From Candidatus Hydrogenedens sp. (lineage in GTDB: Bacteria > Hydrogenedentota > Hydrogenedentia > Hydrogenedentales > Hydrogenedentaceae): a stretch of 64,000 nucleotides of DNA. How positions within the stretch are numbered: position 1 is the first letter of the stretch; every line of letters begins with the position of its first letter. The stretch spans positions 160,001 through 224,000 of the forward strand of contig JBMFRC010000002.1 of assembly GCA_049968235.1 (NCBI GenBank). Direction: 5' to 3'. This document shows positions 1 to 64,000 of the stretch, piece by piece. The position numbers were made by a program, and so were the translations under genes. The notes under the pieces are model-generated. The model was not told where the DNA came from, made no database searches, and was given only the letters and a program-made list of their open reading frames with translations.

Positions 1-446
1 TTCAATTACGGAAATACTATCAGAAAATTTTAAAAATCTGCATTGAAAAAGATATAGAAGTTGATATGAAGCCAATTGTTGTAGACCTTCCTCGTTTACA
101 ATTGGCTCTCATTCATATCATAAAGAATGCGGAAGAAAATCTGGAATTAAAAGAGCCGAATGAGGATAATCCTCGAACAATAAAAGTAATAAGCAAAAGC
201 GATAATAATGGTATTTTTATATCTATAAAAGACAATGGACCCGTTGTTTCCACCAATGTTTTTGAAAAAATATTTGAACAATATACCACCACGAAAAATT
301 ACTATCATCTTGGTTTAGGATTATATATAGCGAACAAAGTCATCGCAGAGCATGATGGTTCATTAAAATATAGTCCCGAAATTGGCTTCTCTATATGGTT
401 ACCTTTTGATAATCCCAAAGTTTCCCAATTACATGAATCCGCATAA
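1..446 (+). CDS. Sensor histidine kinase, C-terminal HATPase_c fragment (5' partial, runs off window start)
   Basis: The reading frame is open from position 3 to the stop at 446. It carries the N-box (NAEEN), G1 (DNGPVV) and G2 (GLGLYI) motifs of the GHKL ATPase domain. Confidence 0.75.
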   Translation, partial: QLRKYYQKILKICIEKDIEVDMKPIVVDLPRLQLALIHIIKNAEENLELKEPNEDNPRTIKVISKSDNNGIFISIKDNGPVVSTNVFEKIFEQYTTTKNYYHLGLGLYIANKVIAEHDGSLKYSPEIGFSIWLPFDNPKVSQLHESA

Positions 447-1136
447 TTACATCTGACTGACTAAATAAGTAACCGTAACCGTAGATTTACAACGGACCTC
501 GGTCATAGATACGGTATCTCCCTCTTTTCTACCATCATTTTCCCATTCAATCTTATTAATTTCAATCTTTTCAACTGCAAAGATACCCCCCCGTAATGCT
601 CCAGCTCCCGCATCTGCAGGGGAATATGCATTTTCAACAGCAGAGTTTATGGCAGAACGAATAACTGCCTCTTCATTTTGTACCCGTAAATAAGGACCTT
701 TCAAATCAGCGGATAATTCATTTGCTAAATTACGCATCTTATCCCATAATTTAGCGAATAAAATCGCACCATTCTCAACAGAAACAATTCCTGCCAGAGA
801 AAAAATAGCAGTAACTCTAACCTCAATTTGAGGTTCGTCTTTTAACTCATATAAAGGTCCAACACTTTGAATTTCAACAGGACGCGGACTTTCTTCCGTA
901 AACCTTAGCCGTAATTTTGTTTCAAAATCCTGAATACATTTAAAAGCAAGGTCAAAATTATTATCTTGTGCCACATGAACAAATTGAAATTCTACATGAG
1001 TTGGAACAGCAGTAGATTCTCCCCTACCTTGAGAAACGATTCTCGCATAAGCACCTGATGCATCATCACTCCATACAGGAAAAATCAATTTCTGGAATAC
1101 AACAAAAAAAATAATTATCCAATATTTCTTATTCAT
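447..1136 (-). CDS. Secreted hypothetical protein, possibly SIMPL/DUF541-like
   Basis: ATG start with an N-terminal hydrophobic signal peptide. It is about 230 aa, and its Ala/Gly-rich C-terminal region with an IxV.G.GE...PD-type pattern weakly recalls BP26/SIMPL periplasmic proteins. Confidence 0.45.
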   Translation of the reverse strand: MNKKYWIIIFFVVFQKLIFPVWSDDASGAYARIVSQGRGESTAVPTHVEFQFVHVAQDNNFDLAFKCIQDFETKLRLRFTEESPRPVEIQSVGPLYELKDEPQIEVRVTAIFSLAGIVSVENGAILFAKLWDKMRNLANELSADLKGPYLRVQNEEAVIRSAINSAVENAYSPADAGAGALRGGIFAVEKIEINKIEWENDGRKEGDTVSMTEVRCKSTVTVTYLVSQM

Positions 1137-1154
1137 ATCTACCTCTTAAAATAA

Positions 1155-1982
1155 TTAAATTATCCCTTGTGAAAATTTTCGTTCTAATGTAAATAGTTCA
1201 TCGATTTCAAAACGGGAAGGAGCCCTTCCATATTCGCATTGCTCAAAAAATTCAACATATTCGAATGGCTTATCGTAAGTTTTCAATTCCTTCTCAAACA
1301 GGGAACGAAAGTAAAAGGAGGGCATTCTAAATAAAGAATCCCATCTCTCTTGAAGCCACTTTTTTCTATTATCTATACCTTTTGGCACCTGTTCTAATTG
1401 GTGGTCCAACCACGGAAGCCATTCATACATCTGTGAACTCATAGCATCCAGCAATTCCCATTTTTTTTCTATTACTCCGGATATGTCCACTGCAAAATTT
1501 GGACAAAACGGCGTCGGTTTTTGGAACATATCCATCATATATAAACAAAAAGGACTTTGATACAAAGCAGGGATTTCAGGGCAAAAATGGGGAACAGTTA
1601 CTAAAAATGCGGAGTCCTGAACAAGCACACCACAAGCCCTGTGGTCGGGATGATAATCACAGGGACGATGGGTAAGGACAACATCCGCATTGAGCCGACG
1701 CAACAAAGCTACAATTTCATGACGAACTTCGAGAGTAGGCATCAGAGAACCATCCGGATAATTTAATACAATGGAAGAATATCCTCCCCTTCTGGCGGAT
1801 TCTTCTGCCTCTGTCCGCCGAATTCCTTCTAATTCCTGAGGTTCTATTTCATGATGACCAATATTCCCGTTAGTAACGGACACTGCATATACTTTATGTC
1901 CTTTTTCCGACCACAAGACCATACTTCCACCTGCATACCATTCTGCATCGTCAGGGTGAGCACCGATACAGACTATATTCAT
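1155..1982 (-). CDS. PIG-L/LmbE family N-acetylglucosaminyl deacetylase
   Basis: N-terminal HPDDAE metal-binding motif and an HxxH..PDH pattern. The ATG start overlaps the downstream gene in an ATGA arrangement. Confidence 0.8.
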   Translation of the reverse strand: MNIVCIGAHPDDAEWYAGGSMVLWSEKGHKVYAVSVTNGNIGHHEIEPQELEGIRRTEAEESARRGGYSSIVLNYPDGSLMPTLEVRHEIVALLRRLNADVVLTHRPCDYHPDHRACGVLVQDSAFLVTVPHFCPEIPALYQSPFCLYMMDMFQKPTPFCPNFAVDISGVIEKKWELLDAMSSQMYEWLPWLDHQLEQVPKGIDNRKKWLQERWDSLFRMPSFYFRSLFEKELKTYDKPFEYVEFFEQCEYGRAPSRFEIDELFTLERKFSQGII

Positions 1983-2701
1983 CTTACATCTCCTTCTTTT
2001 TTCAACGTTATTCTAAGGGGATTTCCTAAAACTTCCGTCTCTTCTATGGGTTCCAAATTTTTATCATTATCAAGTATTTTTTTCGGTTCTGTAAATGGAG
2101 CATACAGAAATAACTTTGCCCGCGTATATAATAAAGTAGAAAAGCCTTCCACAGGGACATCATCCCACAAATTTACTTCAAATTTCATTGGGAACATTGT
2201 CTCCGCAGGAACAGGAATAACATTCCCGCCAACATTACCTGTAAGTACTGTTTTAAATGTACCAATTTCTTTCCCGTCCTGAATGATTTTTCCTTCCACT
2301 TTTACAGGATATTCTGTATAGTTAATCATACTCCCTGGAAGGAGATTAACCTCCACTTTCAATTTATCAGGATAAGGAGGAGGAATTTCTATCTCTATGC
2401 GAGATACTTTTCCGTGGGCTCCTTCTTCTTTCTGAATTCGGGCGTGACTGGGTATCATTTTTTCCGGAACTTGTATCAATATCTGTAAATCACTTTCAAT
2501 ATCACCAATATTCTTTTTCACATTCGTATTAATCGGGATCTCGGATGATTTATACATATCTAATACTTCTTGTTCTGAACGGGATAACCCTTGATTATCC
2601 GGCTTTTTTCTATTTTCAAAATACGAATTACATGAAGTAATACCCAATAACAAAACAATAAAGAAACATAGCAAATGATTTTTATACATTGTCCTTTCCA
2701 T
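1979..2701 (-). CDS. Hypothetical lipoprotein
   Basis: Signal peptide followed by a lipobox (LLGITSC). It is translationally coupled to the PIG-L gene by an ATGA overlap. Confidence 0.55.
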   Translation of the reverse strand: MERTMYKNHLLCFFIVLLLGITSCNSYFENRKKPDNQGLSRSEQEVLDMYKSSEIPINTNVKKNIGDIESDLQILIQVPEKMIPSHARIQKEEGAHGKVSRIEIEIPPPYPDKLKVEVNLLPGSMINYTEYPVKVEGKIIQDGKEIGTFKTVLTGNVGGNVIPVPAETMFPMKFEVNLWDDVPVEGFSTLLYTRAKLFLYAPFTEPKKILDNDKNLEPIEETEVLGNPLRITLKKEGDVR

Positions 2702-2964
2702 AAAAAACCTTACACAGAAAAATTGTAAACCATAATTTAAGTCTTCTATTAAATGAAATCATATACAATCAAACGATAAAAAAACGAATGAAGAACACTA
2801 TACGAAGTTATTATTTTATAAATTATGGGAATAGATAACAAACTTTTGACCACCAATAATTTTTTATTTTACACATACTCAATAAATTTCTTGCAAAATT
2901 ATCTTTTTTTTGCAATAATGTTATTAATAAAGGGAATAATACCCAACTGTAGAGGGTAACAGAT

Positions 2965-3969
2965 ATGAAGTTTACCGCCGATGGAACACAGAACAAGGGG
3001 AAGTTAATATTATACGGTTGGGATAATCTTTCTACAAATGATGGACCGGGTGTTCGTCTTGCTCTTTATTTCAAAGGTTGCAGTTTATCTTGTCCATGGT
3101 GCTTAAATCCTTTTATTCAAAAGGTAACTCCTGAGATTCGTTGGAAAAACACAAATTGTATTCATGACCTTGAATGCGTAAAAGAATGCAAAGAAAATGC
3201 TATTCGAAGTATTAAAAATACTATTGTCATTGATGAAGAAAAATGCAATTTTTGTGGCGCTTGCTGGGAAGTGTGTAAAAGAGAATGTCTGAAACCTGCT
3301 GGGGATTATATCTCTCTTGAACAAATTGTTTCCTTAGTCGAGTATGAAATTAATCTTCAAATTCCCCCACGAAATATAACCTTAGGAGGTGGTGAACCCT
3401 TACTTCAAGGGTATCCAATAGTCCATTTATTGGAAATTTTGAGAACTCTTTCTATCAACCACATTCTTCTTACCAGTTGTGCCGGTGTGTATAATCGGGA
3501 ATTGTGGCAAGAGGCCCTCAATCATATGGATGGAATACTTCTTCAATTGTTCACGGTAGATAAAAATGTATGGGAAAGTGTAAGCAATGTGCCTTTTGAA
3601 GTATATCTTCGTAATTTACACGACCTTGCCCTATCGGGAAAACCTGTTTATATTCGTATTCCGATTGTCCCCGGTTTTACTAATGCCCCCGAGACGATAT
3701 ATAACCTTTGTCTATTTATAAAAGAATCACTCCCTTACACAAAACAGGTTGAATTTCGTGGGTATGTTCCCAATTCTTCTTTCAAAAATCCCCTTTTTTC
3801 GTTAAAAGATAACGATATAACTTCGGAAGAAATAATCAAACTGTGCTTATTAGCACAGGAAATAGGCTTAAAAGAGACTCATTGGCGGGGTAACTTACGG
3901 AGTCTTGATAATGCCCCCTTAAACTACTCAGTATCAGAAAATAAAATGAATTTGGAAAAAGATATTTGA
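2965..3969 (+). CDS. Glycyl-radical enzyme activating protein family (radical SAM with a ferredoxin-like insert)
   Basis: CxxxCxxC motif (GCSLSCPWC) plus two additional Cys clusters (CIHDLECVKEC, CNFCGACWEVC), typical of PflA-like GRE activases. A GAGGGT Shine-Dalgarno lies 7 nt upstream of the ATG. Confidence 0.7.
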   Translation: MKFTADGTQNKGKLILYGWDNLSTNDGPGVRLALYFKGCSLSCPWCLNPFIQKVTPEIRWKNTNCIHDLECVKECKENAIRSIKNTIVIDEEKCNFCGACWEVCKRECLKPAGDYISLEQIVSLVEYEINLQIPPRNITLGGGEPLLQGYPIVHLLEILRTLSINHILLTSCAGVYNRELWQEALNHMDGILLQLFTVDKNVWESVSNVPFEVYLRNLHDLALSGKPVYIRIPIVPGFTNAPETIYNLCLFIKESLPYTKQVEFRGYVPNSSFKNPLFSLKDNDITSEEIIKLCLLAQEIGLKETHWRGNLRSLDNAPLNYSVSENKMNLEKDI

Positions 3970-4004
3970 AGGTTATTCCCTTTACCCTTAAATCCATAAA
4001 AAAG

Positions 4005-4078
4005 TGGGCCCTGCAGGACTCGAACCTGCGACCAAGTGATTATGAGTCACCTGCTCTGACCTACTGAGCTAAGGGCCC
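4005..4078 (-). tRNA. tRNA-Met (anticodon CAT), elongator-type (or tRNA-Ile2/lysidine)
   Basis: The reverse complement folds as a cloverleaf with a 7-bp acceptor stem (GGGCCCT/AGGGCCC), D arm, anticodon loop CTCATAA and a GTTCGAGTC T-loop. The G1-C72 pair argues against an initiator tRNA. CCA is not encoded. Confidence 0.85.
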
Positions 4079-4118
4079 CTAAAACAAATAATTGCAACAA
4101 TTATTTTACCAATTTTCG

Positions 4119-5813
4119 TTATTTTATGCAACTTTCAATGAAGGGGAGCAATTCTCGTGCCCGCCATGTATGTCTTAATTTTCGTATGGCTTTTGCTTCA
4201 ATTTGTCGGACACGCTCACGGGTAACATTAAAAACACTCCCCACTTCTTCCAATGTTCGTGCAAATCCATCACCCAATCCCCAACGCAACCGAATAACTT
4301 TCTCTTCTCGTTCTGTTAATGTCTTCAAAACTTCATTTATTTTATCAATAAATAGGCGATGTTGTGTTGTATCGGATGGATTTTCAACATTTTCATCTTC
4401 AATAAAATCACCGAATGTGGTATCGCCATCATCACCGATAGGAGTTTCCAAACTCATGGGGTCTTGTGATATTTTTCGGATAGAATGGACGCGTTCAACA
4501 GGTAGTTCCATCTCATCAGCAATCTCTTCTACATTAGGTTCTCGTCCAAATTTCTGAATTAGACTCCGATTGGCTCTTGCCAGTTTATTAATAGATTCTA
4601 TCATGTGAACAGGAATACGAATGGTTCGTGCCTGGTCTGCTATAGCACGGGTAATCGCCTGTCGTATCCACCATGTTGCATAGGTACTGAATTTATATCC
4701 TCGCCAGTATTCAAACTTATCTACCGCTTTAATCAGTCCAATGTTTCCCTCCTGAATCAGGTCCTCAAAAGACATGCCTCGATTTGTATATTTTTTAGCA
4801 ATACTTACAACCAGACGAAGGTTGGCTTCTACTAACTTTTGTTTCGTTTCATTTATCTTTTCTTCTTTCTCGCGAACCGTTTTAATAAGTTCAGAAATTT
4901 GGTCAAGATTCATTTGTGCATCGCGTTGAATTTGATTAATTTTCGCTCTTGCCATCTCAAGTCGTTGGGCACACTCATAAAGATACATAGCATCCTGGTC
5001 TCTCTTACTCTTTCTTCCACGACCGGAATGGGCTTTTTTAATAATCTCATCCGCGGTTAAACCAAATTCATGTTCCAATTGAACAATTTCATCCCGCGCA
5101 CTTAGAATGCGTCGTTCTAATGCTTTAATTTTCCTACCAATTTTAACAATTTCTCTCGCACATAACGGGAAATTACTCAATATTTGATACTGCTTCTCTT
5201 TCAATTCTTGAATTTGTTTCTGTAATGTTTCAATATATTGAATTTTCCCTTTTTGCTTTGCTTTTTTTCGTGTTAATTTTTCAAGTTTCTTCTCCAGTGC
5301 TTGTATTTGTTGACGAATAACCGCTAATTGGTCTGCACTTTGCAATAACTGCTTCTTTAGTTTTTCCATCTTTGCATTTTCACCGCATTCAATTACACGC
5401 GAAGGGTCTAATCGCCCGGAACGGATACGGGTAGCAATCAGGAAAAACTCATGCACTGTGTAGGGGGCACTTAACAAAACCCGAACTAATTCCTTTTCTG
5501 CCTCTTCTATATTCTTTGCAATACCTACTTCTTTTTCTTTCGTTAATAAAGGCACTTTCCCCATCGCTCTTAGATAAACACGGATACCCTCATCCGGTCG
5601 AGAAGGTGTTTTTAATACCTCTGCTTTTTGAGCATCATCAGGGACTACTGCACCTTTTAACAGAGGTGCTTTTTCGTAACCCAAAGCACGTAAAGTTTCG
5701 CTCGGGCTTTCGTGAGCGTCATAAAGCAATTCCAGAATAGAAGCCTCTTCCTCTTTCGGAATTGTGCTATCCATGTCCTTACGCATTTTCAAAACCTTCT
5801 GTTTTGTCGCCAT
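4119..5813 (-). CDS. rpoD: RNA polymerase sigma factor RpoD (sigma-70)
   Basis: Regions 1.2 through 4 are conserved ([31 protein letters not shown], the 4.2 HTH). The ATG at 5813 is preceded by GAGGTG at 7 nt. The ORF-track GTG at 5822 is probably part of that Shine-Dalgarno and the dnaG stop. Confidence 0.93.
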
Positions 5814-5818
5814 ATGTT

Positions 5819-7585
5819 TCACCTCTTGCCTTTTATTTGAATACTAGATAATTGGCTTCTCTTAGTGATTAATTCCTTCTGAATACTTAAAAGTTTCATT
5901 AATCTCTCTTTTTGTTGTTGTTTTTCAGCTTCTTGAATTTGTCGTTGGACAGAACCAATTCGTTGATTTATATATTCAATATGCAGTCGGTTTAATCGCT
6001 CCTCCGCCAATGTAGTTATGTCATCATTGATAGGTTCAGACAACAATACTTTTTGAAGAAGATTTTTCCCTTCGCTTTCTTCCATAAAACGCGGGTCAGG
6101 GTCTTCATTTTCTAATATATATTTTACTGCCGTACCTAAAGGCGTTTCGGGCAACGGAATTTCCTGAAAAAGCCGTTTCGCCTGCATTTTTATCTGTTTA
6201 TTATTTATTAGTGCATGCAAAAAATCTATATCATCTACTGAAACATTTTCCTGAGGAGAATTATTCATTTGACTACGAACCGAATAATTATTTTTCAGAT
6301 ATTGTTCATAATCGCTTTTTACTGCCCAAAAACTTATCCGGAGAGCAGATGCAATCTCTTTTAGGAACTCTTCTTTTATCGCATTTTCTTCCATAATAGA
6401 AATAAGACGGAATAATTCACTCAAAACTGTAATTTTCCCTTGAGGGGTGGCTAAAAGATTTTGTTTTTGTTGCAGGTAAAAGGTAAAGAAAGGAGAGGCA
6501 GAAGAAATCCTTTCTTCCCATTCAGAAACTGGATTACTCTGTAAAAAATCATCCGGGTCTTTACCATCAGGAAGAGCCACAGCAGAAACAGATAATCCCG
6601 ATTGGAGTAGAACGGAAGTTGCCCGGATAGATGCTGAAAGCCCTGCTTCATCGCCATCATATACAATTATCACCTTCGGAGCAAATCGTTTCATTAGATT
6701 TGCCTGGCCAGCAGTCAAAGCAGTTCCGCAAGTAGCCACAACATTTCGTATCCCAGATTGAAAACATTTCAACACATCTATATACCCCTCCACCAGAATT
6801 ACATTTTCATAAGAACGAATGGCTTCTTTCCCTTCCCACAATCCATAAAGGACTTTATTTTTTTGATAAATTTCTGTTTCCGGCAGATTTATATATTTAG
6901 GACCTTCCCCTGTTATTTCTCTACCGCCAAACGATATTACTTTACCTTCAATATTGCGTATTGGGAAAAGAATTCGGTTCCGGAAAAAGTCATAATATCT
7001 TCCATCATCTCTACCGGAACGAATTAAACCACTTCTTAATAATAATTGTTCTGGAAAACCTTTCGATTTTAAAAACCGGTACAGAGCATATCCATCTGCA
7101 GGGGCAAAACCAAGTTTGAATTCCTCCTGAATTTCAGAGGATATATTTCTTTTCTTCAAATATTCCAGGGCAATTTTCCCATTCAAAGATTTTGTCAGTT
7201 GATTGCGATAAAATTCAACGGATAATTCAATTATCTGGAAAAGTGTTTTTCTATCATTCTGCTCTGGAGAACGTTCTTTTGAGGAATAATTGGATTTCGG
7301 TAGACGAATACCCGCCTCATCTGCAAGAATTTCCAATGCATCCTTGAAAGATACATTTTGAATATCTTTCAGGAAAGATACCGCATCTCCTCCTTTTCCA
7401 CAGCCAAAACAATAATAAATTTGACGGGATTTAGAAACTGTAAAAGAAGGAGTTTTCTCTGTATGAAAAGGACAGAGAGCCACATAACGGTCTGAACCTG
7501 CGGGTTTTAATTCACAATAAGTTGACACGAGTTTTACTATATCTGTTGAGTTTAATACTTGCTCAATTATATGACGAGGATACAA
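5819..7585 (-). CDS. dnaG: DNA primase DnaG
   Basis: CHC2 zinc finger ([11 protein letters not shown]...CFGCG) and a TOPRIM domain (EGYIDV, DGDEAG). It has a TTG start and sits in the conserved dnaG-rpoD operon arrangement. Confidence 0.9.
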
Positions 7586-7745
7586 GGGTAGAACTAACCT
7601 TTTTGTTGAGGACTGTCATTTCTGTTTCCAAAGACAGAATTACCCCAATTTTGTCAAGTACTTTTATTTTACCACAAATAGACCTAAAATGCAACTTCCA
7701 CAAGTAAAAATCCATTTTAATAACGATATCACTTACTCAAAAAAT

Positions 7746-9938
7746 CTATTTGGATGAAATAGGACAGGGTATTCGTTTATATTTCTCCGGGAGTTTGACC
7801 CATTCTTCATCACCAAATAAGCCTATCTTAGAGGCATCAATGGGTTGAAATCCTATACGAAAAGCGGGCGAATCTTCTTTCAATCGGAAATTGCACTTAT
7901 CCGGATTTTCAAACAGAGGGTCTGCAATAATGCTATTAACATCAAATCCATCTTCCTGCCATTGTTTGAATGTTTTATTCTTAAACATTACATCTTTCCC
8001 TGACGCATTCCAGTAACAGTTCTTGTCCATCTGCCATTTCTTATTTGTCCAGTTGCTACCCAATAATTGGTCATTATTGTAATAAACAATATTTCTCTCA
8101 AATATAAACGATATGTGGTCTTCTTCTCGACTACGGATAATCTGTTCCCTTGCAGATAATGCGAAGATATTATTTATCACACGATTTTCACGACCATAAT
8201 GTTGATGGAAATTCCCTGTTAATGTGTGATGAACGATATTGTTTTCTAAAACGATGTAAGAACTTCCTTCATCCGTATATAATCCCCATCCTCCGTATTG
8301 TTCCGGGTCACACATAATATCGTGAATATGATTGTTCTTTAATTCTGTGCCAGGTGAAACTCCCAGTGTATAAATACCCCCCATATCCGCCAATTGAGCC
8401 TTTCCTATATTATGGATATGATTATATTCCACAATATTGTGATGTGCGGAACTGGGGTTATATCCCCAACACCATCCCACAGACACTCCAGAGTAACGAA
8501 AATCGCAAATTTCATTATGCGCTACGCGATTATACGAACTGCGACCTATCCATATACCGATACCCGCACGCAAAAATCGCCCACCTTCATGTATAAAACA
8601 ATTCTCCACCGTATTATATCCACACCCTGTTGCTCCTAATTCTTTATACATATATAGATTTTTCTCTTCTACAGTGGAAGGACCCGGGGTACTGTCCGTC
8701 TCTGCATTTGCAGTCTCTCCAATTTTAATTCCTCCTGCTCCCATATCATACAGATGACATTGTCGAATAGTATTATTTTGTGAGCCTGAACGCCACCATA
8801 GGGCATAATTACTCACATGTTGAATTGTACACTTCTCAAAAAAGCAATATTGTGCTCCTGTTCCCTGAATAGCACCGGGGACAGAAACCTCTGCTTGTGG
8901 GTCTGCTTGTCCCCGTTCCCCTATCCGAAAATCAGTAAAAGCAAACTCAATCCCTTTAAAAACAATATGTTCCACAAATTTATTTTCAGTGGGTATTCCC
9001 TCAAACAAAAGCAATTGTTCTACCACTGGGACAATAACTTCCGCAGAAGTCATATCCTCTTCGGGTAAAGGAATGTAATAAAGTTTTCCTTTTTCCCGGT
9101 CAAGATACCATTCCCCCGGTTTATCCAGTCCCTCTAAAAGATGTTCGATATAGAACCGCTGTCCTTCCGAAAAAATAACACCAAACCAAAAATTCTTCGG
9201 CACATTTAGATACACACACTTTTCATTTGTATCCACAGAACGAATAGGCAGTAGTGGAACTGCCCATTTGCAAAAAAGGACACAATAACTGCCTTTTAAT
9301 GTTTCCCAATTTTGAATGGGGTCTTTTTCATCATAAAAAACTTTTAGTGTTCCGGGCTGTTCTTCACTCTCAGGAACATATTCATATTTTTTTGCAGTGA
9401 AAAATTCTTGTTTAGAAGGATAATCTCCAAATGGATTTGTACAATCAGGGATACGAGCAGGTTGTCTACGTTCTCCATTAACCCATAAGGAATTAAATAC
9501 TAATTCCCCAATATTTTGCAATTGAATATCTGCTACATACCTATTGTCTTCCTTCTTCCATGATGTAATTTTCACTCCGCCTGAGATTAGAGGTTTTTCA
9601 TTATTGTAATTTTCAAATATTGTTGGGGCGTCTTTCTTACCTGAATGTTCAGGTTTTATAACGATAGGTGTACTTATAAAATAAGTTCCTCCTCTCAAAA
9701 CAACTCTTACTGTTTTTTCTACAGCACCTGAACTACGAATATCCTTAACTTTCTCCAGTGCCTTTTGAATAGTGGCTAAAGGACCATCTGTTTTATTTTC
9801 ATTTGCTTGTGGAAGCGTCCCAGACCATGTATCATTCCCTTCCGGTGAAACATATACAAATACTTCATTACTATTTTGTGCAAAACTCGCAAGAGAAATT
9901 AACAAAATCACACAGGAAAACATCAATAAATTTTTCAT
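7746..9938 (-). CDS. Secreted right-handed parallel beta-helix repeat protein (pectate-lyase-fold, probable polysaccharide-active enzyme)
   Basis: Signal peptide, N-terminal GNDxxxG(T) motif and repeated NNxIHx / NNIVHH beta-helix rungs. An AAGGAG Shine-Dalgarno precedes the ATG. Confidence 0.7.
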   Translation of the reverse strand: MKNLLMFSCVILLISLASFAQNSNEVFVYVSPEGNDTWSGTLPQANENKTDGPLATIQKALEKVKDIRSSGAVEKTVRVVLRGGTYFISTPIVIKPEHSGKKDAPTIFENYNNEKPLISGGVKITSWKKEDNRYVADIQLQNIGELVFNSLWVNGERRQPARIPDCTNPFGDYPSKQEFFTAKKYEYVPESEEQPGTLKVFYDEKDPIQNWETLKGSYCVLFCKWAVPLLPIRSVDTNEKCVYLNVPKNFWFGVIFSEGQRFYIEHLLEGLDKPGEWYLDREKGKLYYIPLPEEDMTSAEVIVPVVEQLLLFEGIPTENKFVEHIVFKGIEFAFTDFRIGERGQADPQAEVSVPGAIQGTGAQYCFFEKCTIQHVSNYALWWRSGSQNNTIRQCHLYDMGAGGIKIGETANAETDSTPGPSTVEEKNLYMYKELGATGCGYNTVENCFIHEGGRFLRAGIGIWIGRSSYNRVAHNEICDFRYSGVSVGWCWGYNPSSAHHNIVEYNHIHNIGKAQLADMGGIYTLGVSPGTELKNNHIHDIMCDPEQYGGWGLYTDEGSSYIVLENNIVHHTLTGNFHQHYGRENRVINNIFALSAREQIIRSREEDHISFIFERNIVYYNNDQLLGSNWTNKKWQMDKNCYWNASGKDVMFKNKTFKQWQEDGFDVNSIIADPLFENPDKCNFRLKEDSPAFRIGFQPIDASKIGLFGDEEWVKLPEKYKRIPCPISSK

Positions 9939-10120
9939 ATCTTATCTCCTTATTCTTTTATTAAGACGCAATTAATATTACCTTAATAAACACTTTATTT
10001 GTCAATATCCCATTTCCAAATATAGAGTATTCTAATATCATAATCATAAAATTTGATATAATTAGACCTTCTTTATTATCCCTCAATGAAAAATTAAACA
10101 GTTTTTTGGGGAGTATTATT

Positions 10121-10963
10121 ATGTCAGAACATCAGAATTTTTTGCCCGGAACTGAAATAGAAATTCTTAATCCGAATATCGAGTTAGGGAAAATTAAACA
10201 TATCCTTTTTGATTTTGATGGGACAATTAGTTTACTTCGGGAAGGTTGGCAAAATATTATGGGACCCATGTGTGTTGAAATGATTTGTGGAGGACATAAA
10301 CCCACTCCAGAAATTGAGAAAGAAGTGGCAGATATGATTGATGAAACTACAGGAATTCAAACCATTTTCCAGATGCAGAGATTGGTAGAAATGGTTAAAG
10401 CACATGGCTTGGTCCCAGAAGATAAGATTTTAGATGAGTGGGGCTATAAAGCCATTTACAATGAACGATTGCTTATGCCCGTTCGGGAACGAATCCAAAA
10501 ATTGAAAAATGGGAAGGTAACATTAGAACAAATGACCGTTCGAAAAGTGTTTTGTTTTTTAGAAGAATTAAAGAAAAGAAATGTTACAATGTATGTATTC
10601 AGTGGCACAGACAGAGAAGATGTTCAGCATGAGGCAAGTGTTTTAGGTGCAGATAAATATTTTGCAGAAATATGGGGAGCCTTACCCAGTATTGAGGAAT
10701 ATTCGAAAGAAAAAGTAATTCGCGAGATTATTTCAACCCATAATTTGCATGGACCGGAAGTTATGGCTGTAGGGGATGGACCTGTAGAATTAAGAAATGT
10801 CAAAGAACAGGGAGGGATTGCTTTAGGCGTGGCTTCGGATGAGAAAAAAGGTTACGGTTGGGATATGCATAAGAGAAAAAGATTATTGCGGGCAGGTGCT
10901 GATATCCTTATTCCTGATTTCAGTGAATATGATAGACTTATAAAATATTTGTTTTGTGAGTAA
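10121..10963 (+). CDS. HAD superfamily hydrolase
   Basis: Motif I FDFDGT near the N-terminus and a C-terminal GDGxxD motif (VGDGPVE). A GGGGAG Shine-Dalgarno precedes the ATG at 10121. The track start at 10106 is TTG. Confidence 0.7.
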   Translation: MSEHQNFLPGTEIEILNPNIELGKIKHILFDFDGTISLLREGWQNIMGPMCVEMICGGHKPTPEIEKEVADMIDETTGIQTIFQMQRLVEMVKAHGLVPEDKILDEWGYKAIYNERLLMPVRERIQKLKNGKVTLEQMTVRKVFCFLEELKKRNVTMYVFSGTDREDVQHEASVLGADKYFAEIWGALPSIEEYSKEKVIREIISTHNLHGPEVMAVGDGPVELRNVKEQGGIALGVASDEKKGYGWDMHKRKRLLRAGADILIPDFSEYDRLIKYLFCE

Positions 10964-10980
10964 TAATTCTCAAAAAAGTA

Positions 10981-11532
10981 TCAGGTATTTTTTTGCTTTG
11001 TAGAGTTTATTTTCTCCTGATACACCATTCTTCCCGTAGATTTTTCAGGGCTCGTTTTGATAATTTTTGTTTTACTTACTTGAATTTGTGTTCGTTTCGT
11101 TTTTATATTTTGCTTCTTTTCCTCAACAGCCCGCATAACATCCAATTTATTTCTCATGGCTTTTTCTTTTAGCGTCTGTCTTAATTCATTGATTGCTTTT
11201 AAGCATTCCCGTTGTAACTGGATTAAACAAGCCTCACAAAGTCGTTTTGTCGCACTAATTGCAGGAGCACCACACCTTCCACAGTATATAGAATCTGCCT
11301 GTGTCTCCGTCTCAAACCAACCCTGGTCACACATCCTCAAAATGACATCCAAAGGAATTTCTGCTTTCTCAGAAATTTCAGTGGCATTAATGTTCCCATA
11401 TTCTTCTAATATCTTACGAATCTTTTCATAGTCTCTCTGCTCGTCATCAATGCACGCATTGCATACAGGATATTGTGAATTTTCAGGTTTATTAAATATC
11501 TTTTCACAGCGTGGACATTTAGTTAATGGCAT
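10981..11532 (-). CDS. Zinc-ribbon protein, YvyF/TIGR03826 (flagellar operon protein)-like
   Basis: Paired CxxC motifs at both ends (CPRC...CNAC and CGRCG...CEAC) flank a helical middle segment, which is the same architecture as B. subtilis YvyF. A strong AAGGAGG Shine-Dalgarno precedes the ATG. Confidence 0.5.
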   Translation of the reverse strand: MPLTKCPRCEKIFNKPENSQYPVCNACIDDEQRDYEKIRKILEEYGNINATEISEKAEIPLDVILRMCDQGWFETETQADSIYCGRCGAPAISATKRLCEACLIQLQRECLKAINELRQTLKEKAMRNKLDVMRAVEEKKQNIKTKRTQIQVSKTKIIKTSPEKSTGRMVYQEKINSTKQKNT

Positions 11533-11569
11533 ACAACCTCCTTTTCATTTAATTAATTTTAATACCCCT

Positions 11570-13750
11570 TTAATGATGCCTAACATAGTATATAACCTTT
11601 TTAAGTGCATCCACAACATATTGAATATTTTCTTCTGTCAATAAAGGATGAAGCGGTAGTGATAAGATTTCATTAGAAATTTGCGTAGCAATTGGACAAT
11701 CTTCAGGACGAACACCACATACCTGCTGGATATATGGATGTAAATGAACACCATAGAAATGTATCCCGGTGCCTATATTTTCCTGACGAAGCATAAACGC
11801 AATTTCATCTCTTGTTCGATTTACCTTTTTCAGGTTAATGCGAATAACATACAAATGCCATGCAGGTTGAACATAATCTTTCACAGTAGGAAGAATAATT
11901 TCATCGATTTCTGAAAGAGAATGATAATATCTCGTGGCTAATCTATGGCGAATACTATTTAAAGATTGCAATTTCTTTATCTGCTCTACCCCAATACTTG
12001 CAGAGATATTACTCATAGCATATTTATACCCTGCAGTTATCAATTCTTGGGGTCGAAGAAAAGCACTTCTACCATATCTATCCCATGCAGTATCTGCCAG
12101 GCCATTTGTCGCAAGGATACGAAGGTATTTGGCTTTTTCCGAATCGGATAGAGTAATTATACCCCCTTCAATAGTTGTAATGTTCTTTGTGGCATAGAAA
12201 CTGAAGCAAGTGCGTTCTGCAATAGAACCTATTTTTTTAGAACGATATATTGCCCCTAAGGCATGAGCAGAATCTTCAATTAAATGTAAATGGTATTTGT
12301 CTGCTATTTTTTGTATCTCATCAAGGTCACAAGGATGCCCTGCAAGGTCTACAGGAATTATGGCTTTTGTTTTTTCTGTAATCTTCTCTTCAATTCGTTG
12401 TGGGTCCATATTGTAAGTGAGAGGGTCTACATCTACAAATACGGGGGTAACGCCCATGTTCAACAGAGTATTAATGGTGGATACCCATGTAATTGGTGGT
12501 GTTAGAACCTCATCCCCCGATTTTATACCTGCCTCCACCAGACAAAGATGTATCGCAGATGTACAGGAAGAAACAGCAACACTCTCCTTTGCTCCAACAG
12601 TAGAAGCAAAGTTTTGTTCAAAAGCATGGATATTATGTCCTGAGGTTAGCCACCCACTCCTCATAGCCTGAATAACCGCTTGTTCCTCTTCAGGACCTAT
12701 AACAGGTTTCGCTAAGGGTATAAATAAAGGAGCCGTGGGTTCCCCACCTTCCTGAACAGGAATTTTTTTTAATTTCTTAAACTGCAAAGCATTAATGTAT
12801 TTGTCAAAAAACGGGTCTTCATGAGGATAGCGTTCAAGCCAATTGGTAATTTCCTGTAATGTTTTTTGGATTGTATACTCCGGCTTAAAATGAAATTGCG
12901 TGGTAAATTTCTGAAATTGCACACGAAAAGTTCTTAAGTCTTCATCATCACGAACTACATCTATTTCTGTCCCATCGACAGCTAGAGCAATTTCCTGTGC
13001 CAAATCTATAATCCTTTTATTGAGGGAATTATGTCCTATATTAAAAATCTGGTTATGTACTTCATGCTGTTCTGCTTCACAAATCAAAGAAATTGCCCGA
13101 GCACAATCACGAACATGTAAAAAAGGTCGCCATTGATTCCCGCCTCCCCGAACTTCTATCCTTTTTTGTCTTTTAGCCGTAGAAACCATTTGATTAACAG
13201 CAAGGTCAAAACGCATCCGTGGTGAATAGCCAAAAAGTGTAGAAAATCGGATTATTACGGGTGAAAAATTTTCATGGGCTAATCTCTGCAATTTTTCCTC
13301 TGCTTCTCTTTTTGTTTGACTAAAAGTAGATATAGGGTTTGTGGGACTATCCTCATCAAGCCAATCTCCAATGCCTTTTCCATACACCGCACAGGTAGAA
13401 GCAAAGATAAATTTTTTCACCTCTTTTTGACTGCTCTGACGAGCCAATTCAACAGTGCAATCTACATTCACTTCCCGGGCTGTAATTGGGCAAATAGCAC
13501 AGGTTGGGTCATTGGCAAGTCCAGCAAGGTGGATTACAATATCAATATCATTAAACAGGTCGGGAAATTCCTGCCAGTGACGAATATCACCCTGTATCAT
13601 TTCTACATTGCTATCTTTTAACCAATTCGCTTCTTCGGGAAATCCGAAACACATACGGTCAAATACACGAATCTTATGTCCTTTCTGTAATAATTCATAA
13701 ACGACCCAGCAGCCTAAATATCCAGCACCGCCTGTCACAAGTATTTCCAT
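11570..13750 (-). CDS. Fusion protein: N-terminal NAD-dependent epimerase/dehydratase (extended SDR) domain plus C-terminal DegT/DnrJ/EryC1 PLP-dependent sugar aminotransferase
   Basis: GGAGYLG Rossmann motif at the N-terminus. The C-terminal half has DegT hallmarks including the PLP-lysine context (SFYATKNITTIEGG). Start is set at the ATG at 13750 (MEILVTGG) with a GGGAG Shine-Dalgarno; the ORF-track start is further upstream. Confidence 0.8.
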   Translation of the reverse strand: MEILVTGGAGYLGCWVVYELLQKGHKIRVFDRMCFGFPEEANWLKDSNVEMIQGDIRHWQEFPDLFNDIDIVIHLAGLANDPTCAICPITAREVNVDCTVELARQSSQKEVKKFIFASTCAVYGKGIGDWLDEDSPTNPISTFSQTKREAEEKLQRLAHENFSPVIIRFSTLFGYSPRMRFDLAVNQMVSTAKRQKRIEVRGGGNQWRPFLHVRDCARAISLICEAEQHEVHNQIFNIGHNSLNKRIIDLAQEIALAVDGTEIDVVRDDEDLRTFRVQFQKFTTQFHFKPEYTIQKTLQEITNWLERYPHEDPFFDKYINALQFKKLKKIPVQEGGEPTAPLFIPLAKPVIGPEEEQAVIQAMRSGWLTSGHNIHAFEQNFASTVGAKESVAVSSCTSAIHLCLVEAGIKSGDEVLTPPITWVSTINTLLNMGVTPVFVDVDPLTYNMDPQRIEEKITEKTKAIIPVDLAGHPCDLDEIQKIADKYHLHLIEDSAHALGAIYRSKKIGSIAERTCFSFYATKNITTIEGGIITLSDSEKAKYLRILATNGLADTAWDRYGRSAFLRPQELITAGYKYAMSNISASIGVEQIKKLQSLNSIRHRLATRYYHSLSEIDEIILPTVKDYVQPAWHLYVIRINLKKVNRTRDEIAFMLRQENIGTGIHFYGVHLHPYIQQVCGVRPEDCPIATQISNEILSLPLHPLLTEENIQYVVDALKKVIYYVRHH

Positions 13751-13830
13751 TATAATTGACTCCCGAATGAAAAAATATTTACTATATTTTATCATTAAAT
13801 ATGAACAAATTGTAAACGAAAGGAATAGTT

Positions 13831-15021
13831 ATGTGGAATATTATATTTACACTGATATTGTCTTGTTCCACTCTCATTATAAGTCAGGTCAGTTTTTCTC
13901 AAGAAAATCCTTGTCTCAAAGAGGTTAATGACCTACCCCCTTTTAACGGAATTCCCAATCTATTCCAGTTTTGTGATGGAACCCCTGTGAAAACAATTCA
14001 GGATTGGGGAAAACGCAGAAAGGAATTGATGGATATTCTCGTGTTTTATGAATATGGACACTTACCCCCACCGGCAAAGATAAAAAAATCGGAGTTGATT
14101 GTTGAAGAAAAATTTTATAATGACAAAGGAATATATAGAGAATATAATGTTTATTATGGTCCACCCGATTTTAAGTTGGATGTTATGATGTTTTTGCCTA
14201 TTTCTGCACGTGAGAAACCCTGTCCTGTTATTCTATTCATACCTAAGTTCTGGAAAGAAAATGATGATAATAAAGAGATTGCTATCAAATGTATAGACCG
14301 TGGCTATGCTCTTTGTCTTTATGATAAAAGTGTGCTGGATGATGATAGTGGAAATAGAGACCAGATGATATACAAACTCTATCCTGCTTGTGATTGGGGT
14401 TCGTTAGGTGTTTGGGGGTGGGGTGCATTACGCGTCCTCGATTTTCTTGAAACGATTCCTGAAGTAAACACGAAACAACTAACATTAACAGGGCATTCGC
14501 GTAGAGGTAAAGCATCCCTGTGGGCGAGTGCTAATGATGAACGAATACCGTTAGTAATACCTCAATCCAGCGGAACAGGTGGTTGCGGTTCCTATCGAAT
14601 TGTAGGAAAGGGCTCAGAAACATTAAAAATTATTACAACAGAGGTTGCTCCTTATTGGTTTGTACCCCGATTAAAGGATTTTATTGGTAAAGAAGACCGT
14701 TTGCCTTTCGACCAGCATTTTTTGAAAGCGTTGATTGCTCCACGCGGACAGTTATCCCGCGAATCTTTAGGTGATTTATGGGCAAACCCCATGGGAACGC
14801 AGGTGATGCACGAATGTACCATTCCGGTATATAAATTCTTAGGTGTGCCTGAAAATATCGGCATACACTTTAGAGAAGGTGAACACGCACTACAACCTTC
14901 AGATTGGGATGTTGTTCTTGATTTTTCGGATTATTTCTTCTTTAAAAAGTCTCCACCCGCAGGACTTAATGTTTTACCCTTTAAAGACACTCCGAAACCA
15001 TCATGGGCTATTTCTAATTAA
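13831..15021 (+). CDS. Carbohydrate esterase family 15 (4-O-methyl-glucuronoyl methylesterase)-like, secreted
   Basis: Signal peptide and a G-x-S-R-x-G nucleophile motif (LTGHSRRGKASLWA), as in bacterial CE15 enzymes. Size is about 400 aa. Confidence 0.65.
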   Translation: MWNIIFTLILSCSTLIISQVSFSQENPCLKEVNDLPPFNGIPNLFQFCDGTPVKTIQDWGKRRKELMDILVFYEYGHLPPPAKIKKSELIVEEKFYNDKGIYREYNVYYGPPDFKLDVMMFLPISAREKPCPVILFIPKFWKENDDNKEIAIKCIDRGYALCLYDKSVLDDDSGNRDQMIYKLYPACDWGSLGVWGWGALRVLDFLETIPEVNTKQLTLTGHSRRGKASLWASANDERIPLVIPQSSGTGGCGSYRIVGKGSETLKIITTEVAPYWFVPRLKDFIGKEDRLPFDQHFLKALIAPRGQLSRESLGDLWANPMGTQVMHECTIPVYKFLGVPENIGIHFREGEHALQPSDWDVVLDFSDYFFFKKSPPAGLNVLPFKDTPKPSWAISN

Positions 15022-15100
15022 ACCGAACCAATAGGATATTTTCAACAATATTTAACATAGAAAAAGAACCAAATAAATATTATCTTATTAAGATAGCAAA

Positions 15101-15493
15101 ATGAAACGATTTGGTGTTTCCCTAAAAAAAGAGCAAGAACTTATCCAATGGATGGAACGATTAGAAATCAAAGAAGATGATTTAGAGGAACAATTCATCT
15201 CCTCTCGAGGACCCGGTGGACAAAATGTAAACCACACATCTACAGGTGTCTATATAAGACATATTCCTTCCAGTATTGAAGTTAAAATAGATACCTCTCG
15301 TTCTCAATCATTAAATCGTTTCCTTGCCCGACGAAGACTTTGTGAATTGTTAGAATACCAACGATATGGGAAAGAATCATCCCTTATTAAGAAAATAAAT
15401 AAAGCAAAGAAACAAAAACAAAGAAGGAATAGACGCTCAAAGAAAAAATACCTTAAAACAGAAACCCCAGAAATAACAAATTCAAATCATTAA
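15101..15493 (+). CDS. arfB: Alternative ribosome-rescue factor ArfB (peptidyl-tRNA hydrolase, GGQ domain)
   Basis: GGQ motif (GPGGQNVN) in a ~130-aa protein with a Lys/Arg-rich C-terminal tail. Confidence 0.75.
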   Translation: MKRFGVSLKKEQELIQWMERLEIKEDDLEEQFISSRGPGGQNVNHTSTGVYIRHIPSSIEVKIDTSRSQSLNRFLARRRLCELLEYQRYGKESSLIKKINKAKKQKQRRNRRSKKKYLKTETPEITNSNH

Positions 15494-15520
15494 GGAAATA
15501 AATCGCTAAATAAAAATTCT

Positions 15521-15548
15521 TATCAACGCTTGATATTTTTGTTTTTTA
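15521..15548 (+). terminator. Weak candidate intrinsic terminator downstream of arfB
   Basis: Short AT-rich hairpin (TATCAA-CGC-TTGATA) followed by ATTTTTGTTTTTT. Confidence 0.25.
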
Positions 15549-15854
15549 TATATTTTCCACTACAAAACAATATAAACAAACCACAATAAAATATTTAAAG
15601 ATATAGGTAAAAAGAACCTGTGTTGGTTTTTCATTTTATAGCAAAGAAATTTTCTGTTTCTCTAAATCTTTTAATAGCAAATTACTACCCCGTAATGAAA
15701 ATATAAAGATGATGAACTTTTATTCATCTGAATATTTACATAACATTAGATACAATTTGTCAAAGCGATGAGATTTTAAAAAGGTCAATGAGTTGTATTT
15801 TTGTTAAAATATGGACGTATTTTTTAAGATATAGTGAAAGAAAAGGAAGTTACT

Positions 15855-16997
15855 ATGAATTCAAATGTAAGAGAGTTTATTCAACCTTTTGAGAAAGTCC
15901 ACGAAGATTTATATTTTTTTGCTAAAAAGGCAAAACAGGACGGCGAGAAAGTAGCAGGCTTTTTATGCACTTATTCTCCGCAGGAATTGTTTCACGCAGG
16001 AGGGTACTTTCCTGTTCGCATAATAGGTAAAGAAGGTGGTACCCCATTAGCAGACCAATGGTTACAACCGTATGCATGCAGTTTCGCTAAAGGCGTACTT
16101 AATTTAGGTTTAACAGGCGACTTCTCTTTTCTAAATCTGGTAATATTTAGTCATACATGTGATACAATGCAAAATCTGGCAGAAGTATGGAGAAGACGCG
16201 TAGAGGGAATTCCGATTATTGTGGTTTCCACTCCTAATTTGAATGCGGGAGAGATTGCTCTTACTTATTTAAAGCGTGAATTAACACGAGTAAAAGAGAA
16301 AACAGAAAAAATTTCAGGAAGTAAAATAACTGATGAAAAACTTTTAGAAAGTATAAATCTCTACGAACAACACAGAAACAATATAAATCGTTTGTATCAG
16401 TTAAGACAGTTAAACCCTTCTTTAATAACAGGAACGGAAATGTTTACAGTTATCCTTTCTTCTTTTTTGATGAAGAAGGAAGAACACAATAAATTGTTAG
16501 AAGATTTGATTAAAGAATTGGAAAAGTTATCCCCTCAAGAGTTAAAAAAACCACGCATTTTGGTAGGAGGTAGTATTTGTCAGGCACAAGGTTTTATCCA
16601 ATCTATCGAAACTATAGGTGTTGTAGTTTCTGATGATGATTTATGTATGGGTTCGAGGTCTTATGTGCTTCCGCATGTTTCTCAAAAAGAACCCATTGAA
16701 ATGTTAGCGCAGATGTATCTCTCCCGAATTCCCTGTCCTGCATTTCATAAACCGGGTTATGACCCTGCTGAGATCTATATTGACAAGGTGAAAAAAGGTC
16801 ATATTGATGGTGTAATATTCCTTCAAACGAAATTCTGTGACCCTTATGGATTTAACTATCCGTATATTCGTAAAAGATTGGAACAGGAAGGAATTCCCAG
16901 CCTTCTTTTAGAAGTAGAACAAAATCAGCCTGTTCCGGAAGCGTTCCGCACACGGGTTGAAGCATTTGTAGAAACATTAAGTAGAAACATTAAATAG
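15855..16997 (+). CDS. 2-hydroxyacyl-CoA dehydratase / benzoyl-CoA reductase family subunit (HgdB/BcrB-like)
   Basis: CoA-substrate-specific enzyme family composition (FLCTYSPQELFHAGG, C-rich HTCD region). ATG at 15855 with an AAAGGAAG Shine-Dalgarno; the track start at 15834 is GTG. Confidence 0.7.
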   Translation: MNSNVREFIQPFEKVHEDLYFFAKKAKQDGEKVAGFLCTYSPQELFHAGGYFPVRIIGKEGGTPLADQWLQPYACSFAKGVLNLGLTGDFSFLNLVIFSHTCDTMQNLAEVWRRRVEGIPIIVVSTPNLNAGEIALTYLKRELTRVKEKTEKISGSKITDEKLLESINLYEQHRNNINRLYQLRQLNPSLITGTEMFTVILSSFLMKKEEHNKLLEDLIKELEKLSPQELKKPRILVGGSICQAQGFIQSIETIGVVVSDDDLCMGSRSYVLPHVSQKEPIEMLAQMYLSRIPCPAFHKPGYDPAEIYIDKVKKGHIDGVIFLQTKFCDPYGFNYPYIRKRLEQEGIPSLLLEVEQNQPVPEAFRTRVEAFVETLSRNIK

Positions 16998-17014
16998 ATA
17001 ATGAGTTCTGATAT

Positions 17015-17839
17015 ATGAGCGAATATTTTGTAATTGGGCTTGATATAGGTTCTGCAACGGCAAAAGCGGTGCTCGTTGATAATCAGGGAAAAATCTGTGC
17101 TTATACAGTTCGTCCTACGGGAGGAAGATTGCTTCAATCTGCTGATGATGTAAAAAGAGAAGTGTTATCTCAGGTTGGTGCCACAGAAGAGTTGATAAAG
17201 GCTATAATTACCACGGGTTATGGCAGAGATATTGTTCAAAATAAAACAAAAAGTTTAACAGAAATAACCTGTCATGCCAAAGGTGCGTATATAACAAATC
17301 CCAAAATACGATTCGTAATTGACATAGGAGGGCAGGATTCAAAAGCAATCTTACTTGAACCTGATGGACAGGTAGGTCGATTTGAAATGAACGATAAATG
17401 CGCAGCGGGAACGGGGCGCTTTTTAGAGGTAATGGCACGGACACTCGGAATTCACCTGGATGAAATGGGAGATATGGCAGTTCATTCAAAAATATGTTCA
17501 AAAATTTCCTCTACATGTACAGTTTTTGCAGAAAGTGAAGTAATCTCATTACTGGCTCAGGGAGAAGAGATACCGTCTGTTGTTTCGGGTTTATGTCGCG
17601 CAATTGCGGAGCGCATATATGGATTGGCATCGCGTGTGGGGATTATCGCACCGATAATGATGACTGGAGGGGTTGCAAAAAATAAGGGTGTTGTAAGTTG
17701 GTTGTCAAAAATATTAAAACAAGAAGTAATTATACCTGAAGAACCGCAAATCATCGGTGCTTTAGGTGCGAGCATGATTGGTCTGGAATGGACCCAAAAA
17801 AATAATGAAATCATGAATAAAATAACACAAAACATATAA
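17015..17839 (+). CDS. CoA-substrate-specific enzyme activase (BadF/BadG/BcrA/BcrD/HgdC ATPase, 'archerase')
   Basis: N-terminal LGIDIGSATAKAVL, an ASKH-fold ATPase motif. Size is ~270 aa, as for HgdC. Confidence 0.8.
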   Translation: MSEYFVIGLDIGSATAKAVLVDNQGKICAYTVRPTGGRLLQSADDVKREVLSQVGATEELIKAIITTGYGRDIVQNKTKSLTEITCHAKGAYITNPKIRFVIDIGGQDSKAILLEPDGQVGRFEMNDKCAAGTGRFLEVMARTLGIHLDEMGDMAVHSKICSKISSTCTVFAESEVISLLAQGEEIPSVVSGLCRAIAERIYGLASRVGIIAPIMMTGGVAKNKGVVSWLSKILKQEVIIPEEPQIIGALGASMIGLEWTQKNNEIMNKITQNI

Positions 17840-17858
17840 AGAAGGAATTGGAGATATT

Positions 17859-19100
17859 ATGAGTCAGCGTGTACCTATTCATTCCACAGCAAAGATGAAA
17901 GAGTTAATGGGTTTTTACTATATGATGGCAAAATCTGCAGAGAATGACCCTAACCAGAAAATTGCCTGGATTACCAGCGGTGGACCTGTAGAAATTTTAC
18001 ATGCAGGTGGGGTTATTCCTATCTATCCTGAAAATGTCGCTGCTATGGCGGGTACACTGAAAATCTCAGATGAAATTTGTGCGATAGCAGAAGAACAGGG
18101 CTTCTCCCGCGATTTATGTTCTTATGCACGGACAGATATCGGTTCTGCCCTTTCTGGAAAAGGTCCTATTATGGGCACTGCCAGTCCAAAACCAGATTTT
18201 TTAGTCTGTTGTAATAATATTTGCGGTACGGTAACAAAATGGTATGAGGAATTACAACGAATATTTAATGTCCCATTGATTTTCATTGATGCACCATTTC
18301 AATATGGGATAAAAGATAGACCTGAAGCGATAGATTATATGGAAGCACAATTAAGGAAAATGATAGACCAGGTTGGTGAAATTACGGGGAATCCTATATC
18401 ATGGGATAAGTTTATGGAAACACTGGACCTTGCAGACCGGGCAGTAAAATTATGGCGGGAGATTCAGGATTTATTACAGCATAAGCCTGCCCCAATGAAT
18501 TCTTTTGATACTTTTATTCATCTGGCTCCTATTGTAACCTTGCGCGGCACACAAGGTTGTATCGAATATTATGAAACATTAAAAGCGGAAATGTTAGAGC
18601 GAATAAATCAGGGTATCGGAACATTAGAGAAAGAAGAATATCGGCTGGGTTGGGATAATCTGGCAATATGGTATAAGATAAAATTCCTATCAGAACGTTT
18701 TTCTCAGCATAATGCAGCATTGGTTGTCTCCACATATACACGAAGTTTCTGTTATCAGGCAGAAGACAGAGATATTTCCAATCCCCTTAGGGCAATGTCT
18801 GCAGATTATCTGGCAGGTTATATTAATCATGGATTGGATTTCCGCGAACGGGAACTTTATCAGATGGTAAAGGATTTCAGTTTGGATGGATTGGTAATGC
18901 ACTCCAACCGTTCCTGTCGTGCATATTCTTTCGGACAATATGAACTCGCTCGTACCATGGAAGATAAATATGGCGTTCCTGTTCTTTTAATCGAAGCGGA
19001 CCAGAATGATACTCGTATGTGGAGTGATGAGCAGGTCGGAAATCGTATTGACGCATTTATGGAACGTGTTGCCAGCAAAAAGAATAAGAATATTGCATAA
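17859..19100 (+). CDS. 2-hydroxyacyl-CoA dehydratase / benzoyl-CoA reductase family subunit (HgdA/BcrC-like)
   Basis: Paralogous to the upstream subunit (ITSGGPVEILHAGG; LVCCNNICG cysteines). GGAG Shine-Dalgarno before the ATG. Confidence 0.7.
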   Translation: MSQRVPIHSTAKMKELMGFYYMMAKSAENDPNQKIAWITSGGPVEILHAGGVIPIYPENVAAMAGTLKISDEICAIAEEQGFSRDLCSYARTDIGSALSGKGPIMGTASPKPDFLVCCNNICGTVTKWYEELQRIFNVPLIFIDAPFQYGIKDRPEAIDYMEAQLRKMIDQVGEITGNPISWDKFMETLDLADRAVKLWREIQDLLQHKPAPMNSFDTFIHLAPIVTLRGTQGCIEYYETLKAEMLERINQGIGTLEKEEYRLGWDNLAIWYKIKFLSERFSQHNAALVVSTYTRSFCYQAEDRDISNPLRAMSADYLAGYINHGLDFRERELYQMVKDFSLDGLVMHSNRSCRAYSFGQYELARTMEDKYGVPVLLIEADQNDTRMWSDEQVGNRIDAFMERVASKKNKNIA

Positions 19101-19146
19101 TCAAAGTACTTTAAGCAAGTTTTCAGATGGTTTTCGATTTGAATAA

Positions 19147-20433
19147 CTAGGATAGGGTTCTTGTCCGTAAAATATCCCAGTAGGCTCCCCGGGCACCATT
19201 TTTTATGGCATTGATAAGATAATCATGATTACAGTAAGAATAACTACCTTCTTCAGTAGAAGGAAGAGAAAGAAAAACAGAGGATTGGTCTTTGACAATT
19301 TTTCGGAGATAATCAAAAAAATCCTTATCTAATTTATCAGAAAGATAATAAGTAGGAAACAGCAAATTTTTATTTTCTTCAATAGGTATCCCATATAAAA
19401 ACTTGTTTAAGTTAATACCTTTCTGATGTAGGGATAGTACATTTTTCCCTAAGGTAGTGCATGGATAAAGGCGGACACCAAAGGAGATACCAAGTGCATC
19501 AGGTTTAAGTTTCATTGCATTCTCAATAGTGAATAAGGCAGTTTCTCTATTTTCCCTGGGAGAACCTAATAATAAATCAAACATGATAGCAATGTGTGTT
19601 TTCCGTAGTATCCTGATTAGTTGCTGAATATCTTCGTATTTATGGGGCTTATGAAGTAACCGTAATATATCATTATGAAGGGAATCCACACCGAAGTTTA
19701 TACCAACGCAACCGGCTTCTTCCATTAAGAACGCCAATTCTTCTGTGAAAGGCACAGGGGAACAATAGGTATACCATTTAATTTTTTTGTTAATTCCGCT
19801 TTTGATAAGTTCATTACATATTTTAAGAGCATGTTCTATGTGTATGTTAAACTCGCTGTCACACCAATGGAAAACATTAATACCTTTATCTACTAATTGT
19901 TCAATTTCAAATACAACAGCACTAGGATTTCGAAGTTCTATAGCGCTATGTCCCAATGAACTTTCAACACAATAAATACATTGCTGTGAACAACCTCGTT
20001 TCGTCTCAATACCAATTTGTCCACCTTCAACAAAATATTTGTTAATATCTGCAAAATTTCTATGAGGTTGAAATGAAGTATATCTATTCGTGAGATTTCC
20101 CCTGGGTGGATTCAGGTGAATGTTACCGGTACTTTCCCTATAAATACATCCTGGAAATTCCTTATAGGTGTTTCGGTCCATAACTTCAATAAAATCTGTA
20201 ATACAATTTACACCATTTCCAATAAAGCCAAAATCTGCACCGGTGTAGTTTAGAATTTCACAGGGTGCTATGGAGAAACCTGCACCACCTAAAAAAATAG
20301 GGGCATTTGATAATTGTCTACACAATTGGATAACTGTATTTACAAAATCAACATAGAAGATTTGACTTCCCATCATGGCTTCGTCAATATTACGGAGAGA
20401 GATACCAATACAATCGGGATTAGAAATAGACAA
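19147..20433 (-). CDS. B12-binding domain radical SAM protein; true N-terminus probably extends to about 20607
   Basis: Radical SAM CxxxCxxC (GCSQQCIYC). A B12-binding domain lies upstream (CIGISL..IFLGGAGFS) and continues in frame above the TTG at 20433 (TIALVNPN..PPISPVGLEYIAEVLSESGHDI). There is no ATG/GTG/TTG between that region and the upstream stop. Confidence 0.7.
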   Translation of the reverse strand: MSISNPDCIGISLRNIDEAMMGSQIFYVDFVNTVIQLCRQLSNAPIFLGGAGFSIAPCEILNYTGADFGFIGNGVNCITDFIEVMDRNTYKEFPGCIYRESTGNIHLNPPRGNLTNRYTSFQPHRNFADINKYFVEGGQIGIETKRGCSQQCIYCVESSLGHSAIELRNPSAVVFEIEQLVDKGINVFHWCDSEFNIHIEHALKICNELIKSGINKKIKWYTYCSPVPFTEELAFLMEEAGCVGINFGVDSLHNDILRLLHKPHKYEDIQQLIRILRKTHIAIMFDLLLGSPRENRETALFTIENAMKLKPDALGISFGVRLYPCTTLGKNVLSLHQKGINLNKFLYGIPIEENKNLLFPTYYLSDKLDKDFFDYLRKIVKDQSSVFLSLPSTEEGSYSYCNHDYLINAIKNGARGAYWDILRTRTLS

Positions 20434-20618
20434 ATAATTCTTTAAAGTTTCTTCCCAGTTATCCGAAAAACATAAATCTATCCAGATAATATCATGTCCT
20501 GATTCTGATAATACTTCTGCAATATATTCAAGACCTACCGGAGAGATAGGTGGCTTGAGTTGATTTGGATTGACAAGTGCTATTGTTTTTGAGGATGTAT
20601 TGGATATGAGCCTTACCT

Positions 20619-21884
20619 CTAAATATATTGTTCAATGTTCCAGGGTTCACGGTAGGTTCTTTTTATCCACTTTGTTGCTTCGGGGTCATCCTTAATGGTC
20701 AAATTTTGTGGGTCAAATACCACAGGACGCGAAAGCATAGTACTGATATTACAAAGATGACATAAGACCGCAGAAATGTGTCCTTCTTCTGCAGGGGCAT
20801 TGGCTTTTTCTTCACCGAGAATGGCTTTGGCAAAATTGATAGCATGGGGTATTTCAATATCGCTACCGGGATAAGTTTTAGGTTCTTTTGGCTTGCCATT
20901 CGGGAATACCTTCCAATCATCCCGTGTAACAACCATAGTACCTTTTTCACCATGAAACTCCGCAAAAGAATCCATCCCATATTCTGACCATAAACGAAGT
21001 TCCCAGACTACGGTCAATTCTGGATATTCAAGAATAGCCGTTTGTGTATCTGGCCATTCTTTAATATCTTTGGTAACAAATTGTCCACCCGTGGCAAAAA
21101 CACGAGAAGGATAGGCAATATTCAAAAACCAACGAACAATATCCAACCAATGAGCTGCCCAGTTCCCTGTATCTCCTGTTCCATAGTCCAGCATAAAGTG
21201 CCAGTTATAGTGAACACGGTATTTATTATAGGGCTTCATGGGAGCAGGTCCTGTCCACATGTCATAATCTAAATGCTTGGGTGGGTCGCTATCAGGAACC
21301 TTCGGAAGAGGTTCCCTCCAGTGGATTGTTCCTGCACGGGCAAACGCAATTTTGCCTAACTCGCCAGATTGTAGAAAAGAACGGGCTTCTTGGAAATGTT
21401 TTCCACTCCGTTGTTGTGAACCGACAACAACTACTAACTTTGGATTTTTCTTCATCGCCTGGAGCACTGCATAACCATCATAAATATTGTAAGAGAACGG
21501 TTTTTCTACATACACATGTTTTCCAGCAGAGACCGCCATTGCCGATATTAAAGAGTGCCAATGGTCAGGTGTAGCAACAACTACAGCATCTATATCTTTA
21601 TCATCAAGGACACGGCGAAAGTCTTTTTCCAAAACGGACACATTAATATTTTTTGAGGCAAGTTTTTTTTGTGCCTCGTTTAGTTCTTTTTCATCACAAT
21701 CACACAAAGTTTTAATTTCAAAATAGCCGGATTTCATAAGGTTTTCTGCTACTTGTGAACCTCTTCTTCGACAACCAATAATGCCTACCCGCATCTTTGG
21801 AGATTGTGCCTTCGCTTTTTTAGTTAAAGTGGCAGATGCCATCGCTACTGCTGATGTCGCCATAAATTGCCTGCGATTTAACAT
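20619..21884 (-). CDS. Gfo/Idh/MocA family oxidoreductase with twin-arginine (TAT) signal
   Basis: MLNRRQFMATSAVAMASA TAT signal and a Rossmann motif (VGIIGCRRRG). ATG at 21884 with an AGGAG Shine-Dalgarno at 9 nt; the track start at 21905 is TTG. Confidence 0.85.
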   Translation of the reverse strand: MLNRRQFMATSAVAMASATLTKKAKAQSPKMRVGIIGCRRRGSQVAENLMKSGYFEIKTLCDCDEKELNEAQKKLASKNINVSVLEKDFRRVLDDKDIDAVVVATPDHWHSLISAMAVSAGKHVYVEKPFSYNIYDGYAVLQAMKKNPKLVVVVGSQQRSGKHFQEARSFLQSGELGKIAFARAGTIHWREPLPKVPDSDPPKHLDYDMWTGPAPMKPYNKYRVHYNWHFMLDYGTGDTGNWAAHWLDIVRWFLNIAYPSRVFATGGQFVTKDIKEWPDTQTAILEYPELTVVWELRLWSEYGMDSFAEFHGEKGTMVVTRDDWKVFPNGKPKEPKTYPGSDIEIPHAINFAKAILGEEKANAPAEEGHISAVLCHLCNISTMLSRPVVFDPQNLTIKDDPEATKWIKRTYREPWNIEQYI

Positions 21885-22021
21885 ATTAAATTTCTCCTTC
21901 TTCAAATGACACTTAAACCATCTAAATAAAGAAGGGCTTAGTTATATTTTTGTAAAAAATATTTATTATTTTTAAGTTCCTTTTTAGTTACATTATACTA
22001 AATATTTCTAAAAAGTTTTTA

Positions 22022-22876
22022 TTAAGACAATATTGATTTTAATTCTTGAGCAACTTTTTTTGTTTGTTCTAAATTTGGCATACCCTGGTCGCCAACAATA
22101 ACCTCTGCGGTTAAATAATAATTATAACCAACATATTTCAATGCTTGTAGCAATCCTTCCCAATTCATATCTCCTACAAACAAACTGGTCGTAAAATTGT
22201 CTAATGTTCCACCACCATTATTTCGTTTGAAATTTTTTATATGGACACGGGCTATTCGTTGTCCTAAAATTTCAGCCCAATGTTCAGGATAACCATTGAT
22301 TAAGCAATTGCCTGCATCAAAATAGGCTTTGACCCATGAAGATTGGAACATATCTACAAATTGGGCAAACTCAAAGGGACCCGTAAGAAATTTACTCCAA
22401 ACATTTTCAAGAGCAATAATGACCCGATTTCTTTCTGCAATAGGTATTAATTGATAAATAGACTCCTGTGCCCATTTCCAGACTTCTTTCGCCGGAACAA
22501 TAGGACGATTTGAGTCAAAACATACATCAACAGTTCCCGGCAAAACAAGAACTGCCCCAGCACCTAACTGACTAGCCGTTTCAATATATGTTTTTGTAAA
22601 ATCAACAGATTGTTTACGTTCCTCTACATTGGGACTTCCAAGGGAAGACCCCCAATAATAACCCGTAGCTAACGAAGGTATTTCTAATCCCTCTGACTCC
22701 ACCAATCTCCGAATACATTTTATTTCCTCCTCTGTAGCAGTAGGTGACAATTCACCTGCTCCATAACATAATTCAATGCCATCCCAGCCCATCTCTTTAA
22801 CCTGTTTTATCACACTTTCAATCTTTACTTCACCTGCAAACCCACACACCATCCATCCATTCAACGCCATTTTCAT
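22022..22876 (-). CDS. Sugar phosphate isomerase/epimerase (xylose-isomerase-like TIM barrel)
   Basis: About 280 aa with AP-endonuclease-2/xylose-isomerase-like composition. It is a typical neighbour of Gfo/Idh/MocA genes. ATG with an AAGGA Shine-Dalgarno. Confidence 0.75.
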   Translation of the reverse strand: MKMALNGWMVCGFAGEVKIESVIKQVKEMGWDGIELCYGAGELSPTATEEEIKCIRRLVESEGLEIPSLATGYYWGSSLGSPNVEERKQSVDFTKTYIETASQLGAGAVLVLPGTVDVCFDSNRPIVPAKEVWKWAQESIYQLIPIAERNRVIIALENVWSKFLTGPFEFAQFVDMFQSSWVKAYFDAGNCLINGYPEHWAEILGQRIARVHIKNFKRNNGGGTLDNFTTSLFVGDMNWEGLLQALKYVGYNYYLTAEVIVGDQGMPNLEQTKKVAQELKSILS

Positions 22877-23776
22877 AAATACTATCCTTTATTTTTTATT
22901 TTTCCCATATGTTATTCACAACAGTTCGACATACTATATAGTAAGTATTTAAAAACAAAAAATAGAATAAAACAGATATTGTTAGGAAAGCAAGAAGGAA
23001 ATTACATATTCCCCAAAAAATGTTAGATGAATGCTAAAACTACAGAACAAACATGAACGAAATAAAGAAATATAAAAATTACAACGCAATTATCTCGATT
23101 GTAATAAATCCAATATAGTTTATAGATTAAACACTTTTTATCTGTGTTTTTTTACACACAGAAAGTAAGTGCAGTCATACTCCCAAAAATGATTTTTATC
23201 CCCAAAAATATATGCAATAACCGTAGTCTAATTATACATAATGATATGATATAAAAATTCCCATCGTTAGGCTAAGAAACCTATATTTTATAGGGACAAA
23301 ATATTTTTCGCACCAATGTAATACCAACACTCTTTTTTGTAAATGAATATACAGTGCATAATGAACACAGAAATGCATGTGCTATTTCAAAGATAAAAAA
23401 AAGAGTTAAATAGATTAAGTCAGTATATAAGTATTATGTTTGCAAAACTTGTATATTTCTAAATTTTTATTAAAAGTAAAAAAGATAAACAAAAATGTCT
23501 TTTTTTTATGGTAACAGAGAAAATCTTGTTTTTTAGCCAACATTATTGTGACAGTTATATTTTTGTATATTAAAGATCCAACCATTATTTTTATTACTAA
23601 AAAATATATGCTTTGATTTCTATATAAAAATTGAAATCAAATATAACCATATTATTGATTTTATAATTTTTTGATTTCGGTTTTTCCTTATGTTATAATA
23701 ATACACAAAACCGCACGGAGGTTAATTTAATTCTCAAAATTTTTTAACAGCTTTTTAAGCAAAGGAGTATGATTGT
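22877..23776. other. About 900-bp AT-rich non-coding leader upstream of the tandem DUF1559 genes
   Basis: No ORF of 60 aa or more on either strand. It has very low GC and contains poly-A/T tracts. Confidence 0.4.
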
Positions 23777-24768
23777 ATGCGTAAAAAAGTTTCACATTAA
23801 TTGAATTACTAGTCGTTATAGCCATTATTGGTATTCTTGCTGCGATACTACTTCCCGCTCTGGCACGGGCTCGTGAAGCAGCAAGACGTTCCAGTTGCCA
23901 GAATAACCTAAAACAATGGGGTTTGGTATTCAAAATGTACTCTAATGAAGCCAAAGGCGAACGCTATCCCCCGTTACAAACTTACAACCCGATAGAAAAT
24001 GATGCTGATATCGCTGCGGGTCCACAAGTAAGCACTCTATATCCCGAATACCTTACAGACCCCTATATTATCATTTGTCCTTCTGACCCCAGCGCATCAA
24101 ATATGAGAACTAAACTTGAAGAAAATGATGGAAACCTGGTTAAACTTTCAAAAGATATTGACGAAAGTTATGCTTACTTTGGTTGGGTTTTTGATAGACT
24201 AAAGCCTTCCACACCTGCCAATCAATTTCTAATTGTGACTATATTAACTTCATTATTAGGTGGTTCATTTGATACCAGCCAGCCCGTTCCCATCCAATTA
24301 GGAGCAGCATTAGATGGATTATATCACGCAAATATACCATTGGTAACTGCCTATGTGAACGGTTCTGACCCAACTGCTTTAATGAAAGTGATGGACCAGG
24401 ATTCTCACTTACCATCCAGCTGGGCAGGTTATGGGAATGGTGGTGGAAATACCGTATACCGTTTGCGTGAAGGTATTGAACGCTTCCTCATTACCGATAT
24501 TAATAACCCAGCAGCAAGTAACAATGCACAAAGTTCTGTATGGATTATGATGGATACATTCTCCGCAGGTGGAGTTGCCGGTGATTTGTTTAATCATATT
24601 CCGGGTGGTTGTAATGTACTTTATATGGATGGACATGTTGAATTTATAAGATATATAGCCACAAATAATCTTGTTGCCGACCCATCTGGCACAAGTGTTA
24701 ATGGAACTGAGCCTATTATCGCAACAGTGGCAAATATGGTATCTGCAATTGCGGCTGGCTCACAATAA
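23777..24768 (+). pseudogene. DUF1559 / prepilin-type (type II secretion pseudopilin-like) protein, N-terminal frameshift
   Basis: ATG at 23777 with an AGGAG Shine-Dalgarno; MRKKVSH then hits a stop. The +2 frame continues as [43 protein letters not shown], matching the downstream paralog. This is consistent with a 1-nt deletion near 23790. Confidence 0.6.
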
Positions 24769-24790
24769 CTGAAATAATTGTTTTTTACAT

Positions 24791-24834
24791 AAAAAATTCG
24801 TGCAGTTTAAATAAAACTGCACGAATTTTATTTT
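24791..24834 (+). terminator. Rho-independent terminator between the two DUF1559 genes
   Basis: Perfect 14-bp inverted repeat (AATTCGTGCAGTTT / AAACTGCACGAATT), 5-nt loop, followed by TTATTTT. An A-tract precedes it, giving a bidirectional look. Confidence 0.65.
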
Positions 24835-24908
24835 AAATATTGAAAAAAATAATATATAATATAAATATAGTCAATATTTAATTAACAACAATTACAAGGA
24901 TTTTTCTT

Positions 24909-25892
24909 ATGAAAAAAAAGGGTTTTACACTCATCGAATTGCTGGTGGTCATCGCAATCATCGGCATTCTTGCGGCAATTTTATTGCCAGCACTTGCTCG
25001 TGCTCGTGAAGCGGCCCGTCGTTCCAGTTGTGCTAATAATCTTAAACAATGGGGACTGGTCTTTAAAATGTATGCAAATGAAAGTAAAGGGGAACGTTTT
25101 CCCCCAATGCAAACTTATAACCCGATAACACAATCAAGGGCTTTTGCTGTAGGACCACAAGTGGACCTTATTTATCCTGAATATCTAACAGACCCATATA
25201 TAATGATATGTCCTTCGGATGCAGGTGCAAGTGAACATAGGAAAAGATTAGAGGAACACAATGGAAATTTACTTGAGATATCAGAAGATATTGATGCAAG
25301 TTATGCTTATTTTGGATGGCTGTTTGACCACTTAAAACCCATCGCTTCATTAACTTATTTTAACATAACTTTGTTACTATTAGCTGGGGGAGCAAACTTT
25401 GACCCATTAGTCCCAGCACCTATTCAATTTTTCGGAGCTTTAGATGCTTTAGTTGGAGAGTTCCCTAATGATGTTGCAAGATATATTAATAATTCTGACC
25501 CTACTGCACTAATGAAAGTTATGGACCATGACTCGGATTTAAGAAAAGCATCTCCCATTTGTATCGGTTATGGTAATGGAGGAGGAAATATTGTATATCG
25601 TTTAAGAGAAGGGATTGAAAGATTTTTACTCACTGATGTCAATAATCCGGCTTCGAGTAACAGTGCCCAGAGCAGTGTATGGATTATGCTGGATACATTA
25701 GCCACTCCTAACGCTAGAGAACCTCTTTTTAACCATATACCCGGAGGTTGTAATGTTCTTTATATGGACGGACATGTAGAATTCATAAGATATACATCCG
25801 ACCCTGACCTTTATGACCAGGATGTTCCTGGAACAGAACCTGTTGTTTCTGTTGTAGCAAATCTTGTAACAGCCCTAGCTGGCTCTCTCTAA
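24909..25892 (+). CDS. DUF1559 / prepilin-type N-terminal cleavage-methylation domain protein (PVC-group pseudopilin-like)
   Basis: [27 protein letters not shown] class III signal, and the conserved C-terminal [17 protein letters not shown]. Confidence 0.85.
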
Positions 25893-25960
25893 TAATAATA
25901 TATATATTAATATATGTATTAAAATTATTTAATAATTAAGATTGTGAAGATGAAGTGATG

Positions 25961-26443
25961 TTACTTTTCTTTTTCTTTCCAAAATTTATATGGATTTATA
26001 GATAGATAAGTATTTAGATATCGTGCATCGTTGCTTACTTCTTCACCTACCCATGGGGGGATAATTATTTTTTCTTCTTCCTTTTTCAACTCTATTTCTG
26101 CAATAATTAGTCCACTATTTGCTCCTGTAAATTCGTCTATCTCCCAACGTTGTCCTTCATACATTACAATATAACGAACTTTTTCGATAATATATCCCGT
26201 AACAAAGTTTCTTATTAATTCCTCTGCATCTGCATACGGTATTGTATATTCAAATTCATCCCTTGTTGTTGCTACAATGGCTCTTTTCAGATTTAGAGTA
26301 CACTTATCAGGTTCAATACGAACACGAACAGCCAAAGGCGGACTTGTATAGATATATGCCTGCTTTATAGGGATAGATTTAATAATAGAAGCACGCCAAT
26401 CATCTGATATGACTAAAAACTTATGTTCTATTTCTTTTGACAT
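25961..26443 (-). CDS. CYTH domain protein (class IV adenylyl cyclase / triphosphatase fold)
   Basis: N-terminal ExExK motif (EIEHKFLV). The ATG at 26443 is preferred over the TTG track start. Confidence 0.6.
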   Translation of the reverse strand: MSKEIEHKFLVISDDWRASIIKSIPIKQAYIYTSPPLAVRVRIEPDKCTLNLKRAIVATTRDEFEYTIPYADAEELIRNFVTGYIIEKVRYIVMYEGQRWEIDEFTGANSGLIIAEIELKKEEEKIIIPPWVGEEVSNDARYLNTYLSINPYKFWKEKEK

Positions 26444-26470
26444 CTTAAAATTGTGCAATCATAGGAATCT

Positions 26471-28330
26471 TTATTTATCTAACGATTTAATTTCTTTAGA
26501 TATAATTTCGTCCCATTTCGATTTTAACTGATTTCCAATATCGGGCTGGGTGTGAATAAAAATAATTGTTTCGGATTTCAATTCTGGTAAAACAAACGAG
26601 GTTTCCTTGCCCCAGTTTGCTTTCAATTCCGTAATTCCTTGAGGTCGAATTTCAAATAATGACTGCCCCTGAAACGGGATATTTATGCTTATTTTCAGGT
26701 TTTTCTTTTCCTTAAAAGGATAGGCTTCGGGATGTATCTCATAATCTAAATTTGTAACACACAATATTATAAAATCGCGTCCCTGTAAAGGAGCAATATC
26801 TACGTTTTCTGGAGCGGAACCTTTAAATGGTATTGGTTCAGAACATAGAAAATAATCCCGTAATAGGCACATAACTCTTCCCCACCCTTGCATGGCTCGT
26901 TCCAATTCAGGATATTTTTCGGCAATACTTTTATCGTGATTAAACCAGAGAATCCCTTTGGCGCCTCTGCCTAAATTTAATACTAGCTGAGCACCTAATT
27001 CTTCCGGTGTAGGCACGGGGCGTTTTGGTCGTTCACCCCAATCCGCAATTGCCTGACTCCATACCCAGATAGGTTTTGGCTCTGATGCTATTTTAAGGTC
27101 ATGCGTATAATACGCTGTTTCTTCTAATCGTGTCCCATACGGTTTGGGCCATTTACTGCTGGATGGGGCTGTTACAGAATAATGGTCCTGACATGGAATA
27201 TCGCATATTGAAGCATACTCAAAAAACTTAATATTTCTGCAAAGAGTAACGAACGTTGGCTTGGTATTATCATATTGGCATAAGTGCTGGTTTATAAGGA
27301 ACACAATATTTGCGGGGATAGACCAATCCGGTTCATCCATCAACATCCAGCATCCCACTTGTGGATGCCCTGTAAATTCTCGGACAATATCTACATTCAA
27401 AGGAACACCTGTAATAACCATTGCTCGAAACCCGTATTTGGGAGCTATCTCAGTAAAGAAAGGTTTGTCCTTTTTATCACCTTCTACCATAGTATCCACA
27501 TGCAGATTATATAAAGTCTCGTATGTTTCTGGATTATTTGTCCAGACTCCAATAGGGAAAAAATCGTCAAAAGCACGACGATGAGCAAAATACAATTCAT
27601 TCGTTTTCCCCTTATCCTTTGAAACTTCTACTCCTGCAATAAACCATGTTCCAGAACTTAGTGGTTTAGAGAGTCGAACCCTTGCAATTGCCATTCCTTC
27701 CGGTAACAACTCTTTAACATTCCAATTCACAACAATTTCATTCTGCGGGAAAAACAAAGTATTGTCTATCCGATATGTATCTTTTGAAAAATTACGAAGG
27801 AATATATCTATTTCCTTCATTTCCTGTAACACGTGGATATATGTAATTCGCACTGGTTCCGCTACCAGAATCCCTTCCATAGTGGCACATAATCGAGAAT
27901 TTTCATCCACTAATTGCAGAGCAAATTTTGTCCCCGGAGCAAAATCTTCGGATATTGCATTTATTTCCAGTACACCCAATTCCCCGGGCTGGACTGTTTG
28001 ATTAATATAGCGGTCCCATGCAACAAAATGATTTAATATCCAATAAGAGCGGTCTTTCCGATTCCAACGCCAATAACGGATGTGCGCGGGTTCTTTAGAA
28101 ATATTACGATAATATATATGAACCAATCCACCTTTGTTAACTATATCACTTTCAATTTCTTTTACTTTTTCCTTTTCCCATTCTGCAGGACGATAAATTA
28201 TCTTTTCAATTGTGAGACGCATAGAGAATTTACCTTCTAATTTGGCACCTATTTGGGCACTCTGGGCAAAAGTAAAAGACTCTATACAGGTGAAAATGAC
28301 CAACAAACAGAAAACCGTCCTAATATACAT
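26471..28330 (-). CDS. Secreted hypothetical protein (619 aa), possibly carbohydrate-active
   Basis: Signal peptide and an AAAAGGGG Shine-Dalgarno. No confidently recognisable motif. Confidence 0.55.
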   Translation of the reverse strand: MYIRTVFCLLVIFTCIESFTFAQSAQIGAKLEGKFSMRLTIEKIIYRPAEWEKEKVKEIESDIVNKGGLVHIYYRNISKEPAHIRYWRWNRKDRSYWILNHFVAWDRYINQTVQPGELGVLEINAISEDFAPGTKFALQLVDENSRLCATMEGILVAEPVRITYIHVLQEMKEIDIFLRNFSKDTYRIDNTLFFPQNEIVVNWNVKELLPEGMAIARVRLSKPLSSGTWFIAGVEVSKDKGKTNELYFAHRRAFDDFFPIGVWTNNPETYETLYNLHVDTMVEGDKKDKPFFTEIAPKYGFRAMVITGVPLNVDIVREFTGHPQVGCWMLMDEPDWSIPANIVFLINQHLCQYDNTKPTFVTLCRNIKFFEYASICDIPCQDHYSVTAPSSSKWPKPYGTRLEETAYYTHDLKIASEPKPIWVWSQAIADWGERPKRPVPTPEELGAQLVLNLGRGAKGILWFNHDKSIAEKYPELERAMQGWGRVMCLLRDYFLCSEPIPFKGSAPENVDIAPLQGRDFIILCVTNLDYEIHPEAYPFKEKKNLKISINIPFQGQSLFEIRPQGITELKANWGKETSFVLPELKSETIIFIHTQPDIGNQLKSKWDEIISKEIKSLDK

Positions 28331-28670
28331 AATTCCCCTTTTTTATTTGTAATATTTATAATCAGTGGATATTAAAATAGAAATTTATTATAAAGCATTT
28401 TTTTATTCTATGCAACATAATGGGGGGTAATAGTAGTCACCAATTTACAAAGAGACACAGATATTCTTACAAATATAGATACTATATTTCATCAATTAAA
28501 AATGTTAATAATACTTTCACAATATTTATTTCTTTTATCCTTATTTTCTGCTCATCCCGATAAAAATATCTGGTTTATACTGTATCTGGTTTCTTTTGCT
28601 TTGTAAATAGCGTTATAATATAAACCATAACCTAACAAAAAATCAATTTAAAACTATCAGGATAATCAAT

Positions 28671-29975
28671 ATGAAAAACTTTTATTTCTCGTTACTCCTA
28701 ATTACATTTATTTTCAGTATCCTTTTCTGTTTTTCTGTTTCCGCAATAGACAAAGATAAGGATATGCTATATGTCGGCTCTGCTAAACGGATTGTTACTC
28801 CGGACCCGTTACTGCCGGTATCAGGAGGTGTAGGGACACCAGAACCTGTCGAAAAAAAGATTGGCGATTTGTTTGCTCGTACGATGGTTATGAAAAAAGG
28901 AGATGTAGCAGTAGCTATTGTTAGTCTTGACTTTTTAGGTTGGTCATCCGTATTAGCGGATAAAATCCGTGCACTGGCTCCTCAAATTCCACCTGAAAAT
29001 ATCCTTGTAGGCGTTACGCATACACATAGTGCACCGGAAACCTATGGATTTGTTGATGAGAAGGGAAATTGTTCTGCTGATTTGAAATATCTTGACTGGG
29101 TATGCCTACAAGCAGGCGAAGCAATCAATGAAGCATATAAGAACATGAAGCCTGCCTATTTAAAGATTGCTATGGGTGAGGCAAAAGGAAAAATTGCTTA
29201 TAATTATTATGCAGATGAATTATATGACCATCGTTGCAGTGTATTACAGGCAGTCTCTGCGGAGAAGAAAAAAGAAGGGAAGGTGATTGTAACGCTGGTA
29301 AATTATGCTATTCACCCGGAGGTTATCGGGGATAGTCAAAAGATTTTATCGCCCGACCTTTGTGGTCCTTTATATGACAAGATTGAAGCAGAAACGGGAG
29401 GCATGGCAATGTTTATGAACAGTGCTCAGGGAGGTATGGTCACAGCAGATTGCCGTGGACCGAATGGAGATATTCAGACATGGGATGAATGCATCCGTAT
29501 TGGCGAATTGTTAGCCAGCGAGGCATTGCGTATCGTAAAGGATGCTCCCATCCAGAAAAATCCCACATTGTATTGCACCCATACTCCTGTTGAATTTCCG
29601 ATTGACTCTCCACTACTTCGTATGGTCTTGAAAAATTCACCAATAAAATATCCTATCACAGAAAAAAATACGATACCTACACGAATTAATTTGATTAATG
29701 TTGGGACCGCACAAATAGTAACAATACCTGGCGAAGCCCTGCCCAATATCGGTTTTTACTTAAAACGCAAAATGCCCACTCCACATCCTTTTTTGTTCGG
29801 TTTGACAAATGATGCCTTCGGTTATATCCTTACCAAAGTAGACTGGAATAGTTTTAAAATATATGAATATATTTCACGGACTGGTTTGGGAGAAATGACG
29901 GGCGAAATCCTTATTGATACCATATTAAAATTGGTCAATCAATCCCCCAAACCTGACCCCATTGAAAAACAATAA
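28671..29975 (+). CDS. Neutral/alkaline ceramidase-like N-terminal domain protein, secreted
   Basis: Signal peptide and a GVTHTHSAP motif resembling the HTHSGP motif of the neutral ceramidase family. Confidence 0.5.
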   Translation: MKNFYFSLLLITFIFSILFCFSVSAIDKDKDMLYVGSAKRIVTPDPLLPVSGGVGTPEPVEKKIGDLFARTMVMKKGDVAVAIVSLDFLGWSSVLADKIRALAPQIPPENILVGVTHTHSAPETYGFVDEKGNCSADLKYLDWVCLQAGEAINEAYKNMKPAYLKIAMGEAKGKIAYNYYADELYDHRCSVLQAVSAEKKKEGKVIVTLVNYAIHPEVIGDSQKILSPDLCGPLYDKIEAETGGMAMFMNSAQGGMVTADCRGPNGDIQTWDECIRIGELLASEALRIVKDAPIQKNPTLYCTHTPVEFPIDSPLLRMVLKNSPIKYPITEKNTIPTRINLINVGTAQIVTIPGEALPNIGFYLKRKMPTPHPFLFGLTNDAFGYILTKVDWNSFKIYEYISRTGLGEMTGEILIDTILKLVNQSPKPDPIEKQ

Positions 29976-29982
29976 AAGGGAA

Positions 29983-32145
29983 ATGAACTCATCTAAAACG
30001 GAATTATCACACAAAAATCAAAGACAGTCTTGTTTTTCTGCTGTTGATAGTTCCTTACTTTTGTTTATTCTGCTTTTAGGTTTTTTTCTGAGGAGTTATC
30101 GCATTGATTCACTCTCTTTATGGATCGATGAGTTTGTTACTACATATAAACTGTATCTTTCACCATCATTTGACGAATTTTTATCTTTTTTCAATGTCTA
30201 TCAGTCCGACCAAATTCCATTATCACATCTGATTTACTATTCGATATTTCGTTTGTTTTCGATACCTCTCGCGAATATTGAAATACTTCGCTGGGTCTCT
30301 GTGCTTATCGGAGTAATAAATCTTATCCTGTTCTTTATATTTGTAAAACTATCCTTAGGTCTGCGAACTGCTTTACTTGCAACTCTTTTGCTTGCTCTCT
30401 CTCCATTTCACATTTTATTTGCACAGATGATAAGACCATATATCTTTTATGAGTTTGCAGGATTGTGTTCATTGGTATCAACAATCTTACTTTACAAAAA
30501 ACTTTCCTGGTTTCGCGGATGGCTATGGTTGTTATCTAATACTTTCCTGTTTATTTCACATTACACCGGGATTTTATTAATTCTCATTGAAATATTTTTT
30601 ATATCCTTGCAATTTGTAAAATGCAAAAGGGTTCTCTTCTTATTATTTCCTATTTTATTATTCGGGATTATTACCTGTATTATCTCTTTATTTACAACAA
30701 ATTCGATACCCATATATACAAAAGCAGACGACTTCATTATGGGTATTCCATCGGTTTACAAATGGCTAACCGATTTATTTGCTGACGATGCTATTCTTAC
30801 TAACGAACCTTTTTTTTATCAGGGGCAGACGAGTTCTGTTATTTCTTCTTATTGGCTTAACGAAATTATAGGTTTACACTTATGGTTCGATACGCTCCTT
30901 ATCATTTTTTCCTTTTTTTCAATTATTTATGTGTTACTTGATTTATATTCGAAATGGAAAGATGTATGCGACAAAAAAGAACAAGCGTCATCCTTTTATT
31001 TTTTTCCTATATGGCTAATAACATCACAACCGATTATTCCTTTTCTATTAACTGTGGTCATAGCACCTATTCTTCTTCTGACTTTCCTGTCTTTTCTTAT
31101 TTGGCCCTGTATGCAAACAAGATATACCCTTTACTGTTCATTTGCGATGTATCCACTTATTGCTTATGCTATCGTAAATATCAAACATAGCAAAATTAGG
31201 CAAATATTAGTAGCATGGCTTTTAATTGCCTTTTGTTATCAGACGTTTGTTTCTGCACTTTCTCAAAAAACAACAGATTTTAAGACCGCTGGAAAGATTA
31301 TTTCTCAACGTAGCAAACCTAATGAACCAATACTTACATGGGGAATCTTTTATATTTCTACACCAGTAACTAATGAAATGCTTGCATACTATACAGAAGT
31401 CCCAACTGAAAATATAATACCTGTCTATAGTTTCCCTGATACAATAAACTGTCTCAAAAAACTTTTTTGGGAGAGAAAAAAAGAAACCGCATGGTTGGTA
31501 ATAGAACCGTATGTTTTTCATTTCCCTGATGAAAATTTTATAGAAATGTATTTTTATAAAGCAGGGATAAAATTTGAAAAGACCTTTTTGCCGGGAATGA
31601 ATGGTCTCTGGTTATACCATTTGAGCAAAGATACAAATTCTTTTAGTGAAATGATTGATATTCCTGAATATATCGATTACAATCCATTTATTGAGGTTTT
31701 GAAGAAAGTAAACGCCCCTGATAACATTCTGGAAGAAGCCCAGCATGAATTAAAAAACCACATTGATTTTTATCATCCACCTACCCCAATGATTTGGAAT
31801 TATATTGCATGGTCTGCCCTTGATAGGAACAAACCTGAACTTGCAGAATGGTTTGCCAGATGTGCAATATACCTTCAACCGCAGACACCCTGGGGCTATC
31901 ATTCTCTCGCTATCAGTCAAATGGAACAAAATCATGTACAAGAAGCCCTGAATACAATGCAACAATGCTTTGAAAGAGACACAACAGGTATTCATAAAAG
32001 GCATTATCACCCTCTTATTCATGCCATATACATAGACAAAGATATTAATCATGCAAAACAATTGATAAAGGAATTAGAGGGAAAAGGTGGTTTTGTCAAC
32101 CCAATTTATAAAAAAAGGGCAGGAATCATAAATATGCTTAATTAA
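29983..32145 (+). CDS. Polytopic membrane glycosyltransferase, GT39/GT83 (PMT/ArnT)-like, with a C-terminal TPR-like domain
   Basis: More than 10 predicted TM helices in the N-terminal 430 aa, with a conserved early loop (IDEFVT) and a soluble helical C-terminal domain. ATG at 29983; the TTG track start is rejected. Confidence 0.6.
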   Translation: MNSSKTELSHKNQRQSCFSAVDSSLLLFILLLGFFLRSYRIDSLSLWIDEFVTTYKLYLSPSFDEFLSFFNVYQSDQIPLSHLIYYSIFRLFSIPLANIEILRWVSVLIGVINLILFFIFVKLSLGLRTALLATLLLALSPFHILFAQMIRPYIFYEFAGLCSLVSTILLYKKLSWFRGWLWLLSNTFLFISHYTGILLILIEIFFISLQFVKCKRVLFLLFPILLFGIITCIISLFTTNSIPIYTKADDFIMGIPSVYKWLTDLFADDAILTNEPFFYQGQTSSVISSYWLNEIIGLHLWFDTLLIIFSFFSIIYVLLDLYSKWKDVCDKKEQASSFYFFPIWLITSQPIIPFLLTVVIAPILLLTFLSFLIWPCMQTRYTLYCSFAMYPLIAYAIVNIKHSKIRQILVAWLLIAFCYQTFVSALSQKTTDFKTAGKIISQRSKPNEPILTWGIFYISTPVTNEMLAYYTEVPTENIIPVYSFPDTINCLKKLFWERKKETAWLVIEPYVFHFPDENFIEMYFYKAGIKFEKTFLPGMNGLWLYHLSKDTNSFSEMIDIPEYIDYNPFIEVLKKVNAPDNILEEAQHELKNHIDFYHPPTPMIWNYIAWSALDRNKPELAEWFARCAIYLQPQTPWGYHSLAISQMEQNHVQEALNTMQQCFERDTTGIHKRHYHPLIHAIYIDKDINHAKQLIKELEGKGGFVNPIYKKRAGIINMLN

Positions 32146-32159
32146 CAAAGGATAAGTCT

Positions 32160-33617
32160 ATGAAAAAATATTGGGTAATCTTATTGGTTTTTTATGTAAT
32201 TATCCAGATTACTACTCAAGCACAGATGATGACAAAAGTGGAAACTGTTCCGACAATAGAATTTGCGACCTCTATCCTCAATTTTGGTGCCATTGGGGAT
32301 GGAAAAACCTTAAATACGCAATTCATTCAAAACGCCATTAATACGGTATCGGGACAAGGAGGAGGAGTCGTACTTATCCCCGCAGGAAGATTTCTAACAG
32401 GAACAATTGTATTGAAGAACGGCGTGTTTCTCTATCTCAGTCCCGGAAGTGTACTAATAAGTAGCACAAATATTGAAGATTTTCCCGAAATGATACCCGA
32501 ATACCGTTCTTATACCGACAATTATTCGCAACGTTCACTCATCTTCGCAGAAAAACAAAAAAATATTGGTATTGTCGGTTATGGGAAAATCTATGGACAG
32601 GGAGAACAATTTAAAGAAGATGAAAATAGAATATACAAATTTCGACCTTACCTCGTTCGATTTGTTGAATGCAAAGATGTGAATTTAGAAGGAATAACAT
32701 TTGAAAATGGTGCTATGTGGACTATTCATTTGCTCGCGAATGAAAATGTTCACTGTTCGAATATAAAAATTAACAGTCGTTGCAACCGTAATAATGATGG
32801 TATTGATATTGATTCCTGCGAAAATGTCATTGTTAGCGATTGCCATATTGTTTCTGGCGATGATTCCATTGTTCTCAAAAGCACATCACCCAAACCATGT
32901 AAAAATATAACCATTACAAATTGTATTTTAAGTTCCTTATGCAATGCCTTAAAAATGGGAACAGAATCGAATGGCGGTTTCCAGAATATTTCAATTAGTA
33001 ATTGCACTATTTATGATACCCGTATATCCGGTGTAACAATTCAAACCGTAGATGGAGGAACAACTGAGAACATCGTTGTCAATAACATTTCCATGAAAAA
33101 TGTATCCAATCCTATTTTCATTCGTTTAGGGAACCGTGTACGACCTTGTTGTCCCGAAAAACCTGTTACATCTGTGGGAACAATGAAAAAAATAATCCTT
33201 ACAAATATAATTGCGACAGGTGCTGATTCTATCGGTTGTCCTATTTCAGGACTACCAAATCATTATATTGAGGAAATCACCTTCCGTGATATAAATCTCT
33301 CATTCCAAGGAGAAGTAGAAAATCAAATAGATATTCCAGAGGAAAAAGAGGATGCATATCCGGAGTACAGGATGTTCGGAACATTACCCGCTTATGGCTT
33401 TTTTATAAGGCATGTCAAGAATATCATTATGGAAAATATTACCATCCATAAAGATGATAAAGATATTCGCCCATCTCTTTTTTTAACAGATGTACAGACA
33501 CCTATTATATCCAATATCTATATATTTGATAATAATAAAAAAGAAAAACATATCTTCTCAGAAAACACATCCAACATTACCTTGAAGGATATATACCTGA
33601 ATGGTAAAGTAAAATAA
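32160..33617 (+). CDS. Glycoside hydrolase family 28 (polygalacturonase-like), secreted
   Basis: Signal peptide, N-terminal GAIGDGKT, and beta-helix repeats carrying GH28 catalytic-region-like NDGIDIDSCENV and GDDSIVLKS. Confidence 0.8.
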   Translation: MKKYWVILLVFYVIIQITTQAQMMTKVETVPTIEFATSILNFGAIGDGKTLNTQFIQNAINTVSGQGGGVVLIPAGRFLTGTIVLKNGVFLYLSPGSVLISSTNIEDFPEMIPEYRSYTDNYSQRSLIFAEKQKNIGIVGYGKIYGQGEQFKEDENRIYKFRPYLVRFVECKDVNLEGITFENGAMWTIHLLANENVHCSNIKINSRCNRNNDGIDIDSCENVIVSDCHIVSGDDSIVLKSTSPKPCKNITITNCILSSLCNALKMGTESNGGFQNISISNCTIYDTRISGVTIQTVDGGTTENIVVNNISMKNVSNPIFIRLGNRVRPCCPEKPVTSVGTMKKIILTNIIATGADSIGCPISGLPNHYIEEITFRDINLSFQGEVENQIDIPEEKEDAYPEYRMFGTLPAYGFFIRHVKNIIMENITIHKDDKDIRPSLFLTDVQTPIISNIYIFDNNKKEKHIFSENTSNITLKDIYLNGKVK

Positions 33618-34150
33618 TTGTTATATTTGGTAGCCAATTCCCATAGTGTCAAATAAAACAAAAATTAATACTTACATATACCGCATCAAACACACCTATA
33701 CTTACAATTTTAAATACGGACTATGTAAATAATCACGAATAAAAATGAAGTTTAAAACGTAAATAATTTTGTCATCTCCGTGTTTTCTATGTGAAACAAT
33801 ATTTGCATGTAAAGTGCATAGAATACATAGAGACTGAAGAAAAATAATGGAGAAAAAAATTATTATTAAAGAACAAATTTTAATTATTTAGGGGGAGATT
33901 CCTGTCTCTGTAATATAGAATACTAATATGGGGGTGAAATATTTTTCGTCCTACAAATTATCTCAACTCTATGTAGGAATTCCTTTGAACCTTAGAGACG
34001 AATCTTATATTCGATATTAAAGTAAATAATTAATTGCTACTACAAAGATAACTTAAAATAAGCATAAATAGTCTCATTTATTTTCTTCCTCTCATTGGTT
34101 TCATTCGTCAACAACAATACAATATCAACTCTTTCAAATTTAAAACAGTG

Positions 34151-34178
34151 GGGGACTTATCCAAAAGGATAAGTCCCC
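34151..34178 (-). terminator. Intrinsic terminator downstream of the giant surface-protein gene
   Basis: Perfect 12-bp inverted repeat (GGGGACTTATCC / GGATAAGTCCCC) with a 4-nt loop, 44 nt after the stop. On the minus strand a T-tract (TGTTTTA) follows. Confidence 0.55.
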
Positions 34179-34221
34179 TTGTGTAAAATGCTACCTCGTC
34201 ACATTCGAGGATATTTTTTGA

Positions 34222-37200
34222 TTACTGTTGTCGACGACGCAGAGTAAAAACACCTGCCAAAGCACTTAAAGCAGTTATTATACCAAGACCGAATACACCT
34301 GTAACTGGAATACCCGTTTCCTCGGTAAGCATTGCCACATTGCTGTATATCATATCAAGATAGTCGTCATTTATTAAACAGCGATATTGTCCGCCATCAC
34401 CCTCTTCAAATGGAGTAAATACCAATGTATTGGTATTTGTACCGGAGATATTCCCGATATCTGTTAAATTCTCCCATGCTTTGCCTTCTGTTTGTTTCTG
34501 CCACTGATAGTGAAGGGTTCCAATACCACCTGTTGCAAGCACAGTCATGGAATAATTTTGTCCCATCACTACAGATGAATCAAAAATATCTCCTGTAATT
34601 GTAATGTGGTTTGCAATCCTCACAGTCGCAGTGCCGGATAAATGTACCGATTCGACATCTGTTAATTCAGCATGGTAACCATAGGTTCCTGGCGATAAAG
34701 CCGATGGATCAACTACCAATTCGATGGTATTCATTCCAGATTCAAGGACACCGCTATTCACAATATCTGAATTGCGATACCACAGATATGTGTCATATCC
34801 GGGAATGAAGATACCACCTGTGAATGTAACACTCAGTTCGAAGGTATTACCATCGGTGTAAGCATCTACATCGTAAGGATGTTCGACAATTTGCAGTAAG
34901 TTGCCAACATATACAGTTCTCTCTTTGGATTCACCTGAATTACCACTTCCATCTTTCGGCGTGTAGGTTAATAAATATGAACCCGGTGTGTTTACATCTA
35001 CAACTCCATTGATTTCTACCAGGTCGGTTACATCGCCCCAGCAATAATCTTCAGCGGTGTAGCCCGGGTCAACCCACGGTTCGCCTAACTGCCAGGCTAA
35101 CAATACCGGTCCTTCCATTGTTAATACTGGCAGGTCGTTATCTACTACATTAACTGTTCGATACTCAGTTGTAGTCATCGGATATTCAAGGTCATGGTCT
35201 GTTACTTTGTATTCAATGATGTAGGTTCCCGGCGTAAACGTGTCAACGTCGCCAGTTACGATTACTTCTGATGTTAAATCGCCATCCTCTACATCTGTTG
35301 CGGTATAGCCAGGTTCGTTGTATGGTTCTTTGCAACTTAGTGTCATTGGATTATCACCTAATAGGGTGATTTCAGGTGGATAATTGCGAATGACATGAAT
35401 TGTCCGTGTCTTTTGTATGGCAGAATTGCCACTACTATCAGTGTAATCATAGGTAATCACATAGTCACCTAAATCACTTTCCTGTAGAGGACAATTCGTT
35501 GGGGCTGTGTCCCCACCGATAATAGCGGGACCGGTTCCATCACATGCATCTGCCCATACCGCACCTTCTTCCGTGTAGCAATCCACCATAATTTTCAGCC
35601 ATATTTCTTCATTACCTGTTACGGTTATTACCGGTGCAGTTACATCACGCACGGTTACCGTTGCTGAAGCGGAGGCAGAATTTCCATTTACATCGTAAAC
35701 AGTCAGGTTTACAATATTACCGCCCAGGTCGGCACAGGTAAAGGAAGCCTTGTCTAATTCAAGATGGTCAATACCACAATTATCGGAACTACCATTGTCC
35801 ACATCTACGGGGACAATACTTGCATTACCGTCCGCATCCAAATCTATTGTGATGTTCTTTGTAATCACTGTTGGAGGCATATTATCTTCAACTGTAACAG
35901 TAGCGGTATCAGAAGAACTGTTGCCAGCTGGGTCATAAACGGTCAGGGTTACAACATGAGAACCGATGTCTCCACAATTAAAGGTATTTGGAGTAACTTC
36001 CATGTGGTCTATTGGACAGTTGTCATAACTGCCATCATCCACATCTGAAGGAAGCACTGTTAACTGACCGGAAGCATTAAGATAGAGTGTTACATCCTTT
36101 GTATTTACCATTGGAGCAATATTATCCTGCACGGTTATAGTTGCCGGTGCAGTTCCAATATTACCATTCACATCATAAACGACCAGGTCAACCACAGCAG
36201 TGCCTAAATCAGCACATGTCAGTGTTGATGGGTCTACTTCCATGTGGTCAATACTACAGTTATCGGAACTACCGTTGTCTATATCATCAGGAAGTATTGT
36301 TACCTGTCCGGAATTGTCCAATTGAACTGTAATATCCTGTGTTACCACATTGGGCGGTATAGAATCCTGCACTATAACTAATGCAGGGGCGGAATTACTA
36401 TTGCCATTTACATCTGTAACAGTTAGATTTACTAACACCGAAGGAACATCTGCACATGTAAATGTGCTTTTATCCAGAGACATGTTAGCAATACCACAGT
36501 TATCTGAACTACCATTGTTTACATCTGCCGGAACAATAGATGCATTTCCAGTCGCATCCAATTGTACTGTTATTTGCTTGGTAATAACTGTCGGAGGCAA
36601 GTTATCCTGCACGGTTACATTGCCAACACATTGGTCAGAATTCCCTGCTGGGTCAGTCGCAGTTAATGTTACAGGAATCGTTGAGCCTGCGTCGGTACAT
36701 GTGAATGTTGTTGGAGGTATTGATAAGTTAACAGAGCAATTGTCTGACGAACCGTTATTAATTTCACCAGCATTTAATGTATATGTTCCCAAATTGTTCA
36801 GATACACTGTTATATCTTTGCATACTGCTGTCGGTGCAATGGGGTCATTTACGGTCACTGTTGCATTGCATTCTGCCCAGCGTCCTGTGTTTTCTATTAA
36901 CCGTACCGTAATAGTTGTGGATGGATACATACTGCAATCGAAGTTAACTTTGTCCAAACCGCTGACTTTAACACGCCATAGTCCGCCGGGAACGATGCTA
37001 TTAACTAAATCTGCAAAGTTCACAGCTGGTGCGGATGCATTTCCGGTGTTATCTAACGATACGGACTGGTCATTTCTGCACACTGCAGTCATAGGAAGTG
37101 TTACAGTTTCATAGGCACCACGGTCATTTCCAGCATTTTGGGGGCGTGAAATCATTCGTATATCTGTTGATAATGTTGGGTACGGAGTTGAACCTGCATC

Positions 37201-38289
37201 AATAAATGGTGAAACAGGTTGTAATTCGAACTCTGGAGGAGCAGTTGCAAATAACGGGTCTTGATTTTGGAGTATATTTGTGTTCACAATTGCGGGCAAA
37301 CCACAGCCCGGAGGTGCGCCACCACTGCATACCACTTCTAAGCACGAAGCCATTGCAGGTGTGTTATTCCAGAAAATACAACTATCAATTTTACTTGCAT
37401 TTGTTGTGTTAAAACCGAAAAATCCACCACTGTTTAATCCATATAAACCGCCCGTACTGGTATTTACCGTATTATCTACAAAAGTCGAGAATGCAATAGT
37501 AACATCCGCCTGGTTGGAAAAGAAAGCACCACCACCACGAATAGGGTTACTGCTTGTATCTAACTGACGCTTAGCGGAGTTCTGATAGAAAACGCAGTTT
37601 TGAATTGTGAGTTGGGGAACAATAGCACCGTTTCGTTCATTGGCTATAGCACCACCAGAAACAGCTGCCACATTATCAATGAAGGTGCAGTTTACTACAA
37701 TTACCTGTCCTGCCCAGTTGAACAACCCACCACCACGCCAGGTATGATAATCACCCGCAACCCCTGACGCATTACCCCCCGTAATTTGGAAGCCGTCAAT
37801 ACGAACGTTCAACATTGGGTCTGATTGTTTGCCTACCACTATCACATGGTAAGCCTGTAAACCACCGCGTGAACGAGAGCCATCAATGATAGTCTTTGCC
37901 AAACGAGGATTTCTCTGATTTACTGATGTTTCCTGGATACCCCAGTAACCTTCGAATCCACCATAAAGATGAACATTATCTTCAAGGATTAACGAGCCAT
38001 CCACGCTCGCAGGGAATCCCCATGGAATTGTCCTTATTTCATCATAGACATAGCCTCCACCACCAGGTCCTCCTGCTACCCATACATCGTCCCCTCCATA
38101 TGCAGTTGCAAGGTCAATACCTTCCTGAATCGTGTCGAACGCAGTTGCCCAGGACAAACCATCTTCGACCCCACCTGGTCGCGGTGCCATTTTGTCCACA
38201 TAGACCACAGATTGTGCTGGCATTGCAACAGCAATTAATATTGTTAACACCAGCATAATAAACATTGAGTCCAGCCTGTTTTTAATCAT
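34222..38289 (-). CDS. Giant cell-surface protein: beta-helix domain + 5 tandem HYR-like repeats + DUF5011-type Ig-like domains + C-terminal LPXTG-like anchor
   Basis: ATG at 38289 (MIKNRLDSMFIMLVLTILIAVAMPAQS signal) with an AAGGA Shine-Dalgarno; the track TTG at 38346 is rejected. Pectin-lyase-fold rungs occur at ~aa 150-330. Five exact 80-aa repeats carry NGSSDNC...FTC.D.G....V.LTV.D..GN. PxITLxG...YxEPGYTAxD Ig-like modules follow. The protein ends IPVTG-hydrophobic-RRRQQ. Confidence 0.8.
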   Translation of the reverse strand: MIKNRLDSMFIMLVLTILIAVAMPAQSVVYVDKMAPRPGGVEDGLSWATAFDTIQEGIDLATAYGGDDVWVAGGPGGGGYVYDEIRTIPWGFPASVDGSLILEDNVHLYGGFEGYWGIQETSVNQRNPRLAKTIIDGSRSRGGLQAYHVIVVGKQSDPMLNVRIDGFQITGGNASGVAGDYHTWRGGGLFNWAGQVIVVNCTFIDNVAAVSGGAIANERNGAIVPQLTIQNCVFYQNSAKRQLDTSSNPIRGGGAFFSNQADVTIAFSTFVDNTVNTSTGGLYGLNSGGFFGFNTTNASKIDSCIFWNNTPAMASCLEVVCSGGAPPGCGLPAIVNTNILQNQDPLFATAPPEFELQPVSPFIDAGSTPYPTLSTDIRMISRPQNAGNDRGAYETVTLPMTAVCRNDQSVSLDNTGNASAPAVNFADLVNSIVPGGLWRVKVSGLDKVNFDCSMYPSTTITVRLIENTGRWAECNATVTVNDPIAPTAVCKDITVYLNNLGTYTLNAGEINNGSSDNCSVNLSIPPTTFTCTDAGSTIPVTLTATDPAGNSDQCVGNVTVQDNLPPTVITKQITVQLDATGNASIVPADVNNGSSDNCGIANMSLDKSTFTCADVPSVLVNLTVTDVNGNSNSAPALVIVQDSIPPNVVTQDITVQLDNSGQVTILPDDIDNGSSDNCSIDHMEVDPSTLTCADLGTAVVDLVVYDVNGNIGTAPATITVQDNIAPMVNTKDVTLYLNASGQLTVLPSDVDDGSYDNCPIDHMEVTPNTFNCGDIGSHVVTLTVYDPAGNSSSDTATVTVEDNMPPTVITKNITIDLDADGNASIVPVDVDNGSSDNCGIDHLELDKASFTCADLGGNIVNLTVYDVNGNSASASATVTVRDVTAPVITVTGNEEIWLKIMVDCYTEEGAVWADACDGTGPAIIGGDTAPTNCPLQESDLGDYVITYDYTDSSGNSAIQKTRTIHVIRNYPPEITLLGDNPMTLSCKEPYNEPGYTATDVEDGDLTSEVIVTGDVDTFTPGTYIIEYKVTDHDLEYPMTTTEYRTVNVVDNDLPVLTMEGPVLLAWQLGEPWVDPGYTAEDYCWGDVTDLVEINGVVDVNTPGSYLLTYTPKDGSGNSGESKERTVYVGNLLQIVEHPYDVDAYTDGNTFELSVTFTGGIFIPGYDTYLWYRNSDIVNSGVLESGMNTIELVVDPSALSPGTYGYHAELTDVESVHLSGTATVRIANHITITGDIFDSSVVMGQNYSMTVLATGGIGTLHYQWQKQTEGKAWENLTDIGNISGTNTNTLVFTPFEEGDGGQYRCLINDDYLDMIYSNVAMLTEETGIPVTGVFGLGIITALSALAGVFTLRRRQQ
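35647..36846 (-). repeat. Five tandem 240-nt coding repeats (HYR-like domains) inside the giant gene
   Basis: DNA-level periodicity of exactly 240 nt, with recurring CCATGTGGTC.AT..ACAGTT.TC..AACT.CC blocks, corresponding to 80-aa protein repeats. Confidence 0.7.
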
Positions 38290-38682
38290 AATACAGATCC
38301 TTATTAATGTTATATAGATTAAAATGAGATAAAAAAGATGTACCAACCCAAAATGGACATCCCGATTTCCATGAGTAGATTTTTTGTCTAATTAGCCCTT
38401 CTACTTTTCCCCTCTTTGAGGAAATATCATTATATTTTTTTCTACTTTTCAATATACTTTACCTGCTAAAATTAGACATAAATAAATTTCTGCCTACATC
38501 AAACTATTAATAATAGTATAATATATTTTATTACAAAATAAGTGATTTGTCAAACAAATTTTTTGATAGTTATTATCAATATTTTGCAGAAGTTCATTCA
38601 GAATATTGCAAATTATTTCAGTCCAATATGTTATCCACATATTGTTTCCAATAATAGTATCTCTTTAACTTAATAAATTTAG

Positions 38683-39921
38683 TTAATGTTGTTCCAGCCA
38701 TACTTGTAACTTTTTTGACATAATATTTGAGATAAGTTGATGCCCTTTAGCCGTTGGATGTCCGTCAATAGGGAAAAATAATTTGGGGTTATCTTTCTGC
38801 TCACGGAATTCTTGTGTTAAGATAAAACAAGGTAATGATGCCCGTTCTGCAGAAAGTATAAAATGCTTATCTATATTTTCTGTTGTTAACATCTCGGGAG
38901 ATACTTCAAATTGTAATCGTTTCATATTTTCCCATGCATGCTGATTGACATAGAAACCCTGCGGAATGCTAACAACAACTGTTTCTGCCCCTGCCTTCTT
39001 TCCCATAGATGATATTTCCTCTAATATTTGAGTTAATTTTTCTATACAAGGCACAATGGCTGGGTTCGAACTGTCTTCCAGAGGGATGATAGTAATCTCC
39101 GGACTTTTAATTGCCACAGAAATAAGAAATGGATTAATTAGTCCATCAAGGAAAGCAGAACGAATTTCCTTATCCAGATTATTAAATCGTTTTCTTTCTT
39201 TTTCATTAAATTGCGATAATATTTCTCTTGCAGAATTGCGAGCAGATGCCTGATTTTTCTCTGCATTCGTAAATAAAGCAGGCTTTCTTTTTGTACTTTC
39301 TATCAGATATTTTTGCGTTAAAAATTTTCGAACACTTTTGCTTATGTTTGGGAAAAGATAATTTAAAATATTATAAATAACATTATCTTTTGTGCTTTTT
39401 ATTTCCGAACTACAAACTGCCAGTAAATCATCTCCTTGTAATAGCGCTATCATGATAAGGTCTGGCTCCAATATAGGAATTGCCACTTTCGCTAATTCGA
39501 GGTAAAATAACGGGTCTGCACCTGGCTTACCCAAATTAACCGTCTCAACAGTTTTCCCTTCTATTTTAATTTGATGTTCCAGATGACGCACCCAGGTATC
39601 TGTAATATTTACACCCCAACCATAGGTATAAGAGTCGCCAAACACAAGTATTCGATAAGTATTTTTGTCTTTGGGAATATGTATCTCTTTATCACGGATA
39701 CCGATGGAATTGATACTTACTCGATAGCGAAAATCCGTTGAAACAAATTCCTCATTGGAATATCTTGGGAAAATCAAAGATATACCCTGTGTCAAATAAT
39801 AATTATCTGAGAAACTCAACAAATCATCAATAAAATGAATGGCAATGAGTACAAGAGAAACAGAAATGAATAAAAGACAAAACTCTTTCCATCCAAATCG
39901 GATTTTTTCTTTCTTTTCCAT
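38683..39921 (-). CDS. SGNH/GDSL hydrolase family protein, membrane-anchored
   Basis: N-terminal TM helix and a GDS(Y) block (LVFGDSYTYGWG). Confidence 0.65.
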   Translation of the reverse strand: MEKKEKIRFGWKEFCLLFISVSLVLIAIHFIDDLLSFSDNYYLTQGISLIFPRYSNEEFVSTDFRYRVSINSIGIRDKEIHIPKDKNTYRILVFGDSYTYGWGVNITDTWVRHLEHQIKIEGKTVETVNLGKPGADPLFYLELAKVAIPILEPDLIMIALLQGDDLLAVCSSEIKSTKDNVIYNILNYLFPNISKSVRKFLTQKYLIESTKRKPALFTNAEKNQASARNSAREILSQFNEKERKRFNNLDKEIRSAFLDGLINPFLISVAIKSPEITIIPLEDSSNPAIVPCIEKLTQILEEISSMGKKAGAETVVVSIPQGFYVNQHAWENMKRLQFEVSPEMLTTENIDKHFILSAERASLPCFILTQEFREQKDNPKLFFPIDGHPTAKGHQLISNIMSKKLQVWLEQH

Positions 39922-39997
39922 TTATATAACCTTGTGATTTATATCAATTCCGATAAGCCCGATATATCTAAATTTTCAGTTCTGTCTGACTTCAATT

Positions 39998-41086
39998 TTA
40001 TGTTGGTGTTCGTTTCCAAATGGAGATGGATAGTATCAAAAATAATAGATTTGCCCCCCATGCACCTATTATCGGTGGTAAAGTCTGGAGATAACCCAAA
40101 CCGGTAAATAGAATAAAACAAAGCATGTAGCACAATGCAGAGATGGCTGTTATTCCGAAACTCAATATAAATCCCCCTTTTTTCCACAATACCGATAAAG
40201 GTAACGCAAGTAATAACATAATAAAAATGCTGGCAGGTCGTGCTATCCGTGCATACCAATCCACTTCATATTTATAAGTAGGTATTCCAAAAAAACGGGC
40301 TCGTTTGATTTCCTCATAAAACTGCTTCCATGTTTTTAGTTCGTGAGGCAGGTCGAGGGCAAATAACGTTTCGGGAGATTCCGTAAATGGAGCAGGTATT
40401 TGTGTAATTCGAATCACCTCTTGTTCCATATCTTTTTTGGGGAAAAGAACAAACTGGCGACCATCTTCTATAAACCATCTTTTTTGTGTCTTATCCCACC
40501 AGATATATCGTGCACGTATTTCGTCAATACGGTCTTCCTGAATGCGATGAATCACTATATCTCTGCCTGTCATGGCTTCGCGATTAAATCGTAATATATG
40601 ACAGGTCCAATTCCCACTTAGATTGGTCCAACTAACACCAGAATGCGTATCTCCCAGGTGGTATGAGAAATACATCTTCTCCAGATGTCGAAACTGTTCT
40701 GCGCACCATACACCCATAGTATCTTCTACAAAAAAACTTCCTATCGCAATACATAATCCGGCAAGAAAAACACTCGTTGTTATTCTCAATAGAGGTATCC
40801 CTCCGGAAAGTAATGCGGATATTTCCCCTTCTTGAGTACTTTTACCCCAGACTAAAAAGGTCGTTAGCATCACACCTGCAGATAGAAAATGGTATTGTAG
40901 AAAAACTTTTGGCAGAGACAATATATAATATTGAACAATAATAATAAATGGAACATTATACTTCTGTACAGATTCCTGTCGGGCAGAAAAAAAATCAACG
41001 ATAACATATAGAAATGCAAGCGTAATTAATACCCTCAAAAAGGTCTTGAGCCACCATAAAAGGTAATATTTGTCTATCGTTTTCAT
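39998..41086 (-). CDS. LptF/LptG family permease (YjgP/YjgQ), second gene of the pair
   Basis: Start set at MKTIDKYYLLWWLKTFL, a typical LptG-type N-terminus, with an ATGA overlap onto the upstream gene's stop. Six TM helices and a periplasmic beta-jellyroll insert. The longer track ORF reaching 41317 is an out-of-frame overlap artefact. Confidence 0.7.
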   Translation of the reverse strand: MKTIDKYYLLWWLKTFLRVLITLAFLYVIVDFFSARQESVQKYNVPFIIIVQYYILSLPKVFLQYHFLSAGVMLTTFLVWGKSTQEGEISALLSGGIPLLRITTSVFLAGLCIAIGSFFVEDTMGVWCAEQFRHLEKMYFSYHLGDTHSGVSWTNLSGNWTCHILRFNREAMTGRDIVIHRIQEDRIDEIRARYIWWDKTQKRWFIEDGRQFVLFPKKDMEQEVIRITQIPAPFTESPETLFALDLPHELKTWKQFYEEIKRARFFGIPTYKYEVDWYARIARPASIFIMLLLALPLSVLWKKGGFILSFGITAISALCYMLCFILFTGLGYLQTLPPIIGAWGANLLFLILSISIWKRTPT

Positions 41087-42207
41087 AATCGGTCTGCCCT
41101 TATTAGAAAAAATAACCCCAACCCGCCGATGAGTATATTCGGTATTTGCTGTACGATACATTTTAGATATAAAGGCATAAGCCCACCTCCCCCCACAGCT
41201 TTGTAAAGAAGAAAATATAGTCCAACAATCAGAAAACCCGTAGAAAAAGCATATGTCGTGCCTGCTCCACGCATTCGCACACCTATCGGCGATGCGATTA
41301 ATCCTAATGCCAGACACATCAAAGGGAAGGAAAGCCGTTCTGCAATTTCACTGCGAAATTTTTTAACATCCGACAGAAGTGGTAATCCTTTTGTTCGCTC
41401 ATATTCCTGCGAGATACGACGGTGCTCTTCCAATAATTCACGAATAGACATACCTGTCCGAAGTCGAATGGTTTCCATAGGCTGGAGTGGAGGAATAGGT
41501 TTTTCTAATCGCTGAAAACTTCCACGAACAACCTGATTATTTTGTTCTTGTGACTCTATCCAGAAACCATTTAACATTTCCAGCACATTTTCATCTTTCC
41601 CTTTTCGCCAGCGTGCTTTTTCTGCATAAAAGGCAACCATTTTCCCTTCATCACCGGGTTGTAATATAACAATGTCCTGCAATTCACCATCTCTTGACCG
41701 TCCTCGAATATATACCCGCAGTTTACCATATTCATACATTTTCCCGGTGGGAATTAAATCTAATGACATACGTAAAGGTAGGTCCATACGGGCTAATTTC
41801 ATAAATTGCCGAAATGCCCATGGTTGTGCAATATCTTGAACAACAAAGCAAAAAATACTCAAAACGAATGATAACATCACCGCAGGTAAGGCTATCCGAC
41901 GCATTGAAATACCCCCAGCAGTCATGGCGATTATCTCCCGATATCGACTCATGCGGTCAAACATTAACATTAAACCAAATAAGAAGGTAATCGGAATAAT
42001 CATCCCCACCATCATCGGAAGTGCATACAACGACATCCATAGAAAATCTGTTACCTGAAGCGGAGCCACAGGAAGTTCATCCAACAATTCTTTTACCTGC
42101 TGTTGGAGTATTCCGCTAATCATTAGAATCGCAACCGCAGAAAACGCAATAAACATTGGCGGGATAATCTGTCGAAGTATATATCGGTCTATCCGTGTTA
42201 TAATCAT
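41083..42207 (-). CDS. LptF/LptG family LPS export permease (YjgP/YjgQ), first gene of the pair
   Basis: MIITRIDRYILRQ N-terminus with the TM1-3 / periplasmic domain / TM4-6 layout. Confidence 0.75.
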   Translation of the reverse strand: MIITRIDRYILRQIIPPMFIAFSAVAILMISGILQQQVKELLDELPVAPLQVTDFLWMSLYALPMMVGMIIPITFLFGLMLMFDRMSRYREIIAMTAGGISMRRIALPAVMLSFVLSIFCFVVQDIAQPWAFRQFMKLARMDLPLRMSLDLIPTGKMYEYGKLRVYIRGRSRDGELQDIVILQPGDEGKMVAFYAEKARWRKGKDENVLEMLNGFWIESQEQNNQVVRGSFQRLEKPIPPLQPMETIRLRTGMSIRELLEEHRRISQEYERTKGLPLLSDVKKFRSEIAERLSFPLMCLALGLIASPIGVRMRGAGTTYAFSTGFLIVGLYFLLYKAVGGGGLMPLYLKCIVQQIPNILIGGLGLFFLIRADRL

Positions 42208-42319
42208 ATTCTCATCACTATGTATAAATCTTAATTTACTGTAAGGAATTTATATTTTAATCGATACAGACAAATAAACGGTATTTTTAATCTTACATCT
42301 TTCGGCTTAAGATTTAATA

Positions 42320-43414
42320 ATGAATTTAAATTCAATTCAGATAAGGGCAATACGAAAGCAGATTCTTCATTGGTATTCACAACATGCAAGGCCTTTACCC
42401 TGGCGAGGGACAAAGGACCCTTATAAAATATGGTTGTGTGAAATTATATTACAACAAACACGAATCGAACAGGGAACAGATTATTATTTTCGTTTCCTTG
42501 AAAAATTCCCAACACTGAAGCATCTGGCTTCTGCAGATCAAACAAAAGTACTAAAAGTGTGGGAGGGATTGGGTTATTATACCCGCGCCCGAAATTTGTT
42601 AAAAACTGCAAAGATTATTTATTCCCAATACGGAGGCAACTTTCCACAAACTTATGAAGAATTATTAAAATTGCCAGGGATAGGACCTTATACCGCATCG
42701 GCAATAGGAAGTATTTGTTTTAATCTTCCCGTTCCAACCATTGATGGCAATGTTCGTCGTGTGCTTGCTCGCTTATTCGAATTACAGGATAAAGCGAATT
42801 CAACATTTTTTGGCAGAACTACACAACACCTGGCAGAACAACTTATTTCTAAGAAATCTCCCGGCTATTTTAATCAAGGGATGATGGACATCGGTTCAAC
42901 TATATGCACACCTACGAACCCGGAGTGTATAGGTTGTCCTTTGAAAAATTACTGTCTTGCATACCAGCATGGAACACAAAACTGTTTCCCTAGAAAAGAA
43001 AAAATTCGGCCCGTGCCAATCCTTCATTGGGCTGTGGCTGTAATAATGAATAAAGAAGAGATACTTCTTACCTGTGAAACAAACCGTAATTTTCTGAAAA
43101 ATCTTTATGCGTTACCCACAGTGGACATCACCGATATAAAAAGCAAAAATACTTTTGAAAATATATCTGCCTTATTGAGTAAAAAATTACATACACCGAT
43201 ACCAATAGAATGGGAATATCTATTTCAAATTACTCGAAAATATTCGAGTCGCACTATACATTTTTCTGTATATAAGAATAAAAAACAATTAAAACTTTGT
43301 ACCAAAAAGATTGAACCTTTCCAATGGATTCACCTTAAGGAAATTCATCTATATCCCTTCTCCCGTGCTTACTCCGAAATAATCCAAAAAATAATGGAAA
43401 CACAGTATTCTTAA
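42320..43414 (+). CDS. mutY: A/G-specific adenine DNA glycosylase MutY
   Basis: HhH-GPD domain (LPGIGPYTASAI), a [4Fe-4S] loop (CTPTNPECIGCPLKNYC) and a C-terminal NUDIX-like domain. Confidence 0.85.
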   Translation: MNLNSIQIRAIRKQILHWYSQHARPLPWRGTKDPYKIWLCEIILQQTRIEQGTDYYFRFLEKFPTLKHLASADQTKVLKVWEGLGYYTRARNLLKTAKIIYSQYGGNFPQTYEELLKLPGIGPYTASAIGSICFNLPVPTIDGNVRRVLARLFELQDKANSTFFGRTTQHLAEQLISKKSPGYFNQGMMDIGSTICTPTNPECIGCPLKNYCLAYQHGTQNCFPRKEKIRPVPILHWAVAVIMNKEEILLTCETNRNFLKNLYALPTVDITDIKSKNTFENISALLSKKLHTPIPIEWEYLFQITRKYSSRTIHFSVYKNKKQLKLCTKKIEPFQWIHLKEIHLYPFSRAYSEIIQKIMETQYS

Positions 43415-43473
43415 AAACAGTAATGAGATATCAAACAATTCTTCTCAATAAATTGCATAACCTTTCATTCCCG

Positions 43474-45006
43474 TTAAATAGCCTTCAAATCTATGGAACG
43501 GTATTGAACGGCTTCTGCGATGTGTATATCGTGTATATCTTCGGAATTGTCGAGGTCCGCAATAGTTCTCGCCATCCGTAATACCTTGTCATAAGCACGA
43601 GCACTTAACCCGTGATGTTCAATCGCTTGAAGAAGTAATCTTTGTGTGCTATCAGTTAGTTTGCAAAAACGGCGGATTTGCCTCGTATCAAGGTGTGCAT
43701 TAAGTAATGTGGTTTTCCCATAACGATGTTGTTGCCGATTTCGGGCTTCCTGTACCTGATTCCGCATATCCGCACTAGTGGGTCCCATAGGTTGATTTTG
43801 AGATAACTCGTGAAAAGGTAAAGAAGGCACTTCAATATGCATATCAATACGGTCTAATAAAGGACCGGAAATTCGATTGATATACCTTTGAATTTCACCT
43901 ATTGAACAACGGCACACCCGTTTAGGGTCTGTTCTACAACCACAGGGACAGGGATTCATTGCAGATATAAGCATAAACCGACTCGGAAGAGTTACCGCAT
44001 AATGAGCCCGTCGTATATGCACAAAGCCCTCTTCTAAAGGCTGTCTTAATACTTCCAATGTTGCCCGATTAAACTCCGGAAGTTCATCTAAAAATAATAT
44101 GCCGTTATGAGCTAAACTGACTTCACCGGGCTGAAAATTGGCACCTCCTCCCACCATTGCAACTGTAGAAACGGTATGATGTGGTGAACGGAATGGGCGT
44201 TTTGTAATTAACGAAGAGTTTTGACCTTTTCGTGAAACAACGCTGTAAATCTGTGTAGTTTCAAGGGACTCTTCAAAACTCATCTCAGGCAGGATACCGG
44301 GAATACGCGAAGCCAGCATTGTTTTTCCCGTTCCCGGTGGACCAATCATTAACACATTATGTCCACCTGCAGAAGCAATTGTTAAGGCACGTTTAACATG
44401 AGCCTGCCCCTTTACATCCTCAAAATCCAGAGCGGTGTGATACCTATTATGAAATAATTCCTGATAATTTGTCTGATAAGACATATATGCAGAAGGCTCA
44501 TTCAGATACCGGAAAGCGTCCTGCAAACTTTTTATTGGTATAACATCGATATCATGCACCAATCCTGCCTCTTCTGCATTAACTTCGGGTACGAGGATAG
44601 CATTAAAACCATTTTTACGGGCTAAAATAGCCATGGCTAAGGTGCCAGGGACATGTCGAAGAGAACCATCTAACGCTAATTCCCCTACAATTAATATCTT
44701 TTCCAATTCTACACGAGGCATTACTTGTTCCCCTGCCAGAATAAGTCCTAACGCAATAGGCAGGTCTAAATAACTCCCCTCTTTACGAATATCTGCAGGT
44801 GCTAAATTTACAACCACATGTCCTCGAGGTGAACGAAATCCAGAATTACGTAAGGCAGATGCCACACGTTCCCGGCTCTCTTTTACCGCTGTATCTGCCA
44901 ACCCTACCACCTCTGTTCGCATCTCCCCATGTCCTATATCCACTTCTACGGTCAAAGGGAACGCTTCTATTCCCAATATATGTGCTGACTGAACCCTCGC
45001 AAGCAT
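43474..45006 (-). CDS. comM: YifB/ComM family Mg-chelatase-like AAA+ ATPase
   Basis: N-terminal Lon-like domain (MLARVQSAHILGIEAFPLTVEVD), Walker A GPPGTGKT and a C-terminal Mg-chelatase domain. Confidence 0.85.
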   Translation of the reverse strand: MLARVQSAHILGIEAFPLTVEVDIGHGEMRTEVVGLADTAVKESRERVASALRNSGFRSPRGHVVVNLAPADIRKEGSYLDLPIALGLILAGEQVMPRVELEKILIVGELALDGSLRHVPGTLAMAILARKNGFNAILVPEVNAEEAGLVHDIDVIPIKSLQDAFRYLNEPSAYMSYQTNYQELFHNRYHTALDFEDVKGQAHVKRALTIASAGGHNVLMIGPPGTGKTMLASRIPGILPEMSFEESLETTQIYSVVSRKGQNSSLITKRPFRSPHHTVSTVAMVGGGANFQPGEVSLAHNGILFLDELPEFNRATLEVLRQPLEEGFVHIRRAHYAVTLPSRFMLISAMNPCPCGCRTDPKRVCRCSIGEIQRYINRISGPLLDRIDMHIEVPSLPFHELSQNQPMGPTSADMRNQVQEARNRQQHRYGKTTLLNAHLDTRQIRRFCKLTDSTQRLLLQAIEHHGLSARAYDKVLRMARTIADLDNSEDIHDIHIAEAVQYRSIDLKAI

Positions 45007-45133
45007 GATTTCCTTCCTATTACTTCTTTCAGGTTGTATATTTTTCTACAAGAGAGGTGTCCCTCCCTTCACAAATAGTCTCCACTATTTCTAATAGATT
45101 GTCGATATTGTCTTTTTTCTCTATGACCATTGC

Positions 45134-45937
45134 TCAAAATAATTCCTCAGTTTCGTCTTGTTTTCCATTTTCTTTTATTCTATATTTTTCTGTCCTTAAT
45201 TGTTGCAGTGCAAATTCATAATACTCTTTTATGATTTAAAAACCAATTTACTGACGTTTCATAAACTTAGATATAACTGCTACTTGACCGGAACCTAAAA
45301 AGGGGTCAAGGATTACATCACCCTCTTCACTTGAATATTCGAGTATTTTTTTTATAATTTCCGCAGGTAACTTCGTAGGAGTTTTTATATCACCAGTCCA
45401 ATATTCCCTTTGGATAAACCACACATCTTCTTTGTCCTGATAGTGTAAACTTTTTCCAGAACTATTTCTTGTGTCTTTTCCATATCTTGCATACGGGAAA
45501 AACTTCCGTCTATAGTCATTTTTACATACATATAGGCAATGGTAGTGAGAAGTTATATATCTACGGTTTGTAACAACTCCAAACTGGTATTTCCATATAA
45601 TATGATTCACCGTAATAAAACCTACTTCATCCAGAGTGTTGAGAATACCCTTTAGATTATTCTATCCCGAAAATACATACACACTACCTGAACCTTTTAA
45701 TAAACGATATACTTCTTTCATCCAATTCAGTGTAAATCTACAATATTCTGCCTGAGGAATCTCATTATACCCTTCAAGAACTCGCTCAGAGATACGATTA
45801 TAATTGGAACGCTTTGCCTTAAAATCAATAGCAAAGGGGAGGTCTGTAATGACGAAATCTATCATCTCACCATTAAGTAACTTCATGCCATCAATACAAT
45901 CTATATTGTAAATATTATTCAATTCCATGCGTTTCAT
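45134..45937 (-). pseudogene. Beta-class N6-adenine/N4-cytosine DNA methyltransferase (PF01555-like), disrupted by three in-frame stops
   Basis: A single reading frame carries motif IV-like ITDLPF near the N-terminus, IIW.K, motif I ILDPFLGSGQ and a C-terminal IGF.I..EYYEFALQQL. It is interrupted by TAG (45662-45664), TAA (45248-45250) and TAA (45236-45238). No frameshift is needed. Confidence 0.6.
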
Positions 45938-46013
45938 AAATTTCTATTTTCATTAGCAAAATATTATATCATTCAAAGCAACCCATGCCATTAAATTAAT
46001 TACAAAAAATCTA

Positions 46014-47336
46014 TTAATCGTAAGTATGGGATATTCCATATAACTTAGCGTATTGATAATGATAGATAATAGCGAGAGATATAAAGAACAGCAAAATATA
46101 ATAAACAGCAAAGGAAACTTCCACCCAATTTGACCATGGTCCTGTAACTAACTGGGCTATAAAGTTCTGAATAAGTAATACTGTCCATATTATAACGGGA
46201 TATTTTGGAAAAGGATTTTTCGTAAATTGGGGGTCATTCGAATTTCGTCTCATATAAAAAACAATAACAATTATTCCCCCAATAATTATTGGGATAAAGA
46301 CCAGCCACAATATTTTGTCCCAGTATTCCTCATTCCCTAAATATATATTTGCCCAACCTTTCATTCCATTCCGTAAAGATAGGGCAATGGCTAAAAACAC
46401 CGTAAGAAACAGGGTTATACGTTCGGTAGTGGGTTTTAATTTTGTTGCATTATTTGAGATAGAAAATTGTAAAGGCTGATTGGTTAGAAAATATGCAATG
46501 CCATAGGCAAAACCGAGACTAATTCCACCGGAGGTCTCCCAACAACGCCACCAGTTAAAGTTATACCCTTCCCAGATAGACTGTGCCCATTTCCAATTCT
46601 GTAATGATGCCCAGCCAATACCGTTTATAATTCCTACACTTAAAATAAGGATAATATTCTTCCTATCTTTCCGAAAAATTTCACCTGTAAGAACACCTAA
46701 ATAAAGTCCTAAATGCATAATCGCACTGCGATTATCATTAATCAACCATCGTAAATTCGGATTGTTTTGTAAATCCATATAGCGTTCCTTCACCGTGCTA
46801 TATAAGGGCAGGAATACATTAGGAAAACTTTCAAACATAAATCTCGCAATCACAATTCCACCAATAGCACATAAAATCCTCACTATCCAGTCCTTCTTTG
46901 TTGTTTTCTTTTCACAACTTGCCCAGGCAAGGAAACACGCTCCTAACCCTGCCCATGGAATCCCCGAAATAAACTGCCAGATAAATCCGTAATAACGAGG
47001 TATAGGGACAAATTCGCCTGCGGGATAATTGGTATACATTCTACCTTCAAAAAAAGCGGGCCATTGCATCCAACCTCTTGCTCCAGCAACAGCAATACCC
47101 AGTGTCATTGCCATAAGAGCAAATGCGTTTGAGTAGGGTCGGACTGATGAACAACTCGGGTCATAGGAAAGGAACCACCATGCAGTTCCTAATGTAATTC
47201 CTGCAAATAAGCAACCATTGAACGCTCCAAAGCCTGAACACCCGCGAACCGCCCAGGTCATCCCTCCCAATACAACAAACAGAAGAGTAGGAAGTATCAA
47301 TTCGTGAAAGTAGTAGTGTGTCTTGGAAATATTCAT
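46014..47336 (-). CDS. Polytopic integral membrane protein of unknown function (Trp/aromatic-rich)
   Basis: 440 aa with about 10 hydrophobic segments, an ATG start, and no recognisable catalytic motif. Confidence 0.5.
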   Translation of the reverse strand: MNISKTHYYFHELILPTLLFVVLGGMTWAVRGCSGFGAFNGCLFAGITLGTAWWFLSYDPSCSSVRPYSNAFALMAMTLGIAVAGARGWMQWPAFFEGRMYTNYPAGEFVPIPRYYGFIWQFISGIPWAGLGACFLAWASCEKKTTKKDWIVRILCAIGGIVIARFMFESFPNVFLPLYSTVKERYMDLQNNPNLRWLINDNRSAIMHLGLYLGVLTGEIFRKDRKNIILILSVGIINGIGWASLQNWKWAQSIWEGYNFNWWRCWETSGGISLGFAYGIAYFLTNQPLQFSISNNATKLKPTTERITLFLTVFLAIALSLRNGMKGWANIYLGNEEYWDKILWLVFIPIIIGGIIVIVFYMRRNSNDPQFTKNPFPKYPVIIWTVLLIQNFIAQLVTGPWSNWVEVSFAVYYILLFFISLAIIYHYQYAKLYGISHTYD

Positions 47337-47412
47337 ATTACCGCCTTTTATTTAAGTAGTTTATAAAGAAATGTGGGTTCTTCAATAAGTATATGATTTA
47401 AAATAAAAGGAG

Positions 47413-47436
47413 AGCAACTCATTTAGTAATGAGTTG
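47413..47436 (-). terminator. Candidate intrinsic terminator downstream of rpmB
   Basis: 8-bp stem (GCAACTCA / TGAGTTGC) with an 8-nt loop. On the minus strand it is followed by TCCTTTTATTTT. Confidence 0.4.
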
Positions 47437-47477
47437 CCCTGAAAACTACGCCTAACAGAACAACCTATTCTGCTTGA

Positions 47478-47756
47478 TTACTGTTTTGCTTCATTCTTTA
47501 CCGCAGAGAATTTTTGAATACCACGAGGTGCTTTCACAAATTTACCTGCACGGATATAACGAGCACATACACGGATACGACGAACCCTTCCATTTTCGTC
47601 AATGACACGAATTTTCTGCAGATTCGGCTTCCATCTACGTTTTGTGATACCGGTTACATTTTGTCCAATACCACCCTTTTTCTTTGCTTTACCTCTGCGA
47701 ATTATTGAATTCCCGACAATAGGTTTCTTTCCACTGTATTCACATACAAATGCCAT
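47478..47756 (-). CDS. rpmB: 50S ribosomal protein L28
   Basis: MAFVCEYSGKKP...GN..S......KRRWKPNLQ is the canonical L28 N-terminus. The protein is 92 aa. Confidence 0.85.
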   Translation of the reverse strand: MAFVCEYSGKKPIVGNSIIRRGKAKKKGGIGQNVTGITKRRWKPNLQKIRVIDENGRVRRIRVCARYIRAGKFVKAPRGIQKFSAVKNEAKQ

Positions 47757-47912
47757 GGGAATATCCCTTATCTTTAGTGTTAACTTATATTCGAAAAAAA
47801 GATTCTATTATTGATATAATAAAAATTAAACAAGGGTTTATATTATACCAATTTTATTTGATAAAAGCAACTGACCCACCTATTAATACAAAAGAATGGA
47901 AATCCCTAAAAA

Positions 47913-48785
47913 ATGAAATTTGAAAATTATCGTTATTACAGTAGATTCATTTTATATTTGGTATTATTCTTTTTTCCTTTGGGATGGTTTTCCTGTGCTC
48001 ATTGGGGAACTTCATTAGAACGGGGAAGAATTATAGGCACAGAACCTCAATTGAATGAAATTTTAAATGATTTAAGCCAAAACGACCAATCCATCCAAAC
48101 ATTAAAAGGGAGAGGAACTTTTACCTTAAAAACTCCCCAATTAGACACGATATATCAATTACACCAGAGTGATGTATTTTTCCGTATGCCCGACTATTTA
48201 TATGTTATCGGGAGGAAATATACCGCCACTGTCCTGAGAATGACCTGTTATAGAGATGAAGCATTAATAGAACTTCCCACAGAAAGGCAGTTTTATTATC
48301 AACATGGAGGAGAATATTTTGAATCTTCAGATACCCGTGTTACACCGTTAGATATTTTCAGAGAAACTTTTTTCCCCGAAACATGGGAACAAATCCCTCA
48401 TTCTAAAATCCTTTTAAAATCTTTTAACCTGGAACACCAAAAAGCCACCATCGAAATTTATAATGACAAACATCACAAACAGATACTCCGCAGAATTGAA
48501 GTACAGGGGACACCCTGGGTTCTGATAAGTAGCGAACGATATTCAAAGCAGGGAACAGTTATTGCAAAAAGTATCCGCGAAAATTACAAAGTAACACCAG
48601 AAGGGATTCGTTTTCCGGAAATAATACATTGTGAATTTCCTTGCGAAAATGCCTTTATGACCATTAAACTAAATCACTGTTCTATTAATGTCTCTATCGA
48701 TAACCCCAGGACTGTACTCTCGCAACAGAAAGAGAAATTACTTCGTTCTGGTTATGTTCCCGTTGATATAGAAAATACCCGATAA
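47913..48785 (+). CDS. Hypothetical lipoprotein
   Basis: Signal peptide ending in a lipobox-like GWFSCA. No known motif. Confidence 0.5.
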   Translation: MKFENYRYYSRFILYLVLFFFPLGWFSCAHWGTSLERGRIIGTEPQLNEILNDLSQNDQSIQTLKGRGTFTLKTPQLDTIYQLHQSDVFFRMPDYLYVIGRKYTATVLRMTCYRDEALIELPTERQFYYQHGGEYFESSDTRVTPLDIFRETFFPETWEQIPHSKILLKSFNLEHQKATIEIYNDKHHKQILRRIEVQGTPWVLISSERYSKQGTVIAKSIRENYKVTPEGIRFPEIIHCEFPCENAFMTIKLNHCSINVSIDNPRTVLSQQKEKLLRSGYVPVDIENTR

Positions 48786-48812
48786 AAGGTGTAAATTCAG
48801 GAGTGTAAAAGA

Positions 48813-49844
48813 ATGGAAGAAATGCTTATCACACGATTGTTTCCAGAAGAAATATCCGAGCAACTCGGACTTGAACCTTTTCGCGGGCGACAAATCTTCC
48901 GCTGGATACATGAAAAGCATATATTTGATATACAAAAAATGACCGATTTATCCAAAGATTTACGAAATGAATTAGAAAATAAAGCAGTGTTCTGTCAAAC
49001 AGAGATTGTCCATATTCAAGAAAGTTCTATATCGGGCACAAAAAAAGTCCTCCTTCGTCTCAGGGACAACCAAACCATCGAATCCGTAATAATTCCCCAT
49101 CGTCGTCGCGTAACTTTTTGTATTTCTACTCAGGTAGGTTGTCCACTTAAATGTGCTTTTTGTGCTACGGGTAAAGCAGGTTTTAAGAGAAACTTAAATG
49201 CCGGTGAAATCATTGAACAGGTATTACACATGCTTTCATTAACAGATTTAGGTAATCGTACACCCAATATAGTTTTTATGGGTATGGGCGAACCTTTCTG
49301 GAATTATGACGAACTTATCCGCAGTATAAAACTTATCATGCATCCGATAGGTATCAATATTGGTGCCCGAAAAATTACCGTATCCACTGCTGGAGATATA
49401 AAAGGAATTGTAAAGTTTGCGGATGAAAACTGGCAGGTGCGATTAAGCATCTCCTTGCATGCAGGAAATGATACCCTCCGTTCCCGTCTTGTCCCCCTCA
49501 ATCGAAAATATCCCCTTGATAAACTTGCAGAGGCTCTCCATCAATACCAGCAAAAAACTGACCGTATGATAACCTTTGAATATGTATTATTAGGTGGTGT
49601 AAATGATTCTTTGAAACATGCTCAAGAATTGTTCGATTACGCCAAACAATTTAAATGTACCGTAAACCTTATCCCATGGAACCCCGTATCAGATATTCCT
49701 TTCTCTCCTCCTTCTCAAGAAACATGTGACCACTTCCTCCAATTCCTCACTCAAAATGGACTTAATACGACTTTACGCAAAGAACGTGGTCATGACATTC
49801 AAGCGGCTTGTGGACAATTACGAAGACTTCTCCCCTTTTCATAA
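48813..49844 (+). CDS. rlmN: 23S rRNA (adenine2503-C2)/tRNA methyltransferase RlmN (radical SAM)
   Basis: CPLKCAFCATG radical SAM motif plus the conserved C-terminal Cys (ACGQL). AGGAG Shine-Dalgarno. Confidence 0.9.
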   Translation: MEEMLITRLFPEEISEQLGLEPFRGRQIFRWIHEKHIFDIQKMTDLSKDLRNELENKAVFCQTEIVHIQESSISGTKKVLLRLRDNQTIESVIIPHRRRVTFCISTQVGCPLKCAFCATGKAGFKRNLNAGEIIEQVLHMLSLTDLGNRTPNIVFMGMGEPFWNYDELIRSIKLIMHPIGINIGARKITVSTAGDIKGIVKFADENWQVRLSISLHAGNDTLRSRLVPLNRKYPLDKLAEALHQYQQKTDRMITFEYVLLGGVNDSLKHAQELFDYAKQFKCTVNLIPWNPVSDIPFSPPSQETCDHFLQFLTQNGLNTTLRKERGHDIQAACGQLRRLLPFS

Positions 49845-49903
49845 TTATCCCTTTTAACAAAATTGGTATTGAGAGGGAAAAAGTTATTATTTATACCGAA
49901 ATT

Positions 49904-52519
49904 TTAATCTGTTTCAACTTCTTTTCTTGGGGCAATACGGACATAGATAGCATCATGTAATATTTCAAAGGAAGCAGGCAAATAGCCAGGGACCTCACCA
50001 TCAACATCGAGCAATACTTCCCCTGCGGTGTACGCCGGTGTTGCAACAACTTTTTGTGCCTTAAATACTTTTATTTTAGGATGTGTTAAATGAGTTCCCT
50101 TATAAACCTTATTCACATTCATCAATAGTTCAAAGGCTGAAATACTCGGAATTACAATTACATCCAACCAACCATCATTAATCTCAGAATTTGGAGAAAC
50201 CTGCATCCCACTACCGAAGTATTTTCCATTGCACACTGCAACAGTTTTTATGTCCAGCACCTCATCAAACTGATTATCAATTCTCAAACGAACAGATTTG
50301 TTTCGATAGGTCAATAAAGCCTGTAACATACCCAGAAAGAAAGCCAATTTCCCACTGTATTGTTTTAACCATACATAACGATTAACAGCACGGTCTGTTG
50401 CACCACTCAATCCAAAACTTGCAATATTCACAAAATAGCGTGATACCTCTTCCCCATGGAGATTAACAAATTTTATCTTTCCTAAATCTAATGGATAAAC
50501 TGAAGTCTCTGCTAAATGTTCAATTTGTTGGTCAATATCATAAGGCCAATTTAAAGTTCGAGAGAAATCTCTACCCGTACCTGTACTGATGATGGCAAAC
50601 ACGGCTTCCGGATTTATCCGTTTATCATCCTTGAAAAATCCATTCACAACTTCGTTTATGGTTCCATCTCCGCCAACCGCTATAATTTGTTCATATCCTT
50701 CGGTGAGTGCCTCTCGAGCAAGGGTTGTCCCATGCCCCTGTTTCTTTGTGAACACAACATTAACCGGACCAATGGCATTGTGGAGTTTTTTCTCTATGTT
50801 AGGCCATATCTTGCCGGTCATATTTCCCCATGCTTTCGGATTTACAATAACAAAGGTGCGTGCCCATGATACAAATTGCACTCGGGATTTGTTCTTCTCA
50901 TATTCACAATCTTTTTCCTGCCATGCTAATTCGTGAGACATCAAATCTATCGTCTTACGGAGAACATCTTCGCCGGGGTCTCCCAGATTTCCCATGTTGG
51001 TTCTACGGAATAAAACATCATTGAGATGCTGTGCCATTTCTTCCCGCACCGCATATACAACCTGAGCACCGATTTCATTTCTTGTATTAGATAAAGGTTC
51101 ACTTAATTGCGGGTCTATGCGTGCCAATTCAATGACTTTATGTATTTCTGTTCCGTAATTGTGTGCCAGATTTTCAATAATCTCCGGCGGGAAATCAGAA
51201 TATTGTTTCTTTACTTCATCGAGAAACTCATTAAAAACATTAAAATCCACTCCATACACGGGTATAATATCCGTCTTACACGGTGGAGGGGTTGCACCTA
51301 ATTTCTCAAACACCTTATTTACTACACGCTCGGCTAAATGTCGTGAAGTTGTCCATTTACCTCCTACCGCAGTTATTAACCCATCACAAGATTCCTGAGC
51401 ATGGTCAAAAACTTCCGCGGACCTACTGGCATTGTAGGAGTTAAATTCCTCTTCGGTTTCCTGCGGGTCTTTTTCAACAATCGGGCGTAAACCTGCATAA
51501 AAAAATAACACATCCCCGCGTCTAAGATTTGCCCCTTCAAATCCTCGATTAACTGTTGATAAAAACTCTACCAATTCCCGCTCACTTACATGCACATCAT
51601 CCGGGTCACCCTGATATACTGTATCCGTTGTTCCTAAAAGGGAGTATCCTTGCCACGGCAAGACAAAAAAGTGCGTCCCTTTACCCGGCATAGCAATAGC
51701 ATATTTAGTCGTTAGTGGTTTGGTTAAAATATGAATTCCTTTAGAACGAATAATTTTTCTCGCAGGTTCTTTCCCTGTGGCAATTGCAATAAGACGGTCT
51801 GTCCAGGGTCCTGTTGCATTTACAATAACCTTGCCTTTTATTTGTGTTTCATTCCCATTATCACGACTTTTTATTTTTACTCCTACAATACGGGTCTTAT
51901 CCCGTAAAAATCCAACGACCTCTGTATAGTTAAGAATTACAGCCCCTTGAGCCATACTTTGCTTTAAACATGCCCATGCTAAACGCTCCGGTGAATACAT
52001 TTGATAATCATAAAACAAAAGAACATCATTAAAATTCATCTCTCCAAGTCGTGGTTCTACTGCCAGAATATCCTGCCTCGAAACCCGTTTATGGGGCAGA
52101 ATAAATTTATCCGGGTCACTTAATCGGTTGCGGTCATAGGATAACCAGTCATACGCTTTCAACCCGAGTGAATATAAAAGACGTTCACGAAATTTTTTAC
52201 TTCCATGTATTGGAAGAATAAAAGGTAACGATTTGACAAGATGTGGGGCTATTTGCGACCAGATTCTTCGCTCTTTTAACGATTCTCGCACCAAACCAAT
52301 TTCAAGATTCATTAAATAGCGAAGCCCTCCATGAATAAGTTTCGAAGAAGCACCACTGGTAGCACTGGCAAAATCTTTCCGTTCCAGCAATACTACTTTT
52401 AATCCTCGTAATGTTGCATCCCGTGCCACACATGCACCCACTATACCGCCACCAATCACAATTAAATCAAACTCTTCAGATGCCAATCGTTCCCACATCT
52501 GCTCCCATAGAAAAGCCAT
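49904..52519 (-). CDS. Fusion protein: FAD-dependent glycerol-3-phosphate dehydrogenase (GlpA/GlpD-like) + diacylglycerol/lipid kinase catalytic domain (YegS/BmrU/DAGK_cat)
   Basis: N-terminal DLIVIGGGIVGACVARDATLRGLKVVLLE FAD-binding motif, and a GlpD helical C-domain. The last ~300 aa contain the DAGK_cat signature IIAVGGDGTINEV and the lipid-kinase C-terminal beta-sandwich. Confidence 0.8.
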   Translation of the reverse strand: MAFLWEQMWERLASEEFDLIVIGGGIVGACVARDATLRGLKVVLLERKDFASATSGASSKLIHGGLRYLMNLEIGLVRESLKERRIWSQIAPHLVKSLPFILPIHGSKKFRERLLYSLGLKAYDWLSYDRNRLSDPDKFILPHKRVSRQDILAVEPRLGEMNFNDVLLFYDYQMYSPERLAWACLKQSMAQGAVILNYTEVVGFLRDKTRIVGVKIKSRDNGNETQIKGKVIVNATGPWTDRLIAIATGKEPARKIIRSKGIHILTKPLTTKYAIAMPGKGTHFFVLPWQGYSLLGTTDTVYQGDPDDVHVSERELVEFLSTVNRGFEGANLRRGDVLFFYAGLRPIVEKDPQETEEEFNSYNASRSAEVFDHAQESCDGLITAVGGKWTTSRHLAERVVNKVFEKLGATPPPCKTDIIPVYGVDFNVFNEFLDEVKKQYSDFPPEIIENLAHNYGTEIHKVIELARIDPQLSEPLSNTRNEIGAQVVYAVREEMAQHLNDVLFRRTNMGNLGDPGEDVLRKTIDLMSHELAWQEKDCEYEKNKSRVQFVSWARTFVIVNPKAWGNMTGKIWPNIEKKLHNAIGPVNVVFTKKQGHGTTLAREALTEGYEQIIAVGGDGTINEVVNGFFKDDKRINPEAVFAIISTGTGRDFSRTLNWPYDIDQQIEHLAETSVYPLDLGKIKFVNLHGEEVSRYFVNIASFGLSGATDRAVNRYVWLKQYSGKLAFFLGMLQALLTYRNKSVRLRIDNQFDEVLDIKTVAVCNGKYFGSGMQVSPNSEINDGWLDVIVIPSISAFELLMNVNKVYKGTHLTHPKIKVFKAQKVVATPAYTAGEVLLDVDGEVPGYLPASFEILHDAIYVRIAPRKEVETD

Positions 52520-52799
52520 ATTGTAATAACCTTCCCAAAAATAAATTTTTATTTATTGATATTATTGTGTGCATTTTTGATACCTTCTTGCAAACTATTT
52601 ATTTTAACACTTTGATAAAATAATGTTTTTCTTTTCACATAAACGACAAAAAAATTTAATCACCCTGATAGTAGTGTAAATGGAAAAATACAGAGAATAG
52701 GGCAATCCTTTTAAAAAACGGGAAGAAATAAAAAAATATCTTATAGAAATGCTGTGTAAATATTCAGTTTGTCTATTATCTAAACTTTGTATACAGACT

Positions 52800-54269
52800 T
52801 TAAAACCATTGTTTAATATCAATTTGCGTATAAGGACGATGTGACGCGGTAACCACAGGGTTGTTTCCCGCTACCGACGCATAGATTATTAAATTTTTAG
52901 GGTCGAACACACAAGAATGGAGTGTCTCCGGGTTATGGACAGGTCCATTTGCCAGCCATTCCAACGCTGTTTGAACGGTAATAGGACCTTTTCCTTCTTG
53001 AGATTGGAATTGTTTACCCAACCAATCATACCGCTGGTAAGTATTATGATTGGTAAACAAAAATAATATTAATTGGAACTGTTCCCATGTCTCCACATAC
53101 ATAGGTGGCTTAATTAAAGGACCTACACGTTTCGCTAATGCGACCAGTCCTTCTTTACTCACCGGATGATTGGTCCGACGAATCATGTCTGGTAACCCGT
53201 AATGTTTCGTTTCATCATTTTCTTTTGGGTCATTAGGTCCATAAACATTTTTTATTACCGGGTCGGACTCAATACATCTTGCCGTATTTGTTTTTGCATC
53301 TGCAATGGTATAATTCCAACCGGTGCCTTCCGGTCCTTTCAGAACTACATCTACTGCTTTCTCTAATGTATCTTGTTCTAAGATAATCCGCACAGTAATA
53401 AAACAGGGACGACCATCAAAGGTACTATTTGAATTAGGAAGTGTTGCCTGTCCAACAGATATTTGATGCGAATTCATACCGGTTAAACTACCCAATCCTC
53501 CGGCCCATCCCATTAGCATGTACGGTTTAATACCATCTGTCGGATGATATACAAAAATAACTGCATCATCCTGAGCATCTCGCTGACAACTCCAATCAAG
53601 ATTGCGAGCATGCAATATTCTACCGTCCTCTGTCCATTTTCCCCAGAATACAAAATTTGTGCATTGAGGTCCTGAACTTAAATCCGTTTTACTTACTGCA
53701 TGCACTTCGGGTGAATCCGGAGAAAATCCTTTGCCACTTTCTGGAGGACTATTCGGAGGAAAATGAAGAATTTCCGCAACAGTTGTAACCAAAAGAAGTT
53801 CTTCCATAGTAACTTCATTTATCCCCGCTTTTTTCAATCCATCTATAATACCTCGTGCCTCTTCTAAAAATCGTTCCGGGATATGTTTTACCATTCGTGC
53901 AGATTGGGCATAAACATAATCCGGTGTATATCCACGGTCCCACAATGCTTTTTTAATATATCCTGTTTTAAATACATGATAAATGTTTTTTGCTAACAAA
54001 CGACCATGCTGAACTCCCATGTCGTAATATGACCCCTTTAACACACACAACTTCAAATCTCCCACTTGATATAGAACACCTGTCCCTTCTTTATCCAATT
54101 CTTTTATTTCAGGATTTTCAATAATTTTTGGGACAAACCAATTCGATAACTGTTCATCTGCTTTCTCATCGCCAGATACAGATACAATGGGAATGAAAAA
54201 GACCAGTAATAAAAGACTTACCAGCCATAACCTTTGAATACTTTTTAATAAATACACATTTCTTGTCAT
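52800..54269 (-). CDS. C45 family Ntn-hydrolase (acyl-CoA:6-aminopenicillanic acid acyltransferase / choloylglycine hydrolase-like), N-terminally membrane-anchored or secreted
   Basis: Signal/TM segment, then the conserved GPQCTNF region (putative nucleophile Cys). AAAGGAGGGG Shine-Dalgarno. Confidence 0.6.
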   Translation of the reverse strand: MTRNVYLLKSIQRLWLVSLLLLVFFIPIVSVSGDEKADEQLSNWFVPKIIENPEIKELDKEGTGVLYQVGDLKLCVLKGSYYDMGVQHGRLLAKNIYHVFKTGYIKKALWDRGYTPDYVYAQSARMVKHIPERFLEEARGIIDGLKKAGINEVTMEELLLVTTVAEILHFPPNSPPESGKGFSPDSPEVHAVSKTDLSSGPQCTNFVFWGKWTEDGRILHARNLDWSCQRDAQDDAVIFVYHPTDGIKPYMLMGWAGGLGSLTGMNSHQISVGQATLPNSNSTFDGRPCFITVRIILEQDTLEKAVDVVLKGPEGTGWNYTIADAKTNTARCIESDPVIKNVYGPNDPKENDETKHYGLPDMIRRTNHPVSKEGLVALAKRVGPLIKPPMYVETWEQFQLILFLFTNHNTYQRYDWLGKQFQSQEGKGPITVQTALEWLANGPVHNPETLHSCVFDPKNLIIYASVAGNNPVVTASHRPYTQIDIKQWF

Positions 54270-54363
54270 ATTCCCCTCCTTTCTGCTCGTTTCGCCAGGT
54301 ATATTTCAATCTAATGAACTTTTAAGATTCTACAAAAAAAATAGTTTCCTTCCAATATATGTT

Positions 54364-54390
54364 TATAATTTATAATTTATAATTTATATA
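54364..54390 (+). promoter_or_regulatory. Three tandem TATAATT heptamers (-10-like boxes) 28 nt upstream of uvrB
   Basis: The sequence reads TATAATT TATAATT TATAATT TATATA. Confidence 0.3.
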
Positions 54391-54418
54391 AATAGATAAG
54401 GTAATTTCAAAATTTAAT

Positions 54419-56419
54419 ATGGATAAATTTCGATTAGTTAGTTCTTTTCAACCGGCAGGAGACCAGCCCGAAGCCATCCGTTCACTGGTAGAAGGTTTGA
54501 ATGCAGGTGTTCGCAGTCAGGTTCTACTGGGTGTAACGGGGTCTGGAAAGACTTTTACCATAGCCAATGTGATTGAAAAAGTCAATCGTCCTACATTGGT
54601 GTTAGCCCCGAATAAAATCCTCGCTGCTCAGTTGTATGGAGAATTTAAACAGTTGTTTCCTGATAATGCGGTTGAATATTTTGTTAGTTACTACGATTAT
54701 TATCAGCCCGAAGCGTATATTCCTACAACTGATACTTACATTGAAAAAGATGCTTCTATTAATGATGAAATTGACAAAATGCGTCATTCTGCAACACGAG
54801 CTGTTCTAACTCGCCGTGATTGTATTATTGTCGCCTCTGTTTCATGTATCTATGGTATTGGTTCGCCAGAGACTTATCGTCAAATGCGGGTGGAACTTCG
54901 TCAAGGAGATGAGATGCCTCGTGAACAATTGCTGGCATCCTTAGTCGCTATGCAATACAGTCGGAACGATGTGGATTTTTACCGTGGAACTTTCCGTGTC
55001 CGTGGGGATGTTGTAGATGTTTTCCCCGCTTATGAAACAGAACGGGCAATCCGTATTGAATACTTTGGTAATGAAATCGATGGATTATCGGAATTCGACC
55101 CACTACGAGGGATAACTTACCGCCGTTTACGCTATGCAGAAATTTATCCAGGTAGTCATTACGCCACAAGCAGGGATGCTTTAGAGCGTGCCATTCATAG
55201 TATCGAGCATGAACTTAATGAACGATTAAAGGAACTGTATGCAGAAAATCAGGTGTTATACGCTCAACGACTGGAACAGCGAACACGATATGATATGGAA
55301 ATGCTTCGTGAATTAGGATATTGTCCGGGAATAGAGAATTATTCACGACATTTAGACGGACGAATGCCCGGAGAACCTCCTTTTACACTTATTAATTATT
55401 TTCCGAAAGACTTTTTACTTGTGGTTGATGAAAGCCATATTTCCATCCCACAGGTACGTGCTATGTATCATGGAGACCGTTCTCGTAAAGACCAATTAAT
55501 TGCATACGGTTTCCGGTTGCCCTCTGCACGAGATAATCGTCCACTTACCTTCGACGAATTTATGGAGCGGATACATCAGGTCATATATGTCAGTGCTACT
55601 CCTTCGGAATTCGAGGTTCGAGAAGCAGGAGGAATTGTAGTGGAACAGGTAGTCCGTCCCACAGGTTTGGTAGACCCTGAGGTAGAAGTTCGTCCTGCAC
55701 AAAATCAGGTACAGGATTTGTTAGATGAAATCCAGAAACGCATTGAAAAAGGGGAACGAGTTCTTGTTACCACACTTACCAAACGAATGGCGGAAGAATT
55801 GACAGAATTCTACCGACGCATTGGTCTGCGTGTTCGATATATGCATTCCGATGTGGATACACTTGAACGAATTGAACTAATTCGTGATTTGCGTCGAGGT
55901 GAATTCGATATATTAATTGGGATTAATTTGTTGCGAGAAGGACTGGACATTCCCGAAGTTTCGCTGGTCGCCATCCTTGACGCTGATAAGGAAGGCTATC
56001 TTCGTTCCGAGACAAGCCTTATTCAAACCTGTGGACGAACCGCAAGAAATATTAACGGGAAAGTTATCATGTATGCAGACCAATACACTTCTTCTATGGA
56101 ACATGCTATCCATGAAATGGAACGACGCAGGAAAAAGCAATTGGCTTATAATCGCAAACATAAAATCACCCCTCGAACCATTCAAAAACCTATACCCAAT
56201 ATTGTCCCGCAGGTTAAGAAAAAAACTGCCCGCAAACAACTTAAAGTCGCAGAAACAACCACAGAATATAATGTGTTACCTGAAGATATACCCCGTGAAA
56301 TAGAAAAACTCCGAAAAATGATGTTTGATTGTGCGGAACGAATGGATTTTGAAGAAGCAGTTGTATACCGCGATAAAATGCTAGCTCTCCAGAAATTGCA
56401 AATCGAATTAGGATTATAA
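54419..56419 (+). CDS. uvrB: Excinuclease ABC subunit B (UvrB)
   Basis: Walker A GVTGSGKT, beta-hairpin [10 protein letters not shown], helicase motifs and a C-terminal UVR domain ([14 protein letters not shown]). Confidence 0.95.
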
Positions 56420-56508
56420 ACAAAGGATGCTATCTCATTTGGGTTTTTATACCGTTTTCGATACAATAAATAAACAATTTGAATACACAAAGAAAGTGTG
56501 GAACTACA

Positions 56509-58557
56509 ATGCAATTATCCGATGACCAATGTCTTGACCAATGGATACGGCAACGGGATATAAATGCCTTTTCGGAACTTATATCCCGACACGGGGGAAT
56601 GGTCTATGGGGTTGCATTCCGACTAACAAATGATAAACAGACCGCATTAAATATTTCAAAATCCTGTTTTCAAAAATTAATGAAATCTGACAACCTTCCT
56701 CCGGTTCCTATTGCGGTATTTCTGCACCGCGAAGCAACTCGTGAATCAATGGCGGTAATTAAATCTTTACCGTTTCCAGCGGAACTTTCTCAAACTGTCT
56801 CCTGGAACGATATAAAAAAACGAATAGATGTATTAATTGCAAACCTTTCGGAAAAATTTTCATATCCCATCATTCTTCATATTCTTGAAGGTCAGGAACC
56901 TGCTAATCTTGTAACTCACCTCCGACAACCTCGTGAAAGAATTGAGGAACGCATCGCAAAAGGGATGGAACATATACGAAGAGGACTAAATCTGGTAAAA
57001 ATCAACCTCAATATTGCCCAACTTAACCAACTTCTCACTACCAACGCATATGAACCCTGTCCTGCTCAATTGAACGATGCAGTATTACCTCTTCTACAGG
57101 AAACACTATCCCCACAACTGCCGAATACCAAAATCCAGAGAAAACATAATAAAAAACTTATCACCATTATTATTTCTATAGTTTTGGCAACGGTCACTCT
57201 TTCACTCCTGTTCGTTTTTATAATCTCACTTAACAAAAAAGAGAAAATCGATACAAATACCACACTTCTCGTCAATACACCTTTAGAAAAGGAACCACAT
57301 ACTTCACCTCCTCCAGAAAAAGAAATCAAAAACAATCCATTACAAACTCCATTACCTGCAAATCCTGATAATTCAATAAAACAAAAAACAACTCCATCTG
57401 AAAATAAAAAAGAGATTACCATTGACTTAAATAAAAAATTTTTTCAGTTGCTTTACAGTCGTTATGATGAACAACGGAAGTTAAAACAAGTTTCTTATTA
57501 TACCTCCCGTGATTTTTTGCCTACAGATGCTTTTTATTATTACTTACTGGCGATTGAGAACATACCGAATATAGATTTGTCAACGCTCCAACCCACATGG
57601 GAATTATTACTTTCAGGACCTGCCACTCCCATTCCTGACGATATTATCAATACCTTTGCTAATTTTCAAGAAAATTTTCAAGTATGGCGTTCCGGTGTTT
57701 CTTATGAACGAGGTCTTATTCCTTCTTCAACTATTCCTGGGGAATCTCCTTTCCCGATAGAGTCCTTCCAGGACTTTTTTGAACTATTTACAATGAACAT
57801 ATTGCTAAACAGCAGACAACCTTCTGAAAATTTAATTTTAGATATTAACGGTCTTTTACAATTTGCAGACTCTATCCAGAAACAAGTCTATGGGAAACTG
57901 ATACATCTTCCTCTCTTTGCTATCGAAGGGACTGGCATTGCTTTGCGGGAATTTGCAAGAATGCACTTATTCTCACCACAACAATTCCGCGAAGGAATGT
58001 CCCTGATAGAACGGGCTGAAAAGATTATTCAGGATACATATCCCGTAAAGTACAATGAATACCGTCAGATTGCAGTTTGGGCTCAAACTGAATTTCCAAC
58101 TGTTCCAGCACTGAAACAATCTCTACAAAATATCTTACAAGAAGCAGAAGAAAAAGAATGGTTAGACAAAACACCCGACTTAGAAATTCAAATGCGTTGG
58201 AATGAATTCTTAAAATTACCCGATGAAACAAACATTTCGGAAACAAAAACATCTCCTCTGGAAGATTTACGAAAAATTATTTATCCCCCAAGCACCGAAC
58301 AAGAACAGCATAAAAAGCATGTGCAAACGACACTCCTTATGTCCCGTTTATTTCTGGCTATTGAATGGTATGCCCTGGATAATGCTTCATATCCACCTTC
58401 ACTAGAATACTTAACACCTACTTATCTTTCGGATATCCCATCGAATAAATTATCTGAACTGTCTATACAATACTCTTTTGATGGAACTACGTATCAGATT
58501 CAAACTTATGAAGGTATGTCTGCATTTATCCCCTGGCACGGAAACTTTGAATATTGA
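56509..58557 (+). CDS. ECF-type sigma-70 factor fused to a single-pass membrane anchor and a ~450-aa extracytoplasmic C-terminal domain (sigma/anti-sigma-like fusion)
   Basis: The N-terminal ~160 aa carry a region 2-like segment (FSELISRHGGMVYGVAFRL) and a region 4-like HTH (FSYPIILHILEGQEPANLVTHLRQPRERIEERIAKGMEHIRRGL). A TM helix (LITIIISIVLATVTLSLLFVFIISL) follows. ATG at 56509; the track start is TTG. Confidence 0.55.
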   Translation: MQLSDDQCLDQWIRQRDINAFSELISRHGGMVYGVAFRLTNDKQTALNISKSCFQKLMKSDNLPPVPIAVFLHREATRESMAVIKSLPFPAELSQTVSWNDIKKRIDVLIANLSEKFSYPIILHILEGQEPANLVTHLRQPRERIEERIAKGMEHIRRGLNLVKINLNIAQLNQLLTTNAYEPCPAQLNDAVLPLLQETLSPQLPNTKIQRKHNKKLITIIISIVLATVTLSLLFVFIISLNKKEKIDTNTTLLVNTPLEKEPHTSPPPEKEIKNNPLQTPLPANPDNSIKQKTTPSENKKEITIDLNKKFFQLLYSRYDEQRKLKQVSYYTSRDFLPTDAFYYYLLAIENIPNIDLSTLQPTWELLLSGPATPIPDDIINTFANFQENFQVWRSGVSYERGLIPSSTIPGESPFPIESFQDFFELFTMNILLNSRQPSENLILDINGLLQFADSIQKQVYGKLIHLPLFAIEGTGIALREFARMHLFSPQQFREGMSLIERAEKIIQDTYPVKYNEYRQIAVWAQTEFPTVPALKQSLQNILQEAEEKEWLDKTPDLEIQMRWNEFLKLPDETNISETKTSPLEDLRKIIYPPSTEQEQHKKHVQTTLLMSRLFLAIEWYALDNASYPPSLEYLTPTYLSDIPSNKLSELSIQYSFDGTTYQIQTYEGMSAFIPWHGNFEY

Positions 58558-58681
58558 ACTCGTGTTATTATTGAATTTATAATATCCTATAAATCTGATG
58601 ATATTTTTCATCGGGGGATATGTAACTTATTGAAACAAAACATATAAAATTATGGTATAGTCATATAAAAATTTTGCAAAT

Positions 58682-59626
58682 ATGAGTATAGAACTTATTC
58701 TAATTATCATCTTTTTGGTAGGGCTGGCTTTTGTTATTGGTTTGTGGCTTTGGTTATGGCGAAAACTTGCCAGTGTCAATATACGTTTAACTGATAGTCC
58801 CATTACAGATAAATCTGATATAAAAAATGAAGATAAACAAAAAGGCTACGGAGAGATTGAAAAGACAAAACTGGTTGTGCATGGTCTATTAAAGAATTTA
58901 GAGACACATGTTCAAAATTTGCTTGATGATGCAACGATATATGGGAGTAATCTGGATGAACATGCAAGTCAGTTAAAGAAGGCGGAAACATTGGCGACCA
59001 TCCAGCAGGTGGAACGGCTTCTGCTTCAGGAAGTTGAAACAATGAAAAATTCCACCAATCGTTACCAACAACAACTTGATGATGCCCAAAAGAAATTGAA
59101 AGAACAGGAACAGGTATTAGAAAAACTATCTCGTGATGCAAATACAGATTTCCTCACGCAGGTCAATAATCGAGCCGCATTTGACAAAAGATTGAATGAA
59201 GAGTTTACCCGATATAAAAGATACGGTCACATATTCTCTATTATTCTTATGGATTTAGACCATTTTAAAGATGTTAACGATACTTATGGACATCTAGCTG
59301 GAGACCGTGTGCTTCGTGCAGTGGCTTCCTTATTAAATGACGAAAAACGGGCTTCCGATTTTCTTGCACGATATGGAGGTGAAGAATTTGCTTTAATACT
59401 TCCGGGGATTGATGCTAATTCTGCATTAGTAGTCGCAGACAAACTCCGAAAAAAAGTAGAAACAACAACTTTCCGTTATGAGAACTATTCCATCCATACT
59501 TCTCTCAGTGCAGGGATAACTACTGTCTTACCGGAGGACCAAACCCCGACAGATGTACTTAAACGCGCTGATGATGCTACCTATGAAGCAAAGAACAAGG
59601 GTAGAAATCAGGTGATTATAAAGTAA
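58682..59626 (+). CDS. Diguanylate cyclase (GGDEF) with N-terminal TM helix and coiled coil
   Basis: GGEEF active site (RYGGEEF) and an RxxD-like I-site context. Confidence 0.85.
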   Translation: MSIELILIIIFLVGLAFVIGLWLWLWRKLASVNIRLTDSPITDKSDIKNEDKQKGYGEIEKTKLVVHGLLKNLETHVQNLLDDATIYGSNLDEHASQLKKAETLATIQQVERLLLQEVETMKNSTNRYQQQLDDAQKKLKEQEQVLEKLSRDANTDFLTQVNNRAAFDKRLNEEFTRYKRYGHIFSIILMDLDHFKDVNDTYGHLAGDRVLRAVASLLNDEKRASDFLARYGGEEFALILPGIDANSALVVADKLRKKVETTTFRYENYSIHTSLSAGITTVLPEDQTPTDVLKRADDATYEAKNKGRNQVIIK

Positions 59627-59763
59627 GTCGTTTTTATTGAAAGCATTAGTGTTCGGATAAATTGAACAAATTAGATATAAATGAACAATCTTCCCTCAGT
59701 TTATTATAATAATTCCCCAAAAGCATGTTTTTCCCTATCTATTAATTTTCAGGAGCCTTTTAT

Positions 59764-60774
59764 ATGTTCATTGACCTTCGTAGCGATACAGTAACGAAAC
59801 CATCTCCCGGTATGCGAGAAGTTATGGCAAAAGCAGAAGTGGGCGATGATGTTTACGGCGAAGACCCAACTGTTATTGAACTGGAAAAATATTCCGCAGA
59901 ACTCTTGGGTAAAGAAGCAGGATTATTTAATCCCAGTGGAACCATGTCTAATTTAATTTCTTTCCTGACACTAACAAATCCTGGAGATGCTGTAATCCTT
60001 GCAGAACAGGCTCATACCATTCACTATGAAGTAGGTGGAATAACGCGTATTGCCAACATACTACCATTAACAGTGCCCGGTACACTTGGGAAAATTTCGG
60101 GAGAAGACATTTACACTAGATACAATCCGGGCAAAGATGTACATCGTGCTCCGACAACACTGGTATCCATCGAAAATACAGTGAATCGTGGAGGCGGTGT
60201 TTATTATGATTATGAAGAAGTATCCCATATCAGTAAAATATGTCGCCAACTTGGTATAAAATTACACTGTGATGGAGCACGAATATTCAACTCTGCTATA
60301 GCCTGTAATATAGAAGCCAGATATCTTGCAGAACCTTGTGATTTAATTAATTTTTGCCTATCCAAAGGGTTGGGGGCTCCTGCAGGTTCTGTTCTTTGCG
60401 GTTCACGGGAACTCATTCAAAAGGCTCGTAGATTTCGAAAGTTATTGGGAGGAGGAATGAGACAGGCAGGGGTCCTTGCATCCGCAGGATTATATGCGTT
60501 AAAGAATCACATTGATGACCTACAAAAGGACCATGAACGCACGGCTATCTTCCGTAGAACCCTTGAAGAAAAAGGCTGGTCTTTTCCCCTTCCTTCACCC
60601 ACAAATATCCTTTTTATAAAGGTTAATAATGCAGATGTATTTGTCCAGAAATTACACGAAAAAAAAATCCTTGTAAACGCTGTACAGAAGGATTGTATTC
60701 GCATCGTATTTCATCGAGACATTACCGATTCACAATTTCAATATACCCTTGATACTTTTATAAAGTTGTCCTGA
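59764..60774 (+). CDS. ltaE: Low-specificity L-threonine aldolase
   Basis: N-terminal DLRSDTVTKP and the PLP-lysine region of the beta-eliminating lyase family. AGGAG Shine-Dalgarno. Confidence 0.8.
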   Translation: MFIDLRSDTVTKPSPGMREVMAKAEVGDDVYGEDPTVIELEKYSAELLGKEAGLFNPSGTMSNLISFLTLTNPGDAVILAEQAHTIHYEVGGITRIANILPLTVPGTLGKISGEDIYTRYNPGKDVHRAPTTLVSIENTVNRGGGVYYDYEEVSHISKICRQLGIKLHCDGARIFNSAIACNIEARYLAEPCDLINFCLSKGLGAPAGSVLCGSRELIQKARRFRKLLGGGMRQAGVLASAGLYALKNHIDDLQKDHERTAIFRRTLEEKGWSFPLPSPTNILFIKVNNADVFVQKLHEKKILVNAVQKDCIRIVFHRDITDSQFQYTLDTFIKLS

Positions 60775-60777
60775 TGT

Positions 60778-62187
60778 ATGTATTTCCTTTCTTTCATTCG
60801 TAAAATACCCATAGCCCGTGCTGTTATAGAACTAAATACAGCACCGCGAAAATATTTAGCATTTACTTCCTTCAATGTCATATCCTGGCAATGTATTGTA
60901 GGACCAGCAATGGTTCTATTTGCTCGTACCATTGGCATGCCAGCAGACCGTGTCGGTATTCTTATTTCCCTTTTACCTTTTACAACGCTCCTCGCTGTTT
61001 TTATGGTACCTCTTGTTACGCGCATTGGACCAAAAAACTTGATGTTATATACATGGCTCATACGAAATCTTATTATGCTTCCTATCTTTGCTATGCCGTT
61101 TGTTCTTGCTCAATTTGGCAATAAAGCAGGCTGGACTTTGTTAATAACACTCACATTAGGTTTCTGTCTGGCTCGCGCTTTCGGTGCAGGAGGATGGTTA
61201 CCATGGCTTCATGAGGTTGTCCCTTATGAACAACGCGGTCTTTATTTCAGTGCAGAAGCAGGCACAGTTCAACTTGTTAATGTCGCTATTTTACTTTCAC
61301 AGGGCTTCTTTTTAGGGAAAAGTCCGAAAGTAGGTCAGTTCCTCGTTATCTATGCAATTGGAATATTGGGAGGATTGTTAAGTTTATTCTGGATGGCTCG
61401 TGTCCCCGGGGGAAAAGGACGAAATATAACTATTCGATTGGCAGATTTTTACCTCCCTTATGGACCTGTTTTCAAAGATAAAACATATCTTCTGTTTTTA
61501 ATACCCGCTTTTCTGGCGTTAAGTGCTACCAATTGGTTCAGTTCTATTTATGTTCTCTATTTGAGAGACATTTTAAGGTTATCTGAAAGAAGTATCCTTA
61601 CGATAAGTTCATTAGGTAGTTTACTTATTATGTTAACTGCACCTGCGTGGGGACACTACTCCGACCGATTCGGAAGTTCCCCTGCTATACTTCGTGCATT
61701 ACTATGCCACGCCTTATTAGTAATACCTTTTATCGAATTCATTCCACGATACCCCTGGGTTTATTATCTGGCTCCTATCTTTGTCGTTTTAACAACAATT
61801 TTTTCTGCTGCATTCTGGACATCCATACATCGTGCTATGCTAAATATGGTCCCGGAAAATCAACGCATTTCTTATACAAACCTATGGACAGTTACTTCCG
61901 GACTGGCATTAGGTATAACTCCTATTATAGCAGGGCAGGTTATTTATCACCTTTCATGGCTTGGCTTTCAAATATGCTTCATCACCAGTGGTATATTGTG
62001 TCTTCTATCTTCTGTTCTTTGTTATGTTTCTATTAAAGAACAAAAAGACTATTCCAATCCACCTCTTATAGAGTTTCTTAACCCCAAAACAGCACTCATT
62101 GCTGTAATTGAAGGATTTTCTATCAGTTTCGGTTTTTCTCAAAATATGACGAAAACAAATCGTGAAAAGAATGGTGAAAATATCTAA
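60778..62187 (+). CDS. MFS transporter
   Basis: About 12 TM segments in a 6+6 arrangement. The stop of ltaE lies 4 nt upstream. Confidence 0.65.
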   Translation: MYFLSFIRKIPIARAVIELNTAPRKYLAFTSFNVISWQCIVGPAMVLFARTIGMPADRVGILISLLPFTTLLAVFMVPLVTRIGPKNLMLYTWLIRNLIMLPIFAMPFVLAQFGNKAGWTLLITLTLGFCLARAFGAGGWLPWLHEVVPYEQRGLYFSAEAGTVQLVNVAILLSQGFFLGKSPKVGQFLVIYAIGILGGLLSLFWMARVPGGKGRNITIRLADFYLPYGPVFKDKTYLLFLIPAFLALSATNWFSSIYVLYLRDILRLSERSILTISSLGSLLIMLTAPAWGHYSDRFGSSPAILRALLCHALLVIPFIEFIPRYPWVYYLAPIFVVLTTIFSAAFWTSIHRAMLNMVPENQRISYTNLWTVTSGLALGITPIIAGQVIYHLSWLGFQICFITSGILCLLSSVLCYVSIKEQKDYSNPPLIEFLNPKTALIAVIEGFSISFGFSQNMTKTNREKNGENI

Positions 62188-62430
62188 ACATCAACAAGGA
62201 GTATTATAGACAAGAATGGGGTGGATAAGACGGATAGAACAAAGTGAATATGGAAGCATTATTTCAAAGTTTATTGCTGAGTTTTCTATCAAGGTTATAT
62301 TTGTGAATATTTTTTCATTTTAATATAGACCTATTTACATAATAATTCTGATGAAATATATATTCATTTGTGATATTATGATAGTTGGCAAGTAAATCTG
62401 TAAAGCCGGTTATATTTAGGAGATAAAGCC

Positions 62431-62892
62431 ATGCCCAAGCAGAAAGGTAAAGAAGAAAAAAAAGAAAAAAGCCCGGAAATAGAAAAGTCATCGCAAAAAC
62501 AAGATTTGCGAGAGTTTACACGATGTAATATATGCTTGAAAGCCGAAGTCCGTCTTGCCAATGGTATCCTGTTAGAGGGAGAAACAGAAAATATCAGTAT
62601 GAAAGGTTTATGGTTCCGTACAGAAAAAACTTTCCCGAAAGATACCCCAGTGCGAATACATCTATATCTTTCTGGCACTACGGAAAAAGAGTCCTTAGAT
62701 ATTCGTGGTTTTGTAGTTCGTATCGAAGCAGATGGTATGGGTATCCGATTTGAAGAGATTGATTCAGATAGCGTAGAACATCTCCAACGATTACTTATGT
62801 ATAATGCCATAGAAATAGATAAGATACATCAAGAATTCGATGAACATCTGGGCTTAAAGAAATACAACAAGTCATTAACAATTGAACCCTAA
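62431..62892 (+). CDS. PilZ domain c-di-GMP-binding protein
   Basis: RxxxR (LREFTR) and D/NxSxxG (ENISMKG) motifs. It has a Lys/Glu-rich N-terminus. Confidence 0.7.
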   Translation: MPKQKGKEEKKEKSPEIEKSSQKQDLREFTRCNICLKAEVRLANGILLEGETENISMKGLWFRTEKTFPKDTPVRIHLYLSGTTEKESLDIRGFVVRIEADGMGIRFEEIDSDSVEHLQRLLMYNAIEIDKIHQEFDEHLGLKKYNKSLTIEP

Positions 62893-62916
62893 TTCAATCC
62901 TCAGGTTTCTATATAT

Positions 62917-64000
62917 ATGACAGTGCAGGGCAATCAGAAATATAATTGGATTGTCTTTACATTAAAGCCGTGGGCTTTGCAATATGGACAACAATATTTC
63001 CATACCCATTGTTATGTCCCGTTTTTACCAAAATTTTCGGAACTATCCCAAACACTTATTATTCCTCTATATTACACAATTACTGAACTTTTCCTATTGC
63101 CCATACTATTTACAAACAAGTTTCAAAAAAAATTAAAGGCAATAGTCCCTGCAGTTTTAATGGATAGTCCATTAGGGAACTATATTATCCAGAGAGGACT
63201 TGACAGTTATAACATCCAGAACGAACCACAAAATTGGGCGACGGACCTGCAACAGAAAGATACTTTCTTCTTATGGTTTCCTCGAAATGTATTTACCACC
63301 AAAGAAACCTGGATAAAATATCATTTAGGGTTGTTACCTTATGATGACCTATTAAATAAAATAGTTGAAGAATATACATTATTGTTTAATACAGAAACTC
63401 AACCTATTAGAAATCTCTACCTATTTAAATCTCATTTCTATCCCTCAATTTATAGTGAAAATCCATTAGAAACTATCTGTGGAATTTCTTATGAAGAATT
63501 AGCCTATGGAGTACTTAAAGAATTAAATATTAAAGATACTTTGCTGGATATCAATCATCTTTTAGAAGTAATTTTGCTGGAATACTCAAAATCAATAAAA
63601 AACCTTGTCTCCGTGGAAGAATCAAAAGACTTATTTAATAGATTTTATGAACAAAGTTCCCCTGATTTTGAAATTTTATTATTCAAACTTATTACAAATC
63701 TATTTCCAGTACGATATTCATGGAAAAATTTTTGCAATCGTTTTCTATCCCTCTTACAAAAAACTATAGAAACGCAAAATAGTCCGATTGTCGAACCACT
63801 TAAACTAATACACGAAAAAATCTCCACAGGAGAAAATTTTCCCGTGTGGGATAAAATTCTTGCTTTCTTCGAGGAACAAGGTTTATGTAAAAACTATCCC
63901 GAAGGTATTTCTATAAAATCTCGATATTCTTTCTGGAAACAACCCCAGATAGTATTACAATCTCTTTCTTCTTCTCACAATAGGACTTCAAACAAGGAAA
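62917..64000 (+). CDS. Hypothetical protein (3' partial, reading frame open to window end; absent from the ORF track because no stop lies inside the window)
   Basis: ATG at 62917 and at least 361 codons without a stop. Codon usage is like that of neighbouring genes. No recognisable domain. Confidence 0.4.
   Translation, partial: MTVQGNQKYNWIVFTLKPWALQYGQQYFHTHCYVPFLPKFSELSQTLIIPLYYTITELFLLPILFTNKFQKKLKAIVPAVLMDSPLGNYIIQRGLDSYNIQNEPQNWATDLQQKDTFFLWFPRNVFTTKETWIKYHLGLLPYDDLLNKIVEEYTLLFNTETQPIRNLYLFKSHFYPSIYSENPLETICGISYEELAYGVLKELNIKDTLLDINHLLEVILLEYSKSIKNLVSVEESKDLFNRFYEQSSPDFEILLFKLITNLFPVRYSWKNFCNRFLSLLQKTIETQNSPIVEPLKLIHEKISTGENFPVWDKILAFFEEQGLCKNYPEGISIKSRYSFWKQPQIVLQSLSSSHNRTSNKE

What the first reader, a model, noticed from the sequence alone, without database searches (positions are those of the whole stretch)
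34222..38289. 1,355-aa surface protein combining a pectin-lyase-fold domain, HYR repeats and DUF5011 Ig-like domains, ending in an LPXTG-like motif
The domain order (signal peptide, beta-helix, 5x HYR, 2-3x DUF5011-type PxITLxG...YxEPGYTAxD modules, Ig-like) suggests an adhesin or polysaccharide-binding enzyme. The C-terminus IPVTG + 21 hydrophobic residues + RRRQQ has the tripartite layout of a sortase (LPXTG) or exosortase (PEP-CTERM) sorting signal. A sortase-type signal would be unexpected in a PVC-type diderm. The gene sits between long AT-rich spacers and has its own terminator.
Basis: partly seen in the sequence, partly recalled or inferred. Interest (0 to 1): 0.5.

Follow-up and report, generated by a model that had tools for sequence, protein, structure and literature searches.

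The report
Surface adhesin with uncatalogued sorting tail
A 1,355-residue cell-surface protein of an uncultured Hydrogenedens bacterium ends in a conserved 30-residue membrane tail that behaves like a protein-sorting signal absent from current catalogues, and its likeness to the Gram-positive LPXTG signal is a coincidence.

Summary
The ORF is real: 34222-38289, minus strand, 1,355 aa. It has a signal peptide, a right-handed beta-helix module, five 80-aa HYR-like repeats, three DUF5011 domains, two Ig-like domains and a C-terminal tail, GIPVTG + 19 hydrophobic residues + RRRQQ.

The organism is Candidatus Hydrogenedens (phylum Hydrogenedentota), a diderm but not a PVC bacterium.

The tail is not an LPXTG signal. 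Thr is present in only 5 of 65 tail-bearing sequences (64 homologs plus the window protein). The family consensus is G-[VI]-P-[VA]-A-G-xx-G-L-x7-A-L-[GA]-G-A-xx-[LI]-R-R-R-K, with a 19-residue spacer in 64 of 65.

A profile of the tail finds 176 protein clusters among 1.84 billion representatives. The match lies at the extreme C-terminus in 132 of 135 checked. Forty-one of 107 share nothing else with this protein. Bacteroidota homologs carry T9SS domains in the same position.

No curated Pfam or NCBIfam sorting-domain model reaches its cutoff on the family.

The tail meets five of Haft's eight attributes of a tripartite sorting signal, and the other three were inconclusive here. I read it as an uncatalogued, Hydrogenedentota-centred variant.

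The cognate enzyme was not found in the window or in about 630 kb of DNA around tail-bearing genes elsewhere. Cleavage and anchoring are therefore inferred, not shown.

The parts
34222..38289 (-). Coding sequence, 1,355 aa plus stop codon
   Evidence: A 100%-identical partial protein is deposited as a Candidatus Hydrogenedens sp. MAG protein (P0001), and orthologs are 72-83% identical.
38525..38553 (-). Promoter-like site, TTGACA-17-TAAAAT (11 of 12 matches), about 235 nt upstream of the ATG
   Evidence: This is a consensus match only, and such matches are not enriched over shuffled sequence.
38298..38302 (-). Ribosome-binding site AAGGA, 8 nt before the ATG at 38289
   Evidence: read directly from the sequence
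38209..38289 (-). Sec-type signal peptide, residues 1-27, with an AQS/AQA cleavage motif
   Evidence: read directly from the sequence. Conserved in orthologs.
37105..38208 (-). Right-handed parallel beta-helix module, residues 28-395, including the choice-of-anchor Q cap at residues 352-395
36841..37104 (-). Ig-like beta-sandwich, residues 396-483, a degenerate 'repeat 0' that closes the N-terminal module
   Evidence: The AlphaFold model shows beta-strands at model residues 391-452, i.e. protein residues about 418-479. Foldseek local hits to Rib and PKD domains have TM-scores (normalised to the target) up to 0.68.
35641..36840 (-). Five tandem 80-aa HYR-like Ig repeats, residues 484-883
   Evidence: PF02494 scores 20.1 bits against a cutoff of 21.7.
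34900..35640 (-). Three DUF5011 / Bact_surface_Ig-like domains, residues 884-1130
   Evidence: PF16403, E = 2.1e-44, 3 stretches. EPGY and DPGY motifs at residues 992 and 1074.
34324..34899 (-). Two Ig-like domains, residues 1131-1322
   Evidence: Ig_3 at residues 1238-1305, 23 bits. The same module precedes the tail in most homologs.
34297..34314 (-). Signature motif GIPVTG, residues 1326-1331; family consensus G-[VI]-P-[VA]-A-G
34240..34296 (-). 19-residue transmembrane segment with position-specific Gly, Ala and Leu (xxGLxxxxxxxALxGxxxL), residues 1332-1350
   Evidence: The 19-residue length holds in 64 of 65 tail-bearing sequences. G9 is 96% conserved, A18 98%, G21 100%.
34225..34239 (-). 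Basic cluster RRRQQ, residues 1351-1355
34151..34178 (-). Terminator-like hairpin with a 12-bp stem; the T tract is interrupted
   Evidence: z = -4.67

Best explanation
The gene encodes a Sec-exported cell-surface protein of Candidatus Hydrogenedens.

Architecture. A distal beta-helix module with a polysaccharide lyase/epimerase-type fold is held away from the cell by about eleven Ig-like domains. These are one degenerate repeat, five HYR-like repeats, three DUF5011 domains and two Ig-like domains. The genomic setting, next to a GH28 polygalacturonase and GDSL esterases, suggests that the helix binds or cleaves acidic plant or microbial polysaccharide.

The tail. The last 30 residues are a member of a tripartite C-terminal sorting-signal class that no current catalogue holds and that is centred on Hydrogenedentota. 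Its parts are the signature G-[VI]-P-[VA]-A-G, a 19-residue helix with fixed Gly/Ala/Leu positions, and an R-R-R-[KQ] cluster.

Inferred mechanism, by analogy with PEP-CTERM/exosortase, GlyGly-CTERM/rhombosortase and MYXO-CTERM/myxosortase:
1. After Sec export, the tail parks the protein in the inner membrane with the Arg cluster in the cytoplasm.
2. A dedicated membrane-embedded enzyme, not yet identified, recognises the motif-helix junction, removes the helix, and leaves or attaches a lipid or glycan anchor.
3. The folded protein is then moved to the outer face of the outer membrane, possibly by a type II secretion-like machine.

What is shown: the architecture, the fold, the existence and geometry of the tail family, its strictly C-terminal position, its presence on unrelated passenger proteins, and its replacement by T9SS domains in Bacteroidota homologs.

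What is inferred: cleavage, anchoring, the route across the outer membrane, and the ligand of the beta-helix.
For: Position. The tail profile (A1) gives 176 hits at E <= 1e-3 among 1.84e9 representatives. The match ends within 5 residues of the C-terminus in 132 of 135 new representatives and in all 65 tail-bearing homologs.

Geometry. The spacer is 19 residues in 64 of 65 tail-bearing sequences. Conservation is position-specific: Pro invariant, G6 91%, G9 96%, A18 98%, G21 100%, basic cluster 99/79/77% Arg.

Unrelated passengers. 41 of 107 tail-bearing representatives show no similarity to this protein outside the tail. They form 23 single-linkage groups. Forty-two Pfam families occur among 86 of them, including PKD, fn3, Laminin_G_3, Malectin and TSP3.

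Choice of anchor. Among the 120 best homologs, 64 carry this tail, 27 carry the T9SS domain PF18962 and 10 carry PF13585. The protein also contains NCBIfam's choice-of-anchor Q domain.

Specificity. On all ORFs of 54 loci, true tails score at least 39 bits with the tail HMM in the first 15 loci and the window. Everything else scores below 8 bits. In the wider set, weaker but still C-terminal matches go down to 22 bits.

Not catalogued. No Pfam or NCBIfam CTERM model reaches its cutoff on 19 other family tails.

Taxonomy. Every named tail-bearing protein comes from Hydrogenedentota, apart from one 'Nitrospiraceae' MAG fragment.

More than one per genome. Two tail-bearing genes lie side by side in related genomes.

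Criteria. The attributes used here are those listed in bioRxiv 10.1101/2023.06.07.544157, section 5.

Precedent in diderms. GlyGly-CTERM proteins (PMC6219818) and MYXO-CTERM proteins (PMC11980579) are cleaved at such tails and reach the surface through the T2SS.

Against: - No sortase, exosortase, rhomboid or CPBP gene was found among the window's ORFs or in about 630 kb of flanks of tail-bearing genes elsewhere.
- The window holds only one tail-bearing gene.
- 'Several per genome' is shown only as two adjacent paralogs.
- 66 of 107 tail-bearing representatives share Ig-like domains with this protein, so part of the tail's conservation is common descent.
- The taxonomy of most hits is unknown.
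- There are no experimental data on processing.
- The window tail alone formally passes the LPXTG_anchor model (18.1 bits against 15.9).
Confidence: 0.6

Rival explanations
1. Plain C-terminal transmembrane anchor. The helix is never cleaved and simply tethers the protein to the inner membrane, or to the outer membrane after extraction. The conserved small residues would serve helix-helix packing or oligomerisation.
For: No sorting enzyme was found anywhere in the DNA examined. The ALxGA pattern resembles a small-xxx-small packing motif. Most tail-bearing proteins share the preceding Ig-like domain.
Against: A simple anchor does not explain four things: the nearly invariant G-x-P-x-x-G motif outside the membrane; a fixed 19-residue helix in 64 of 65 tail-bearing sequences; transfer of the same 30 residues onto 23 or more unrelated passenger families; or replacement by T9SS sorting domains in homologs. 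A 1,300-aa adhesin-type protein held in the periplasm of an LPS-bearing diderm (LptF/G at 39998-42207) would have no access to polymers outside the cell.
Confidence: 0.2
2. The cognate enzyme is an exosortase-family protein. The tail would be a divergent member of the [VI]P-initiated exosortase/archaeosortase signals such as VPEP, VPDSG, VPLPA and IPTL. This is a sub-case of the best explanation that names the enzyme.
For: The motif begins with [VI]-P, like most exosortase and archaeosortase signals (my own knowledge of TIGR02595, TIGR03778, TIGR03370 and TIGR04174). Weak sub-threshold hits are seen to IPTL-CTERM (up to 20.2 bits against 20.5), VPLPA-CTERM, VPDSG-CTERM, PEP-CTERM and midcut-by-XrtH. 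The organism is an environmental diderm.
Against: All these hits are below their cutoffs, and there is no PEP motif. No PF09721 exosortase was found among annotated neighbours or among multi-TM ORFs in the flanks.
Confidence: 0.3
3. A rhombosortase-like or other intramembrane protease cleaves the Gly-rich motif, and the cargo leaves through a type II secretion-like system built with the expanded DUF1559 pseudopilins.
Against: TIGR03501 (GlyGly-CTERM) gives no hit even at E <= 10. No rhomboid gene lies in any flank. DUF1559 genes are very abundant in these genomes (18 in 695 kb), so adjacency may be chance. In the window the nearest one is 8.3 kb away.
Confidence: 0.15
4. A genuine LPXTG/sortase substrate, as the motif IPVTG suggests.
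For: The isolated window tail scores 18.1 bits on TIGR01167 against a cutoff of 15.9.
Against: Thr occupies the fifth motif position in only 5 of 65 tail-bearing sequences. It varies among A, T and S even among orthologs that are 72-83% identical, and the final Gly can be Ser or Asn. None of 19 other family tails reaches the cutoff. The whole protein does not list the model at E <= 0.1. No sortase-like ORF is seen (phmmer with SrtA, and a TLxTC motif scan). The organism is a diderm with an Lpt system.
Confidence: 0.03

Closest known systems
PEP-CTERM / exosortase (TIGR02595, PF07589)
   Same: It is found in diderm environmental bacteria. The tail is tripartite and C-terminal: a motif starting with V-P, a helix of about 20 residues and an Arg cluster. 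It sits on many unrelated secreted proteins.
   Different: There is no Pro-Glu-Pro. The models score 7-12.7 bits against cutoffs of 16 and 20.7. The helix here has its own fixed pattern (G9, A18, G21). No exosortase was seen near any of about 35 tail-bearing loci.
LPXTG / sortase A (TIGR01167)
   Same: The layout is tripartite, and this one protein happens to read IPVTG.
   Different: Thr is not conserved and the family consensus is GVPxAG. The host is a diderm. No sortase was found.
GlyGly-CTERM / rhombosortase + T2SS (TIGR03501; VesB, Rhombotarget A)
   Different: TIGR03501 does not hit. A conserved Pro and a fixed 19-residue helix are not GlyGly-CTERM features. No rhombosortase was found.
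MYXO-CTERM / myxosortase (TIGR03901)
   Same: It is a phylum-restricted tripartite tail that was long an orphan signal. Its cargo is displayed on the surface through the T2SS.
   Different: MYXO-CTERM has an invariant Cys in its motif. Here the motif has no Cys, and only a subtype has a Cys inside the helix.
T9SS C-terminal domains on Bacteroidota HYR-repeat proteins (PF18962, PF13585)
   Same: They sit at the end of homologous passenger architectures made of HYR-like repeats, DUF5011 domains and beta-helices. The role is presumably the same: surface attachment.
   Different: T9SS domains are beta-sandwich domains of about 80 residues, not a transmembrane tail, and they use a different export machine.
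Polysaccharide lyase / epimerase beta-helix enzymes (PL6 7dmk, PL9 1ru4, AlgE4 2pyg)
   Different: There is no sequence-level similarity to any solved structure, and PF13229 does not hit. Catalytic residues could not be compared, so catalysis is not established.

Membership tests
Tripartite C-terminal sorting signal (attributes 1-8 of Haft, bioRxiv 10.1101/2023.06.07.544157) | 1. Located at the extreme C-terminus | tested here: met
   The match ends within 5 aa of the C-terminus in 132 of 135 representatives and 65 of 65 homologs.
Tripartite C-terminal sorting signal (Haft attributes) | 2. [quoted passage not shown] | tested here: inconclusive
   Two tail-bearing genes lie on the same contig in L001-L003, L008, L018 and L019. 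Only one lies in the 64-kb window. No whole genome was available.
Tripartite C-terminal sorting signal (Haft attributes) | 3. [quoted passage not shown] | tested here: inconclusive
   G1 76%, P3 invariant, G6 91%, G9 96%. P3, G6 and G9 reach about 90%, but G9 lies in the hydrophobic segment and G1 is only 76%. The regex also required P3 and restricted position 6.
Tripartite C-terminal sorting signal (Haft attributes) | 4. Hydrophobic helix in the middle | tested here: met
   A 19-residue hydrophobic segment in 64 of 65 tail-bearing sequences.
Tripartite C-terminal sorting signal (Haft attributes) | 5. Cluster of 2-5 basic residues at the end | tested here: met
   R 99%, R/K 100%, R/K 97%, then K/R 73%.
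Tripartite C-terminal sorting signal (Haft attributes) | 6. Most members have an N-terminal signal peptide | tested here: inconclusive
   The window protein and its orthologs clearly have one. A crude heuristic finds one in 42 of the 86 representatives examined, of which 66 start with Met. Many database entries are fragments, and no dedicated predictor was available.
Tripartite C-terminal sorting signal (Haft attributes) | 7. Many member pairs share nothing but the tail | tested here: met
   41 of 107 are unrelated to the window protein outside the tail, and they form 23 groups. 42 Pfam families occur among 86 members.
Tripartite C-terminal sorting signal (Haft attributes) | 8. Homologs in other lineages carry a different sorting signal | tested here: met
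   27 homologs carry PF18962 and 10 carry PF13585 instead of the tail. The choice-of-anchor Q domain scores 33.8 bits against 25.
Tripartite C-terminal sorting signal (Haft attributes) | A cognate sorting enzyme is co-distributed with the signal | not testable with these tools
   None was found in the window or in about 630 kb of flanks. Genome-wide phylogenetic profiling was not possible.
LPXTG / sortase | LPXTG motif with conserved Thr-Gly at the scissile bond | tested here: not met
   Thr in 5 of 65 tail-bearing sequences, about 7% of unique tails. The last Gly is replaced by Ser or Asn in some orthologs.
LPXTG / sortase | TIGR01167 score of at least 15.9 bits | tested here: inconclusive
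   The window tail alone scores 18.1 bits. The 19 other family tails score 14.4 bits or less or are not listed. The model is not listed for the whole protein.
LPXTG / sortase | A sortase gene is present | tested here: inconclusive
   No PF04203 among window ORFs or annotated neighbours. There is no SrtA-like or TLxTC ORF in 652 kb. The whole genome was not available.
PEP-CTERM / exosortase | Pro-Glu-Pro signature | tested here: not met
   The motif is G-[VI]-P-[VA]-A-G.
PEP-CTERM / exosortase | TIGR02595 at least 16 bits, or PF07589 at least 20.7 bits | tested here: not met
   At most 11.1 bits and at most 12.7 bits respectively.
GlyGly-CTERM / rhombosortase | TIGR03501 match | tested here: not met
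   Not listed for any of 20 tails even at E <= 10.
Right-handed parallel beta-helix (pectin lyase-like fold) | Three-dimensional fold | tested here: met
   [not shown]
Right-handed parallel beta-helix (pectin lyase-like fold) | PF13229 Beta_helix HMM | tested here: not met
   No hit at E <= 0.01.
HYR domain (PF02494) | Gathering score of 21.7 bits | tested here: not met
   20.1 bits, with only the C-terminal third of the model matched. However, the repeats are 40-47% identical to repeats of NCBI-named HYR proteins.
DUF5011 / Bact_surface_Ig-like (PF16403) | Gathering score of 27 bits | tested here: met
   149.8 bits, three stretches.
choice-of-anchor Q (NF041518) | Cutoff of 25 bits | tested here: met
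   33.8 bits at residues 352-395.

The most novel reading that the evidence does not exclude
The GVPxAG tail may be read by a sorting enzyme of a family that has not been described.

One candidate is the 440-aa, roughly 10-helix membrane protein at window 46014-47336. It has no Pfam, NCBIfam or PDB relative, and it has invariant Arg-Cys-Trp-Glu, His and Glu residues. Homologs lie 4-10 kb from tail-bearing genes in three contexts: the window with L001 and L002, L057, and L007.

The cargo would then cross the outer membrane through a type II secretion-like machine that uses the DUF1559 pseudopilins found next to other tail-bearing genes.
Probability: 0.1. Interest if true: 0.8.

Novelty: new variant of a known kind. 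Interest (0 to 1): 0.5.

Why it matters
C-terminal tripartite sorting signals have repeatedly led to new membrane enzymes: sortase, exosortase/archaeosortase, rhombosortase and myxosortase. A well-defined orphan signal in a phylum with no cultured members does three things:

1. It gives a ready-made profile for phylogenetic profiling to find its enzyme.
2. It marks the predicted surface proteome of Hydrogenedentota. This consists largely of giant Ig-repeat and beta-helix proteins that may mediate attachment to, or attack on, polysaccharides in digesters and sediments.
3. It corrects an annotation trap, because this particular protein would be called 'LPXTG cell wall anchor' if its tail were scored alone.

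Tried and rejected
- LPXTG/sortase reading. Rejected because Thr is not conserved and no sortase-like ORF exists in 652 kb.
- Curated CTERM models. PEP-CTERM, IPTL, VPLPA, VPDSG, PGAP, GVDTG, NPXTG, CoaP, MYXO, Loki and Heimdall are all below cutoff.
- Sorting enzyme in the window. Pfam and NCBIfam scans of about 40 ORFs found none.
- Sorting enzyme near other tail genes. I used 12 contig look-ups, one genome scan and two metagenome scans, giving 57 loci. The multi-TM ORFs turned out to be LptF/G, ABC permeases (L029 and L031), an OPT transporter, a PAP2 protein and a protein I read as an HGSNAT-like acyltransferase (L011).
- Tail-only searches that failed. Alignment A1 was too variable for pattern scanning. 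Tail alignment A3 gave 202 pattern matches, none confirmed by tblastn. A 42-aa tail profile in the word-indexed search returned only 9 short fragments.
- The 440-aa membrane protein as the enzyme. It is not supported as specific. There are 612 homologs; those listed are over 50% identical and some are named as Verrucomicrobiae, Pirellulales or Acidobacteriota. It has no fold relative. I keep it only as a low-probability lead.
- PDB sequence searches with the N-terminal module, as a single sequence and as a profile, found no relative.
- Literature searches for Hydrogenedentes/Hydrogenedentota together with exosortase, sortase or PEP-CTERM, and for the motif strings, found nothing relevant.
- An Rfam and tRNA scan found nothing in the spacers flanking the gene.

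Full report
**Observation.** The longest ORF covering the finding runs 34222-38346 on the minus strand from a TTG. It is preceded by AAGGA at a spacing of 8 nt. Orthologs start at the equivalent residue.

The product begins with a typical Sec signal peptide (MIKNRLDSMFIMLVLTILIAVAMPAQS|VV) and ends with ...EET-GIPVTG-VFGLGIITALSALAGVFTL-RRRQQ. The hydrophobic stretch is therefore 19 residues, not 21.

The gene is flanked by a 393-bp spacer at 24% GC and a 604-bp spacer at 29% GC, in a window that averages 37% GC. A 12-bp GC-rich hairpin lies 44 nt after the stop codon. Its folding energy is -30 kcal/mol, z = -4.7 against shuffles. An Rfam and tRNA scan found nothing in the spacers. No other ORF in the window has this kind of tail.

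**Organism.** A 100%-identical partial protein is deposited as 'MAG: immunoglobulin-like domain-containing protein [Candidatus Hydrogenedens sp.]'. The ten full-length orthologs are 72-83% identical. One syntenic locus is from Candidatus Hydrogenedens terephthalaticus.

The window encodes LptF and LptG, so the cell is a diderm with LPS. It is Hydrogenedentota, not a PVC member.

**Domain architecture.**
- Pfam gives three strong DUF5011/Bact_surface_Ig-like matches (149.8 bits). Ig_3 and HYR are sub-threshold: 23 bits against 30, and 20.1 against 21.7. Beta_helix gives no hit.
- NCBIfam finds the 'choice-of-anchor Q' domain at residues 352-395 (33.8 bits against 25).
- Five repeats of exactly 80 residues (484-883) each carry [ND][ND]GSxDNC. 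They align at 40-47% identity with repeats of Bacteroidota proteins that NCBI names HYR domain-containing. 'HYR-like' is fair, although the Pfam threshold is not met.
- The first 450 residues after the signal peptide form a module conserved throughout the family. It sits at the N-terminus here and is internal in the 1,800-aa paralogs.
- With a 20-sequence alignment, AlphaFold gives pLDDT 91.6 and pTM 0.92 for this module.
- No solved structure is similar at the sequence level, whether searched with the single sequence or with a profile.

Whether the helix is catalytic could not be tested.

**The tail is a family feature with fixed geometry.** Among the 120 best homologs, 64 end in the same kind of tail. 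In 64 of 65 sequences (these plus the window protein), the distance between the six-residue motif and the basic cluster is exactly 19 residues.

The motif reads GIPVAG or GVPAAG (15 each), GVPAVG, GVPVAG and so on. GIPVTG occurs four times and Thr at that position five times in all. Even among orthologs 72-83% identical to the window protein, the position varies among A, T and S, and the final Gly can be Ser or Asn.

Over 163 unique tails, conservation is position-specific inside the helix: G9 96%, L10 83%, A18 98%, L19 80%, G21 100%, followed by R 99%, R 79%, R 77%, K/R. The consensus is G-[VI]-P-[VA]-A-G-x-[LF]-G-L-x3-A-x2-[ST]-A-L-[GA]-G-A-x2-[LI]-R-R-R-K.

**Is it more than shared descent?** I searched a 33-column profile of the tail alone exhaustively against 1.84 billion representative proteins.
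- 176 proteins score E <= 1e-3, and their lengths run from 45 to 3,450 aa.
- In 132 of 135 newly found representatives the match ends within five residues of the C-terminus.
- After removing the tail, 41 of 107 representatives of at least 140 aa have no BLAST similarity to the window protein. They fall into 23 single-linkage groups.
- Pfam finds 42 different families among 86 tail-bearing proteins. Ig-type domains dominate, but PKD, fn3, Laminin_G_3, Malectin, TSP3 and others occur too.
- A second subtype has an acidic GE/GD linker followed by G[AMT]PVAGMLGLGLVAAACALGGAMTLRKK.
- On all six-frame ORFs of the fetched loci, the tail HMM separates true tails (at least 39 bits in the first 15 loci and the window) from everything else (below 8 bits). 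In the wider set, weaker C-terminal matches go down to 22 bits.

**Choice of anchor.** Twenty-seven of the 120 homologs, all apparently Bacteroidota-type, end in the T9SS domain PF18962 instead. Ten more end in PF13585. Together with the choice-of-anchor Q domain, this shows that the C-terminal position in this protein family is where lineage-specific surface-sorting signals are placed.

**Comparison with catalogued signals.** I scanned twenty tails on their own against NCBIfam release 20 and ten of them against Pfam. Only one hit reaches a cutoff: the window's own tail on LPXTG_anchor (18.1 bits against 15.9), which is due to its atypical Thr. The other 19 tails do not reach it.

PEP-CTERM scores at most 11.1 bits against 16, and its Pfam version 12.7 against 20.7. 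IPTL-CTERM reaches at most 20.2 against 20.5. VPLPA, VPDSG, PGAP, GVDTG, NPXTG, CoaP, MYXO, Loki and Heimdall all fail. GlyGly-CTERM is never listed. Literature searches for the motif, or for Hydrogenedentota together with any sortase type, found nothing.

**Membership in the general class.** Haft lists eight attributes of tripartite sorting signals (bioRxiv 10.1101/2023.06.07.544157, section 5).
- Five are met here: C-terminal position, hydrophobic helix, basic cluster, unrelated passengers, and alternative signals in homologs.
- The signature-residue attribute is borderline: only P3, G6 and G9 reach about 90%, and G9 lies inside the helix. I score it inconclusive.
- Signal peptides are clear for this protein and its orthologs, but I assessed them only crudely for the rest.
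- 'Several per genome' is shown only as two adjacent tail-bearing paralogs in six related loci.

All proteins with an organism name are Hydrogenedentota, except one 65-aa fragment from a 'Nitrospiraceae' MAG.

**The missing enzyme.** No sortase, exosortase, rhomboid or CPBP domain is found among the window's ORFs.

I collected 57 further loci around tail-bearing genes, 695 kb in all with the window. Their annotated neighbours and all ORFs with at least 5 TM segments are LptF/G, ABC permeases, an OPT transporter, a PAP2 protein and a protein I read as HGSNAT-like. No SrtA-like ORF exists.

So the enzyme, if there is one, is not linked to its substrates. That is usual for many-to-one systems (PMC3237569). 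All tools that could fetch more DNA were exhausted. This is the main gap, and cleavage and anchoring remain inference by analogy.

**Two associations noticed on the way.**

- Homologs lie 7.7 kb from the tail gene in the window and in L001/L002. They lie 4.3 kb from it in L057 and 9.5 kb from it in L007.
- For a single-copy gene this is more than I would expect by chance. My rough estimate is fewer than 0.2 such co-locations in the DNA sampled.
- However, 612 homologs were found. Those listed are over 50% identical, and several are named as Verrucomicrobiae, Pirellulales or Acidobacteriota MAG proteins.
- All three contexts are glycan-degradation neighbourhoods, so a shared metabolic theme is the simpler explanation.

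(b) In four independent loci a DUF1559/N-methyl pseudopilin-like gene lies within 1.4 kb of a tail-bearing gene. The overall density is one such gene per 39 kb. GlyGly-CTERM and MYXO-CTERM cargo reach the surface through the T2SS, so this hints at the route across the outer membrane. It is only a hint.

**Context and function.**
- Upstream synteny is conserved in related genomes: GDSL esterase, LptG/F, MutY, ComM-like ATPase, the 440-aa protein, and RlmN.
- Downstream, relatives carry an approximately 1,820-aa paralog with the same tail. The window lacks it and instead has a 604-bp AT-rich spacer and a convergent GH28 gene.
- The window also encodes a GH141-like beta-helix protein, a glucuronyl esterase and further esterases.
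- A surface-displayed beta-helix on a long Ig-repeat stalk fits polysaccharide capture or cleavage. The ligand is unknown.

The tail is best described as a new, so far orphan variant of the known tripartite sorting signals, centred on Hydrogenedentota. My confidence that it is a true sorting signal processed by a dedicated enzyme is about 0.6. The main rival, an uncleaved anchor, is about 0.2.

Noticed in passing
[not shown]
   Followed up: partly
window 23923-24768 and 24909-25892 (+); L013 10437-11537, L017 6171-7193, L055 1005-2099, L056 7554-9695: These are DUF1559/N-methyl (prepilin-like, H-X9-DG-CTERM) genes. In four independent metagenome loci such a gene lies within 1.4 kb of a tail-bearing gene, which may link the tail to a type II secretion-like system.
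   Followed up: partly
window 33618-34221; L001 14737-20190: In related Hydrogenedens genomes the ortholog is followed by an approximately 1,820-aa paralog that has the same tail and the same beta-helix module placed internally. The window lacks it and has a 604-bp, 29%-GC spacer and a convergent GH28 gene instead, so synteny breaks here.
   Followed up: partly
window 7746-9938 (-), 13831-15021 (+), 32160-33617 (+), 38683-39921 (-): This is a set of pectin/uronate-related genes: a GH141-like beta-helix protein, a CE15-type glucuronyl esterase, a GH28 polygalacturonase-like enzyme with a signal peptide, and a GDSL esterase.
   Followed up: no
window 29962-32145 (+): A 727-aa protein with about 11 TM segments and no Pfam hit. 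It overlaps the preceding ceramidase-like gene by 14 nt. Function unknown.
   Followed up: no
window 22877-23922: The longest gene-free stretch in the window, 1,046 bp at about 28% GC, lies just upstream of the DUF1559 genes. It has no Rfam or tRNA hit.
   Followed up: no
window 15834-19100 (+): A three-gene cluster of the 2-hydroxyacyl-CoA dehydratase type: HGD-D, a BcrAD/BadFG activator ATPase, and HGD-D.
   Followed up: no
window 45248-45610 (-): A 120-aa ORF matches only positions 76-205 of the N6_N4 DNA methylase model, so it is probably a gene fragment.
   Followed up: no
P0149-P0255 (metagenome proteins): A second tail subtype has an acidic GE/GD-repeat linker followed by G[AMT]PVAGMLGLGLVAAACALGGAMTLRKK. 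It is nearly identical across proteins with unrelated N-terminal parts (Malectin, Laminin_G_3, or no Pfam hit) and has a conserved Cys inside the helix.
   Followed up: partly

What the first reader, a model, noticed from the sequence alone, without database searches (positions are those of the whole stretch)
45134..45937. DNA methyltransferase remnant with three in-frame nonsense codons and no indels, adjacent to comM
The conserved motifs of a beta-class amino-MTase (ITDLPF, IIWxK, ILDPFLGSGQ, the C-terminal IGF.I.EYYEFA) are colinear in one frame but interrupted by TAG, TAA and TAA. Each stop sits where a conserved residue is expected: SG*NNL and Q*IGF*II. Three nonsense codons without a single frameshift is unusual for neutral decay. 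There is no cognate restriction enzyme nearby, so this looks like an orphan or decayed R-M remnant beside comM. The alternatives are stop-codon readthrough or a sequencing artefact.
Basis: seen in the sequence. Interest (0 to 1): 0.55.

Follow-up and report, generated by a model that had tools for sequence, protein, structure and literature searches.

The report
Decayed restriction-modification cassette beside comM
This is the dead remnant of a two-gene restriction-modification cassette in a Candidatus Hydrogenedens genome: the partner gene was almost wholly deleted and the now useless DNA methyltransferase gene picked up three stop codons and a broken catalytic motif, which is ordinary gene decay.

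Summary
Window 45134-45937 (- strand) is a full-length, collinear 267-codon beta-class DNA methyltransferase gene (PF01555). It has TAG at W92, TAA at Y230 and TAA at E234, and no indel against intact orthologs.

It is a pseudogene, not readthrough: TAA ends 30 of 41 long ORFs in the window. The catalytic DPPF motif is mutated to DLPF. The window lineage carries about 2.5 times more amino-acid changes than its intact sister (Fisher p=0.018).

"No restriction enzyme nearby" needs correcting. The 33-codon ORF at 45029-45130 is the collapsed relic of a 404-aa partner gene. About 1.13 kb was removed in frame between two copies of ATTTGTGAA.

Related Hydrogenedens contigs show the whole decay series: both genes intact, partner lost with methyltransferase intact, the window, both genes collapsed, almost nothing left.

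Three nonsense codons without an indel is only mildly uncommon, roughly 5% by published proportions and 3-36% by my estimates. Two other loci of this family also carry a lone in-frame stop.

By-product: the lost partner belongs to an unnamed family with an endonuclease III / MutY-like fold (HhH-GPD) and a four-cysteine iron-sulfur loop. It always sits beside this methyltransferase. It may be a restriction glycosylase.

The parts
45134..45937 (-). Pseudogene of a 267-codon beta-class (PF01555) Type II DNA methyltransferase, probably adenine-N6. It is full length and collinear, with three nonsense codons and a mutated catalytic motif.
   Evidence: It matches PF01555 at 125 bits. It is 87% identical in protein and 86% in DNA to the intact ortholog P0001/L001, which sits in the same gene order.
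45662..45664 (-). TAG at codon 92. The ancestral codon was TGG (Trp), invariant in 120 homologs.
45248..45250 (-). TAA at codon 230. The ancestral codon was TAT or TAC (Tyr; Phe in a few relatives).
45236..45238 (-). TAA at codon 234. The ancestral codon was GAA or GAG (Glu), 98% conserved.
45839..45841 (-). CTC (Leu) at codon 33, replacing CCC (Pro). This turns the catalytic motif IV from DPPF into DLPF. Pro is present in 100% of 120 intact homologs.
45029..45130 (-). 33-codon mini-ORF. It is the collapsed relic of the 404-aa partner gene, an HhH-GPD / iron-sulfur protein that is the presumed restriction component. Codons 3-14 of that gene are fused in frame to its codons 392-404.
   Evidence: Window 45106-45068 matches the 5' end of the gene in L017 at 30 of 39 nt. 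Window 45076-45012 matches its 3' end in L001 at 58 of 65 nt. An independent assembly (L002) is identical across this stretch.
45068..45076 (-). Deletion junction ATTTGTGAA. This microhomology occurs near both ends of the intact partner gene. About 1131 bp (377 codons) is missing between the two copies.
45963..45991 (-). Promoter-like site (ATGGCA, 17-nt spacer, TG-TATAAT) just upstream of the methyltransferase start. No terminator-like site lies between the remnant and comM.
   Evidence: This is a consensus match only: 3 sites were found against 6 expected in shuffles.
43474..45006 (-). comM (Mg-chelatase-like ATPase, 510 aa). It is the intact downstream flank of the cassette.
46014..47336 (-). 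440-aa membrane protein gene without a family assignment. It is the intact upstream flank of the cassette.

Best explanation
A two-gene Type II restriction-modification cassette sat between a membrane-protein gene and comM in an ancestor of this Candidatus Hydrogenedens clade. The cassette was a 267-aa beta-class methyltransferase followed by a 404-aa partner.

In the window's lineage the partner gene was removed first. A roughly 1.13-kb in-frame deletion between two copies of ATTTGTGAA left a 33-codon relic. With nothing left to protect against, the methyltransferase gene was released from selection. It then drifted for about 8% of the time since the split from its intact sister. In that time it gained about 22 substitutions, including P33L in the catalytic DPPF motif and three single-base changes to stop codons.

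It is a dead gene, neither translated through the stops nor recoded. The absence of indels is chance in a young pseudogene. A more decayed relative (L007) shows that deletions follow.

**Shown:** the homology, the stops, the missense excess, the partner relic and its junction, and the decay series in relatives.

**Inferred:** the order of events (partner first), neutrality after partner loss, and the restriction role of the partner.
For: **The gene and its damage**
- The remnant matches PF01555 end to end across the stops.
- The stops replace W, Y and E, each by one base change.
- The window departs from the >=95% consensus of 120 intact homologs at six sites: P33L, M86V, W92*, D97G, E234* and R246Q. 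The intact sister P0001 departs at none.

**Relaxed selection on the window branch**
- Changes were polarised with the outgroups L016, L017 and L014. The window branch has 22 nonsynonymous to 18 synonymous changes. The L001 branch has 9 to 26. Fisher p=0.018.
- comM on the window branch has 11 to 28.
- Methyltransferase dS against L001 is 0.69 and comM dS is 0.80. The gene therefore co-diverged with its flanks and is not a recent import.

**The partner gene**
- It is intact directly downstream of the methyltransferase in L016 and L017, which have the same gene order.
- Its C-terminal 67 codons survive in L001 (E=2e-18).
- Both of its ends survive in the window, with a microhomology junction.
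- The relic is confirmed by the independent assembly L002.

**Decay series in relatives**
- L007 has both genes collapsed by internal deletions.
- L004 keeps only 20 nt of the partner's 3' end (19 of 20 nt, p<0.003).
- Across about 88 loci of the family, the pattern "intact methyltransferase with a degraded partner" occurs 7 times. The reverse pattern occurs once.

**Standard genetic code**
- Among 41 long ORFs in the window, 30 end in TAA, 7 in TGA and 4 in TAG.
Against: - No reads are available and no second assembly covers the three stops. L002 ends at 45185, and the exact-match searches found nothing.
- The estimate of about 22 neutral substitutions is crude (plus or minus about 8). If the indel-to-substitution ratio is 0.2 or higher, zero indels would be improbable (P about 0.01).
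- The order "partner lost first" comes from R-M logic and the 7:1 tally, not from this locus itself.
- L003, a relative about as close as L001, has no trace of the cassette. An ancestral cassette therefore requires complete loss in that lineage.
Confidence: 0.85

Rival explanations
1. The gene is inactive, but the repeated knock-outs are not neutral. Loss of the orphan methyltransferase, or of a harmful truncated product, was favoured. Alternatively the dead allele is one of several in a mixed population.
For: - Three disabling point mutations plus a catalytic-site mutation in a gene that has otherwise diverged little. Overall dN/dS against L001 is 0.089.
- The independent assembly L002 breaks inside the remnant at 45185. 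This could reflect strain heterogeneity at this locus.
- The partner gene was lost independently in several lineages.
Against: - After the first stop, at codon 92, later hits cannot be seen by selection on the protein.
- The counts fit neutral expectations.
- The substitution spectrum matches that of comM.
- There is no direct evidence of polymorphism.
Confidence: 0.1
2. The stops are sequencing or assembly errors and the methyltransferase is really intact.
For: - No independent sequence covers the stops.
- Metagenome-derived assemblies can mix strains.
Against: - Errors would have to be three substitutions that each hit a conserved residue and each create a stop. They would also have to account for P33L and about ten extra missense changes at conserved sites.
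- Typical errors are homopolymer indels, yet the A8 run at gene nt 585-592 is intact.
- The flanking 5.8 kb agrees with a second assembly at 99.97%.
- The partner gene is truly deleted in both assemblies.
Confidence: 0.04
3. The stops are read through or recoded by a suppressor tRNA or an alternative code, and a full-length methyltransferase is made.
For: The frame is preserved over 267 codons, and each stop lies at a position where a sense codon is expected.
Against: - TAA is the terminator of 30 of 41 long ORFs in the window, and TAG of 4.
- Two different stop codons stand for three different amino acids (W, Y, E).
- The only tRNA in the window is tRNA-Met.
- The catalytic DPPF motif is destroyed, and nonsynonymous changes are in excess.
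Confidence: 0.01

Closest known systems
Beta-class N6-adenine / N4-cytosine DNA methyltransferases (Pfam PF01555), for example CcrM, M.MboIIA, M.RsrI and DpnA
   Same: - Full-length profile match.
- Motif order IV (DPPF), then target-recognition region, then motif I (FLGSG).
- Best solved relatives are CcrM (E=3e-29) and M.MboIIA.
- Matches the PADLOC Type II MTase model at 225 bits.
   Different: - Interrupted by three stops, and motif IV is DLPF.
- Far below the CcrM equivalog cut-off (122 bits against 830), so it is not a CcrM ortholog.
- It belongs to a very conserved, horizontally spread subfamily, about 70% identical across bacterial and archaeal phyla.
Decay of Type II R-M systems into orphan methyltransferases and pseudogenes (restriction gene lost first, because losing the methyltransferase first is lethal)
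   Same: - The partner is deleted while the methyltransferase stays full length.
- A sister lineage (L001) has an intact orphan methyltransferase.
- The tally of degraded partner against degraded methyltransferase is 7:1.
   Different: All point-mutation damage in the methyltransferase is nonsense or missense, without frameshifts. The partner is not a recognisable nuclease.
Mig.MthI (PDB 1kea), an HhH-GPD iron-sulfur mismatch glycosylase. From my own knowledge, it is encoded next to the MthTI R-M system on plasmid pFV1.
   Different: - Twice the size (404 aa against about 220 aa).
- No sequence-level family match.
- Linked to an amino-methyltransferase, not a 5mC methyltransferase whose deamination would need T/G repair.
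- In most cassettes it is the only partner.
R.PabI-family restriction glycosylases (R.PabI, R.HpyAXII, R.CcoLI; PMC5388411)
   Same: The concept: a base-excision enzyme paired with an adenine methyltransferase in a mobile two-gene cassette.
   Different: The R.PabI family has the 'half pipe' fold. The partner here has the HhH-GPD fold. No activity has been shown for it.

Membership tests
PF01555 beta-class DNA amino-methyltransferase | Profile match above the Pfam gathering score over the whole domain | tested here: met
   125 bits against a cut-off of 26.7, covering profile positions 1-219 of 221 in one stretch across the masked stops.
PF01555 beta-class DNA amino-methyltransferase | Beta-class order of motifs: catalytic motif IV before the SAM-binding motif I | tested here: met
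   D-L-P-F at residues 32-35 and F-L-G-S-G at 213-217.
PF01555 beta-class DNA amino-methyltransferase | Intact catalytic motif IV (D/N/S)-P-P-(Y/F/W) | tested here: not met
   The motif is DLPF. Pro33 is present in 100% of 120 intact homologs.
PF01555 beta-class DNA amino-methyltransferase | Uninterrupted reading frame (functional gene) | tested here: not met
   TAG at codon 92 and TAA at codons 230 and 234.
PF01555 beta-class DNA amino-methyltransferase | DNA methylation of a defined motif | not testable with these tools
   Needs SMRT or nanopore methylome data.
Type II restriction-modification system | Adjacent cognate restriction gene | tested here: not met
   Only a 33-codon relic remains in the window (45029-45130). 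An intact 404-aa partner is present in the orthologous loci L016 and L017.
Type II restriction-modification system | Mobile two-gene cassette with a patchy distribution among unrelated housekeeping contexts | tested here: met
   Methyltransferase plus partner sits between unrelated genes in Methanocaldococcus, Caldisericia, Omnitrophica, Leptospiraceae, Hydrogenedens and others.
Conserved orphan methyltransferase (CcrM/Dam type) | Equivalog-level match and conservation across the clade | tested here: not met
   CcrM model: 121.8 bits against a cut-off of 830. The gene is absent from L003, L005 and L006 and is decayed in the window and in L007.
Stop-codon reassignment or programmed readthrough | The codon concerned is not used as a terminator elsewhere; a suppressor tRNA is present; the sequence stays under purifying selection | tested here: not met
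   TAA ends 30 and TAG ends 4 of 41 long ORFs. The only tRNA in the window is tRNA-Met. The window branch has N:S of 22:18 against 9:26 on the sister branch. The rest of the genome could not be searched.
HhH-GPD DNA glycosylase superfamily (for the lost partner, tested on ortholog P0121) | HhH-GPD fold | tested here: met
HhH-GPD DNA glycosylase superfamily (for the lost partner, tested on ortholog P0121) | C-terminal Cys-x6-7-Cys-x2-Cys-x5-Cys iron-sulfur cluster loop | tested here: met
   Invariant C374, C382, C385 and C391. They align to EndoIII C187, C194, C197 and C203 by hhalign. Weak mutY hits fall in the same stretch.
HhH-GPD DNA glycosylase superfamily (for the lost partner, tested on ortholog P0121) | Catalytic Asp, and Lys for bifunctional enzymes, after the helix-hairpin-helix | tested here: inconclusive
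   Invariant K222 in G-S-A-I-G-D-K-A and invariant D258 in D-S-N-A-G-R-V-L-F-R-T resemble EndoIII G-V-G-R-K-T-A and D-T-H-I-F-R-V-C-N-R-T. This is my own motif comparison. The profile alignment did not reach this region.
HhH-GPD DNA glycosylase superfamily (for the lost partner, tested on ortholog P0121) | Sequence-profile membership (PF00730 or NCBIfam models) | tested here: not met
   No Pfam, NCBIfam or PADLOC hit above threshold.
R.PabI-type restriction glycosylase | Half-pipe fold or sequence similarity to R.PabI | tested here: not met
   The fold is HhH-GPD. The profile search of solved-structure sequences (PDB) returned only EndoIII- and MutY-type chains, plus one unrelated weak hit.
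R.PabI-type restriction glycosylase | Excision of the unmethylated base from the recognition site, blocked by the cognate methylation | not testable with these tools
   Needs biochemistry.

The most novel reading that the evidence does not exclude
The gene whose 33-codon relic lies at 45029-45130 belongs to an unnamed family. My search found about 400 members in Bacteria and Archaea, and every source name seen was 'hypothetical protein'. I propose it is a second structural class of restriction glycosylase: an endonuclease III / MutY-like HhH-GPD iron-sulfur enzyme. It would excise the unmethylated target base, and perhaps nick through a lyase lysine, at the site that the neighbouring beta-class adenine methyltransferase protects. 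The Hydrogenedens clade would then record its repeated loss, followed by decay of the orphaned methyltransferase.
Probability: 0.35. Interest if true: 0.7.

Novelty: new member of a known kind. Interest (0 to 1): 0.3.

Why it matters
For the window itself the finding matters little. It is a clean, datable example of how an R-M cassette dies: partner deleted, then the methyltransferase drifts, then deletions follow. It also cautions that "nonsense-only" pseudogenes need no special mechanism.

The wider value is the by-product. The same, very conserved methyltransferase is paired in different genomes with a 216-aa protein, with a 404-aa HhH-GPD / iron-sulfur protein, or with both. Neither partner has a family name. 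If the 404-aa protein is a restriction enzyme, base-excision restriction would have arisen on a second fold, one normally devoted to DNA repair. That claim can be tested directly in vitro.

Tried and rejected
- **Independent confirmation of the stops.** An exact look-up of the 91-aa truncated product found nothing. A 50-nt degenerate pattern spanning both TAA codons found nothing in metagenome contigs. The only other assembly of this organism (L002) stops at 45185.
- **The 216-aa partner common in other phyla.** There is no trace of it in the window or in its Hydrogenedens relatives (L001-L007) by tblastn, E up to 10. It has no Pfam, NCBIfam, PADLOC or solved-structure (PDB) sequence hit.
- **A special mutational process.** I noticed an excess of A>G changes on the coding strand of the window branch (16 of 40; binomial p=0.04, post hoc). 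comM shows the same leaning on all branches. It is therefore the background spectrum in an A-rich gene, not targeted mutagenesis.
- **Vestiges of the cassette in L003, L005 and L006.** Local alignment scores are no better than shuffles. Only L004 is significant.
- **Sequence-level alignment of the partner's HhH and Asp region to E. coli EndoIII.** hhalign aligned only the cysteine loop.
- **Literature.** No paper in the held library contains both 'restriction glycosylase' and 'HhH-GPD', and none matched a broader five-term query on a helix-hairpin-helix restriction glycosylase. REBASE could not be consulted.
- **A published indel-per-substitution ratio for bacterial pseudogenes.** I did not find one in the paper read, so I bracketed the ratio at 0.05-0.3.

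Full report
**1. Observation**

The - strand of window 45134-45937 reads as 267 codons plus a terminal TGA in a single frame. It has three internal stops:
- TAG at 45662-45664 (codon 92)
- TAA at 45248-45250 (codon 230)
- TAA at 45236-45238 (codon 234)

With the stops masked, the translation matches Pfam PF01555 (N6_N4_Mtase) in one stretch. It covers profile positions 1-219 of 221, at 125 bits against a cut-off of 26.7. A search of 5.8 billion proteins returned 3471 relatives. The best (P0001) is 87% identical and exactly 267 aa long. Relatives from many bacterial and archaeal phyla are still about 70% identical.

In an alignment with 19 intact relatives the stops fall on W92, Y230 and E234. 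The ancestral codons were TGG, TAT/TAC and GAA/GAG, so each stop is one base change away. The genes of the window, L001 and L016 are all 804 nt and align without a gap.

ITDLPF is a mutated form of the invariant catalytic motif TDPPF. The change is CCC to CTC at 45839-45841, and Pro is present in 100% of 120 homologs.

**2. Organism and locus**

The downstream gene is comM (43474-45006, - strand). Its closest relative among species-representative genomes is Candidatus Hydrogenedens terephthalaticus, at 94% protein identity (L003).

A second public assembly (GCA_049969095.1, contig L002) is 99.97% identical to the window over 39372-45185. It ends 52 nt inside the 3' end of the remnant, so it does not cover the stops.

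The contig carrying P0001 (L001) has the same gene order: membrane protein, methyltransferase, comM. Synonymous divergence from the window is 0.69 for the methyltransferase and 0.80 for comM. The methyltransferase therefore diverged together with its flanks. It is an old resident of this locus, not a recent import.

**3. It is a pseudogene under relaxed selection**

I polarised the window-L001 differences with three outgroups (L016, L017, L014).

| Branch | Nonsynonymous (stops included) | Synonymous |
|---|---|---|
| Methyltransferase, window | 22 | 18 |
| Methyltransferase, L001 | 9 | 26 |
| comM, window | 11 | 28 |

Fisher p=0.018 for the two methyltransferase branches.

The window departs from the >=95% consensus of 120 intact homologs at six positions: P33L, M86V, W92*, D97G, E234* and R246Q. 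P0001 departs at none, and the mean over intact homologs is 1.6.

The window uses the standard code. Among 41 long ORFs, 30 end in TAA, 7 in TGA and 4 in TAG. The only tRNA in the window is tRNA-Met. Readthrough or recoding is therefore rejected. A sequencing artefact would have to explain the three stops, the lost catalytic proline and about ten extra missense changes as well.

**4. Is "three nonsense, no indel" unusual?**

From the excess of nonsynonymous changes I estimate that the gene has been neutral for about 8% of its branch. That corresponds to roughly 22 (plus or minus 8) substitutions. This is my own calculation from the counts.

I enumerated all single-base changes of the reconstructed ancestor. 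Between 3.4% and 7% create a stop, depending on transition and AT bias. The resulting probabilities are:

| Event | Probability |
|---|---|
| Three or more stops | about 0.03-0.15 |
| Two more stops, given that one was the inactivating hit | 0.13-0.36 |
| No indel, for indel-to-substitution ratios of 0.05-0.2 | 0.33-0.01 |

An empirical yardstick points the same way. In Salmonella, 131 of 346 single-hit pseudogenes are due to a premature stop (PMC2916853). Three nonsense hits in a row would then occur about 5% of the time.

Two other loci of this same family carry a lone in-frame stop with no indel: L051 at Y77 and L057 at E59. The pattern is on the uncommon side of ordinary and needs no special mechanism.

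I also checked an apparent excess of A>G changes. comM shows the same leaning, so it is background.

**5. The missing partner**

In other phyla this methyltransferase is followed, in 53 of 81 loci with enough downstream sequence, by a 216-aa protein. That protein is 87-88% identical across phyla and has no family assignment. It has left no trace here.

Two metagenome contigs from the Hydrogenedens clade tell a different story. In L016 and L017 comM is 88-90% identical to the window's. Both carry an intact methyltransferase, then a 404-aa gene, then comM.
- The 50-aa ORF of L001 is the C-terminal remnant of that gene (residues 338-404, E=2e-18).
- In the window, 45106-45068 aligns with the 5' end of the gene (30 of 39 nt to L017).
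- Window 45076-45012 aligns with its 3' end (58 of 65 nt to L001).
- The two alignments overlap in ATTTGTGAA (45076-45068).

The 33-codon ORF at 45029-45130 (MVIEKKDNIDNLLEIVETIC|EGRDTSLVEKYTT) is thus the partner gene after an in-frame deletion of about 1131 bp between two short direct repeats. L002 is identical over this stretch, so the deletion is independently assembled. The deletion in L001 has different end points, so the partner was lost independently in the two lineages.

**6. Decay series**

| Locus | State of the cassette | Calls |
|---|---|---|
| L016, L017 | Both genes intact | 32, 33 |
| L001 | Partner collapsed, methyltransferase intact and still constrained | 38, 41 |
| Window | Partner collapsed, methyltransferase full length but dead | this report |
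| L007 | Both genes collapsed by internal deletions | 14, 24 |
| L004 | Only the last 20 nt of the partner recognisable (19 of 20, p<0.003) | 71 |
| L003, L005, L006 | No detectable trace | 14, 24, 71 |

Across about 88 loci of the family, "methyltransferase intact, partner degraded" occurs 7 times and the reverse occurs once. That is what is expected if the partner is the harmful, restriction-like component that must be lost first. This is an inference from established R-M biology.

**7. What the partner is**

The 404-aa protein (P0121) has no Pfam, NCBIfam or PADLOC match. It has 411 relatives in Bacteria and Archaea, and every source name seen is 'hypothetical protein'.

Three homologs chosen independently each sit directly downstream of a PF01555 methyltransferase, among unrelated housekeeping genes. 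They come from Methanocaldococcus, Caldisericia and Omnitrophica. Two loci (L030, L085) carry both the 216-aa and the 404-aa partner.

All 23 top hits have this fold. Foldseek agrees weakly.

The invariant C374-x7-C382-x2-C385-x5-C391 aligns with the EndoIII iron-sulfur loop. Invariant K222 and D258 sit in motifs that resemble the EndoIII lyase lysine and catalytic aspartate. That is my own comparison and is not confirmed by a profile alignment.

The most novel reading is a restriction glycosylase on the HhH-GPD fold, analogous in concept to R.PabI, which has the half-pipe fold (PMC5388411). The sober alternative is a repair accessory like Mig.MthI. Nothing here tests activity.

**8. Verdict**

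The finding is real and its core reading (a decayed R-M remnant) is right. The suggested oddity is not significant, the alternatives of readthrough and artefact are unlikely, and a relic of the partner gene is in fact present. The remnant is a new, dead member of a known kind. The lasting interest lies in the uncharacterised partner family that the relic led to.

Noticed in passing
L016:4825-6039, L017:803-2017 (relic in window 45029-45130): An unnamed family of about 400-aa proteins (411 hits, Bacteria and Archaea). It has a predicted HhH-GPD fold and an EndoIII-like four-cysteine loop. It always lies directly downstream of this PF01555 methyltransferase. It is a candidate restriction glycosylase on a repair-enzyme fold.
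   Followed up: partly
L008:6828-7481, L011:6825-7475, L013:6828-7478, L015:5717-6367: The commoner partner of the same methyltransferase family is a 216-217-aa protein. It is 87-88% identical across unrelated phyla and has no Pfam, NCBIfam, PADLOC or solved-structure (PDB) sequence match. Loci L030 and L085 carry both this protein and the 404-aa protein.
   Followed up: partly
window 45185 and 39372 (ends of L002, GCA_049969095.1 contig JBMFPN010000190.1): A second assembly of the same organism (99.97% identical) breaks 52 nt inside the 3' end of the methyltransferase remnant. At its other end, its last 40 nt diverge from the window. This may reflect strain heterogeneity or an assembly problem at this locus.
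   Followed up: no
L057:934-1760 and L051:3998-4830: Two other metagenome copies of this methyltransferase each carry one in-frame stop and no indel (at E59 and Y77). In L057 the 216-aa partner downstream still looks intact, which is the 'wrong' order for R-M decay or possibly a sequencing error.
   Followed up: partly
L004:8801-9853: The ortholog of the 440-aa membrane protein (window 46014-47336) is split into several tblastn pieces in different frames in this relative. It looks like a frameshifted pseudogene.
   Followed up: no
window 46014-47336 (-): A 440-aa multi-pass membrane protein, conserved across the Hydrogenedens relatives at 66-86% identity, with no Pfam or NCBIfam family.
   Followed up: no
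window 22877-23922: About 1 kb of AT-rich sequence (GC about 0.28) with no ORF longer than 75 aa. It lies upstream of a 281-aa ORF at 23923-24768 that starts with TTG. I did not examine the ORF or the gap further.
   Followed up: no
window 45346-45353 (gene nt 585-592): An A8 homopolymer inside the pseudogene has stayed in frame. It is the likeliest site for a slippage indel or a sequencing error.
   Followed up: no
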